Assembly (NCBI GenBank): GCA_964456395.1
Contig: CAYWAU010000002.1
Span: 1 to 37,626, forward strand
DNA length: 37,626 nt
Reading direction: 5' to 3'
Source: an uncultured Dehalococcoidaceae bacterium
Lineage (GTDB): Bacteria > Chloroflexota > Dehalococcoidia > Dehalococcoidales > RBG-16-60-22
In this document: positions 1 through 37,626 of the stretch, piece after piece
Numbering within the stretch: position 1 is the first letter of the stretch
Layout: each line of letters begins with the position of its first letter
The notes under the pieces: generated by a model
Told to the model about the DNA's origin: nothing
The model's input: the letters and a program-made list of their open reading frames with translations, nothing else
Database searches by the model: none
Made by a program: the position numbers and the translations under genes

Positions 1-239
1 AGCACCGGATTCATGTCCACGGTGGGCTTGATGCCGGCTGCCTCCGCCTGTACCGCCTGTGCCCGTCCTATCTCGCCCCCCTCGGTGGTGACGAAGGAAT
101 TGAGCGCCATATTCTGCGCCTTGAAGGGTGCCACGCGATAGCCGTCCTGCCGGAAGATGCGGCAGAGAGCCGCCACCAGAATACTCTTCCCCGCCGAGGA
201 GGCTGTCCCCTGTATCATCAAGGTCTTGGCGCTTTTCAT
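1..239 (-). CDS. cobQ: Cobyric acid synthase, N-terminal fragment; the 3' end lies outside the window
   Basis: Reverse translation from the ATG at 239 gives [79 protein letters not shown]. This closely resembles the CobQ/CbiP N-terminus (QGTxSxxGKS, APFKxQNMALNS, GRAQxxQAEAAG). It is not in the ORF track because it is truncated by the window edge. It sits 30 nt downstream of cobS. Confidence 0.85.
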
Positions 240-268
240 AATCACATACCTTATAATATATGGATTCC

Positions 269-1024
269 CTAAAATAGCCTGATATGAGCCAGCAGGCAGA
301 CTATTATGAGCACTACCACTTCAGCTACTTCGTTGATGGCGCCATAGGTGTCGCCGGTGAGTCCGGAAAATTTATACTTGAGATAAAATGAGAACGCTGT
401 GGTGACAATCCAGACGCCGACCATTAAAATCAAGCCGGTCAGTGAAAACAGCGGGAATAGAGCTACCGCTATTATAAAGGTAATAAGGGTGGCGATAGTA
501 AACTCGGGCCACCTGGTTTTTTGCTTGAAGGCCGTTCCCAGTCCCGAGGGACGGGCGTATGGGTAAATGAAAATAGCGTAGACCATTGCCCAGCGGCTGA
601 CCACCGGCATAAAAAGCAGGGTTGCCATCATGAAGATTGGCGGGATGCTGTTCAGGGAAACATACTTGACCAGCAACAGCAGAGCGGCACCGACAATGCC
701 GAAGGCTCCGGCACGGCTGTCGCGCATCACGCGCCACCTGTCTTCAACTGCCTTGTGGCCGGCGATGCCGTCACAGGTGTCAACAAAGCCGTCAAGGTGT
801 AAAGCCCCGGTGATTATCACCAGAGCCACTAATACCAGTACATTGACAACCGCTGGAGGCAGAATATGGTTAAAAAGCCAGTTCAGACCGGCTAGAATGA
901 GGCCGATGATAAGGCCGACCAACGGGAAGTAAGCCGTAGCGCGCCCCAGTTGTTCCGGAGTAGCCTCACGCCGTCCGGGTAATGGTATGCTGGTTAGAAA
1001 TTGTAAAGCGGCTAGAAAACTCAA
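269..1024 (-). CDS. cobS: Adenosylcobinamide-GDP ribazoletransferase (cobalamin synthase)
   Basis: 251 aa polytopic membrane protein starting [16 protein letters not shown], with the DGFxDxxDG motif ([13 protein letters not shown]) typical of CobS. The TTG start overlaps the cobT stop (TTGA). Confidence 0.9.
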
Positions 1025-2094
1025 CTGCCCGATTCATCTCCTTCGGATTCAGAGACACCGGCTTCGGCAAAGGTAGCCATCTCGTTCAGGGTCCTGGCGG
1101 CGGCCTCAGCCAGGAATATGCCCAGCGCCGCACCGGTGCCTTCACCCAGGCGCATACTTAGGTCAAGCAGTGGCTTGAGTCCAAGATAGTTGAGCATGGC
1201 CGGGTGGCCGGCTTCAGCCGAGACATGCGCGGCGATGATAAAGTCCTTCAGTTGCGGTGCCATCGCCACCGCAATGAGGGCTGCCGCCCCGGAGATAAAG
1301 CCGTCAATGACTACCGGAATGCGTTTGGCGGCGGCTCCCAGCATGACCCCCACCAGCCCCCCGATTTCAAAGCCACCAACTTTGGCCAGCACCTCCAGAG
1401 GCTGAGCCGGGTCCGGATTATTAATCGCCATAGCCCGTTGGACTACTTCTACCTTGTGCGCGAGCTGTTCATCAGTCAGGCCGGTGCCGCGTCCGGTAAC
1501 CTCGCTTACCGGCGTTCCGGTCATGACGGCGCAGATGGCGCTGCTGGCGGTGGTATTGCCGATGCCCATGTCACCGGTGCCCACGATATCAAGACCCCTG
1601 TTGACCTCAGCATTTACTATCTCAATCCCTGCTTCTATGGACTTCACCGCCTGTTCATCAGTCATCGCCGGTCCCAGGCACATATTTCGGGTGCCGTAGC
1701 CGATTTTTCCCGGTAGAAGCTGAGGGTCGGGATTCAGGTCGGTGGCTACCCCAATGTCCACTACCACCACCCTGGCTCCCGCCTGGCGGCCGAGCACATT
1801 GATGCCTGCCCCTCCCCGGAGAAAATTTTCAACCATCTGGGCAGTAACCTCCTGGGGCCAGTTGCCTATTTTTTCGGCGACTACCCCGTGGTCGCCAGCC
1901 ATGGTAATAATGGCTTTGTCCTTTATCACGGGGCAGGCCTGACACTGAATGCCGGCCAGCTGAATTGAAATCTCCTCCAACCTGCCCAGACTTCCCGGCG
2001 GTTTGGTCAGCGTATCCTGACGGGACCGGGCTTCAGCCATAGCCGCCTTGTCCAGGGGTTTTATCATCTCAATTGTTTGTTTAATTCTATCCAT
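1021..2094 (-). CDS. cobT: Nicotinate-nucleotide--dimethylbenzimidazole phosphoribosyltransferase
   Basis: 357 aa with CobT-like motifs (KPPGSLGRLEE, GDMGIGNTT, GEGTGA). It lies between cobD and cobS. Confidence 0.9.
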   Translation of the reverse strand: MDRIKQTIEMIKPLDKAAMAEARSRQDTLTKPPGSLGRLEEISIQLAGIQCQACPVIKDKAIITMAGDHGVVAEKIGNWPQEVTAQMVENFLRGGAGINVLGRQAGARVVVVDIGVATDLNPDPQLLPGKIGYGTRNMCLGPAMTDEQAVKSIEAGIEIVNAEVNRGLDIVGTGDMGIGNTTASSAICAVMTGTPVSEVTGRGTGLTDEQLAHKVEVVQRAMAINNPDPAQPLEVLAKVGGFEIGGLVGVMLGAAAKRIPVVIDGFISGAAALIAVAMAPQLKDFIIAAHVSAEAGHPAMLNYLGLKPLLDLSMRLGEGTGAALGIFLAEAAARTLNEMATFAEAGVSESEGDESGS

Positions 2095-2109
2095 AGAGCC
2101 TCTTCAATT

Positions 2110-3234
2110 TTACATTATTGGTTTCTTTGTTGGTAGGATACTGCCGATAGCGGTGATGAGCTTCCGGCATTGGGGCATGGTGCGGGGAGCAATGCGGACG
2201 TATTCCGGCAGGCCAAAGGAGGTGCCGTCCCGCACCAGAATGCCGTGTTTGAGTAAAGAATTACGGAAGTTACGGGAAGTGCCCACCTTCACCAGGAAGT
2301 AGTTGGCGTCTGACGGCAGCACTTTCAAACCCAGCCGGGAGAGTTCGCCGCTCAGGAAATGTTTTGCTTCCTGTATTTGTGAAAGACTCTGCTCAAGGTA
2401 TTCCCCGTTTTCCAGGACAGCCGTACCCACCTTCTGGGCGATAATATTGACGTTCCAGGGCTGGCAGACGCGGCGCAGAATGTCAATAATCTCCTGGCGG
2501 GCCACGGCATAGCCGAGACGAAGTCCGGGCAGGCCATATGTCTTGGTCATGGAGCGCAGAATAATTACGTTGCCCCGCATCATAAGGTCAATCGAATCCC
2601 AGCTTTGGGCAACAAAGGCGATATATGCCTCATCCAGGATAAGCAGGCTGTCGCTGCTGGCGTCCATGATTGTCTCAATCTCGCGACGTGAGAGGTATTT
2701 CCCCGTGGGATTATTGGGATTGCAGATGAATACTCCTCGGGGATGAAGCTTCTTGATGAGGTCGGCAACATCTTCTATCTTCGGTACAAAGTTGTCCTCT
2801 TCCTTCGCCCGATGCCTGACCGGCCTGGCACCGGCAATCCGCCCGGCAATTTCATATTCCCCGTAGGTCGGCTCCAGTATCAAGAATTGGTCGCCCTTCC
2901 TGAAGTAGGCCAGGGCGATAAGTCCTATTAACTCCGTGGTGCCGCTTCCGGCCAGAATATTCTCCGGTGGTAAATCCAGATGCGCCGACAGCTCTTTACG
3001 AAATTCGGTGGCTTCGGAGTCAGGGTACTGCTCAATGGCAATGGTGCCAAGGGTTTCCTTGATGCCGGGCGGCGGCATGAACGGATTGGTGCAGACGCTG
3101 AAATCAAGCACTTCGTCAGACTTCAATCCCAGAGCCTTGAACTCGGCATAATTTATGCCGCCGTGATAACCCTTTTTTAAGTTTGCTATCCCTCGTTTAG
3201 GCCGTAATGACAAAATGAATACCCCCCACAACAA
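2110..3234 (-). CDS. cobD: L-threonine-O-3-phosphate decarboxylase (class I/II aminotransferase fold)
   Basis: YHGGINY...LDFSVCTNPF...QYPD...NPNNPTG...LRSMTKTYGLPGLRLGY parallels Salmonella CobD (HGGN, LDFSANINPLG, RYPD, LRSLTKFYAIPGLRLGY). The start is uncertain: the ORF-track start at 3234 is a TTG that overlaps the cbiB 3' end by 38 nt, and an alternative TTG lies at 3213. Confidence 0.75.
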   Translation of the reverse strand: MLWGVFILSLRPKRGIANLKKGYHGGINYAEFKALGLKSDEVLDFSVCTNPFMPPPGIKETLGTIAIEQYPDSEATEFRKELSAHLDLPPENILAGSGTTELIGLIALAYFRKGDQFLILEPTYGEYEIAGRIAGARPVRHRAKEEDNFVPKIEDVADLIKKLHPRGVFICNPNNPTGKYLSRREIETIMDASSDSLLILDEAYIAFVAQSWDSIDLMMRGNVIILRSMTKTYGLPGLRLGYAVARQEIIDILRRVCQPWNVNIIAQKVGTAVLENGEYLEQSLSQIQEAKHFLSGELSRLGLKVLPSDANYFLVKVGTSRNFRNSLLKHGILVRDGTSFGLPEYVRIAPRTMPQCRKLITAIGSILPTKKPIM

Positions 3235-4129
3235 AGCATGTTAATATCCAGGCTGACGCCGCCATTAAAAATAATTTTACTGAATTATTAATAGTCTCCG
3301 GTACCAGAGCCTTTTTTTCTTTCCCCAGCTGGTAGTACCCTGACTTTTTCAGTCGGACATCAAGGGCGCCGGCCATAGCCGCCATCGGCCAGCCGGCATT
3401 GGGACTCTCGGTCTGGGCATGCTCACGGAGAGCGGTCTGCCACGAATTATAGCCGTTTCTCTTCATTATAAAAGCGGCTAGAACCAGCAATAATGCTGTT
3501 ATCCTCGCCGGTATGAAGTTGAGGACATCATCCAGCCTGCTGGCGAACTTGCCCAGATACTCATACTTTCCATGATAGCCTATCATAGTGTCCATAGTGT
3601 TGACCACGCGGTAGCCGACAGCACCGGGGACGCCGAAGAGCAGGAAATAAAACAGGGGAGCCACCAGGCTATCGCCGGTGCCCTCCGCCACCGATTCTAC
3701 GGTAGCCGATACCAGCAGCGGCCCGGGCAGGTCCTTGGTCTGGCGACTGACCAGCGAGCGCAGGTCAAAGCGCGCTTCGTCCAGCTTATTTTCTTGCAGG
3801 GACTGCTTGACCCTCAGTGCGGCACGCTGCAGTCCCTTTATGGAGAAGGTGCTTTTAAGGAGCACCGCCGCCACAATGATATAGGCTGCCAGATTCAGGC
3901 CTTTCAGATACATGAGTATATAATAAGTCGGAATGACAAAGAGCGCCATGGTGAGGACAACCATCGCCAGTCCGTGGAGAAATTGGGTCGACGCACGCTG
4001 TCCTCTGTTACCTCTCTCCAGGAATGAAATCACCTTCCCCATCCAGGCGACCGGGTGTATAGCGTTGGGCGGGTCGCCCAGAGCCAGGTCCAGGGCGATT
4101 GCCAGAGCCAGTATTAATATTATTTCCAT
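3197..4129 (-). CDS. cbiB: Adenosylcobinamide-phosphate synthase
   Basis: Membrane protein with the CbiB-type N-terminus MEIILILALAIALDLALGDPPNAIHPVAWMGK. I place the start at the internal ATG (4127-4129), because the first 65 codons of the 375-aa ORF overlap the upstream ABC ATPase gene and look non-native. Confidence 0.85.
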   Translation of the reverse strand: MEIILILALAIALDLALGDPPNAIHPVAWMGKVISFLERGNRGQRASTQFLHGLAMVVLTMALFVIPTYYILMYLKGLNLAAYIIVAAVLLKSTFSIKGLQRAALRVKQSLQENKLDEARFDLRSLVSRQTKDLPGPLLVSATVESVAEGTGDSLVAPLFYFLLFGVPGAVGYRVVNTMDTMIGYHGKYEYLGKFASRLDDVLNFIPARITALLLVLAAFIMKRNGYNSWQTALREHAQTESPNAGWPMAAMAGALDVRLKKSGYYQLGKEKKALVPETINNSVKLFLMAASAWILTCFVVGGIHFVITA

Positions 4130-4140
4130 ATTCAGGTCTC

Positions 4141-4941
4141 TTATATTCCGGCTGGTTTGTTCCGGTGAGCACTCAGCAACACGGTAGGGAGGTCGTTGAT
4201 TGGGTGGGTGTAAACGCAGTTCTCGGCGCCATAGACCTGCTTGATATTTCGGTCGGTGATAACATCTATCGGAGTCCCCTCGGCATGAATGGCTCCCTCG
4301 TTTATCAGGAATAAGCGGTCGCAATACTGTGCTGCCAGATTAAGGTCGTGAAGGGCCGCCAGAACGGTTAAATTCTTCTCCATACATAGATTCTTGATTA
4401 AGTCAAGTATTTCGACCTGACGACCGATATCCAGGTTAGCGGTTGGTTCATCCAGGAGAATCGCTTTGGTCTCCTGTACCAGAACGCGGGCAATCATCAG
4501 ACACTGTATCTCTCCACCGGAAAGCTCGTTTACCCGGCGGTCGGCCAGTTCGCGGGTGGCGGTCTTTTCCATCGCCTGCCAGGCTATTGCCCAGTCGCGG
4601 TGACCTTCGGACTGAAACAGGCCGAGGTGCGGATTCCTGCCCATGAGCACTATCTCAAAGGCAGTGAAAGTACTGGGAAGCAGCGGCATCTGCGGGACGA
4701 CACCGACCAGACAGGCCAATTCCCTCCTCGGTATTCTGGCTATATCCTTGCCGTCAAGCAGTATCTTACCCGAGTGGGGGTGAATGACGCGACTAAGTGC
4801 CTTGATAATGGTTGATTTGCCGCAGCCGTTGGGACCGATGAGTCCCACCATTTCCCCCGGTGATGCCTGGAGGCTTATGTCTTGCAATACCGGCTTATGA
4901 TTGTAGCCCAGCGTAACGTTTTGTATTTGCAGTTCAATCAT
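4141..4941 (-). CDS. btuD: ABC transporter ATP-binding protein, FepC/BtuD (iron-siderophore/cobalamin) class
   Basis: Walker A GPNGCGKST, signature LSGGE, Walker B ILLDEP. It sits in an operon downstream of the B12 riboswitch, the binding protein and the FecCD permease. Confidence 0.88.
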   Translation of the reverse strand: MIELQIQNVTLGYNHKPVLQDISLQASPGEMVGLIGPNGCGKSTIIKALSRVIHPHSGKILLDGKDIARIPRRELACLVGVVPQMPLLPSTFTAFEIVLMGRNPHLGLFQSEGHRDWAIAWQAMEKTATRELADRRVNELSGGEIQCLMIARVLVQETKAILLDEPTANLDIGRQVEILDLIKNLCMEKNLTVLAALHDLNLAAQYCDRLFLINEGAIHAEGTPIDVITDRNIKQVYGAENCVYTHPINDLPTVLLSAHRNKPAGI

Positions 4942-4950
4942 TTTCAGGCC

Positions 4951-6027
4951 TCAGAAGATTACCTTTTTGCGACGCCTCAGCAGGTATAGGAAGAAGGGGG
5001 CACCGCAGATGGCGGTAATCACCCCGATTGGTATCTCTGTGGGCGCCAGCACGATGCGGGCGACAAGGTCAGCCAGAATCATGAAAATGGCCCCGGTGAG
5101 TACCGACAGGGGTAGCAGAAAACGGTGGTCGGCACCCCATATCAGGCGGACGGCATGAGGAATGATAATGCCGACAAAACCGATGGTACCTACGAAGGAA
5201 ACACTGGCGGCCGTGATCAGAGTGGCGGCGGCCAGCAGGATTAGCTTGATTCGTTCTACGTTAACCCCCAGCTGCTGCGCCTGCTCTTCGTCAAGCTGCA
5301 TGACATTAAGCAACCGGGCGAAAATTATTATTACGGCAGTCCCCACGGCTACATAGGGAAGGACAATGCCTATCTCTGACCACTGGCTCAGGGAGAAGCT
5401 GCCCATCAGCCAGAAGATAATGCCGTGCATCTTTTCCCCGCTGGAAATGATGAGGTAGGAAACGATTGACCCCAGGAGCGCGCCTAAAGCTACCCCGGCT
5501 AAAATAAGGGTGGTTACCGGTACCGTCCTGCCTACCCGCGCCAGGGTATAGACAACGGCGGTGGCGACCAGTGCCCCGATAAAGGCGAGCAGGGGAATCA
5601 GGCTGAATCCGAAGCTGTGCCAGGTAACGGGCAGCAGGAAGCCAATTACAGCTCCCAGCGATGCTCCCTGAGCCACGCCGATGAGGTAGGGGTCGGCCAG
5701 GGGATTGCGAAACAGTCCCTGGTAAGTAGCACCGGCGGTCGCCAGGGCGGCACCAACCAGTCCGGCGAGGATAACCCGGGGCAGGCGTATTTCCAGGACG
5801 ATTGTTCCTGTGGTGCTCTGCCAGGTTTGGGCTATATCAAGCAGAGGTAGCTTGGCCAGAAGGATGCGGAATGTGGTCAGGAGCGGGATGTGAACACTGC
5901 CCACGCTCGTTGCCAGAATAACCACCACTACCAGCGCAATGGATAGTCCCAGAACGCTGTACAGTCGGGTACGCCTTCCCGATAAGTAAGCACCGACTGG
6001 CTCGGTGGAACCTTGATGAAAAGACAT
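4951..6027 (-). CDS. btuC: FecCD/BtuC-family ABC permease
   Basis: 358 aa with about 9-10 hydrophobic helices. Typical family motifs are present (LEIRLPRVLAGxxVGAALAxAGxxxQGLFRNPLADPYLIG and ICGAPFFLYLL). Confidence 0.9.
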   Translation of the reverse strand: MSFHQGSTEPVGAYLSGRRTRLYSVLGLSIALVVVVILATSVGSVHIPLLTTFRILLAKLPLLDIAQTWQSTTGTIVLEIRLPRVILAGLVGAALATAGATYQGLFRNPLADPYLIGVAQGASLGAVIGFLLPVTWHSFGFSLIPLLAFIGALVATAVVYTLARVGRTVPVTTLILAGVALGALLGSIVSYLIISSGEKMHGIIFWLMGSFSLSQWSEIGIVLPYVAVGTAVIIIFARLLNVMQLDEEQAQQLGVNVERIKLILLAAATLITAASVSFVGTIGFVGIIIPHAVRLIWGADHRFLLPLSVLTGAIFMILADLVARIVLAPTEIPIGVITAICGAPFFLYLLRRRKKVIF

Positions 6028-6048
6028 ATTAATAAATCCTTGAATAAC

Positions 6049-6990
6049 CTACTTGAATAATTCGGGGTGTATAAATTGGGCAAACAGTTCCAGTCCGTCA
6101 ACTATCCGCGGGCCGGGGCGGCTGGCTAGGTCGGAGTCAATGGGATAAACATAGTTATTCTTTCTGGCATTTACGTCACGTAGCCTAGTTTCGGAGTTCA
6201 CATATTCGTATGTGTCCAAGCCGTTGCTGCCGTGACTGGTGCCGACAATTATTATCTCTGGATTCATGCCAATAACTGTCTCTATATCAATATTGGCATA
6301 ATTTTTAACTTCCCTGCCAATGTTCAGGCCGCCGGCTCTATCTATGAGTTCGTCCTGTAGCGTTCCTGAGCCGGCTACCATTATACCTTCGTCGCCGAAC
6401 CAAACAACATAAAATGTTTTAGGCTTCTGTGCCTCGGTTAGCTCAGCCGTTTTATCAGTCACAGCCTTGGTGCGTTGCTGCATTATGGCTACCAGCCTGG
6501 CAGCGTTTTCTTCCGCACCAGCGACTTTACCCGTCAGCGTTATAGCTTCCAATACCCCATCCATCGTTTTGGGGTTGAGTGCCAGAACGGTTAGACCTTT
6601 ATTCTCAAGCTGGGGAATAATTTTATTCTCGTGGATTGACGTAGCCAGTAGCAGGTCGGGAGAAAGGGCTACTATTTCCTCGATATTTGGGGTGCTGAAA
6701 CCGCCGATGCTGGGTTTTGCTTCAACCTCCGGCGGGTAGTTACAGTAGTCGGTCACGGCCACCACCCGCTCGGCCAGACCCAGCGCGAAAAGAATCTCGG
6801 TATTGCTGGGGGCGAGGGAGATAATTCTCTGTGGTGATTTGTCCAGTGCGACGGCTCTCCCTAGCTGGTCGGTGATTTGGGTTGGAGATGGGGGCACGCT
6901 TTCTATCGGTGAGGCGCAGGATGCCAGAAAAATCAGGGCTGAGGCTGAAGCCAGGCAGATGGTATAAATCTGTTGTAACTTGCTTTTCAT
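6049..6990 (-). CDS. btuF: Periplasmic-binding-protein (BtuF/FhuD class) substrate-binding lipoprotein
   Basis: Start moved to the internal ATG (6988-6990), preceded by GAGGTG. The N-terminus MKSKLQQIYTICLASASALIFLASCASP contains a lipobox (LASC). RIISLAPSNTEILFALGL is the PBP cluster-A signature. The ORF-track extension to 7053 runs into the terminator hairpin. Confidence 0.85.
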   Translation of the reverse strand: MKSKLQQIYTICLASASALIFLASCASPIESVPPSPTQITDQLGRAVALDKSPQRIISLAPSNTEILFALGLAERVVAVTDYCNYPPEVEAKPSIGGFSTPNIEEIVALSPDLLLATSIHENKIIPQLENKGLTVLALNPKTMDGVLEAITLTGKVAGAEENAARLVAIMQQRTKAVTDKTAELTEAQKPKTFYVVWFGDEGIMVAGSGTLQDELIDRAGGLNIGREVKNYANIDIETVIGMNPEIIIVGTSHGSNGLDTYEYVNSETRLRDVNARKNNYVYPIDSDLASRPGPRIVDGLELFAQFIHPELFK

Positions 6991-7003
6991 GGGCACCTCA
7001 ATT

Positions 7004-7036
7004 CTAAATAAAGACCCCTCGCCTCCAGCCGAGGGG
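7004..7036 (-). terminator. Intrinsic-terminator-like hairpin in the riboswitch leader (proximal)
   Basis: Minus-strand RNA CCCCUCG-GCUGGAGG-CGAGGGG (stem 7015-7021 / 7030-7036) is followed by UCUUUAUUU. It lies immediately upstream of the btuF RBS. Confidence 0.55.
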
Positions 7037-7048
7037 AAGTAAAGACTC

Positions 7049-7087
7049 AACAAAAAGTCCTACCTCTCCCCCGCGGAGTGCTGTAGG
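7049..7087 (-). terminator. Second terminator-like hairpin in the riboswitch leader (distal)
   Basis: Minus-strand RNA CCUAC-AGCA-CUCC-GCGG-GGAG-AG-GUAGG is followed by ACUUUUUGUU. It lies between the aptamer and the proximal hairpin. Confidence 0.45.
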
Positions 7088-7089
7088 CT

Positions 7090-7210
7090 ACTCAGGGGCT
7101 GGCGTTCTGGCTTATGATGGTTCAGCCATCAATCACAGTGGCGCGGCCGCTTCGGAATTACACCGACTTGCTTTCCAGTTAGGCCCTCGCTTGCGCTCGG
7201 GCACCCCCGT
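7090..7210 (-). promoter_or_regulatory. Cobalamin (B12) riboswitch aptamer
   Basis: The minus-strand RNA reads GGUGCC..GGAAAGCAAGUCGGUGUAAUUCCGAAGCGGCCGCGCCACUGUGA...AUAAGCCAGAACGCCAGCC. It contains the conserved GGUG-AAUUCC region, the GCCACUG motif and a B12-box-like AAGCCAGAACGCC. Its position upstream of a btuFCD/cob operon is the canonical context. Confidence 0.75.
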
Positions 7211-7230
7211 TGCTTATTCTGTTTTAGTCC

Positions 7231-7259
7231 AATATATAGTATCAGGTATAAAAATGCAA
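7231..7259 (-). promoter_or_regulatory. Candidate sigma70-type promoter for the riboswitch operon
   Basis: On the minus strand, TTGCAT (7254-7259), a 17-nt spacer and TATATT (7231-7236) lie about 20 nt upstream of the riboswitch aptamer. This is a motif match only. Confidence 0.3.
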
Positions 7260-7337
7260 GCTGGCGGATATCATGGTCTGTATTTGGAGGTTGTTTATTT
7301 TCGGCTATTTATGGATATCCACAGTGAAAGTGCCGGG

Positions 7338-8681
7338 CTAAACCAGCAGGACATCGAATATCCTGCCGACATCGTTGATTTCCTCCAGACGCCACAGTAA
7401 ATCCAGAGCAGTTCGCACCTGCTTCGGAGTGAGCGTGTGCTCAACTAGTTTGGAGAATTTCTCTTCTATCTCGGTGTCGCTCATGGGATTGGCCGGGTGC
7501 CCTTTCGGGTTCTTCCTGTGCTGGGTAAACTTCTTGCCTGATTTGTCCGTCACCTCAATACGACAGTGGAACGTCTTTGGGAAATCCTTTACGTATTCGG
7601 GATCCTTTTCCATGGTAAGCTTCTTCAGCAGAGCCAGGATTTGTGGATCACGGTAGCGCTCGGGTGTATAGGTCCTTTCTGACATCTCTCCGTCCACCAG
7701 GGTAGCTACTACCATGTATGGTATGCTATGGTCCGCCGTCTCTCGAGTATGGGGGTCCCAGAATTCAGGTGCCTCCTGGATGAACCATGGGGGGACGACC
7801 TTGATTGAATCAATATTATTGATATCTATTTTATCCCGCAGCTCGAGGGCTGTCTCCACCGCCAATAGGGTGGGGTACATTACCGGCCTGGGCTTGAAGA
7901 AGGTATCCTGGATCTTAAAAGGGCGGCCTTCGCCGCCGAAAGGCCCCAGCTCGAATTTACCGGTTACCTTATCCCATAATGCATAGCGTCCCTCAATGGG
8001 TTGACTGGGTCCCGTCAGGCCCTCCGACGCCAGCAGAGCGGCAAAGACGCCATTTCGGGCGGCGTTGGGTCCGGCACAACCTTTCCACATGGAAAGCTCC
8101 CCTACTCTGGTCTGTTGCAGGCCTATATTGGGTACAATAGCCAGAGCCAGGGCTTGAGCCATTTGCTCCTTGGAGAGGCCCAGCACCTTCCCTGCTCCCA
8201 GGGCGCTGCCGATTGATGTCTCCGTGACGTAGTCCCAGCCACGGTCCATAAAATCGGCTGAGTCCACCAGCTGGTCGACTATTTCGTAGGCCAGGGTGAT
8301 GCCGCAAGTCAGGCTCTTACCATCGGTGTGCAGGGCCTCAGATACAGCCAGTACTGCCGGGATATTATCGCTCGGGTGCGGCCCATCCTTGTTGATGTAA
8401 TCATCATTGAAGTCGAGATAACGAACCATGGTCCCGTTTACGAAGGCGGCCATCTCCGGGCATGTCTTGATGGAAGTCCCCAGAAGGGACGCCGGCATGG
8501 TGCTGGTAACACGGCTGGCCAGCTTCTGTGCAATCTTGACCGGCTCGGCGGAGAAAGCCCCCAGCGCACAGCCAATAGAATCAATCAGGCTTCTTTTTAC
8601 AGCGTGGAGCGCCTCCGGGGTAATGTCCGAAGTGGAGAGGGAAGCGGCATAACTGGCAATACTGTCCTGAGTCTTATCCAT
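7338..8681 (-). CDS. MmgE/PrpD-family protein (2-methylcitrate dehydratase / cis-aconitate decarboxylase superfamily)
   Basis: 447 aa whose length and N-terminal pattern (A...L.....P.......K....D..G.......) fit the PrpD family. An AAGGAG RBS lies upstream of the ATG at 8681. Substrate cannot be assigned. Confidence 0.8.
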   Translation of the reverse strand: MDKTQDSIASYAASLSTSDITPEALHAVKRSLIDSIGCALGAFSAEPVKIAQKLASRVTSTMPASLLGTSIKTCPEMAAFVNGTMVRYLDFNDDYINKDGPHPSDNIPAVLAVSEALHTDGKSLTCGITLAYEIVDQLVDSADFMDRGWDYVTETSIGSALGAGKVLGLSKEQMAQALALAIVPNIGLQQTRVGELSMWKGCAGPNAARNGVFAALLASEGLTGPSQPIEGRYALWDKVTGKFELGPFGGEGRPFKIQDTFFKPRPVMYPTLLAVETALELRDKIDINNIDSIKVVPPWFIQEAPEFWDPHTRETADHSIPYMVVATLVDGEMSERTYTPERYRDPQILALLKKLTMEKDPEYVKDFPKTFHCRIEVTDKSGKKFTQHRKNPKGHPANPMSDTEIEEKFSKLVEHTLTPKQVRTALDLLWRLEEINDVGRIFDVLLV

Positions 8682-9128
8682 TACTATTTTCTCCTTTCTT
8701 GAGTAACAGTTCGGCTACCGGTTCCTTAAGCCTTTCATTTTTCCTCTAAATGTCATCACCCTCAGCCATGAATGATTTTACAGTATCTGGCAGGGGTCTT
8801 CTGTCTGAGCCTGTATAGGTGATGGTTGTGTGCATTAGATGGTTATTTTTCAGTTCACGTTGGATGATAATATAAATACACGCCGAATGTCAAAAGTCTG
8901 GCGGATGTTCCACTGGAGTGAGTATAGCTGTCAACCACGATGGAACAGAACCATCTCAAGAAAGTAGTTGATAATTGCATTATAACAATACTTACAGTAG
9001 TATATGTACGAGGATACGAAATCCCTTACCGAAGTCGACTATGATTCAACCGCAGTATCCAATAAACAAACCCCAAAACAGGCATATTACAGGAGGTTTT
9101 TGCTTCTTAGAGCTTAAAGGAGGACAAA

Positions 9129-10085
9129 ATGCGTGTACTGGTAACGGGCGGAGCCGGTCGGATTGGGATTGATGTCTGTAAAACATTTTTGCAAAATGGG
9201 TTTGAGGTGCGAGTATTTGCCCACGATACTCCCCGCACGCGGAAAAGAATCAAAAAACTTGGTGGAAAAATGGAAATAGCCTGGGGAGACCTAACGCAAC
9301 TTGATTCGCTTCGCCAAGCTATGGAAGGAGTCGACGCCGTCGCTCACACGGCTGCTATGTTGCCACCGGCATGTAATGCGAACCCCGAGCTTACCAGGAG
9401 AGTAAATGTCGGCGGCACCAGGAATATAGCTGACCTGATAAAAGAAAAAGGCGGCCGCATTCCTTTTGTTTATACCTCTACAGAGGCAGTGTATGGCATT
9501 ATTTCTGAAGCTACCGAACCTACCAGCGCTGAAAAAGACGCTACTAATCCCAAGGGGATATATCCCGAGACGAAGCTGGAGGGCGAATATCAGATAAAAG
9601 AGGCCGGGGTCGACTGTGTTATCTTGCGCTTGACCACCGGCTGGCAGCTCACTCTTGCCAAACAGGACAGGCAACAGATGTTCAGGATTCCGCTGGATAA
9701 CCGGGTTGAAATCTGCTGTCGAGAGGATGGAGCTCAGGCGATATTAAGCGCTGTCAAGAACTTTGATGCCGTGAAGGGGAATACCCTGATGATAAGCACT
9801 GGGGCCAACGGCCGGATGCTGCACAGGGACCGGATTCGCGGCTTTTTGAAATCAATGGGGCTGCCCATGCCGCCGGCGAGCAAATTCGGTACGGGGCCGA
9901 CCTCTTACAACTGGTTCGATACCAGCAAGGCCGAAGAGCTTCTTCCCTTTAAGCGGGCGACTTTTGATGATTTTCTTAAGGTCTATCGCAGAGACATGGC
10001 CGATAAATATTCTCCGCTTTTCCTGCCGCTCATGCGCTACTTCATCGGGCCTATATTCGGTAGGCTGATTATCCGGTTCTTTTAG
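9129..10085 (+). CDS. NAD(P)-dependent epimerase/dehydratase (extended SDR)
   Basis: MRVLVTGGAGRIG is a Rossmann GxxGxxG motif. YPETK is a YxxxK catalytic motif. A strong RBS AAGGAGG lies 5 nt upstream. Confidence 0.8.
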   Translation: MRVLVTGGAGRIGIDVCKTFLQNGFEVRVFAHDTPRTRKRIKKLGGKMEIAWGDLTQLDSLRQAMEGVDAVAHTAAMLPPACNANPELTRRVNVGGTRNIADLIKEKGGRIPFVYTSTEAVYGIISEATEPTSAEKDATNPKGIYPETKLEGEYQIKEAGVDCVILRLTTGWQLTLAKQDRQQMFRIPLDNRVEICCREDGAQAILSAVKNFDAVKGNTLMISTGANGRMLHRDRIRGFLKSMGLPMPPASKFGTGPTSYNWFDTSKAEELLPFKRATFDDFLKVYRRDMADKYSPLFLPLMRYFIGPIFGRLIIRFF

Positions 10086-10147
10086 TTGCTGTTGACCTGT
10101 CTTGGTAGGGCCGCCATAGATTGAAGCCGCGAAGGAGGGAATAAAGT

Positions 10148-11599
10148 ATGTGGAATAAGGAAGCTGATGTAGTAGTGGTTGGTTACGGAGGTGCCGGAGC
10201 CGCGGCGGCTATCGCCGCTCATGATGCCGGAGCTAAAGTAATTATACTGGAGAAGAATCCTGAAGGAGGCGGCAATACCCAGTACTCCGGTGGCACTATA
10301 CGAGAGTATCTTGATGTTGAGAAAGCATCAGCTTATATTGAGAAAATTACCTACGGGACTGTAGAGACGGATATGATCAGGTTTTTTGTCGAAGAATGCG
10401 TGAAAAACCCTGACTGGATGAAAGAGCTGGGAGCCGATATCGAACGTGCCGAGAGTTTCGGCTTCCCGGATGCACCCGATGTTGTCTTTCCCCATCTGCC
10501 CGGTGCCGATGGGGTGGGTGGCCGATTTCACGTAAAAAATGAAACCGGCGGCGGGTTCGGGGGCAGCATATGGAGTACCCTGTGCCGAAATGTTGAGCAA
10601 AGAAATATTGAAATCCTTTTTAACACCTCGGCCAAACATCTCGTAAGGAATGAAAACAAGGAAATCATCGGTGTGGTAGCTGATGGACCAGATGGAGAAA
10701 TCCAGGTCAAAGCCAGAAGAGCCGTTATCCTTGCGTGCGGAGGTTTTGAGTTCAACTATGAAATGCAGGACCAGTATCTGGCCTTCAGGTATGACGCCTT
10801 GGGCAATCCGGGCAATACGGGAGACGGAATCAAGATGGCTCAGGAAGTAGGGGCGGACCTCTGGCACATGACGGGACTTTCCTGCACCATCGGATATAAA
10901 ATTCCCGAAATCGAAGCTCCCGTCGGTCAGAGGATGCAGGTAGGTGGCTACATCTACGTCGACCAGCAGGGCAGCAGATTTGTGGATGAAACGGGCACAG
11001 ATTCCCACGCTTTTAACCTGTCATTCTGTTATTTAGATTTCAAGAGCTTAACATATCCCAGGTATCCCTCGTACACAATCTTTGATGAAGATACCCGCCG
11101 TGCCGGACCAATCGCCACCGGCAGTTCAATGCTTATGGGTCGGTGGACGGACTTCTATACCTGGAGCGATGACAATCTGGCCGAGATTGAAAGGGGATGG
11201 ATTAAAAAGGGGGATACTATAGCTGACCTGTCCCGTGAGATAGGAATCAGACCTGAAGCACTTCAGGAGACAATATCTCAATACAATATCTATTGTATTG
11301 GGGGATACGACCCTGAGTTTGGCAGACGCCCGGACCATCTGATACCTATCATCAGGCCTCCTTTCTACGCTATTGACATATGGCCGTGTTTGTTTAATAC
11401 CCAGGGAGGACCGCAGCGGAATGCCGGTGCACAGGTGCTGGATGTTCATGGAGAACCCATCCGACGATTGTACAGTGCTGGCGAACTGGGTTCTATCTGG
11501 GGTATAATATACCCTGGCGCTGGGAATGTGAGTGAATGCCTGGCTTCCGGGCGTATTGCCGGAAGGAACGCGGTGGCTGAGGAGTCGTGGGAAAAATAA
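10148..11599 (+). CDS. FAD_binding_2-family flavoprotein oxidoreductase (fumarate reductase / KstD / TcuA-like)
   Basis: The N-terminal dinucleotide fold is DVVVVGYGGAGAAAAIAAHDAGAKVIILEK. The C-terminal motif is LYSAGELGSIWG...GRIAGRNA. A GGAGG RBS is present. There is no FeS or cytochrome partner nearby, but etfBA follows downstream. Confidence 0.8.
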   Translation: MWNKEADVVVVGYGGAGAAAAIAAHDAGAKVIILEKNPEGGGNTQYSGGTIREYLDVEKASAYIEKITYGTVETDMIRFFVEECVKNPDWMKELGADIERAESFGFPDAPDVVFPHLPGADGVGGRFHVKNETGGGFGGSIWSTLCRNVEQRNIEILFNTSAKHLVRNENKEIIGVVADGPDGEIQVKARRAVILACGGFEFNYEMQDQYLAFRYDALGNPGNTGDGIKMAQEVGADLWHMTGLSCTIGYKIPEIEAPVGQRMQVGGYIYVDQQGSRFVDETGTDSHAFNLSFCYLDFKSLTYPRYPSYTIFDEDTRRAGPIATGSSMLMGRWTDFYTWSDDNLAEIERGWIKKGDTIADLSREIGIRPEALQETISQYNIYCIGGYDPEFGRRPDHLIPIIRPPFYAIDIWPCLFNTQGGPQRNAGAQVLDVHGEPIRRLYSAGELGSIWGIIYPGAGNVSECLASGRIAGRNAVAEESWEK

Positions 11600-11828
11600 C
11601 AAAGTACGTGTAAAGTCCGAATACATAATAGTTAACAATAAGACTTGCTAAAGCAGAATTCAAAAACCGATTATGAGCCAGACCAGATGCTCTATATCTT
11701 GCCACAGACCGATGATTAGTATGGTGGTCGTTGTTAGCCGTTGACGTCAAAAATCATCTATTTCGTATGAAAAACGGTATTTCCCAAGCACAGTAATATA
11801 TTGTTTCGGAAAGCCACAGGTGTGAGTT

Positions 11829-12602
11829 ATGAATATCGTCGTATGTCTTAAGTCAGTACCCGGGATTATTACGGATGTGAGTATTGGTGAAACGGGGGAC
11901 CGACTTCAACCGAAAGCCCGCTCGTATTATATGAATGAAACTGACGAGTATGCTCTTGATGAAGCCCTCGTCCTGAGGAAGGAAATCGGTGGAGATGTCA
12001 CCGCAATTACAGCCGGTCCCTTATCATCAGAAGCAATGTTACAGGAGGCGCTTGCCAAAGGGGCCGATAAAGCCATCAGGATTGACATGTCTTCTGATGA
12101 CCCGGCAACGACTTCACTGGTTTTAGCTGAGGCGATACGCCGCATGGATTTCGACCTTATCCTCACTGGCATGGAGTCCAGCGATAACCTGTCAGCGCAG
12201 GTCGGTATAGCTACGGCGGAAAGGCTGGGTATCCCGTTTCTATTTGCGGCTACCAGGATTGAAATTATGCCGGCAGAAAAGGTTGCCAGCGTGACGAGGG
12301 AAAGCGGCGGTGGCATCCAGGAGGTACTGGAGGTGCGTTTACCTGCCTTGATATCTACACAGACTGGTATTCAGCCTCTCACCTATGCGCCTGTCGCCAA
12401 GCTATTTCAGGCTCGGCGGCAGGGGATAGATAGCATTTCTCCATCCAATTTGGGGATGGATAAAGAGTCTCTGCACGAAAAAATAAAGTGGCAGTTTATT
12501 GAAGTGACCAAACCGCAAAGGAGACACACTACTGAACCTATGAGCGGAACGCCAAAGGAAATTGCATTGGAACTCATAGCTAAAATCAGGGAAGCATTGT
12601 AA
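11829..12602 (+). CDS. etfB: Electron transfer flavoprotein beta subunit
   Basis: MNIVVCLKSVP...MNETDEYALDEALVLRKE...DLILTG..S.D is the classic EtfB pattern. It is immediately followed by etfA. Confidence 0.88.
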   Translation: MNIVVCLKSVPGIITDVSIGETGDRLQPKARSYYMNETDEYALDEALVLRKEIGGDVTAITAGPLSSEAMLQEALAKGADKAIRIDMSSDDPATTSLVLAEAIRRMDFDLILTGMESSDNLSAQVGIATAERLGIPFLFAATRIEIMPAEKVASVTRESGGGIQEVLEVRLPALISTQTGIQPLTYAPVAKLFQARRQGIDSISPSNLGMDKESLHEKIKWQFIEVTKPQRRHTTEPMSGTPKEIALELIAKIREAL

Positions 12603-12619
12603 TCAATATTGTAAGCAAT

Positions 12620-13609
12620 ATGGGGAATATGAAGTTGAATGGTATCTTGGTACTGGTAGAACATCGTGACAATGAGGTTGAGTCTATCACCTGGCAGTTG
12701 TTGAACAAGGGCCGGCAGCTTGCCGACCAGCTGGGGGTTGAACTTGGTGCCCTCGTACTTGGCCATGACATTGGCACAATAGCTGATAGTATAAATGGCA
12801 AAGGCGTTGATAAAGTTATAACGGCTGATAGCCCTGAACTGACTCCGTATAATCCGGAGATTTTCACGAAGGTACTTACCGACTTCGTGCGTGATACTAA
12901 TCCTAAGTTGATTCTGCTGGGTTATACCTTTCTGGGTATGGAGATAGGCCCGGCGATGGCAACGAGATTGGGGATTCCTCTGGTAAGTAATTGTATAGAC
13001 ATTGAATTGTCACCCGAAAGATTACCGACTATAACGCGTCCGATGTACGGTGAAACGGTGCATATAAGAATGGAGGGGTCTTTACCACTCATCGTCAGTG
13101 TTCAAAAGGGCATGACCTCCAGCAAGGTGCCTTCCACAGGACAGGCGAAGCTTAACCCAATTGATGTGATAGTGAATCTGGATTCGCTTCGTACCAGGGT
13201 TGTGGATATAATAAGACCAAGTGTTGGTGAAATTGACTTCAAGAAAGCCGATGTGATAGTGGCGGTGGGGCGTGGTATCGGCCAGGCGAGTAATATCGAA
13301 CTTGCCAGGAAATTAGCCAAAGCGCTGGGCGGTGTCATTGCCGGCAGTCGTCCGGTCATTGATATGGGCTGGCTGCCGCCGGAATACCAGATAGGCCTCT
13401 CCGGGCATACTGTCAGCCCTAAGGTGTATATTGCCTGCGGCATTTCTGGGGCAGCCCAGCATGTGGCCGGCATGGTCGACTCTCAGATGATTATCGCTAT
13501 TAATAGAGACCCGAATGCACCCATATTTAATGCGGCACACTACGCCGTAGTCGGGGACTTATTTGAGGTAGTGCCCGCCCTGATTGAAGCGTCCGGGAAA
13601 CAAGCGTGA
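12620..13609 (+). CDS. etfA: Electron transfer flavoprotein alpha subunit
   Basis: 329 aa with the C-terminal FAD-binding signature VAVGRGIG...LAKALGGVIAGSRPVID.GW......IGLSG..V.PKVYIACGISGAAQH..GM. The start could instead be the ATG at 12629. Confidence 0.88.
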   Translation: MGNMKLNGILVLVEHRDNEVESITWQLLNKGRQLADQLGVELGALVLGHDIGTIADSINGKGVDKVITADSPELTPYNPEIFTKVLTDFVRDTNPKLILLGYTFLGMEIGPAMATRLGIPLVSNCIDIELSPERLPTITRPMYGETVHIRMEGSLPLIVSVQKGMTSSKVPSTGQAKLNPIDVIVNLDSLRTRVVDIIRPSVGEIDFKKADVIVAVGRGIGQASNIELARKLAKALGGVIAGSRPVIDMGWLPPEYQIGLSGHTVSPKVYIACGISGAAQHVAGMVDSQMIIAINRDPNAPIFNAAHYAVVGDLFEVVPALIEASGKQA

Positions 13610-13645
13610 TGCGTTGTATGGCCAGACTCAATATTAGAAAATGGT

Positions 13646-13654
13646 TGCTATAAT
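13646..13654 (+). promoter_or_regulatory. Candidate extended -10 promoter element (TGCTATAAT)
   Basis: A perfect TGnTATAAT lies about 95 nt upstream of the cupin gene start, in an AT-rich spacer after etfA. This is a motif match only. Confidence 0.3.
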
Positions 13655-13749
13655 CTATTTATATATTATAGTATGTGTGTGACAAATCAACCTGACCCCC
13701 GAGTAGAAACCGGGTCTGCCTTAATAAAATATAAAAGGAGATAGGAGAA

Positions 13750-14208
13750 ATGGCTGAAAGAAAATACAGTAAATATGTTATCAAGAGTCCTACGGCGCCG
13801 AGCAAGCGCCATCCGCACCTACCACTGCACGTGCACCTCAGGAAGGAAACGATGCCCTGGGATGACCGTGACGACATCAAGTTTGGATTTTCAATGCACT
13901 GTATCCAAGCACCACTGCTCATGCTCACGGAGCCTCACGTGCATAATGATTTCCCCCAGTTCCTGTTTTTCCTTTCGGGTAATCCGAAGGATCCGGACGA
14001 GTTTGATGCTGAGATTGAGTTCTATCTCGGCAAGGATGAGGATCAGGAGAAATATGTCATCACCGAGCCTACCGTTATTCGCGTTCCCCCAGGGGTATAT
14101 CACGGCCCCCTGAACTGGAAGAGAATCGGTAAGCCGGTGCAGTTTATTGATATCTCCTTGGCGCCGGATTATTCGAGGGTCGAATTATCCGAAGAAAAAA
14201 AAGGCTAA
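13750..14208 (+). CDS. Small cupin-fold protein, function unknown
   Basis: 152 aa. EPHVHNDFPQFLFFLSG resembles cupin motif 1 (HxH). PPGVYHGPLN is an exact fit to cupin motif 2, PxGxxHxxxN. An AAGGAG RBS is present. Confidence 0.6.
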   Translation: MAERKYSKYVIKSPTAPSKRHPHLPLHVHLRKETMPWDDRDDIKFGFSMHCIQAPLLMLTEPHVHNDFPQFLFFLSGNPKDPDEFDAEIEFYLGKDEDQEKYVITEPTVIRVPPGVYHGPLNWKRIGKPVQFIDISLAPDYSRVELSEEKKG

Positions 14209-14293
14209 TCTCAGGTTAGCTGATGCCGGGAAGTGGCGTGCCATAATCATCGGGACTCTTATACCGGAGCGCTGGAGAATCCTTCTGAAAACG

Positions 14294-14758
14294 TTAGAGA
14301 ACTTGTTGTCGGCTGCGTCTCAGCTTCGCCCGAATGCGGGCTATAAGAGACCTTGTGCTGATAGGCTTGCTGATATAGTCGTCGGCACCGAGGAGCAGTG
14401 CCTTCCGTAGTGATTCTACTTCATGCTTTGCGGTGAGCATGATAACGGGAACATTAGAATGCTCTCGTATAAGGTCAAGAGTCTGAAAACCGTCAAGCCC
14501 CGGCATTATTATGTCCAGGATGACCAGGTCCGGCTCAATTTCCTCCAGTAGCGTCAGCGCTGAGTCGCCATCAGCGACGACCACAGTATCAAAGCCTTCC
14601 AGCTCAAGGGTGCGGTTAAGCAATTTCAGCATCTCCCGGTCATCATCTACCACCATAATGCGTTGTTGTTCATTCATTGCTGACAAAGCTCCCTTAGCTT
14701 GGTTCTGTGAGTTGTCGTTTTTCAGTTTTGCGAATTTCTGGGTGGCACTATCTCCCAC
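14294..14758 (-). CDS. Stand-alone response-regulator receiver (REC) protein, OmpR-type REC without a wHTH output
   Basis: IMVVDDD...DLVILDIIMPGLDG...VIMLTAK...GADDYISKP ends in RIRAKLRR, where OmpR-family linkers begin. The probable true start is the internal ATG at 14677 (MNEQQRIMVVDDD). Confidence 0.8.
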   Translation of the reverse strand: MGDSATQKFAKLKNDNSQNQAKGALSAMNEQQRIMVVDDDREMLKLLNRTLELEGFDTVVVADGDSALTLLEEIEPDLVILDIIMPGLDGFQTLDLIREHSNVPVIMLTAKHEVESLRKALLLGADDYISKPISTRSLIARIRAKLRRSRQQVL

Positions 14759-15243
14759 ATTGGTACAAGAGCTGACTTACCTCTGACGCTGATGAAACCT
14801 CTGGCTCCTCCTGTTTTACGGGGAAGATGGATATCACACGCCGTCGGCATGTCCTTTTGCACAGTAAACCCGCCTTCTGGGTTGCGGTGGTGCGACTGGC
14901 GAAACACTCTCATATCTTCGAGATGCTGCCGGAAGGATTTGGCGTCATTCCATACCAGTGCCGTTATCATCTTCTCTACCTCATACTGTTAACATTACTC
15001 AAGACAACTCACAAAAACGTCAAAAAGGGGTTTTCAAGCCTCTCAAAAATATCACGGTTAGCCGCTGTTGCTATCAATGCCTTTAGTTTTGCCAGTTTCT
15101 GGGCAGTAATACCGTTCCGCGTTCGTGGACAAGTCTCAGTACGTAACCAATTCTCAGCAGTGTTAACAGGAATTTTTGATATTCTGGTGCCGTCCCCATC
15201 TTCATCAAGCCCCCTATTATTTGTGTTGGCTGGATGAGCGCAT

Positions 15244-15783
15244 CTATACCGGCTCTACGATAAGATAGAATCGTGGCGAAAGGTTGCCTCCATTGGTATG
15301 GCTGGTCAGGCAGTAGAAACTACCGGAATCAACCGTAACTTTATATCTGGTATAGCCGGTCAGCATGAGACTCACCGGGCTGTTGCGCAGCGTGATGTAT
15401 GTATTCGGGACTGGTTCACCGTTTCGCAATAATGCTTTCCTCCATTGGCCATCGCTGCCCTCAAAATAGACGCCTACTTCCAGAATGAGGTATCTCAGGT
15501 AAGGGGTGAGCTCAGGTGCATTGGTTAAATAAAGACTGACGCTCATATCACGGGCATTGTCGGTGGCATCAATGTAGAACAGGTCACTAGGTGTGACGCC
15601 GCCTATGGCTTTTCCGAATACTGTCGCGCTGGGTGCCTTCGGTGGGTCGGCAGCTTCTATATGAATTGTCTTATTTCCGGTGCCGTTGCTGGTACCGTAG
15701 GCATATGATGTGAGCCAGGGTGTAAGCAGCAATAAGGCAGAAACGAGTAAGATGAGTCTGATGATTCTCAACAATGGTGACAC
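15244..15783 (-). CDS. Small secreted beta-rich protein, unknown family
   Basis: The N-terminus LLRIIRLILLVSALLLLTPWLTSYA|YG is signal-peptide-like. The mature part is rich in alternating polar/hydrophobic residues and has no family motif I recognise. The ORF-track start is a GTG directly abutting the GGAGG. A TTG at 15774 has better spacing (9 nt). Confidence 0.55.
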   Translation of the reverse strand: MSPLLRIIRLILLVSALLLLTPWLTSYAYGTSNGTGNKTIHIEAADPPKAPSATVFGKAIGGVTPSDLFYIDATDNARDMSVSLYLTNAPELTPYLRYLILEVGVYFEGSDGQWRKALLRNGEPVPNTYITLRNSPVSLMLTGYTRYKVTVDSGSFYCLTSHTNGGNLSPRFYLIVEPV

Positions 15784-15818
15784 CCTCCGTATGCAGTAAC
15801 TAAAGTCTACGGAGGGTG
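15781..15818 (-). promoter_or_regulatory. RBS/start-codon-sequestering stem-loop in the 5' leader of the secreted-protein gene
   Basis: An 11-bp perfect inverted repeat, CACCCTCCGTA (15781-15791) / TACGGAGGGTG (15808-15818), has a 16-nt loop. In the minus-strand mRNA the 3' arm contains the GGAGG Shine-Dalgarno and the GTG, paired to an upstream CCUCC. Confidence 0.45.
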
Positions 15819-15905
15819 ACTCACGTTGGCGTCACAATGAATGTCTGAATCCTCACAGAAAAATCAAAAGTGTGCATCATCTTAAGTAGTCTGGGGGAGC
15901 CAAGG

Positions 15906-15937
15906 CAGGGAGCCTCCTGATTTCAGGAGGCTCCCTG
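15906..15937 (-). terminator. Strong hairpin downstream of the OmpR-type regulator gene
   Basis: A perfect 15-bp inverted repeat, CAGGGAGCCTCCTGA / TCAGGAGGCTCCCTG, lies 40 nt after the stop at 15977. No clear U-tract follows on either strand, so terminator function is inferred from position alone. Confidence 0.45.
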
Positions 15938-15976
15938 AGTGCTGTTGCCTGTCTTCACGTGACAAGTGTTATATTA

Positions 15977-16675
15977 TCAGGCTGGCTTTGACATTATATA
16001 GCCTATGCCGGGCCTGGTCAGGATATAGGATGGGTTCTTGGCGTCATCTCCCAGCTTCTTCCTGAGCCGGGCTATATTTACTTGAAGGAGGTGTGGTGCG
16101 CCGACATATTCCTCACCCCATACCTTATCCAGTAACTGGTCAGGCGTTACCACCCGGCCAGCATTGTACGAAATGTAAGACAACAGTCTGTACTCCGTGG
16201 AGGTCAAATTTAGCTCCTGATTGCTGACCATGACCCTGTGTGAAGTGAAGTCTATCACCAGGTCTTTATAACGGAATACGGACCTCGTAGGATTATCTTG
16301 AGTTCTGAAGCGGCGTAGCATCGCCCTAACTCGCGCCGCCAGCTCACTGGCGGAGAATGGTTTGGTTACATAGTCGTCGGCACCAATATCTAGTCCCTCA
16401 ACCTTTTCCTTGTCGTCGCCCCTGGCCGTAACCATTATGATAGGTACCTGTGAGAACTCGCGGATGTGCTGACACACCGTATATCCATCCATATCCGGCA
16501 TCATAATGTCGAGCAGTACTATGTCTGGGGTTTCCTTCTCGAATGTTTTTAGGGACGCTTCGCCACTGCTGGCTACGCTCACCTGGAAGCCCTCCAGTTC
16601 CAGCATGCGCCTTATCATACGTAGCATCCGAACGTCATCATCAACTACCAGAACCAATGCTTTCTTTGAGGACAT
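15977..16675 (-). CDS. OmpR/PhoB-family DNA-binding response regulator
   Basis: The REC domain reads LVLVVDDD...DIVLLDIMMPDMDG...IIMVTAR...GADDYVTKP. The winged-helix output reads LTSTEYRLLSYISYNAGRVVTPDQLLDKVWG...NIARLRKKL. The start is set at the ATG at 16675 (MSSKKALVL). Confidence 0.9.
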   Translation of the reverse strand: MSSKKALVLVVDDDVRMLRMIRRMLELEGFQVSVASSGEASLKTFEKETPDIVLLDIMMPDMDGYTVCQHIREFSQVPIIMVTARGDDKEKVEGLDIGADDYVTKPFSASELAARVRAMLRRFRTQDNPTRSVFRYKDLVIDFTSHRVMVSNQELNLTSTEYRLLSYISYNAGRVVTPDQLLDKVWGEEYVGAPHLLQVNIARLRKKLGDDAKNPSYILTRPGIGYIMSKPA

Positions 16676-16747
16676 GCTAGCACCTCTCTTTCTGGTGAAG
16701 GACATCATACTCAGCAACGAGCGCGGTCTTTGGCTGGTTCCCTTTCT

Positions 16748-18586
16748 TCATGGTTTAGCCCTCTTTGCCGTGGTGGTGAGGGGAAGGGTAAAGTAGATGG
16801 TACTTCCTTCTCCAATTTTACTCTCTGCCCAGATTCGACCACCGTGTGCTTCTACCAGACGCTGGCATATATATAGTCCTAGCCCAATACCATCCACACC
16901 TGAAGTCAGCCTTTGCTCGATTCGGTACATCCGGTCGAAGACGTTTGTCAGCTCCTCAGCAGGTATGCCCTTGCCCTGGTCGGCAACGCTGATGACCATC
17001 TCCTGCCCGGCTTGGCGGGCTGATATCAGTACCTCCGTTCCCAGTGGGGAGTACTTGACAGCATTATCAATGAGGTTGTCCAGCACCTGCCGAATACGCT
17101 TGGCGTCAATGTTTGCCCTTGGCAGTCTCTTTCCCAGCCTCAGAACTATGTTATACTGGTTAGCCCTGACACAGGCTTCAGCAGCTACCTGCCGGACAAG
17201 TTTTGAGATGCTGGTTGAACCCTTTTCCAGTTTTAGCAATCCCGACTCCATGCGGGAAGTGTCCAGGAGGTTATCGACAAGTTTGGCAAGCCTGTCTGTT
17301 GAGTTGTCTATGGATTTGAGGTAGTCCTTTATTTCATCAGAACCGAGCTTGGAGAAATAGTCAAGTATCATGGTTGAGTAGCCTTTTATCGTCGCCAAAG
17401 GAGTGCGCAGTTCATGGGAGACCGTGGCCAGGAGGTCAGTCTTCAGTTTATTCAGTTCCTCGTATTCAATCACCTTTCTCTCAAGATACTTGCGCTCGGT
17501 GAGGTCCGTGAGGTTTCCGAGGATGGCTTCTCTACCCTGGTAATAGATGGCGGAAACGGTCTGCATGACCCATTTGATTTGCCCGGTCTTGCTGAGAATC
17601 CGGTACTCAGACGGGTAAGGGAACTCATCCTTCTGCATCAATACGGTACTTGACTGGAACACATCGCTGTCCTCAGCGACGACAAGGCTCAGGAGCTCCC
17701 TGTCCCGTAATTCTTTTTCGCTGTAGCCGGTAAGCTTCTGGAACTGCGGGTTGGTATATTGCAGCCTGTCATCCTGAAGAATGTAAATGCCCAGCGGTGA
17801 ATCATGGGAAACCGTCCTGAGCAACTCTTCCGATTGTTTTCTCTCGGTGATGTCGGTTAGGATGGCGATTATACACGGTTCATCACCAATATTAATTGGC
17901 TCGGCAGAGTATAAACATGTACGTGTCTCGCCCGACTTGACACGTAACTCTAATTCCAGGTTACGAACTCTGCCCTGTTCCTTAAGCATCCGTACTGTTC
18001 TGGCGCGGTCTTCTGCATTAACCCCGATGCCGAGTTCAGCTGCACTGCGGCCAATCGCCTCTTGGCGGGTGCAGCCGCTAAAGCGGATAAAACTGTCGTT
18101 GACTTCAATAAATTTACCGTCTTCAAGAGTGGTAATAGAGGCAATATCGGGAGTGGCATGGAAAGCTTTTGAGAACTTTTCCTCTGACTTATGCAAGGCC
18201 TCCTCTGTCTGCCTGTGTTCGGTGATTATTCCCAGGCGCTCGGCAACAGCATCAAGCAGCAATCTCTCTTCTTTTGAGAATGGTCCTTCGTCTATCTCCG
18301 GCGTTGCTTCCAGGTAACTCACCTCCACCACGCCGGCTCTGGCTCCATGCACTATGATGTCCGAAGATTGCTTCCAGTCAGTCTCCCTGTAGTTCTCTGT
18401 CTTGAACTCTCTATCGTTTATCGTAATTCTGGCGCAGGCAATATCGGGATACTGCCATGCCCCGGCAAGCAGATTGGCTATCCTGGCATAGCGTTCATAT
18501 AGAGTGATATCCGGTGCTCCAGAAATGTTAGCAATATCGTAGAGGCATCTGAGCTCTTTGACGTGCTTATCTAAATCGTTCTTCAT
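16748..18586 (-). CDS. Cytoplasmic sensor histidine kinase (N-terminal uncharacterised sensor domain, 2 PAS, HisKA, HATPase_c)
   Basis: H-box VSHELRTPL, N-box DNLIDNAVKYSP, G-boxes DQGKGI and GIGLGLYI. Two PAS S-box modules each end in DITERK. No transmembrane segments are evident. Confidence 0.9.
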   Translation of the reverse strand: MKNDLDKHVKELRCLYDIANISGAPDITLYERYARIANLLAGAWQYPDIACARITINDREFKTENYRETDWKQSSDIIVHGARAGVVEVSYLEATPEIDEGPFSKEERLLLDAVAERLGIITEHRQTEEALHKSEEKFSKAFHATPDIASITTLEDGKFIEVNDSFIRFSGCTRQEAIGRSAAELGIGVNAEDRARTVRMLKEQGRVRNLELELRVKSGETRTCLYSAEPINIGDEPCIIAILTDITERKQSEELLRTVSHDSPLGIYILQDDRLQYTNPQFQKLTGYSEKELRDRELLSLVVAEDSDVFQSSTVLMQKDEFPYPSEYRILSKTGQIKWVMQTVSAIYYQGREAILGNLTDLTERKYLERKVIEYEELNKLKTDLLATVSHELRTPLATIKGYSTMILDYFSKLGSDEIKDYLKSIDNSTDRLAKLVDNLLDTSRMESGLLKLEKGSTSISKLVRQVAAEACVRANQYNIVLRLGKRLPRANIDAKRIRQVLDNLIDNAVKYSPLGTEVLISARQAGQEMVISVADQGKGIPAEELTNVFDRMYRIEQRLTSGVDGIGLGLYICQRLVEAHGGRIWAESKIGEGSTIYFTLPLTTTAKRAKP

Positions 18587-18707
18587 TTCTATTTACCGCT
18601 CATTGCAGAACTATCAATGGTTCTAAACAACTATAGTAATGAATCGCAATCAATCCGTCAAGTGTCCAAAAGAATTCGTGATTATGCTTAATGTCCGTCA
18701 ACATCTC

Positions 18708-20222
18708 CTACTTCTTCATAATAATTTCAAAAGTTATCATGCTCTCAACCTGGGTGGCTTCGGTCTCAGCACCCTCAGTTTGGACATTCCTTGCTTCATC
18801 TATCTCGGTAATGCGAACCTCAGAGAATGTCTCCTGCGCCTCTAAGGTTGTAGCATAGATTACAACCGTGAAGGGGCTATCGGTTTCCCCCTGCACGGCA
18901 ACCAGGTCAGTGTCTAAATCTATTGATGTAAAATGAGCCTGGGGTGGCAGAGCATCGGTCACCAGTTTCAGATTATTGGTGAAGTCACCCCGGCGGCTCA
19001 GTATGCTCTGGTGTCCATATCTCAGGGTTTCTATTCTGGCAGTTATCTCCCTGATGGTTTCCTCCGTTTTGTTTGCCTCCTCAATAGCGAGGTGAGCCAG
19101 ATTAAGTTCCCGGCTGACTCGGTGCAGTTCGTTTTGCAGGCGCGTGTTTTCAGCACCAAGCTGACTCTTGATCTGGTAGAAGGGGAACAGGAGGCCGATA
19201 GTAACTATCAGGAAAATACTTAGAAGTATATATCCCGTAGGTATCGGCTGGGCTCTGGTTTTGCGGTATTTTCCCGATAGTATGTTGATATTGATATCAT
19301 GGAAATGTGCATCTTCTCCTTTTACCGTAGTTTTCGGCGGCATCTTCTTCAGAGCCAGTCCCATATTGGCGGCGTATAAAGCAACGGGCAGGTCCGGCGG
19401 GAATTCCAATGGCGGGATTAGAGGTTCCACAGGGTATTCTATCTCAGCCTGGAGGAGTCCGCTAGTGGTAGCCTCGGCGGCCAGTTCGCCGGTCAGCAGC
19501 AAGGGTGTGGCTGGACTCAGGTGGTTATCCGGGTGGCTGCTCAGGTAGAAGGCTGCTGTTTTGGTTAGCTCATCGGCTAGGCGCCGGATATTGTCCTCGA
19601 GGGTGGCTCCTTCTCCTCTGGGACTTATGGTGTGCATGACCGTGGGAATGCCGTTGGCTATAAAGACAATATCGAAGCAGTCGGGCTCCAGGCTGGCAAT
19701 TATGGCATCTCCCCGGTTGGCGGCTCTGGCCAGCGCCAGTGGCTTCAAATCCATGAGATAGGGCTCCAGCCCGGCTACTGTCAGGGTCGCAATCATAGCA
19801 TCAATAAGGTTTCGCGGTACGCCCAGGACAAAGAAAGTCTGCTCGTCCTCTTTGCTCCTGATAGGCTGCCACGAAAGGTACAATTCATCCAGAGGCACCG
19901 ATATTTCTTTCCTGGCGGCGCGCTGGATAGCTTCCTCCAGAAGGGCGGGTTTCATCCGTGGCAGGTTCAGGAATCGGTAGGTGAAGGACAGACCGGTAAG
20001 GCTGGTGATTACCTTTTCTCTGGGTGCTTTTGCTGATTTAAACAGGGCATCAATAGCCTCACCGACAGCCTGTGGCTGCAGTATAAGTCCATCCCGGACC
20101 AGTCCCGACTTCAGGGGCAGGCTCTCCCACTTTTTTACCTGCCTGCCCTTAACCGTGAGGATTCTGATGCTGTCGGTACTGATACTTAGCGTAACATGCA
20201 TTTTTAAAAATACGCCTTTCAC
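18708..20222 (-). CDS. pilM: Type IV pilus assembly protein, PilM fused to a PilN-like transmembrane/coiled-coil module
   Basis: The N-terminal 300 aa look like an actin-like PilM ATPase fold (SIRILTVKG...GLVRDG.I......). They are followed by the TM helix ILLSIFLIVTIGLLFPFYQI, a coiled coil and a roughly 110-aa periplasmic-type domain like PilN. The start is GTG at 20222 or ATG at 20201. Confidence 0.75.
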   Translation of the reverse strand: MKGVFLKMHVTLSISTDSIRILTVKGRQVKKWESLPLKSGLVRDGLILQPQAVGEAIDALFKSAKAPREKVITSLTGLSFTYRFLNLPRMKPALLEEAIQRAARKEISVPLDELYLSWQPIRSKEDEQTFFVLGVPRNLIDAMIATLTVAGLEPYLMDLKPLALARAANRGDAIIASLEPDCFDIVFIANGIPTVMHTISPRGEGATLEDNIRRLADELTKTAAFYLSSHPDNHLSPATPLLLTGELAAEATTSGLLQAEIEYPVEPLIPPLEFPPDLPVALYAANMGLALKKMPPKTTVKGEDAHFHDININILSGKYRKTRAQPIPTGYILLSIFLIVTIGLLFPFYQIKSQLGAENTRLQNELHRVSRELNLAHLAIEEANKTEETIREITARIETLRYGHQSILSRRGDFTNNLKLVTDALPPQAHFTSIDLDTDLVAVQGETDSPFTVVIYATTLEAQETFSEVRITEIDEARNVQTEGAETEATQVESMITFEIIMKK

Positions 20223-20224
20223 CG

Positions 20225-20818
20225 CTACTCAGAGGTTGGAGGTTGAGTATAGATAGCCAGGTCCAGGCTGGCGTTTACGGGTACGGTTCCCTCGGGAGCG
20301 CTTTCTTCCCCGGATGGCTCAATTACTCTGGTAACGCTTAAATCCTCCACAATGAGCGTCGGAATCCCTCCTTTTTCCAGTTTGCTCAGGAAGCTGACCA
20401 TTTGTGTGAAGGTTCCCGCTACGGCTACATTTAACCGGAAAACAGAGTAGTCGTGGTCGCTAATGGCCTCTGTTGTCCGGGGTTGTGTTATCAGGGGTAT
20501 TGCCTTGACCTCGCATTCGTCGGCGAGCTTGAGGATGGTATTAACTATCCTGGTGCTGTTCATCTCGCCGGGGAATGTGCTCTGCTCGGCAGCCAGACTT
20601 GCCTGAACAGCCGACAACCGCGGCTCCAGGTCAACGGGAGGCTCCGGCATTTGCGCCAGAGTCTGGGTGGCGTCGGTGATTTGAGATGCCAGAGCCTCGT
20701 GCTCCGACCCCTTTTTCAGGTAGTCCAATCCGAGCCGGCAATAGGCCACAAGAAGGACAATAATTAATAGCGTTAGGAGTAATTTCCTGGTCTTCACTGG
20801 TGCCCCTCTTTTCTTCAT
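20225..20818 (-). CDS. pilO: PilO-like type IV pilus assembly protein
   Basis: 197 aa. A basic N-terminus is followed by a single TM (LLLTLLIIVLLVAYC), a coiled coil and a ferredoxin-like C-terminal region. It sits between pilMN and the minor pilins. Confidence 0.65.
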   Translation of the reverse strand: MKKRGAPVKTRKLLLTLLIIVLLVAYCRLGLDYLKKGSEHEALASQITDATQTLAQMPEPPVDLEPRLSAVQASLAAEQSTFPGEMNSTRIVNTILKLADECEVKAIPLITQPRTTEAISDHDYSVFRLNVAVAGTFTQMVSFLSKLEKGGIPTLIVEDLSVTRVIEPSGEESAPEGTVPVNASLDLAIYTQPPTSE

Positions 20819-20837
20819 TGCTGTTGACTGTTCTCCA

Positions 20838-21872
20838 TTATTCCCACGTTATGATACCCGTGCCGCCCTCAGGTTCAGGCATCACCAGGCAATCTGGATG
20901 TGGGGGATACTCTCCGGTATAGTTCTCATAGACATCGCCCAAGATATTCCCTTCGCGCACGATATTATTGATGGTTCCGGTGGCATAGACATCTTCGTAA
21001 ATACGAGCATTATTAGCCAGTTGAATCTTACTGGTAATACTGCCGGTGATATAAACATTGCCTTCAATCCTGGCGTTGTTATCAATGATAATAGTGGCTA
21101 TGCTGTTACCGATATAGACATCGCCTTTAATGATTGAATTGCCGCTAATATCAATATTGCCGGTAGTGTAGACACTGCCATAGATAACGGTGTTGTTCTC
21201 AAGATAGATATCGCCGCCGGCACAGACATTGCCGCCGACTTCAATGCTGCCGATTTCCGAGTTGTTATTGAGCGTGAGGTCCCCGCCCGCTGAGACATCA
21301 CCCCCGATGACGGCATTATTTGAAAGCTCCAGTTCGCCTTCAGCGACGACATCCCCGGTGACCTCGGCGTTATTACCCAGTGTGACATTTCCCGTGGCAT
21401 AGACGCTCCCGTCAACCTCAACATTGCCATCAATGCTGGCATCACCATCAATATAGACATCACCTTCGGTATCTTCATCAATGTCGCCATCGCTACTCCA
21501 GCCACCACCTCCTGACAGTACATAAGATTCAATTATGGTACTGTGTCCGTCGTCACTGGTGGCTGTGGCAGTGACCTCATATATAGATGAACCCAGGTTC
21601 TCGACAGAAACGGTCACTGTTTTGTTGTTTATGGTGAATTCCGGCAACGTCTCTGTCTCGCCCTCTGTCACTTCTAACTCTCCGCTCTGAAGGCTCCAGA
21701 TGGCATACTCAATGCCGGAATCACAGGAGTAAAGCTCGGTTATCCCCTGCTCATATACCCGAGAGCCAATCAGGCTGCTGCTGGCGTGGCCGAGGAATGG
21801 TGTTATCACCATTGTGCCTATGGCCAGAGCCAGCATGGCCAGGGGAAGAGCCTGCCCCTTTTCGCTATTCAT
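20838..21872 (-). CDS. PilX-like minor pilin fused to a bactofilin-like beta-helix repeat domain
   Basis: The N-terminus EKGQALPLAMLALAIGTMVITPFL is PilX_N-like (a G-x-A-L hydrophobic helix with no Glu5). Residues about 137-316 carry around 10 repeats of 17-21 aa, for example VYATGNVTLGNNAEVTGD / VVAEGELELSNNAVIGGD / VYTTGNIDISGNSIIKGD. The ATGA overlap with the upstream pseudopilin gene indicates co-translation. Confidence 0.65.
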   Translation of the reverse strand: MNSEKGQALPLAMLALAIGTMVITPFLGHASSSLIGSRVYEQGITELYSCDSGIEYAIWSLQSGELEVTEGETETLPEFTINNKTVTVSVENLGSSIYEVTATATSDDGHSTIIESYVLSGGGGWSSDGDIDEDTEGDVYIDGDASIDGNVEVDGSVYATGNVTLGNNAEVTGDVVAEGELELSNNAVIGGDVSAGGDLTLNNNSEIGSIEVGGNVCAGGDIYLENNTVIYGSVYTTGNIDISGNSIIKGDVYIGNSIATIIIDNNARIEGNVYITGSITSKIQLANNARIYEDVYATGTINNIVREGNILGDVYENYTGEYPPHPDCLVMPEPEGGTGIITWE

Positions 21873-22324
21873 TCTTCCTCCTCCGATGGCCGAAGATAAA
21901 CCTTATAGGTTCCATTGGCACTAACGTTGTCACGTCCCTCAGGGGATGAGGTTAAGGACATGGTAATAAGGCGGTTTTCGATGGAAAAATCGGCACTGGT
22001 AATATTCCGTGCCAGCGTCATCTGGTCGCCGCCAGCCGTACGGCGAAGCTCGGTGTCTGACAGATAATAGGTAATTGACGAGCTTTCGGAGATGGTCAGC
22101 AGCAACTCACCGTTGATGCTGGCAGTGCTGGCTCTCTGTCCGTCAAGGTTGAACCAGTGAGCGGCATTTTGCAGCTCGTGCATGGCGGTGAGCCTATCGT
22201 TGCCGTACTCGGTAACGGTAAGGATTTGATAGATGGCTGTGCCCAGAAAGCTGACAATAATTCCGGTGACGGCGACGGCTATAATCAGCTCCACCATGGT
22301 TAAACCCCGTTCATCCGACTTCAT
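21869..22324 (-). CDS. Prepilin-type N-terminal cleavage/methylation domain pseudopilin (PilW/GspJ-like)
   Basis: MKSDERG|LTMVELIIAVAVTGIIVSFL is a class III signal peptide with Glu5. 151 aa. The start overlaps the upstream stop (TAATG). Confidence 0.8.
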   Translation of the reverse strand: MKSDERGLTMVELIIAVAVTGIIVSFLGTAIYQILTVTEYGNDRLTAMHELQNAAHWFNLDGQRASTASINGELLLTISESSSITYYLSDTELRRTAGGDQMTLARNITSADFSIENRLITMSLTSSPEGRDNVSANGTYKVYLRPSEEEE

Positions 22325-22722
22325 TATCGATTCACCTTGTAGTCTTCAACTATTATTATGGTCTCGCTCTCCCGGTAGACAGTAACCGTTATTTTTTGTA
22401 TATCATCATCGGTGTCCGGGATAGAGGCAACCCCGACAGAGACGGTGTAACCTTCCGGTGTGTCCAAGGTGGGATAGGTTGTGGCTTCGGCGTCATAGGC
22501 ATGGCTTTTGGTGTATTCTAGCTGGGTCTGCACCAGGCTCTGTGCCACGACTTCCTCATCCTGCTTGCCGACGGCGATTGACCCTGCCGAAAGGGCGACG
22601 ACAAAGGCAACCACAGAGGTCCCTAGAACAGCCACGGCGACCAGCGTCTCTACCAGCCCCAGCCCCATCTGGTCTTGAGCCCGGTTTTTTACCCGTGCTA
22701 ATCTCTGTCTTATTGCCCCCAT
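22324..22722 (-). CDS. Prepilin-type pseudopilin (PilV-like)
   Basis: ...NRAQDQMG|LGLVETLVAVAVLGTSVVAF has Gly-1, Glu5 and a hydrophobic helix. 132 aa. Confidence 0.72.
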   Translation of the reverse strand: MGAIRQRLARVKNRAQDQMGLGLVETLVAVAVLGTSVVAFVVALSAGSIAVGKQDEEVVAQSLVQTQLEYTKSHAYDAEATTYPTLDTPEGYTVSVGVASIPDTDDDIQKITVTVYRESETIIIVEDYKVNR

Positions 22723-22744
22723 TTTCTTTACCTGCCATAAATAT

Positions 22745-23956
22745 TTAATGCATTGACCTCAGTATGGAGTACAGCGGCGTTATCATGGAGAGAGCCAGAA
22801 AAACAACGACCATCCCGATGATTACCGTCAAGGCGGGTTCTATCATGGAAGTAAGAACGTCAATCCTGCGGTCAACCCTCCTTTCATAAAAGTCGGCCAG
22901 GGTGGCCAGGGTAGTGTCAATGGTGCCGGTCTTCTCTCCCACGACTACCATCTCCACCAGCAGTCGGGGGAAGAGCGCAATCTCAGCCATTGGTTGAGAC
23001 AGCCCCTGTCCCTGGACCAGCTTATTTCTGACATCACTCAATGCCTGGCGGATAATCCGGTTCCTGGTGGTTTGAATGGCGATATCTATCACCTGGGGCA
23101 GGCGCAGTCCAGCTTTCAGCAGCATTGAAGCGGTTTGACAGAACTGTTGCACATTACGCTCAATATTGATGGTGCCGATTACCGGTATTTTCAGCATCAG
23201 CCGGTCCATTGCCTGCTTTGCCGAGGGCAGTCTCAGCCAGCCGGCAGTTGACATAATGATGATTAATAATCCACCCAGAATATAGAGCCCATTGCTGGTA
23301 ATGAAGTCGGTGATGGTGATGAGCAGCCTCGTCATCCAGGGCAGTTCCGCACCGAGAGAAGTGAATAGTGCCACCAGTGGCGGCAGGGCTACCGTGATAA
23401 GCAGGATGGATACCCCGACGGCCATAAGCAAGACAAAGGCTGGGTAGAGCATGGCGCGTTTTATTTTTTGGGTGCTGGCTGCCTGTTTTTCCATGTAGCT
23501 GGCGGCCTGCCTCAGTCCGAGTTCCAGGTTGCCTGCCTGTTCGCTGGCTTGAATCACCTGACAATAGGTGTGGGGGAATACCTGTGGATACTGGCTGAGT
23601 GCCTGGGAGAGAGAGATGCCTCCCTGGATTTCCTCGACCAGGCCGCCGATGATTCTTTTCAGGGCTGGCTTGGAAGCCTGTCCCTCAAGCAGTTGTAGTG
23701 ACGTGAGCAGGGTAACACCGGACTCAATCAGGGTGGCTAACTGGTTGGAGAAATCAAGCACATCCTGAGTCTTAATCCCAAAGAGGGTTGGTATCAGTCT
23801 TTCCAAACCAAGCCCCGGCGGCACTTCTTTCAGGCTGAGGATATGCTGGTACCCGGCGCGATATAGGACTCCCTCGGCCAGACTTTCCGAAGTGACTTCA
23901 ATCGTGCCCTGTACAACCTTTTTATCAGTTGTATAGGCTCTATATTTATAGGCCAT
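22745..23956 (-). CDS. pilC: Type IV pilus platform protein (GspF/PilC family)
   Basis: 403 aa with a duplicated T2SSF domain. It has three TM segments and ends ...GMVVVFLALSMITPLYSI. Confidence 0.9.
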   Translation of the reverse strand: MAYKYRAYTTDKKVVQGTIEVTSESLAEGVLYRAGYQHILSLKEVPPGLGLERLIPTLFGIKTQDVLDFSNQLATLIESGVTLLTSLQLLEGQASKPALKRIIGGLVEEIQGGISLSQALSQYPQVFPHTYCQVIQASEQAGNLELGLRQAASYMEKQAASTQKIKRAMLYPAFVLLMAVGVSILLITVALPPLVALFTSLGAELPWMTRLLITITDFITSNGLYILGGLLIIIMSTAGWLRLPSAKQAMDRLMLKIPVIGTINIERNVQQFCQTASMLLKAGLRLPQVIDIAIQTTRNRIIRQALSDVRNKLVQGQGLSQPMAEIALFPRLLVEMVVVGEKTGTIDTTLATLADFYERRVDRRIDVLTSMIEPALTVIIGMVVVFLALSMITPLYSILRSMH

Positions 23957-24024
23957 TATTCCCTCTTTAGTTGGCTTATATCAGGGTCTTTATCTACCTC
24001 ACCCCCTGTGTCCCCCTCTCATCG

Positions 24025-25737
24025 TTAGTTAATGGAGAATACACTGCGCAGAACCTCGCTCACTGATGTAATGCCTTCTTTTACCTTAAGCATCCCATCT
24101 CGTTTCATCGTTATCATCCCTTCGGCAAGTGCCTGTGCTTTAATCTCACCGGCACCAGCATTGTTACGTAACATCTTCCTGATATCCTCGCTCATGACCA
24201 GGAACTCGAAAATGCCGGTTCGGCCCCGGTAACCGGTATTGGCACAGAGGTTGCATCCGGTTCCGTGGTAAAATGTGGTGGCTTCCGGCACCAGTTCCTT
24301 TTCAAGAGCCTGCTGCTCTTCCGTTGATGGTTGGTAGGAGGTACGGCAGTGAGGGCAGATACGGCGAACCATGCGCTGGGCAACAACGCCGATAAGCGTT
24401 GATGAGATTGAGGCTGGTTCAACATCCAGGTCCATCAGTCGGAAGAGCACACCAACGGCATCATTGGCATGAATGGAAGAAAGAACTAGGTGGCCGGTGA
24501 GGGCGGCTTGAATGGCCGTGGTCACCGTGTCGGTGTCCCGTATCTCACCGACCAGAATAACGTCAGGGTCATGACGCATGATAGCCTTGAGACCGCTGGC
24601 AAAGGTAATTCCGGCCTTGAGGTTAACCTGAATCTGGTTAATGTCCATGAAGCTGTATTCAATGGGGTCCTCGATTGTCATGATGTTGCGCTCATTTCGG
24701 TCCAGTTCGCTTATTGATGCGTAAAGGGTGGTCGTTTTGCCGGAACCGGTGGGGCCGCCCGCCAGTATCATACCGAGCGGGCTCTTCAGCATCGGCCGGT
24801 ACCTCTTCAGAACATCGGGCAGAAAGCCAAGCTCGGCTAAAGTAAAGAGAGCCAGAGACTTGTCCAGAATCCGCAAGGTCACCCTCTCACCGTAGGGCGT
24901 TTCCATGGTGGCGACTCGAATATCGACTTCATTACTGCCCAGTTTGATTGAGAATTGTCCGTCCTGAGGGCGTCTTTGTTCGGAGATGTCCATATCAGCT
25001 AGAATTTTGACACGTGACACCAGTGACACGTGGGCACTGAGCGGCAAGGAGAACATATCGTGCAGGATACCGTCAATCCGGTAGCGAATCCTCAGCCGGT
25101 CTTCCTGTGGTTCAATATGGACATCCGAGGCTCTGTCCTTGACAGCCTGGGCAACCAGCAGGTCAAGGGTTTCCGCAATCGGGGTCCTGGCCGTAAGTGT
25201 CGAAGCGGTATCTGTTATTTTATCTCCAGAGACAGGGGCCATTTGGCTTACCTGTTTCTCTATTTCACCGCTTGACCTGTAGTTGAGGTCAATGGCTCGC
25301 TCAATGTCGGAGCGGACACCGAGGGCCACCTCCACCCTCATCTTCGCCTGAGTCTTAACGTCTTCAATGGTGTGGATGTCCTCCGGGTCAGCCATAACCA
25401 CTACTAGCGAGTCGTTGACTATGTCAAGGGGTATCAGGGCATGTTTACGAGCCATTTCTTCAGGGATGAGGCGAAGAGCCTGAGGCTGGATGGTGTGTCT
25501 CTTCAGGTCTATTAGCGGCAGGTTTAACTGAATGCTGAGCACGGTGGCCAGTACCTCAGCTTTGACCACCCCCTGGTTTATCAGAGTCTCACTGAGCTTC
25601 CCTCCCTGCTGCCGCTGCAGCGCCAGGGCGCTCTCCAGTTGTTCCGGGGTAATGAGGTTCTCCTCAACCAGCATTTCACCCAGGCTTTTTTTAGATGTCC
25701 TATCCGTGATAAAGGGTCTGGTATTATCTCTATCCAT
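24025..25737 (-). CDS. pilB: Type IV pilus assembly ATPase (GspE/PilB family) with an N-terminal T2SSE_N/MshEN-like domain
   Basis: Walker A GPTGSGKTT, Asp box, Walker B ILVGEIRD, His box, and a tetracysteine zinc motif CPHC...CNLC. Confidence 0.93.
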   Translation of the reverse strand: MDRDNTRPFITDRTSKKSLGEMLVEENLITPEQLESALALQRQQGGKLSETLINQGVVKAEVLATVLSIQLNLPLIDLKRHTIQPQALRLIPEEMARKHALIPLDIVNDSLVVVMADPEDIHTIEDVKTQAKMRVEVALGVRSDIERAIDLNYRSSGEIEKQVSQMAPVSGDKITDTASTLTARTPIAETLDLLVAQAVKDRASDVHIEPQEDRLRIRYRIDGILHDMFSLPLSAHVSLVSRVKILADMDISEQRRPQDGQFSIKLGSNEVDIRVATMETPYGERVTLRILDKSLALFTLAELGFLPDVLKRYRPMLKSPLGMILAGGPTGSGKTTTLYASISELDRNERNIMTIEDPIEYSFMDINQIQVNLKAGITFASGLKAIMRHDPDVILVGEIRDTDTVTTAIQAALTGHLVLSSIHANDAVGVLFRLMDLDVEPASISSTLIGVVAQRMVRRICPHCRTSYQPSTEEQQALEKELVPEATTFYHGTGCNLCANTGYRGRTGIFEFLVMSEDIRKMLRNNAGAGEIKAQALAEGMITMKRDGMLKVKEGITSVSEVLRSVFSIN

Positions 25738-26155
25738 TCACGTTCTCCTGGGTGGGTGCCTTCTGCTTCTTTTTTGCCAGCAGGCTTTCTACGTGGTTTA
25801 CTATATCGGCAGGTGCGGCGGGTTTTGACAGGTAGTCGTCGGCACCCACTTTCAGTCCGGTATCCTTGTCTATTTCCTGGGCTTTCGCTGAGAACATTAG
25901 AATAGGCAGTTGGGCAGTATCGGGTTCGGACCGCAGGCGGTGGCATATCTCAAAGCCGTCCATGCCCGGTAACATGACATCCAGAATGATAAGGTCAGGT
26001 GCTTCATTGTGCGCTTTCCGTATCCCTTCCAGTCCATTGGATGCTGTAAGCACCTGGTAACCCTCATACCTGAGGGAATAGTCAACTAATCTCAATGTAG
26101 CCGGGTCATCTTCAATAACCAGTATTTTCTTATCCACGGTCATCTCCTTTTCCAT
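25730..26155 (-). CDS. Stand-alone REC (CheY-like) response regulator, translationally coupled to pilB
   Basis: ILVIEDD...DLIILDVMLPGMDG...ILMFSAK...GADDYLSKP, with no output domain. Its stop overlaps the pilB ATG (ATGGATAG, 25730-25737). The start is uncertain (ATG 26155, ATG 26143 or GTG 26137) and overlaps the upstream kinase stop. Confidence 0.85.
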   Translation of the reverse strand: MEKEMTVDKKILVIEDDPATLRLVDYSLRYEGYQVLTASNGLEGIRKAHNEAPDLIILDVMLPGMDGFEICHRLRSEPDTAQLPILMFSAKAQEIDKDTGLKVGADDYLSKPAAPADIVNHVESLLAKKKQKAPTQENVNG

Positions 26156-27953
26156 TTAGAGGCAGGGTGAAACTAAAGGTGCTGCCTTCACCGGCTCGGC
26201 TCACCGCCCAGATATGTCCACCATGTGCCTCAATAATCTGCTTTGAGATATAAAGCCCCAGTCCCGTCCCCCCCCTGGCCAGCTTATCCTCAGCCCGGTA
26301 GAACCTCTCAAAGAGGTGCGGCATGGCTTCTTCAGGAATGCCGATACCCCGGTCGGTTACCTGGAATGAAAGCTCCCCGTTCCGACTCTCTGTCTTAGCC
26401 GTGACACTGCCGCCGGGGTCGCTGTACTTGATAGCGTTGCTGAGCAGGTTGATGACCACTTGCGCCAGTCGGTCGCCATCTGCCTCTATCTCAGGTAGTT
26501 TCGCCGGTATATCTTCGTTGAGTTCAATATTCTTGTCGTGGGCCAGGCTGTGGAAGCTCTTTATGGCGTCAACAATGGTATCCCTTATCGGCAGGAGCCG
26601 CTTATTGATTTGAAATCGGCCGGCTTCAAGTCGTGATAAATCCAGCAGACTGTTAATGAGGTTGCCGAGGTGCTGGCTTTCTCTATCAATAATCTGCAGG
26701 AATTCCTGCTGGGTCTCGGCGTCAGGCACTTTACCCTGGAGAATCAATTTGGTAAAGCCTGCAATTGACTGGAGTGGCGTGCGCAGCTCATGTGAGACGT
26801 TGGAGAGGAATTCGGATTTCATCTGGTCGATTTTACGCAGCTTCTCCTCCCCCCGCTTTCGCTCGGTGATGTCAATTGTCACGGAGATTATACATGGTTC
26901 ACCGCCAATATTGATTGGCTCGGCTGAGAAAAGCCATACGCGTATCTCGCCTGACTTCATACGGATGTCGAATTCTTCATTGTTGACCCTGCCCTGTTCC
27001 TTCAGTATCTGTGTCATTCTGGTGCGGTCCTCTGCCTTTGCCCAGAGACCAAGTTCAGTTGAACTGTGGCCAATCACCTCTTCATGGGTGTAGCCGGTAA
27101 TACGGGTGAAACTGTCATTAACTTCAATAAATCTGCCGTCTTTAAGCGTGGTGATGGCGACTGCATCAGGACTGGAGCGAAAGGCTTTGGAGAACTTTTC
27201 CTCTGACTCTTGCAATGCCTCCACAGCCCGCTTTAACTCGGTGATGTCGCGCAGTGATGCCAGGTAGGCGGGTTCGCCTTCCCAGTCTATATCCACCACA
27301 CGCATCTCAGCTACGTTTTTCTCTACACCTTGGCGGGTGATTTCAATCTCTGATGTCTTACCGCCCTTCAGGGGAAAATCAAACGGTTTGTTCAGGAGCT
27401 CTTTCTTCTTGCGCCCGAGGAGATATTCTGCGGCCGGGTTGGCGAAGAGGATGTGCCTGTTCTTGCTGATAACGATGATGGCATCGGCGTTCTTATCTAG
27501 AATTTTGCAGAGATTGGCTTGGACTTTCCATATCTCCTGTGCATACTGCTCCAGTTCCCTCTGCAGTTGAGACCGTTCAATGGCGTAGAAAAGGGCGCGT
27601 TCTACCTGGTGGTCCTCCATTTGTCCTTTCACCAGATAGTCTTGGGCACCCAGCTGAACCGCCTTTATAGCCAGCGCTTCATCATCAAAGCCGCTCAGTA
27701 TCACCACCGGTATGTGTGGTGCCTCACAGAGAATCTTACTGATGGTGTCGAGCCCATGGCTATCAGGCAGACCGAGGTCCGATAAAACCAGGTCAGCCCC
27801 ATCTCTGGCAAGGTATTCCAGCCCCTCTTTAAGCCTTGTTGCTGGTGTTACCGTGAACTGACTCTTACCGGACCTAGCCAGTTTCCTCCGTATCAACTCG
27901 GCGTCATCCGGGTTATCTTCAATAAGCAAGATTCTAATCGTTTTGTCTTCCAT
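26130..27953 (-). CDS. Hybrid sensor kinase: N-terminal REC, 2 PAS, HisKA, HATPase_c
   Basis: The REC domain reads IRILLIEDNPDD...DLVLSDLGLPDSHG...VVILSGF. The H-box is VSHELRTPL, and the N and G boxes are NLLSNAIKYS, DRGIGI and GTGLGLYI. I use the ATG at 27953; the ORF-track TTG at 27974 is an alternative. Confidence 0.9.
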   Translation of the reverse strand: MEDKTIRILLIEDNPDDAELIRRKLARSGKSQFTVTPATRLKEGLEYLARDGADLVLSDLGLPDSHGLDTISKILCEAPHIPVVILSGFDDEALAIKAVQLGAQDYLVKGQMEDHQVERALFYAIERSQLQRELEQYAQEIWKVQANLCKILDKNADAIIVISKNRHILFANPAAEYLLGRKKKELLNKPFDFPLKGGKTSEIEITRQGVEKNVAEMRVVDIDWEGEPAYLASLRDITELKRAVEALQESEEKFSKAFRSSPDAVAITTLKDGRFIEVNDSFTRITGYTHEEVIGHSSTELGLWAKAEDRTRMTQILKEQGRVNNEEFDIRMKSGEIRVWLFSAEPINIGGEPCIISVTIDITERKRGEEKLRKIDQMKSEFLSNVSHELRTPLQSIAGFTKLILQGKVPDAETQQEFLQIIDRESQHLGNLINSLLDLSRLEAGRFQINKRLLPIRDTIVDAIKSFHSLAHDKNIELNEDIPAKLPEIEADGDRLAQVVINLLSNAIKYSDPGGSVTAKTESRNGELSFQVTDRGIGIPEEAMPHLFERFYRAEDKLARGGTGLGLYISKQIIEAHGGHIWAVSRAGEGSTFSFTLPLNGKGDDRG

Positions 27954-28008
27954 TTTACGGCAGCTGGTTGTCAATTTTACTCGCGATTGGTATATGTATA
28001 ATATTCAC

Positions 28009-28455
28009 TTAAGGTTGATGTGGTGTTTCATTTATGAGCAGCCAGTAGAGTCCTATCTGGCGCACGGCTTCAACGAACTGGTTAAAGTCCACCGGTTTAC
28101 GGACGTAGCTATTCGCCCCCGACTTGTATCCGCTGACAAGGTCCTGTTCTTCTTTTGACGAGGTGAGAATGACCACCGGGATAAGCTCGGTGCGCTCATC
28201 GGCGCGCAGACGTTCCAGTACCTGCAGTCCGTCCACTTTGGGCAGTTTCAAATCAAGCAAAATAATCCTTGGCGTGTCATTAGCATTATGGTCAGCGTAG
28301 GCTCCGGTGCCGAAGAGGTAGTCCAGCGCTTCCGCACCGTCACGGGCTATCGCCACACCGTTGGCGATATTGTTTTTTCTGAATGCCCGCAGTGTCAGTT
28401 CAACATCGTCAGGGTTGTCTTCCACCAGCAGTATTGTGTCTCCTTTTGCCTTCAT
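28009..28455 (-). CDS. Stand-alone REC response regulator (Rcp1-like)
   Basis: ILLVEDNPDDVELTLRAF...IILLDLKLPKVDG...VVILTSS...GANSYVRKP. 148 aa. A GGAGG RBS is present. It lies 12 nt downstream of the membrane kinase. Confidence 0.87.
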   Translation of the reverse strand: MKAKGDTILLVEDNPDDVELTLRAFRKNNIANGVAIARDGAEALDYLFGTGAYADHNANDTPRIILLDLKLPKVDGLQVLERLRADERTELIPVVILTSSKEEQDLVSGYKSGANSYVRKPVDFNQFVEAVRQIGLYWLLINETPHQP

Positions 28456-28467
28456 TTCTGGCCTCCT

Positions 28468-31065
28468 TTAGCTAAGCGTAAAGTAGAAGGTGGCACCTTT
28501 CCCCGCAGTCCCTTCCGCCCAGACACTGCCACCGTGGCGGTGAATGATGCGTTGTACCGTAGCCAGACCAATGCCGGTGCCGGGGAACTCGGTGGTGTCG
28601 TGCAGGCGCTGGAAGGCGCCAAACAGCTTGTTGGCATAGGTCATGTCAAAGCCGGCACCGTTGTCCCGTATAAAGTAAGCTTTCTTGCCGCCGTTCCGGG
28701 TAGCACCGAACTCTATTCTTGCCTGCTGGCGCTTGCCGGTAAATTTCCAGGCATTGTCGAGCAGGTTCTCCAGTAAAACTCGCAACAGCTGGTGGTCTCC
28801 GCTGGTGGTTAGACCTTTGGCGATGACAAACTCAGCCTGGCGTTCCGGCTGTGTCTGCTGAAGCCTGGCGGCAATCTCCTTGGCCAGTGCACTCAGGTCT
28901 AACTTTTCTTTACGCATTTCGCTTCTGGTCAGGCGGGACAGCTTCAGCAAACCATCAATGAGTTCCCCCATTTTTTGACTGGCAGCGCGCAGGCGGGTCA
29001 GGTAGTCATTACCCTGCTCATCAAGCTTATCCGGGTAGTCTTCCAGCAGTGCCTGACTGAAACCGTCAATGGTCCTGAGGGGTGCTCGCAGGTCATGCGA
29101 GACGGAGTAGCTAAAGGCTTCTAGCTCTTTGTTGGTGGCCGCCAGTTGGGTGCTGGAGTGTTCCAGATTAGACAGCGCCTTTTTTATTATTTCTTCATGC
29201 TGCTTGCGCTCGGTAATGTCCCGGCACACGCAGAAAATCAGCTTTTCTCCCGCGAATACAGCCGCATTGGTGCTTATTTCAACGTCATAGATGGTACCAT
29301 CTTTGCGTCGGTGTTGCGTCTCGAAGTGGTCGCCGGTCTCATCAACACTCCGGAGCATATCCTGCACTTGCTCACGTGTAAATTGAAACTCCCAATCCCA
29401 CACCTGGAGCTGATAGGCTTCTTCCAGGGAGTATCCGAGCATCTCGGCAAATCGCTGGTTAGACTCATATACGTTGCCATTCTGATCAAGGACAACAATC
29501 CCGTCTCTGGACTGCTCGACTAGGATGCGCCGCCGGATTGCTTCGTTAGCCAGAGCTTCCTCCGCCTGCTTGCGCTCGGTGATATCATTAATGACGCTAA
29601 GTATACACGGTTTATCACCAATGCTAATTATCTCGGCTGAGAACTGTACTATCTGTATCTCACCTGATTTGTTACGGAGATGGACTTCTTCATTCTGAAC
29701 TCTGCCGTGTTCCCTCAGTGTCTGAAATACTCTGTCGCGCTCCTCTGCCTTTACCCACATATTGAGATCAGCAGCACAGCGTCCGATGAGTTCTTCACGG
29801 GTATAGCCGGAAATACGGTGACTGCTTTCATTACATTCAATTATCGTGTCATCTTCAAGCGTATTGATGCTGATGGACAAGGGGCTGGAACGGAAGGCTT
29901 TGGAGAACTTTTCCTCCGACTCCCGCAAAGCCTGCTCTGCCCTCTTGCGCTCGATAGCGATGGCAGCAATACGAGCTGACCACTCCAGCACCCTGAGGTT
30001 GTCGGCATCCGGCTCACCCACCTTGTTGCTATAGTTGGCTATGGTGCCGAGCAGGTCTCCATTGGATGAGATTATGGGTTGTGACCAGCAGGAGAGCAGG
30101 CCGTTGTTGGTTGTCCGCTTGACAACTTCCTCCAATGGTTTAAAGAGAGGGCTGTTCTCAATGTCCGTGACGATTACCCGCTCCTTCAGATAAGCCGCAG
30201 TCCCACAGGAACCCGCACTCGGTCCAATAGGTATCCCGTCTTCAAATAGCTCATTGTAATCATCGGGTAAACTTGGGGCGGATGCTAGAGCCAGCCGTTC
30301 TCTTGAGGAATCAAAGAGCAGCACAGAGCCTTTGATAGAAGGGTCATGATATTCGCCCAAATGGACAATGGCGTCCAGCAGTTCGCTTAATTCCGCCCCC
30401 TGCCCTAAAAGGGTAAGCACGTAATTCTCATCATTTTGTAGCTGCTCCCCTTTTTGGCGCTCGGTGAGCTGGTGCTCAATTTCGGACTGGTCATATTGGC
30501 GGACTGCAGTAATCGCTATTACCAAAAAGAATATCATGAAGATAAAAGACAGTGGTTGCATTAGGCTTGCTGATGATATATCAAGTAATGGTACGAGAAG
30601 TACGATGGCAAGCAAGTAACTGACGGCGACAATTATGGCATGACGCAGAGATAGCATCAAGCTGGAGATAAGCAATGGCAGAGTCAGCCATAATATGTTA
30701 TTCTGAATATTCGCTTCGTTAGAACTGGAGAGAATCATGATAAGAATTAAGATGCCTGGGATGCTGACCACGGATGCCGTTGCCTGTCTGTAGTATCCGG
30801 TACGGTTGAGACTGTAGCCGATAGCATGGACAGCAGCAATAGCCAGCAGAATAAACCATGAGCTGTCGCCGGCATTCTTTGATACCACTGCCCCCATCAG
30901 GGCACTGATAGTAACAAGTAGCATAAAAGCTGATAGCCATGCCGCACGTCGGCGTTGCTTTTCCTCCATACTGGCTGATGGTTCAATTATCCAGCGTAAG
31001 GCAGTGTAGATATGCCGGAAGACGTTGTCTTTTATACACTGCCTGCGCAGTAACCCGGTTGCCAT
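28468..31065 (-). CDS. Membrane sensor histidine kinase (about 6 TM, GAF, 2 PAS, HisKA, HATPase_c)
   Basis: Six hydrophobic helices fall in residues about 40-190. A GAF-like region covers about 215-370. Two PAS modules each end in DITERK. The H-box is VSHDLRAPL, with G-boxes DNGAGF and GTGIGLA. A GGAGG RBS lies 5 nt before the ATG at 31065. Confidence 0.9.
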
Positions 31066-31161
31066 AATTTCCTCCTGATACTAATAAAAGAAGAGACGGG
31101 GGTTATCTTTATAGGCTTAACTTCCATTTACTTACTGCTTGCCGCATTAAGCGGTGAGCTA

Positions 31162-31524
31162 CTAATAACCATCATCTGCCTGCGTAACCAGTCCGGTAGT
31201 ACTGCAGGAATAGGTTCCTTTGGTTGTCGCCGTCCGCAGGTAGTTGGGGTACAGGGCATTACCGGTAGGGAAAGCCGACATGTTACTGGTTGCCGAGGTA
31301 TCCGTAACCGAAGTCAGGCTGTTCTTGGCCATCATGGTATCCATGGCGGTCTGGACAGTAACCAGTTCGGCCTTGGCGGCTTCTGTCTGGCCTTCGCCAG
31401 CGAGTCCGGTTACATTGGGCAGGACGACCGCCGCCAGTATCCCCAGAATGGCGACAACGATAAGCAGTTCTACCAGGGTGAAGCCTTTGCCATCACGATT
31501 AATTCTTTTTAGTAACTTTGGCAT
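31162..31524 (-). CDS. pilA: Type IV major pilin (prepilin)
   Basis: MPKLLKRINRDGKG|FTLVELLIVVAILGILAAVVLP is a canonical class III signal peptide with Phe1/Glu5. The mature protein is about 106 aa. The start is set at the ATG at 31524, preceded by GGAGG; the ORF-track start at 31566 adds 14 unlikely residues. Confidence 0.87.
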   Translation of the reverse strand: MPKLLKRINRDGKGFTLVELLIVVAILGILAAVVLPNVTGLAGEGQTEAAKAELVTVQTAMDTMMAKNSLTSVTDTSATSNMSAFPTGNALYPNYLRTATTKGTYSCSTTGLVTQADDGY

Positions 31525-31638
31525 AATACTGCCTCCTGCATCATTTTTTAGGTTTAACCTTCTCATTGTTCCCCTCCTAGGAGATTGCTAACCTGAATAT
31601 TTAAGTGGATTCATTCTATAAAATCTGTTTACCATACT

Positions 31639-31902
31639 TTATGGTTTTCTGCCTGGTTGCATAGCGCTACGGTTTTTGTTGTATATTTCAGGACGTAAGT
31701 ATGGTACTGGCATATTGTATTTTGTTAGGAATTCGGAGAAATCGTTTTGCTCTATCCGGTAATGACCACTGGGGAGCCTGAACGCTGGCAACTGTCCGGT
31801 GGTAATCCAGCGCAGTACTGTCGTGTTGCTGACCCCGCAACGCTTGGCAATAAAACCTACAGAAATATATTCCGGTTCCCACTGCTCAGATGTATTCTGC
31901 AA
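31639..31902 (-). CDS. Small helix-turn-helix DNA-binding protein (excisionase/MerR-like HTH family)
   Basis: ISVGFIAKRCGVSNTTVLRWITTGQLPAFRLPSGHYRIEQNDFSEFL matches the excisionase-family HTH pattern (....a..lgvs..tv.rwi..G.lpa.r.g...ri...d...fl). A TTG start follows GGGAGG with a 5-nt spacer. Confidence 0.72.
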   Translation of the reverse strand: MQNTSEQWEPEYISVGFIAKRCGVSNTTVLRWITTGQLPAFRLPSGHYRIEQNDFSEFLTKYNMPVPYLRPEIYNKNRSAMQPGRKP

Positions 31903-32254
31903 AATAACCTCCCGGCAACATTATGGCTGCTATCTCAATGCAATTGGCTTTGTCCTTCCGTTAAGCTGCATTTAGGCTGATAGCAGGCTCCTGATTTTGA
32001 GTTTAGCCAAAGTCATTACTTGATACTTCGCTGGGAAACTGTTGCTGTTAGCGCATTTAATGCTAGCAGTGATTGGTACGTTTGAAGTATATGAGAGTAG
32101 AGTCACAATAATATCACAGATTGTTGGCAGAAGATTACAGAAATATCACAAGTAATGTTCAGTTTCATATACTTTTACGGAAATGAACAGGAATAATACC
32201 AGGGATATTAGCTGCTCGGAGAGGGTCAATGAGGCTAGCTCCCGGTCCCGCCCA

Positions 32255-32295
32255 AACTGACTTCCCCTCCCCCGGAAGGGAAAGGGAAGTCAGTT
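32255..32295 (-). terminator. Stem-loop downstream of the giant surface-protein gene
   Basis: A perfect 12-bp inverted repeat, AACTGACTTCCC (32255-32266) / GGGAAGTCAGTT (32284-32295), lies 20 nt after the stop codon at 32315. No classical U-tract follows. Confidence 0.45.
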
Positions 32296-32314
32296 AGCAC
32301 ATGGGTAATTTCTC

Positions 32315-35300
32315 TTACGAGGCTTTTCTGCCGGCAACCGTTCGCCAGATGACTATGCCAATGACAATACCGACAGCGACTATAACGATGATGAGCCACA
32401 GGCTAATCTGTAAAGGCGCTTTAGCCGGTGGTGCTGAGGGGGTGGGGTGTAATGCAGATGGCGCTGGTGCCCCGGGTACTGTCGGTTGTTCCTCAGATGG
32501 TGCCTCAGAGGGTGTCTGTTGTACCTCGGTTGGCGCCAATGTCACCCCGGGTTGTGTGGGCTGTGCCTCTGATGGTATTGCCGGCGCCTCGGAAGGCGTG
32601 GGCTCCTCTGCTTCTTCTGGCTTGGCTGCTGCCTCCCTGACGATTAAGGTGGCGGAGAGACCGTTAACATCTACCGCATAGTTACCGGCATTGTGCGGCT
32701 TTAGGGTAAAGGTTACCTGTTGACTGGCCTGTCCCGCCAGATTTACTTCCTCAATGGCGGTCACTTCCCCGTTTATCATAAGGGTCACCTCGTGACTGCC
32801 AGCAAGGTCGCCGGTATTGGCGATAGTGGCACTGATAGTAACGCTTTCATCGGGGTAGACCACCGCCGGAGATATGTCAAAGGCGCTGATTTCAAAGGTG
32901 GCTGAAGCGTTGTGGGCCATAACAGTAAAGACGGTAAAGTGGCTTATTGGTGCGGTAATAGTGTTGCCGGTCGGGTCAACCGTGGTGTCCTCAAGCTCAA
33001 CCCAGTTTCCGGCTTGCCACGTAGCGATGACCAGATTCTCCTCAGCAACCCCAACGGGTAACAGGGATTCGTCGTAAGTGAATGACAGGCTTATCGGCGG
33101 GTCAAAGGTAGCGCCGTCGGGGTAGAGGTCGTAGACTAGACCGATAATGCTGACATCTGTGGGTGGGGCTGAGGGTGCCGACTTCGGTTTTATAGATATG
33201 TTATACAAGGGCTGGTCCATTCGGTTTTTGCCGATGGTATTTTTAGGTATGTCAAGCTCAACTATGCCATCTACGGACTCGGCGGTAACGTCGTCTATGA
33301 TTCTGCCGGTGGTGGTTATGGATTCGGATAAACTGGTAACCCCACCGCCGCCGCCGCCGCTACCACCGCCGCTGAATTCAGTGACTACGGTAGATGGCGG
33401 TGGTGCCGGTGTGGCGATTAATGTCCAGGAACTGAAGTGGTCTGGTGAGGCGTAGGCTATCTTGTTGGTAGTGTCTATGGTTGTGGTTACTTCCGTCCAG
33501 GTGCCGGTACTGGGGTTGAGGTAGGCTACCTTGAGGTTCTCTTCGTCAAAACCGGCCGCCGTAAGATTGTCGCTGTCGAAGGGGAAGCCGAGGTCCCACT
33601 CTACGCCGTCTACCGGTGCGCTTGACTCAACATTGGTAACACGTCCCAGCATGTCCGAAGCCCCTTCCGGTAGTGAGCCGAGGGTATCCGGGGCTACATC
33701 AACCTTAGCCGGAGTAATGACGCTGGCTTCGGAACCATCGTTTATAATGCCGTTGATGGTGATTTTGTCACCCCATGGAGGTTCCATGTCCACCGGAGTG
33801 CTGGTAGTAATGGTCGTCGGGTCTAAGCGAGGAGATGCGTAGGGAGTAATCGTCGTGCCTGAAGGTGTGCAGATGACCATCACCTCGGCACTGCGCTCCA
33901 GAGTCCCACTCGTGCCCGTTATCTTGAATGTCCAGCTACCGGGTTGAGTTCCAGCCGCCACATTGAAAATGACCGCTTTCTTACCCAGCCCGGTGGTGGC
34001 TGAAGGCGTTACATCGCCTGTTGTGGCGCTAACTTCTGATGGCCAGGCTGCCGCCGGGTCGCTCATGGTGACGGCCAGGTTCACGGTACCGGTGAAGCCA
34101 TTAATAGCGGCTGCAGTGACCGTGGTATTGCCATTGGAGTTCGGGCTGATGGGTACCGTGTTCGGAGCCAGGCTGATTGAGAAATCAGGTGTATTTGTCG
34201 GCGGCACCACTTTGGCGGTGATTTTGCGCGTTTGGGTGATGGTGCCGCTTGTGGCTGTTATCACCAGCGGGTATCTGCCCACGGTGGCGCCCGCCGGGAC
34301 ATTGATGGTCAGCGTGGCTGTCGTGGGAGTGGCGATGCTCGGGGTTACCGTGGCCGACGGTGAGATGTTGGCGGTGGCATCGGCTATCGCACTGAGCCCG
34401 GAGACACTCAGGGTAACCGCTGACTGGAAGCTGCCCAGCGGTTCAATCTTGGTGGTAATCGTGCTGGAACCGTCTTTGGGGATATCCACTTTTTGCGGGC
34501 TCGCATAGAGTACGAAGGCGTTGACCGCCGATGGCTTGAGCCCGAAGGGCCTGTCTATGATAATGCCGCTGGTGGCTCCGGTGACGCTGACCGGGTGAAT
34601 ACCGGCTGTCACCGAAGGCGCTGTTATGGTAGCAGTGAAGGTGCCGTCCTGGGCTACGGTGATGGTTGCCGGTATGGTCGTGATGCTTGTACCGGCGAAG
34701 ATTGCGGTTACAGTCTCGCCGGCGGTGAAGCCCGAGCCGGAGAGTCTTATATCGGTATCGGCGGGACCGCTCATCGGCGAGATGACCAGGCTGGCTCCGG
34801 GGGAGTTTACCATCAGACCCAGCGGGACGGCTCGGAAGATAGTGCCGGTTTCCGCTTCAAGGGCGATGTCATAGGGTCCTATTGGTGTCCCTGAGTCAAC
34901 ATCTATCAAAGTTGTAATAGTTAGGTCTTCACCGGGTATGGGTGTCAGCGCCGTCGGGGTGATAACCTCCCTGATTCCTCCCGGCGTTCCCGAAAATTTG
35001 CCGATGGTGTTGCCATTAGTATCCTTGAAGGTGGCGGTAACGCCTGGTGCTAGGTGTCCCACACTGAAGCTTACTGCCTCCTTGAATCCATTCTTGGAGC
35101 TCAGGGTCAGGGTGATGGTGCCGCTCTCACTCTGGACTATCTCAAGGAACGGCGGGGAGACGTTGAGGAAGAAATCGGCATTTGTTGCCGGGACGATGCT
35201 GAAAGTATTCTTGGAGGCCATTGCCCCATCGGAGGCTTTAATTACATAGCTTCCCGGCGGCACCTGGCCGGCTTCGGGGATGGTAATCTCTGTAGCCCAG

Positions 35301-37626
35301 GTTCCGTCTGTTTCTACCTGGATGGTGCCGGGGGTTATATCAATCGGAATAGGTGCACCGGGCGGCGCCGCGGTTAGTGTAATGGTATTGCCGATGGTGA
35401 AACCGGCACCGGATATGCCAATGTGCTCTCCGGGTCTGGCCTGTGCCGGGTTAATGGTGACGGTGGCATGCCCCTTGCCCTCACCGATATCTGGCATGAC
35501 ACCGAAGCCGAGCGGTACTACGGCCGCTTCATCGCCGCTAACACCGCGAATGCTGACCGGGTAGGGGCCCGGTGGTGTACGGGTGCTGACATTGAGTGTT
35601 AGCGTGGCACTGCCGGAGCTGCCCGGTGATACTTCCACTACGTTGCTTGGGGTGAAGTTGGCGGAGATTCCCGGTGCCAGTCCATCAACGTACAGGGTTA
35701 CATTAGCTGTTGTTGTGCTGACGGACCTTGTATTGACGGTAATTGTCACGTTGCCGCCCTGTACTACGGGTGGCAGGTATGGAGGTGATAACTGGAGGAT
35801 GAATTTAGCCTGGGCACCCCTGATGGAGAATGGCCGCGAGTCATATAAGTAGCTGCCATCTCCGGTAGCCACGGCGACCCTGACATCATAGATTCCCGGG
35901 TCAAGCCCGGTAGGCATCTGGAAGACGCCGTTGAAATTGCCATTGGCGTCGGTGGTGAGGTTTTCAGGAATGGCCACCGACTGCGAGCCGAACTCAAGGC
36001 TGGTGACGCTCTGATTCGCCGAGAACCCTGTTCCGGAGAAGGTTACCTTATATTTCTTGTCGGTGTAGCCTGCTGGAGCAAAGTCAGGTTCCAGTGTGAA
36101 CTCGGGCATCTGGAAGATGGCCGGCGGTGTAACGCCGAAGCCGAAGGGCATCATCCTCTCTTCACTGCCGCTGACACCGCGAATGGTTAACGGATAGTGG
36201 CCCGGTGGGGTTGAAGCCCTGGTGGTAATGGTCAGTTTGGTGCTGCTGGAGACGCCCGGCGAGACGGTGAGACTGGTATCATCAAAGGTAGCGGTGACCC
36301 CAGGCGGTAGTCCGTCAACATACAGGTTTACGGTCACACCCTGGCTGGTAGATTCGACAAAGATGGTAGTATTACCTGAGTCTCCCTGTGGTACGCCGGG
36401 CATGAAGCCCGGAACGACATCAAGTTTGAATGATACACCGACATCTTCTATAAAGAATGGCTTGGCGATAAATACCGGATGTAGCATGCCCGTTTTTTGT
36501 GCTTCTACCTCCACCATGTAGTGACCCACACCGAAATCACTGGGTACATTGAAGACAAGGCTTAGGTCACCGTCTTCGTTGGCGACGGTATCGTCTGGCA
36601 CTGGCAGCGGCCTGCCGGCGAAGCGGAGATGGGTAACCTCAGCTCCTGCGGGGAAGTCGGTCGCTTTTATCGTAACCTTCCTTTTCACCGGTCCGGCAGT
36701 CGGGTTAAGGGTAATTTCAGGGAACCAGACACCCTGTTGTGCCATCCAGTTCACGTCCATGAACTCCATCGGCGGCTCGACGTCAAATTCGATGTGGGTG
36801 TAGAACTCATTGCTACCGGAGGCACCCTTAATCTCGGCGCCGTAGTGACCCGGTGGGATGTGGCCCGGTACAAGGTTGAGGGTAGTGCTTACAGAGCCGC
36901 CGGGAGGAACGGTTAATTGAGCCATTGAGAAAGAAGCGGTAATACCCGCTGGAATCTTATCCACGCTCAGATCAACATCAGCACCTTCGCCCATCGATGT
37001 AACCCTGATGGTGGTGGTGCTGCCGCTGGGTGGGATAGGTGGCAGCCAATCGGGCTCGGCCCTCATGGTAAAGGCGATGTCGTCGGCGGTCACCTGGAAG
37101 GGCTTCATGATGAAGACTTCCGGTTCGTTGACTTTCTGGGCTTCGACCTCTACATCATACCAGCCGGAGGTGATGTTAGCGCTCCACATGGTCTTGGGCA
37201 CGTTGAAGACGAGGGTGAATTCGCCGTTGTTATCGGTGGTGGTATTGGCGGGTACGGGTAGGTCCATACCGGCGAAGCGGAGCCGGGTGACGTTGGCGCC
37301 GGCGGGGAAGTCGGTGGCACTGATGTTGACTGGCCTACCTGCCTGTCCGATGTTTGGAGTAAGGACAATCTCGGGGAAGTAGAACAGGTACATATCGTTA
37401 GAGGTCATGTTCATGTCATACATCATGTTCATGTCACCCATCATGTCGCCAAAATCCTGGCGCATGTTCATGAACGCCATGGGCGGCTCGACGTCGAATT
37501 CTATATGAGTATAGAAGGTCTTCTGGGCACCGCTGACGGTGGCCGTACCCTTGATTTCGGCGCCGTAGTGCCCCGGAGGAATATGGCCCGGTACAAGGTT
37601 GAGGGTAGTGCTTACAGAGCCGCCGG
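32315..37626 (-). CDS. Giant tail-anchored cell-surface protein (S-layer/adhesin-like), 5' end outside the window
   Basis: The frame stays open to the window edge. Codons upstream of the ORF-track Met (37480) read ...GGSVSTTLNLVPGHIPPGHYGAEIKGTATVSGAQKTFYTHIEFDVEPP, which is another copy of the internal repeat. The protein has at least 5 IPT/TIG-like plus CARDB/NEW3-like domain pairs and two domains ending in HFSxWTL/HFTVFTV. It then has a clear CARDB domain (ISPAVVYPDESVTISATIANTGDLAGSHEVTLMINGE), a Pro/Thr/Glu-rich stalk, a single TM and a basic tail. Confidence 0.88.
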   Translation of the reverse strand, partial: GGSVSTTLNLVPGHIPPGHYGAEIKGTATVSGAQKTFYTHIEFDVEPPMAFMNMRQDFGDMMGDMNMMYDMNMTSNDMYLFYFPEIVLTPNIGQAGRPVNISATDFPAGANVTRLRFAGMDLPVPANTTTDNNGEFTLVFNVPKTMWSANITSGWYDVEVEAQKVNEPEVFIMKPFQVTADDIAFTMRAEPDWLPPIPPSGSTTTIRVTSMGEGADVDLSVDKIPAGITASFSMAQLTVPPGGSVSTTLNLVPGHIPPGHYGAEIKGASGSNEFYTHIEFDVEPPMEFMDVNWMAQQGVWFPEITLNPTAGPVKRKVTIKATDFPAGAEVTHLRFAGRPLPVPDDTVANEDGDLSLVFNVPSDFGVGHYMVEVEAQKTGMLHPVFIAKPFFIEDVGVSFKLDVVPGFMPGVPQGDSGNTTIFVESTSQGVTVNLYVDGLPPGVTATFDDTSLTVSPGVSSSTKLTITTRASTPPGHYPLTIRGVSGSEERMMPFGFGVTPPAIFQMPEFTLEPDFAPAGYTDKKYKVTFSGTGFSANQSVTSLEFGSQSVAIPENLTTDANGNFNGVFQMPTGLDPGIYDVRVAVATGDGSYLYDSRPFSIRGAQAKFILQLSPPYLPPVVQGGNVTITVNTRSVSTTTANVTLYVDGLAPGISANFTPSNVVEVSPGSSGSATLTLNVSTRTPPGPYPVSIRGVSGDEAAVVPLGFGVMPDIGEGKGHATVTINPAQARPGEHIGISGAGFTIGNTITLTAAPPGAPIPIDITPGTIQVETDGTWATEITIPEAGQVPPGSYVIKASDGAMASKNTFSIVPATNADFFLNVSPPFLEIVQSESGTITLTLSSKNGFKEAVSFSVGHLAPGVTATFKDTNGNTIGKFSGTPGGIREVITPTALTPIPGEDLTITTLIDVDSGTPIGPYDIALEAETGTIFRAVPLGLMVNSPGASLVISPMSGPADTDIRLSGSGFTAGETVTAIFAGTSITTIPATITVAQDGTFTATITAPSVTAGIHPVSVTGATSGIIIDRPFGLKPSAVNAFVLYASPQKVDIPKDGSSTITTKIEPLGSFQSAVTLSVSGLSAIADATANISPSATVTPSIATPTTATLTINVPAGATVGRYPLVITATSGTITQTRKITAKVVPPTNTPDFSISLAPNTVPISPNSNGNTTVTAAAINGFTGTVNLAVTMSDPAAAWPSEVSATTGDVTPSATTGLGKKAVIFNVAAGTQPGSWTFKITGTSGTLERSAEVMVICTPSGTTITPYASPRLDPTTITTSTPVDMEPPWGDKITINGIINDGSEASVITPAKVDVAPDTLGSLPEGASDMLGRVTNVESSAPVDGVEWDLGFPFDSDNLTAAGFDEENLKVAYLNPSTGTWTEVTTTIDTTNKIAYASPDHFSSWTLIATPAPPPSTVVTEFSGGGSGGGGGGVTSLSESITTTGRIIDDVTAESVDGIVELDIPKNTIGKNRMDQPLYNISIKPKSAPSAPPTDVSIIGLVYDLYPDGATFDPPISLSFTYDESLLPVGVAEENLVIATWQAGNWVELEDTTVDPTGNTITAPISHFTVFTVMAHNASATFEISAFDISPAVVYPDESVTISATIANTGDLAGSHEVTLMINGEVTAIEEVNLAGQASQQVTFTLKPHNAGNYAVDVNGLSATLIVREAAAKPEEAEEPTPSEAPAIPSEAQPTQPGVTLAPTEVQQTPSEAPSEEQPTVPGAPAPSALHPTPSAPPAKAPLQISLWLIIVIVAVGIVIGIVIWRTVAGRKAS
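36861..36903. repeat. Exact 43-nt direct repeat, copy 1 (partner at 37584-37626)
   Basis: TGGCCCGGTACAAGGTTGAGGGTAGTGCTTACAGAGCCGCCGG is identical at both positions, 723 nt (241 codons) apart. Flanking sequence is similar but diverged. Confidence 0.95.
37584..37626. repeat. Exact 43-nt direct repeat, copy 2 (truncated by the window end)
   Basis: Identical to 36861-36903. The identity may extend past the window edge. Confidence 0.95.

Follow-up and report, generated by a model that had tools for sequence, protein, structure and literature searches.

A predicted Glu5-less minor pilin with a beta-solenoid payload, encoded in a type IV filament operon of a Chloroflexota bacterium

The gene at positions 20838 to 21872 (minus strand) of the analyzed stretch of DNA (37,626 nucleotides, referred to below as the window) encodes a Glu5-less minor pilin with a beta-solenoid as its payload. 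The 344-aa product (N-terminus MNSEKGQALPLAMLALAIGTMVITPFLGHA) is probably the capping subunit, of the GspK/PilX class, of a type IV filament machine in a Dehalococcoidia-like member of the Chloroflexota and would display the solenoid at the filament tip, most likely as an adhesin. The open reading frame with a small globular domain and a Pro-rich tail (YPPHPDCLVMPEPEGG, residues 322-337), as described in the initial annotation, was confirmed by the ORF analysis and by the AlphaFold2 (AF2) model of the whole protein (mean pLDDT 84.7). The protein is extremely acidic, with a pI of about 4.05 and 53 Asp/Glu versus 8 Lys/Arg residues. The host is a salt-marsh Chloroflexota bacterium; no RNA runs containing the gene are listed.

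N-terminus and pilin-like domain

The protein starts with a short, polar leader (MNSEKG; 21855-21872, minus strand) whose last residue, Gly6, directly precedes the hydrophobic helix, is invariant in 90 of 90 Chloroflexota relatives and was aligned by hhalign with the -1 Gly of the family of the neighboring 132-aa pseudopilin (pp132). The N-terminus has the layout of a class III signal sequence, MNSEKG/QALPLAMLALAIGTMVITPFL (the slash marks the predicted cleavage site here and below), and prepilin peptidase would be expected to cleave after Gly6. In the following hydrophobic alpha-1N segment (QALPLAMLALAIGTMVITPFL; 21792-21854, minus strand), mature position +5 is occupied by Leu and not by Glu. 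None of the 101 homologues inspected contains Glu at this site (Leu in 43, Ala in 15, Ile in 13, others in the remainder), as is typical of capping minor pilins of the GspK/PilX class; the G-x4-E motif is present in 68 of 76 members of the pp132 family, 72 of 76 of the family of the adjacent 151-aa pseudopilin (pp151) and 25 of 27 major pilins. The hydrophobic stretch is followed by GHA/SSS, formally a possible signal-peptidase-I site in this one protein.

The initial annotation had proposed a PilX_N-style N-terminus devoid of Glu5, and the second half of this description was borne out, whereas the Pfam model PilX_N (PF14341) did not match the 344-aa protein at E<=1, nor its N-terminal domain alone at E<=10, so that the hmmscan check recommended there failed for this model. 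Only two distant relatives gave PilX_N hits, both sub-threshold (E 0.19 and 0.59) although correctly placed at the N-terminus. The NCBIfam gspK/pilX models gave no match to the protein either, and neither did Pfam N_methyl, as expected for a sequence in which Glu5 is missing.

The pilin globular domain (residues 28-121; 21510-21791, minus strand) comprises the remainder of alpha-1 and a four-stranded sheet, the AF2 strands being located within residues 73-119; family hallmarks are Y48, D51, G53, E55, N82, V86 and Y98. Alpha-1 is modeled as one helix from residue 5 to 63, unbroken past the hydrophobic segment, and packs on the antiparallel sheet in the lollipop fold of pilins. No Pfam model matched this domain, and the best hit of the N-domain profile among PDB sequences was not significant (E 0.13). 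The comparison with the GspI-like pp132 family by hhalign, on the other hand, gave a probability of 96.5% (E 7.9e-10, 109 columns), with homology spanning leader, helix and sheet. Foldseek ranked ComZ (6qvi) first for the whole model (E 6.8e-3, prob 0.82) and also aligned Thermus PilA2 (6qvf) with part of it (prob 0.97, 48 columns), all E-values of this search and of that with the solenoid being weak (about 7e-3 or higher) and the TM-scores low. Taken together, these data support the assignment to the pilin-like, Glu5-less tip-type (GspK/PilX) class.

The n-h-c arrangement with GHA/S could also pass for a Sec signal peptide, in which case the product would leave the cytoplasm via Sec as a beta-helix surface protein, either membrane-anchored or secreted, and would be encoded in a pil operon without being a filament subunit; in line with this, no Pfam pilin domain was found, and the tapirins, the best structural matches of the solenoid, are not described as pilins in their source (bioRxiv 10.1101/359786). 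However, it is the Gly before the hydrophobic stretch that is invariant and not the GHA, which lacks conservation among the relatives; the model helix continues to residue 63 like a pilin alpha-1 and leaves no cleavable peptide; the profile-profile homology to the adjacent pseudopilin covers the leader as well as helix and sheet; and the gene has a fixed third place after two pseudopilin genes, with overlapping stop and start codons. Sec export of a non-pilin is thus very unlikely, and the pilin-type reading of the N-terminus, already favored in the initial annotation, holds.

Beta-solenoid

The pilin-like domain is followed by a beta-solenoid (residues 125-320; 20913-21500, minus strand), identified by Pfam, sequence periodicity, AF2 and Foldseek. 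Ten coils of 18-23 residues were delimited over residues 137-327 (nt 21464-20892), in agreement with the about 10 repeats reported previously, all quoted examples of which are present. The self-similarity of residues 125-320 peaked at lags 6, 12 and 18, with an identity of 0.236 at lag 18 versus about 0.04-0.10 at most off-period lags. Tandem Repeats Finder detected no repeats in the DNA of the gene; the repeat exists therefore at protein level only and is old. The solenoid contains 32 Asp/Glu versus 5 Lys/Arg residues, and a Tyr recurs at the identical position of seven coils.

When the solenoid domain was modeled alone, AF2 predicted a continuous beta-helix with high confidence (pLDDT 92.1, pTM 0.88), as anticipated in the initial annotation; the models thus support a beta-helix of about 190 residues. 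Its relation to bactofilins is more restricted than had been assumed. The Pfam model Bactofilin (PF04519) matched residues 135-205 with 39.4 bits, above the gathering cut-off of 27.9 (E 7.6e-10, that is, not by chance), and here the recommended hmmscan check was positive; the 50 best structural matches that Foldseek gave for the solenoid do not, however, include the bactofilin structures 6ria and 2n3d. The top matches were the tapirins 6n2b and 4wa0 (prob 1.00 and 0.99, TMq 0.44, E 7e-3, identity 14-15%). In the search of the full-length profile against the PDB, 6ria and 2n3d appeared at E 0.016-0.017 and did not outscore hexapeptide and ice-binding solenoids; YdcK, hexapeptide, ice-binding and bactofilin solenoids were matched about equally weakly, and these mixed results do not permit assignment to any single solenoid family by sequence. 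In consequence, the term bactofilin-like applies to this domain only at the level of the Pfam repeat. Left-handed hexapeptide enzymes reached a Foldseek prob of at most 0.14. The helices of the better-scoring tapirins, antifreeze and two-partner-secretion proteins are right-handed, which provides a hint only at the handedness of the present solenoid.

Return linker and C-terminal strand

The solenoid is succeeded by a Pro-rich linker (residues 321-338; 20859-20912, minus strand) with the conserved residues P323 and Cys328; Cys was found both in the solenoid and in the tail in 100 of 111 full-length homologues. The linker, modeled with low confidence (pLDDT about 55), may run back along the solenoid. 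The chain ends with GIITWE (residues 339-344; 20841-20858, minus strand), for which DSSP assigned a strand to residues 339-343 of the AF2 model (pLDDT about 55) and which would constitute the last strand of the pilin sheet. Relatives with different payloads, and also payload-less ones of 162-171 aa, retain the terminal motif phi-x-[ST]-[WY]-x. This retention, whatever the payload, suggests an insertion into the pilin fold: on the basis of motif conservation, the solenoid may be placed ahead of the conserved last pilin strand, and the protein is probably not the simple fusion of pilin and beta-helix envisaged in the initial annotation. In 197 non-redundant sequences (Neff about 127), a mutual-information analysis of covariation between C-terminal strand and pilin domain gave a top value of 0.151, which did not exceed the mean top value of 0.163 in shuffled data.

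This putative topology bears on whether the protein could form a genuine bactofilin-type polymer, assembled end to end either into a cytoskeletal element or into a nucleus for extracellular polymerization. The Pfam score above the gathering threshold, together with public records that name relatives "polymer-forming cytoskeletal protein" or "CcmA (bactofilin family)", speaks for such a function, but the bactofilin structures are missing from the 50 best Foldseek matches and reach only E 0.016-0.017 with the profile. Furthermore, the solenoid is located behind a membrane-spanning pilin helix and is thus extracytoplasmic; the N-domain on one side and the return linker on the other appear to tie both of its ends to the pilin module, which would block end-to-end stacking; and DUF7305 domains or Kelch propellers take its place in relatives. 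A bactofilin-type polymer is accordingly regarded as highly improbable.

Operon structure and neighboring genes

The minor pilin gene is the third of a translationally coupled trio (all genes described here are encoded on the minus strand). The stop codon of pp151 (21869-22324; GspJ/ComGF-like, N_methyl PF07963 24.2 bits) overlaps the start codon of the minor pilin gene (gaATGAat), with a Shine-Dalgarno sequence (GGAGGAGG) just upstream; pp151 also resembles the ComGF model NF041002 (E 2e-6, below its cut-off). The genes of pp151 and the GspI-like pp132 (22324-22722; weak match to TIGR01707 gspI, E 0.002) overlap by one base (TAATG). Both pseudopilins possess canonical G-x4-E prepilin motifs (G/LTMVE in pp151, G/LGLVE in pp132), and the ATGA coupling to two conventional pseudopilins noted earlier is thereby verified. 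Upstream follow a PilC/GspF platform protein (22745-23956; T2SSF 198.7 bits) and a PilB/GspE assembly ATPase with MshEN domain (24025-25737; T2SSE 419.6 bits, MshEN 73.2 bits), downstream a GspM/PilO-like bitopic assembly protein (20225-20818; T2SSM_b 23.1 bits versus a cut-off of 21.7; GspM NCBIfam model E 7e-8, below cut-off) and a PilM-PilN fusion protein (18708-20222; PilM_2 41.3 bits, PilN 28.4 bits). Promoter and terminator scans within the pil operon yielded scores not above those of shuffled sequences. A candidate major pilin (G/FTLVE; 31162-31566; N_methyl 36.9 bits), homologues of which occur near related operons, is encoded about 9 kb upstream, with genes of a sensor kinase and a response regulator between it and the operon. 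Genes for prepilin peptidase (peptidase A24), PilT, secretin, ComEA and ComEC were not found within the window.

The gene order PilB-PilC-pp132-pp151-minor pilin-GspM-PilMN is kept in three related loci (L001, L002 and L004). Among the 91 Chloroflexota copies of the minor pilin, 85 reside in a locus with type IV pilus genes, an association that the initial annotation had proposed to check, and in 81 the gene immediately upstream is pp151-like or a further copy of the minor pilin. The protein thus also shares with the GspK/PilX class an assembly operon that encodes GspI-like and GspJ-like partners.

The resemblance of the trio to GspI-J-K, the GspM-like and GspL/PilM-like scores of the accessory proteins, the lack of PilT in the window and the position of GspK as nearest structural relative of the ComZ pilin domain (PMC6561018) might also place the protein at the tip of a pseudopilus that is short and T2SS-like and works as a secretion piston, with the solenoid as plug or substrate-contact surface. 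This interpretation is considered unlikely: a separate major pilin with canonical G/FTLVE is encoded nearby, no secretin is present in the window, the MshEN domain of PilB is typical of pilus ATPases, and in many related loci a PilT-like ATPase of about 355 aa directly follows PilMN, which indicates retractile pili.

A similarly low probability is attributed to a ComZ-like DNA receptor, i.e. a tip pilin of a Com-type competence pseudopilus whose solenoid captures extracellular DNA for uptake. ComZ, the top structural match of the whole protein, binds DNA and has been proposed to be located at the tip (PMC6561018); pp151 resembles ComGF at the sub-threshold level given above; the order PilB-PilC-minor pilins is reminiscent of comG operons; and one payload-less relative (locus L034) adjoins a ComEC-like gene. 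The latter adjacency is, however, not conserved at other loci, and neither ComEA nor ComEC is encoded in the window. The sequence similarity to ComZ is not significant (family profile versus 6qvi, E 1.2). DNA binding by ComZ requires lysines (PMC6561018), whereas the acidity of the present protein, including its solenoid, argues against this function.

Family distribution and payload exchange

In the protein collection, 274 homologues of the minor pilin were retrieved, and the family of the pilin module comprises 2,909 clusters at E<=1e-3. The relatives range from 162 to 968 aa in length; payloads assigned among 90 of them were Bactofilin (27), DUF7305 (24), Ice_binding (10), pAdhesive_15 (7) and Kelch (5). 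Retention of the pilin module with exchange of the payload is expected of a binding module. Tandem paralogues and duplicated pp132-pp151-minor pilin triads are present in some Chloroflexota genomes. The literature search revealed no paper on DUF7305 and, for Dehalococcoidia pilins, nothing relevant to this family.

Relatives are named "polymer-forming cytoskeletal protein", "acyltransferase DUF342" or "CcmA (bactofilin family)" in public records; the cytoskeletal labels represent a systematic mis-annotation of a minor-pilin family, which is corrected here along with the acyltransferase label. At the same time, a large pilin module that is absent from Pfam has been defined, and its payload diversity offers a handle on the attachment targets of sediment Dehalococcoidia and Anaerolineae.

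As a tentative extension, the family might represent a phylum-wide Chloroflexota "cassette" tip pilin, in which one Glu5-less scaffold receives interchangeable payloads (bactofilin-like solenoid, DUF7305, ice-binding-like solenoid, Kelch propeller) before its last strand and is represented by no fewer than about 2,900 sequence clusters. If this were true, one PilB/PilC machine would build filaments of different function, depending on which of the duplicated triads primes them, and payload exchange would program pilus-tip specificity in largely uncultured sediment bacteria in a manner similar to phage receptor-binding proteins.

Proposed function

According to the favored model of a capping minor pilin, the N-terminal helix would anchor the prepilin in the membrane, where prepilin peptidase probably trims it after Gly6. 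The pseudopilins pp132 and pp151 would then join the protein in a priming complex on the platform of PilC, PilM-N and the GspM-like protein, as suggested by the arrangement of the genes and by the parallel with GspI-J-K and PilV-W-X. Replacement of Glu by Leu at +5 would make a subunit above it dispensable, and the protein could take the top position, as established for the class. The rigid triangular solenoid of about ten coils (4.8 Å per coil, about 5 nm in length), very acidic and with a Tyr ladder, would be looped out of the pilin fold ahead of the last strand, tied back by the Pro-rich linker and probably stapled by a disulfide. At the filament tip it would serve as plug or cap and, most likely, as adhesin module; a combined function as cap and adhesin is the likeliest role of the protein.

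Comparison with known systems

The solenoid shares with the bactofilins BacA, BacM and TtBac (PF04519) the triangular beta-helix with coils of about 18 residues. Bactofilins are, however, cytoplasmic, consist of about 6 coils with disordered flanking tails and polymerize end to end, whereas the present solenoid is extracytoplasmic, has about 10 coils, is embedded in a pilin, apparently without free ends, and is structurally closer to other folds. The same surprising Pfam combination is apparent in Shewanella SO_0850, which is the final gene of a putative-pilin cluster and contains a bactofilin motif; this likeness refers to its description alone.

Judged from the predicted models, the nearest folds are ComZ for the whole protein and the tapirin adhesins for the solenoid. 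The tapirins of Caldicellulosiruptor are cellulose-binding, pilus-locus-linked beta-helix adhesins (bioRxiv 10.1101/359786); those of known structure (4WA0, 6N2B) fold into a three-faced beta-helix with at least 11 turns, in which a long connector bridges the two ends and aromatic residues line up along one face, an arrangement that the present solenoid may resemble. Their crystallized part is the C-terminal domain, and the source (bioRxiv 10.1101/359786) describes no pilin domain, in contrast to the 344-aa protein, which has one.

The features shared with the class of capping minor (pseudo)pilins formed by GspK, PilX (Pseudomonas aeruginosa) and PilK are the -1 Gly, the missing Glu5, an extra bulky domain and a gene position after GspI- and GspJ-like genes with translational coupling. 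The extra domain of GspK, located between strands 3 and 4, is alpha-helical (PMC6561018) and thus unlike the solenoid.

The initial annotation regarded the pilus-tip structure as unusual; Thermus ComZ and cyanobacterial PilX, however, are precedents for a solenoid on a tip pilin, and the AF2 models unite pilin domain and triangular beta-solenoid in one chain as these do. ComZ of Thermus thermophilus (PDB 6QVI; PMC6561018) likewise consists of a pilin-like domain with a GspK-like role and a large triangular beta-solenoid; in both cases a partner minor pilin is encoded adjacently, an exclusive location at the tip is proposed, and pilin predictors miss the protein. The ComZ solenoid is nonetheless about 380 residues long, irregular, bent and similar to ice-binding proteins, as compared to about 190 residues in regular 18-residue coils; ComZ binds DNA via lysines (PMC6561018), whereas the present protein is extremely acidic; and the ComZ host is a diderm with PilQ secretin, whereas no secretin was seen in the window.

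The cyanobacterial PilX proteins (Synechocystis PilX1-3 and the HpsA-related PilX-EPS) are likewise Glu5-less terminal subunits within a minor-pilin priming set (bioRxiv 10.64898/2026.02.12.705559). Several such sets per genome prime different filaments in cyanobacteria (bioRxiv 10.64898/2026.02.12.705559), comparable to the duplicated triads of several Chloroflexota genomes. The two groups belong to different phyla, the pilin module of the present protein is a different one that is not modeled in Pfam, and they are compared here by architecture, not sequence; the payload of the present protein scores as Pfam Bactofilin and those of its sister proteins as DUF7305 or Kelch, in distinction from cyanobacterial PilX. 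As in ComZ and cyanobacterial PilX, the solenoid looks to be placed ahead of the last pilin strand. For the cyanobacterial solenoid, a replacement of the PilY1 "plug" has been proposed (bioRxiv 10.64898/2026.02.12.705559). New elements are the phylum itself, a family that runs to about 2,900 clusters and has no Pfam model, and the exchange of payloads (bactofilin-like, DUF7305, Kelch). The design in which a tip pilin lacks Glu5 and bears a beta-solenoid is thereby extended to a third phylum, which branches deeply and whose members are mostly uncultured. This lends support to the emerging view that, where PilY1-type tip plugs or adhesins are missing, such solenoids stand in for them.

Pilin identity of the N-terminal module

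The open reading frame at 20838-21872 (minus strand), here termed X, encodes a protein of 344 aa, in which a short, polar leader (MNSEKG) is followed by a hydrophobic stretch of 21 residues (QALPLAMLALAIGTMVITPFL), some 95 further residues, ten coils each 18-23 residues long (between residues 137 and 327) and a Pro-rich tail with the final GIITWE. A Shine-Dalgarno sequence (GGAGGAGG) precedes the start codon, which overlaps the stop codon of the 151-aa gene upstream in an ATGA (translational coupling); that gene overlaps the 132-aa gene as TAATG. The factual elements of the initial annotation (ORF, repeats, tail, ATGA overlap) were all seen in the sequence with the exception of the PilX_N match: the Pfam profile did not match X, and solely two distant relatives gave sub-threshold matches, though at the correct position.

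The proposal of a pilin-type N-terminus devoid of Glu5 (position +5 of the mature pilin, counted after Gly6) was borne out by several lines of evidence. A profile built from the first 121 residues of 22 family members aligned over 109 columns with the family profile of pp132, the adjacent 132-aa pseudopilin (probability 96.5%, E 7.9e-10); the alignment spanned leader, Gly, helix and sheet, and placed Glu5 of pp132 opposite a Leu of the X family. According to the AlphaFold2 model (49-sequence alignment; mean pLDDT 84.7), a helix of residues 5-63 and a four-stranded sheet (73-119) form the predicted pilin lollipop. Foldseek ranked Thermus ComZ first for the whole model (E 6.8e-3, prob 0.82) and also matched PilA2, the partner pilin of ComZ (prob 0.97 over 48 columns). 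The Gly preceding the hydrophobic stretch was invariant in 90 Chloroflexota relatives, and Glu at the fifth residue past it occurred in none of 101 homologues; G-x4-E was present in 68 of 76 pp132 members, 72 of 76 members of the 151-aa pseudopilin family and 25 of 27 major pilins. A GHA motif in X resembles a Sec cleavage site, as a Sec-exported bystander would possess; its lack of conservation among more distant relatives argues against this reading, which is considered very improbable. In consequence of profile match, predicted fold, signal motif and unconserved GHA, X belongs to the GspK/PilX class of minor pilins that lack Glu5 and is not covered by the curated PilX_N model.

Predicted structure of the beta-solenoid

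Self-similarity across the repeat region peaked at lags 6, 12 and 18 (lag-18 identity, 0.236); tandem repeats at the DNA level were absent from the gene, so that the protein repeat is ancient. The proposed beta-helix agreed with structure prediction of the solenoid alone (residues 122-330, 21 sequences), which yielded an unbroken beta-helix (pLDDT 92.1, pTM 0.88). With 39.4 bits in the Pfam Bactofilin check (PF04519; cut-off 27.9), "bactofilin-like" is a fair name for the repeat, though not proof that X is a member of the bactofilin family. Bactofilins were absent from the top 50 structural matches, and a true bactofilin polymer is hardly to be expected. In profile comparisons, the solenoid matched YdcK, hexapeptide, ice-binding and bactofilin solenoids, all similarly weakly. 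[quoted passage not shown] Tapirins are three-faced beta-helix cellulose adhesins with helix ends bridged by a long connector, encoded beside a type IV pilus (T4P) locus (bioRxiv 10.1101/359786). The solenoid of X is strikingly acidic (32 D+E versus 5 K+R; pI ~4), and Tyr occupies one shared coil position in seven coils.

Probable insertion of the payload into the pilin fold

A C-terminal strand of X (residues 339-343) was modelled with low confidence. Relatives share the terminal motif phi-x-[ST]-[WY]-x irrespective of the payload in the middle (the domain carried besides the pilin module), and payload-less relatives of 162-171 aa possess it as well, which suggests insertion, with the payload looped out ahead of the final strand of the pilin sheet. 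The covariation signal between the C-terminal strand and the pilin domain was no higher than in shuffles; thus, the topology is one that we infer. It is exactly that of ComZ and all cyanobacterial PilX, in which the payload precedes the last pilin strand (PMC6561018; bioRxiv 10.64898/2026.02.12.705559). Given this topology, the Pro-rich segment of 18 residues would be the return connector. C217 (21222-21224; VCAGG, mid-solenoid coil) and C328 (20889-20891; P-x-C, connector) are both present in 100 of the 111 homologues of full length; a disulphide between them may staple the return linker to the solenoid.

Payload-less versions consisting of pilin module and terminal strand were found in Anaerolineae MAGs (loci L034:7977-8483, L064:196-711, L065:7986-8495 and L068:7986-8474), with no T4P genes within 8 kb of the copies in L034, L065 and L068. 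The L034 copy is convergent with a ComEC-like gene (8588-10972), an adjacency not conserved in the other loci.

Operon and genomic surroundings

The operon (minus strand) comprises a response regulator (25730-26155), PilB with MshEN domain (24025-25737), PilC (22745-23956), the GspI-like (pp132; 22324-22722) and GspJ/ComGF-like (pp151; 21869-22324) pseudopilins, X, a GspM/PilO-like protein (20225-20818) and a PilM-PilN fusion (18708-20222; one protein of 504 aa); a canonical major pilin gene is located at 31162-31566. The gene next to the PilM-PilN fusion scores as GspM, not PilO, and the resulting mixture of T2SS and T4P traits is conserved among related loci. Genes for prepilin peptidase, PilT and secretin were not found within the window. 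PAS/GAF histidine kinases and receiver proteins are present on both flanks of the operon in unusual density (14294-14758, 15977-16717, 16748-18586, 25730-26155, 26130-27974, 28009-28455, 28468-31065: three kinases, one of them hybrid, and four receiver proteins); two-component genes stand between operon and major pilin gene, likewise in L001, the closest relative. In most related loci (compared: L004-L006, L009, L010, L012), a PilT-like ATPase of ~355 aa directly follows PilM-N; in the window (16748-20222) and L001 a histidine kinase takes this position, so that the retraction ATPase is encoded elsewhere or absent.

A 1,721-aa ORF (32315-37480, minus strand) with CARDB, TIG and ML-like domains adjoins the major pilin gene at higher coordinates on the same strand and probably encodes a large surface protein. 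A cobalamin lower-ligand and salvage cluster (269-7053, minus strand; CobS, CobT-type phosphoribosyltransferase, CobD aminotransferase, CbiB) adjoins a BtuCDF-type ABC importer, which fits a corrinoid-dependent way of life in Dehalococcoidia. The contig was matched in salt-marsh and marine-sediment metagenomes; among named relatives, uncultured Dehalococcoidaceae and Dehalococcoidales MAGs are the nearest.

Distribution, gene order and payload variety

The protein collection contained 274 full-length relatives of X; the N-domain profile matched 2,909 clusters (50% identity) at E<=1e-3 and 1,307 at E<=1e-10, always at the N-terminus. Relatives were encoded in 249 stretches (GTDB contigs, one genome per species), the best 80 of which derived from Dehalococcoidia, Anaerolineae and Chloroflexia MAGs, with one exception labelled only "bacterium". 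The upstream sequence was long enough in 91 copies, of which 81 came immediately after a pp151-like pseudopilin or another X copy, and 85 resided in loci with T4P genes; the expectation that homologues always sit in pil operons held for these 85 and failed for six orphans. That X caps a T2SS-like pseudopilus is regarded as unlikely. The gene order of the operon recurred at the homologues P0007, P0111 (DUF7305 variant) and P0075, and partially at P0113 (four examined).

The payload is variable: Bactofilin (27), DUF7305 (24), Ice_binding (10), pAdhesive_15 (7) and Kelch (5) were the Pfam domains among 90 relatives, and the proteins measured between 162 and 968 aa. In several genomes of Chloroflexota, one PilB-PilC pair is followed by duplicated pp132-pp151-X triads or by a series of X paralogues that differ in payload size (about 300 to 968 aa): two full triads each in L041, L051, L070 and L083, a partly seen second triad in L019, L058 and L061, and tandem runs of four (L025:2285-8894) and three genes (L003:1633-6918). 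These duplications recall the two priming sets of cyanobacteria. Public names of the family (P0004-P0101) include "predicted acyltransferase (DUF342 family)", "polymer-forming cytoskeletal protein", "cytoskeletal protein CcmA (bactofilin family)" and "adhesin HecA-like repeat protein"; none recognises the pilin module.

Proposed function and comparison with known systems

Prepilin X would be cleaved after Gly6 and assemble with pp132 and pp151 into a priming complex of 1:1:1 stoichiometry. X would sit on top of the filament, since a subunit devoid of Glu5 does not require a further subunit above, as established for GspK/PilX; the solenoid, ~5 nm long, would be exposed at the filament tip, where it would serve as cap and adhesin. 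Tapirin resemblance, Tyr ladder and payload swapping favour the adhesin role. A DNA receptor, in line with ComZ-like DNA capture, appears improbable, the acidity of the solenoid arguing to the contrary.

The literature search retrieved no paper on DUF7305 and, for bactofilin with minor pilin as well as for Dehalococcoidia pilins, nothing relevant to the X family. For the pilus specialist, the family would be confirmatory more than surprising; the analysis nonetheless delineates a large family and sets right an annotation error that is widespread. The design of a solenoid on a tip pilin has precedents in ComZ (2019) and cyanobacterial PilX (2026 preprint); new are the phylum, the pilin module without Pfam model and the modular payload slot. 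In contrast to the irregular, ice-binding-like solenoid of ComZ, that of X is regular and scores as bactofilin.

Follow-up and report, generated by a model that had tools for sequence, protein, structure and literature searches.

A stand-alone receiver coupled to pilB within a two-component cascade in the type IV pilus locus of an uncultured member of the Dehalococcoidales

Why does a type IV pilus locus carry histidine kinases and stand-alone receivers between the genes for its major pilin and its assembly ATPase, and which of these components is tied to the pilus machine? We addressed this question in a stretch of 37,626 nucleotides, hereafter the window, which carries a type IV pilus locus with a dedicated two-component cascade built in (Table 1). 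The host, an uncultured Dehalococcoidales bacterium, is monoderm, and a secretin gene is absent from the locus. On the minus strand, pilA is followed by a membrane GAF/PAS/PAS kinase (HK1), a stand-alone receiver (REC1), a REC-PAS-PAS kinase (HyHK), another stand-alone receiver (REC3) and pilB, and the same-strand gene string runs on beyond pilMN to a third kinase (HK3) and an OmpR-type regulator. The four-gene cassette between pilA and pilB described in a first-pass annotation was recovered with the same open reading frames, domains, gaps and ATGGATAG overlap.

Table 1. Features of the pilus locus, in the order of the minus strand.
Feature	Positions	Strand	Domains and matches
HTH_17 protein, small, MerR/excisionase-like DNA-binding	31639..31902	-	Pfam HTH_17 E 1e-9; 5' of pilA
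pilA-like major pilin	31162..31566	-	Prepilin leader then GFTLVELL; Pfam N_methyl E 2.3e-9; NCBIfam IV_pilin_GFxxxE
HK1, membrane sensor histidine kinase, 865 aa	28468..31065	-	5-6 TM, GAF, 2 PAS, HisKA, HATPase
REC1, stand-alone receiver, 148 aa	28009..28455	-	REC only; Pfam Response_reg E 1.7e-20
HyHK, cytoplasmic hybrid kinase	26130..27974	-	REC-PAS-PAS-HisKA-HATPase
REC3, stand-alone canonical receiver, 141 aa	25730..26155	-	REC only; Pfam Response_reg E 1.8e-30
Translational-coupling junction	25730..25760	-	GGAG Shine-Dalgarno inside last REC3 codons; pilB ATG over REC3 TAG
PilB/GspE-family pilus assembly ATPase	24025..25737	-	Pfam T2SSE E 1e-125; N-terminal MshEN E 1.8e-20
PilC platform protein	22745..23956	-	Pfam T2SSF E 3.5e-59
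Two minor pilins (span 21869..22722)	22324-22722 and 21869-22324	-	N_methyl and weak ComGF matches
Beta-helix protein	20838-21872	-	N-terminal TM
PilO-like protein	20225-20818	-	
PilM-PilN fusion	18708-20222	-	
HK3, third kinase	16748..18586	-	PAS-PAS-HisKA-HATPase; H-box DLLATVSHELRTPLATIKGYSTMI
OmpR-type DNA-binding response regulator	15977..16717	-	Pfam Response_reg and Trans_reg_C
179-aa ORF between OmpR-type regulator and REC4	15244-15783		
REC4, further stand-alone receiver	14294..14758	-	Pfam Response_reg E 2.6e-31

As far as the short gaps and overlaps can tell, the whole gene string would be co-transcribed. Its ATPase scored 540 bits against the NCBIfam PilB model, under the cut-off, and its MshE-related c-di-GMP motif cleared its own NCBIfam cut-off. 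The order of both minor pilins was kept in all loci compared. Orthologues of the HTH_17 protein, often in two copies, were present upstream of pilA in at least 15 related loci, and this protein may regulate transcription of the locus.

The comparison with 43 related Dehalococcoidales loci, 42 of which include DNA upstream of pilB, identified REC3-pilB as the sole constant unit, surrounded by a kinase layer that varies. REC3 was immediately 5' of pilB in 42/42 of these loci, which share phylogeny and do not represent independent events, versus 0/37 outgroup loci, mostly Patescibacteria, which were picked by peptide patterns and do not span all phyla. The arrangement exceeds chance. The cassette was conserved in synteny, but the kinases between pilA and pilB were two, one (membrane) or none depending on the locus, and the "two-kinase, three-REC" cascade is not the conserved unit. 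REC3 still adjoined pilB where the pilA-pilB interval holds no kinase (L033, L034), as well as in the distant-group loci L027, L031, L034 and L038, whose available flank yielded no HK3/OmpR pair.

Within the window, the ATG of pilB and the TAG of REC3 fall in an 8-nt overlap (ATGGATAG, 25730-25737). We found the junction layout cAGGAGaaaGTGaGTGGATAG in about 20 loci, the others having overlaps of -14 or -4 or gaps of 2-36 nt. Across the related loci, the final codons of REC3 usually contained the Shine-Dalgarno sequence, and in most cases the start of pilB overlapped the REC3 stop, in agreement with the tight coupling already proposed between the terminal receiver and pilB. Adjacency and coupling imply co-expression, not binding.

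Public gene calls start REC3 at GTG 26137 (135 aa; P0001), which is likely the true start and overlaps the HyHK stop as GTGGATAA. The residues D16, D17, D59, S89, Y108, K111 and P112 were invariant in 46/46 sequences, and REC3 is a canonical phosphorylatable receiver; no output domain was found in it by Pfam search. Its mean identity (77.4%) was below only those of PilB (79.3%) and of the OmpR regulator (78.8%) among the locus genes. In sequence, REC3 is OmpR/PhoB-like, and it shares 36-37% identity with the receiver of the OmpR-type regulator of the locus.

HK1 comprises 5-6 hydrophobic segments (residues 44-188), a GAF domain (226-372), two PAS domains, HisKA (649-713) and HATPase (756-864), with the H-box SHDLRAPL. 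Found in about 19 related loci and missing from others, with sensor parts swapped among its orthologues, it is a variable upstream input layer. REC1, which follows after a gap of 12 nt containing AGGAGG, retains the acceptor Asp, T/S and K residues and co-occurs with HK1 in every case among the related loci; it is presumably the cognate or sink of HK1. The gap between REC1 and HyHK is 34 nt if the latter begins at a TTG. Since HyHK orthologues start about 7 residues ahead of the REC domain, ATG 27953 (MEDKTIRILLIEDN), which gives a 55-nt gap, is a likelier start.

HyHK contains a REC domain (15-121), two PAS domains, HisKA (385-452) and HATPase (499-607), and its H, N, G1, F and G2 boxes all read as intact in the translation. 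Its H-box and DHp signature, EFLSNVSHELRTPLQSI.GFTKL, was kept in 35 orthologues from both one-kinase and two-kinase loci, unlike the signatures of HK1 and HK3, and HyHK is presumably the cognate kinase of REC3. The terminal kinase carried an N-terminal REC in 19/19 loci having HK1 and REC1 and in 0/4 complete loci devoid of them, where it was in general a membrane protein with 5 TM segments. The domain search revealed no HPt domain, so that the system is a kinase cascade and the earlier term "phosphorelay" holds in a loose sense, not as a strict His-Asp-His-Asp relay.

In the majority of two-kinase loci HK3 was kept, placed after pilMN or pilT, and the OmpR-type regulator, with a mean identity of 79% over 17 loci, is likely its transcriptional output. 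The first-pass annotation had reasoned that, with no output on any receiver, control must be exerted through protein contact; REC3 is indeed output-less, but the same gene string encodes HK3 and the OmpR-type regulator at its 3' end and the HTH_17 protein at its 5' end, all of which had been overlooked.

In a sister lineage (L027, L028, L031, L036, L038, L043 and L081), the pilB-proximal REC3 orthologue (67-74% identical) was joined in one protein with a MinD/ParA-like domain whose P-loop is degenerate. The best PDB match of an AlphaFold2 model of the fusion (pLDDT 79.9) was the Eubacterium rectale two-domain protein 3FKQ (E 3.6e-13), which is TadZ. The comparison of the MinD part with PDB chains by sequence gave no significant TadZ match.

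We lean towards a model in which HyHK, REC3 and pilB form the conserved core and phosphorylated REC3 acts on the pilus machine by contact, with PilB as the likeliest target. HyHK would phosphorylate REC3 at Asp59, and REC3-P, because it has no output domain, would directly contact the assembly machine, most likely the PilB ATPase. From this contact we infer a switch, on or off, of either PilB activity or PilB recruitment to the PilC/PilM platform; PilC, PilM, PilT or a component not belonging to the locus could be alternative targets. One mRNA and coupled translation would yield both REC3 and PilB, perhaps in stoichiometric amounts as the first-pass annotation suggested. In the window lineage, HyHK may have lost its own membrane sensor and has the N-terminal receiver in its place, by way of which HK1 would control it with its GAF/PAS input. 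REC1, a second substrate of HK1, would serve as sink or connector. Transcription is probably a separate matter, under the control of the HTH_17 protein and of the pair formed by HK3 and the OmpR-type regulator. The REC3-pilB coupling argues for a direct, switch-like control of pilus assembly, which is undescribed for this phylum.

The same output, REC3 on the pilus machine, could be reached with another circuit logic, mirroring RedC/RedD/RedE/RedF of Myxococcus: HK1 would phosphorylate both REC1 and REC3, REC1 would pass phosphate to HyHK or otherwise control it, and HyHK would be mainly a REC3-P phosphatase. The redCDEF genes of Myxococcus xanthus form a single kinase-receiver-kinase-receiver operon without output domains (PMC2755868), an order shared by the cassette down to the single-domain regulator as terminal element, and the second gene of L081 encodes a dual receiver like RedD, which is not matched in the window. 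We nevertheless consider this wiring unlikely. The catalytic boxes of HyHK are intact; one-kinase loci have the HyHK-type core as sole kinase beside REC3; and the H-box of HK1 (SHDLR.PL) is of another subtype than the PhoR-like one fitting an OmpR/PhoB-like REC3. The Red system itself differs from the cassette in that it controls developmental timing and is unlinked to pilB, and in that RedE cannot autophosphorylate and is devoid of an N-terminal REC.

REC3 could also act via phosphate competition, because its gene string includes the OmpR-type regulator as well as a kinase whose H-box is similar. REC3 and REC1 would then be sinks or competitors tuning locus transcription by way of the OmpR-type regulator and either HK3 or HyHK, and the position of REC3 before pilB would reflect co-expression only. 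The resemblance between the two receivers fits this possibility, as do the SHELRTPL H-box and the 61%-identical PAS domain common to HyHK and HK3. However, the residues past the phospho-His differ (QSIAGFTKL in HyHK versus ATIKGYSTM in HK3), the REC3-pilB coupling survives in the loci devoid of a detected HK3/OmpR pair or of any kinase in the pilA-pilB interval, and the modelled TadZ-like fusion suggests that the REC3 orthologue has a structural or positional function rather than that of a sink, all of which makes this reading quite improbable to us. A target unrelated to the pilus, such as the giant surface protein encoded upstream or general physiology, with the cascade placed in the pil operon for co-expression only, seems very improbable: PAS/GAF multi-kinase networks are abundant and promiscuous, and sensor parts were shuffled among the relatives, but the pre-pilB position was invariant over 42 loci despite extensive remodelling upstream, and the junction was conserved with its Shine-Dalgarno sequence and overlap.

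The architecture had been put forward as undescribed, and our literature searches yielded no description of it for Dehalococcoidia or Chloroflexi, but the mechanism is precedented by EmvR, DrdR and PATAN-REC proteins, and the wiring by RedCDEF. EmvR of Xanthomonas oryzae (PMC11973254) and DrdR of X. campestris (PMC13507683) are output-less receivers that bind the extension ATPase PilB, the former inhibiting and the latter stimulating its ATPase activity, and PATAN-REC proteins bind PilB1 (bioRxiv 10.1101/2021.06.11.447907). EmvR and DrdR resemble REC3 in being receiver-only with a functional phospho-acceptor Asp, and their demonstrated PilB binding is the mechanism that we propose for REC3. 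They are, however, orphan genes of diderm Proteobacteria unlinked to pilB, and DrdR has two REC domains, whereas REC3 has one, belongs to a monoderm Chloroflexota lineage and is translationally coupled to pilB with dedicated kinases in the same operon. By analogy with the single-domain regulators already known to act on PilB by contact (EmvR, DrdR, PixG), REC3 is predicted to do so too, and its hard-wired variant appears to be new.

TadZ, which positions or recruits the pilus ATPase (PMC11407121; bioRxiv 10.64898/2026.07.08.737194), offers a positional parallel. In Tad (type IVc pilus) loci, the TadZ/CpaE gene is, like that of REC3, immediately 5' of the pilus ATPase gene, and its product has a receiver-fold N-terminal domain; the sister-lineage orthologue likewise has a MinD-like C-terminal domain, its P-loop degenerate, which is missing from REC3 of the window. 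The TadZ receiver is described as atypical (bioRxiv 10.64898/2026.07.08.737194), whereas that of REC3 is canonical with all phospho-site residues, and the partner of TadZ is TadA/CpaF instead of a PilB/GspE-type ATPase with MshEN.

PilG/PilH (Pil-Chp) and the cyanobacterial PixG/PixH, PixE and Rre6 are CheY-like or receiver proteins steering type IV pilus motors by contact, as proposed for REC3; phosphomimic Rre6, for instance, binds PilT2. Their input comes from CheA-type kinases, which have MCP and CheW as partners, and some of these regulators carry PATAN domains; none of these elements was found in the domain search of the window, whereas REC3 is OmpR/PhoB-like and would be fed by classical HisKA kinases. 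PilS/PilR is, like the cassette, a two-component system beside pil genes, but PilR is a sigma54 activator acting on pilA transcription, and the domain search detected no sigma54-activator domain in the window; in function, PilS/PilR is most closely matched here by the pair of HK3 and OmpR-type regulator and not by the cassette. Beyond this pair, REC4 had orthologues in 5 loci.

REC3, a stand-alone receiver lying directly 5' of the motor gene pilB, has an orthologue (65-87% identical) in the same position in 42 of the 42 Dehalococcoidales loci with upstream DNA. The loci were obtained by a PilB scan with one genome per species, which gave 43 metagenome-assembled-genome loci of Dehalococcoidales/Dehalococcoidia (PilB 72-86% identical), and the ORFs called in each locus were identified with BLASTP and with small HMMs for receivers and kinases. 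The count leaves out L040, which is cut, and the seeming exception of L017 was due to an over-long ORF call. As the ingroup loci are related, 42/42 does not correspond to 42 independent events. The lower-ranked PilB loci of the scan (about 40-45% identity) were mostly labelled as Patescibacteria groups or "uncultured Gammaproteobacteria". A receiver was found 5' of pilB in none of 37 outgroup loci, a pattern-selected set dominated by one superphylum, in which the gene order is pilB-pilT-pilC-pilA.

Within the ingroup, REC3 and pilB were kept together while their junction and the upstream genes were remodelled many times. In about 20 loci the junction has the form cAGGAGaaaGTGaGTGGATAG, with a Shine-Dalgarno sequence inside the C-terminal codons of REC3 at a distance of 8-9 nt from the pilB start codon (GTG or ATG), whose overlap with the stop is 8 nt; the remaining loci have overlaps of -14 or -4 or gaps of 2-36 nt. 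The production of REC3 and PilB as one protein by frameshifting could be rejected, since no orthologue has the two fused and the junction geometry varies (-14, -8, -4, +2 to +36 nt). The mean identities to the window across loci were 79.3% for PilB, 78.8% for the OmpR-type regulator, 77.4% for REC3, 76.3% for REC1 (the stand-alone receiver following the first kinase), 73.2% for PilA, 67.9% for PilC, 58.2% for the hybrid kinase HyHK and 53.2% for the membrane kinase HK1, so that the constraint on REC3 appears comparable to that on the motor.

The gene order, domains and junctions that the first-pass annotation had described between pilA and pilB agreed almost to the base with our ORF calls, with the Pfam domains and with the sequence at each junction (see the table). 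The cassette content stood; missed, in the same string, had been the third kinase HK3, an OmpR-type regulator and a further stand-alone receiver (REC4), and, 5' of pilA, an HTH_17 protein. Beyond pilB, this same-strand string continues with pilC, two minor pilins, a beta-helix protein, a PilO-like protein and a PilM-PilN fusion, followed by HK3 and the genes beyond it. The OmpR-type regulator and the HTH_17 protein thus provide the locus with its own DNA-binding regulators.

Features of the pilus gene string and of the other parts of the window
Feature	Position	Strand	Description
B12 salvage operon	269-7053	minus	btuF-like binding protein, FecCD permease, ABC ATPase, cbiB, cobD-type aminotransferase, cobT, cobS
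Cobalamin riboswitch RF00174	7080-7221	minus	33.8 bits; precedes the B12 salvage operon
REC4, further stand-alone receiver	14294-14758	minus	
179-aa ORF	15244-15783	minus	no Pfam match
OmpR-type DNA-binding regulator	15977-16717	minus	
HK3, third kinase	16748-18586	minus	
PilM-PilN fusion	18708-20222	minus	one protein of 504 aa
Beta-helix protein	20838-21872	minus	344 aa; bactofilin-like Pfam match, N-terminal TM
PilB	24025-25737	minus	ATG overlaps REC3 TAG in ATGGATAG
REC3	25730-26155	minus	REC only; 135-141 aa depending on start
HyHK	26130-27974	minus	REC-PAS-PAS-HisKA-HATPase
REC1	28009-28455	minus	148 aa; 12 nt after HK1, AGGAGG within gap
HK1	28468-31065	minus	865 aa; 5-6 hydrophobic segments, GAF, two PAS, HisKA, HATPase
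pilA-like pilin	31162-31566	minus	N_methyl motif
HTH_17 protein	31639-31902	minus	5' of pilA
1721-aa protein	32315-37480	minus	one C-terminal TM helix (residues 1692-1710), long repeats

The true starts of HyHK and REC3 probably differ from those of the longest ORFs. For HyHK we favour ATG 27953, which leaves a gap of 55 nt, because its orthologues have only some 7 residues ahead of the receiver domain. In public gene calls, REC3 is given the start GTG 26137 (135 aa; P0001), which overlaps the kinase stop as GTGGATAA; exact-sequence look-ups of the 141-aa form and of PilB gave no matching contig, the collection having the 135-aa start. An 8-nt overlap of the form NTG-GAT-AR is common to this kinase stop/REC3 start (26130-26137) and to the REC3 stop/pilB start (25730-25737, ATGGATAG). 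From the overlaps and small gaps, we infer co-transcription of the gene string. A promoter/terminator scan of 14000-32400 placed no minus-strand terminator inside the cassette but was uninformative, its counts being at or close to shuffle expectation (23 found versus 17.2 expected, and 18 versus 18.0). There was no evidence for a terminator or attenuator in the pilA-HK1 intergenic RNA (folding z-score 0.13, also uninformative), and the cross-locus alignment upstream of pilA, which is too divergent, revealed no regulator binding sites.

In Pfam scans, REC3 consists of a Response_reg domain (residues 11-122) preceded by about 10 residues and carries no output domain. Residues D16, D17, D59, S89, Y108, K111 and P112 are invariant in 46/46 sequences, and REC3 is a canonical receiver with an intact phospho-acceptor pocket (DD, D, T/S, K). 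It is closest in sequence to the OmpR/PhoB-family and PleD receivers (B. subtilis PhoP 1MVO, E 9e-36), with NCBIfam PhoB and PleD matches far below the cut-offs. It has 1887 homologues at E <= 1e-20, and its database names are generic ("response regulator", "PhoP", "hypothetical").

Between pilA and pilB, four architectures were recovered. In architecture A (window and about 19 loci), pilA is followed by HK1, REC1, a kinase with a receiver, REC3 and pilB. In architecture B (L012, L037, L023 and probably L039), a kinase without receiver, with 5 TM segments in those loci that show its full length, stands alone between pilA and REC3-pilB, and in architecture C (L033, L034) REC3 follows pilA directly. 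In architecture D, a REC-MinD fusion of 378-391 aa adjoins pilB; 5' of the fusion lie an extra stand-alone REC3 paralogue (L027, L038), a single kinase (L028), the whole two-kinase cascade (L081) or pilA directly (L031, L036, L043). A receiver stands at the N-terminus of the terminal kinase in 19/19 loci with HK1 and REC1 and in 0/4 complete loci without them. Its phospho-His region, EFLSNVSHELRTPLQSI.GFTKL, is kept in architectures A and B, and is unlike those of HK3 (DLLATVSHELRTPLATIKGYSTMI) and HK1 (SVSHDLR[AS]PL). This co-variation is as expected if the HyHK core and REC3 were an ancestral cognate pair, the receiver of HyHK being the port for HK1 and REC1 another substrate of HK1. By kinase type and receiver sequence, HK1 and REC1 resemble the phytochrome Cph1/Rcp1 subtype.

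The sensory parts of the kinases have been freely exchanged. HK1 ranges from 275 to 1812 aa across loci, with a HisKA_7TM module in L009 (2454-5030), 2 TM segments in L006 and L007, 5-6 in the window and no membrane domain in L014 and L020, so that each lineage feeds the cascade with a sensory input of its own. The length of HyHK varies between 372 and 1376 aa, and its PAS domains number from none to many. A single PAS module recurs in the three window kinases (residues ~372-505 of HK1, 244-382 of HyHK and 121-259 of HK3) at 53-61% identity, versus only 29-35% for the catalytic cores, which points to a ligand in common or to domains shuffled recently. The five receivers are 25-48% identical in pairwise comparison, values that do not discriminate kinase partners.

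The first-pass annotation had presented the interval as a four-gene phosphorelay unit. The coupling of a receiver to pilB was borne out by the 42 loci; the kinase-REC-kinase-REC order, and with it the four-gene cascade as a unit, was not, given the four architectures. The conserved unit is REC3-pilB plus one cognate kinase core. The term phosphorelay, in the His-Asp-His-Asp sense, must also be dropped: Pfam scans of all cassette proteins and their neighbours found no HPt domain, and the receiver of HyHK is N-terminal and therefore an input domain, not a relay domain. By its domain composition, the cassette is better described as a kinase cascade or multi-kinase network.

The REC-MinD fusions form a small, discrete family of 60 clusters (all E < 1e-68), some of which bear the automatic JGI name "pilus assembly protein CpaE", and adjoin a PilB-type ATPase in every locus examined. 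Their receivers are 67-74% identical to REC3 and keep all canonical residues; in L081, the fusion receiver is 69% identical to REC3 versus 60% for the neighbouring stand-alone receiver. The C-terminal half is MinD/ParA-like (Pfam AAA_31, CbiA and ParA; sub-threshold NCBIfam matches to MinD and a CpaE homologue), with a Walker A motif G[ST]K[ER]GVGTTT in which Thr replaces the P-loop Lys of GK[ST]. An AlphaFold2 model (51-sequence alignment, pLDDT 79.9) had as best whole-chain PDB match 3FKQ (E 3.6e-13), a Eubacterium rectale "NtrC-like two-domain protein", and its C-terminal half was matched by MinD, FlhG and FleN. 3FKQ is TadZ. The fusion is a TadZ-like architecture outside Tad systems, with a canonical receiver and placed before a PilB/GspE-type ATPase.

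In Tad loci, the gene immediately 5' of that for the ATPase encodes TadZ/CpaE, which the ATPase requires for its polar positioning (PMC11407121; bioRxiv 10.64898/2026.07.08.737194); the TadZ receiver is described as atypical, and TadZ proteins of ParA/MinD type have been considered unique to Tad systems (bioRxiv 10.64898/2026.07.08.737194). TadZ/CpaE combines a receiver with a MinD/ParA-like domain, whereas REC3 of the window is a receiver only, although its orthologues in seven loci have both. A receiver of TadZ/CpaE type would be atypical and lack the phospho-acceptor site that REC3 and the fused orthologues retain, and TadZ/CpaE stands beside a TadA/CpaF-type ATPase in a tad/cpa locus, in contrast to the PilB/GspE-type ATPase with MshEN domain found beside REC3. 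A bolder reading, which we consider rather unlikely, is that REC3 and its MinD-fused orthologues are the phosphorylation-competent counterpart of TadZ/CpaE for a PilB-type (type IVa-like) monoderm pilus, a kinase cascade setting through a true receiver where or when the ATPase docks on the platform. If true, it could show the origin of the TadZ "atypical receiver" from a working response regulator, and would counter the claim that ParA/MinD-type TadZ is unique to Tad (bioRxiv 10.64898/2026.07.08.737194).

Control by contact, the mode of action proposed here, is of a kind already known. REC3 resembles the EmvR/CheY-type single-domain regulators in being a receiver without output domain; EmvR binds PilB and inhibits its ATPase (PMC11973254), DrdR, also output-less, binds PilB and stimulates it (PMC13507683), PATAN-REC proteins bind PilB1 (bioRxiv 10.1101/2021.06.11.447907) and a phosphomimic of Rre6 binds PilT2. 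What is shown for REC3 and PilB is their genetic coupling. Membership in three established systems was rejected. No CheA, CheW or MCP domains (ChpA, PilI, PilJ) occur in any scanned window ORF, as Pil-Chp (PilG/PilH) would have; no sigma54-interaction AAA+ regulator of the PilS/PilR kind was found, the sole DNA-binding response regulator being OmpR-type; and REC3, with its short N-terminal extension, has no PATAN domain as in PixG/LsiR/TaxP2.

The reading that we find best supported by these sequences, with a confidence somewhat above even, has four parts. HyHK would phosphorylate REC3; phosphorylated REC3 would contact the pilus assembly machine, with PilB as the likeliest target, and so gate the ATPase or dock it to the platform; HK1 and REC1 would form an optional upstream input layer; and HK3 with the OmpR-type regulator, plus the HTH_17 protein, would handle transcription. 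One rival wiring is that of RedCDEF, an HK-RR-HK-RR operon without output domains (PMC2755868) to which the window cassette corresponds in layout. There the second kinase-like protein does not autophosphorylate and is a phosphatase of the terminal receiver; a Red-like HyHK would be mainly a phosphatase, which the presence of all kinase boxes in HyHK makes less likely. REC3 could also be a phosphate sink feeding the OmpR output, or its target could be unrelated to the pilus. The contact reading offers a compact testable model, with a receiver genetically fixed to the motor gene, a candidate kinase identified by co-variation, an exchangeable upstream sensor layer and a natural fusion of the receiver to a TadZ-like positioning domain.

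What is known of type IV pilus control comes largely from Proteobacteria, Myxococcus and cyanobacteria, and the literature searched describes none in Chloroflexota. Nor does it describe the operon-encoded, seemingly translationally coupled form in monoderm Dehalococcoidales, kinase layers that can be exchanged, or TadZ-like fused relatives beside a PilB-type motor. Should contact be true, output-less receivers that control PilB would no longer be a matter of a few orphan cases (Xanthomonas, cyanobacteria) but would include an operon-encoded monoderm module, and the result could help to explain how TadZ/CpaE originated. Most Dehalococcoidales are uncultured, and the relatives of the window come from environmental metagenome-assembled genomes; pili are plausible in this order for attachment, DNA uptake or cell-cell contact.

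PilB passes the NCBIfam model of the MshE-related c-di-GMP-binding motif (63.2 bits versus a cut-off of 38; 25528-25683, residues 19-70), and a second, nucleotide-based input is therefore possible. In our reading of the first copy of the motif, Ser and Asn replace the canonical Arg and Gly. The window has neither a GGDEF nor an EAL gene, and a search with Rfam gave no riboswitch close to the pil genes, including none for c-di-GMP. Its sole match, elsewhere, was the cobalamin riboswitch in the left part of the window. Corrinoid-dependent Dehalococcoidia typically have such a riboswitch in front of a B12 salvage operon.

In about half of the related loci (L001, L003, L010 and others), pilMN and HK3 are separated by the gene of a PilT-like retraction ATPase of 353 aa; it is absent from this place in the window (16748-20222), where tblastn with the L001 PilT matches only PilB. 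The beta-helix gene, between the minor pilins and PilO, has a counterpart of 237-515 aa at the same position in every locus with sufficient downstream flank. The 1721-aa protein directly upstream of HTH_17/pilA may be an adhesin or belong to an S-layer, its gene lying beside those of the pilus, and has orthologues at the same position in L012 (73% identical), L015 and L042.
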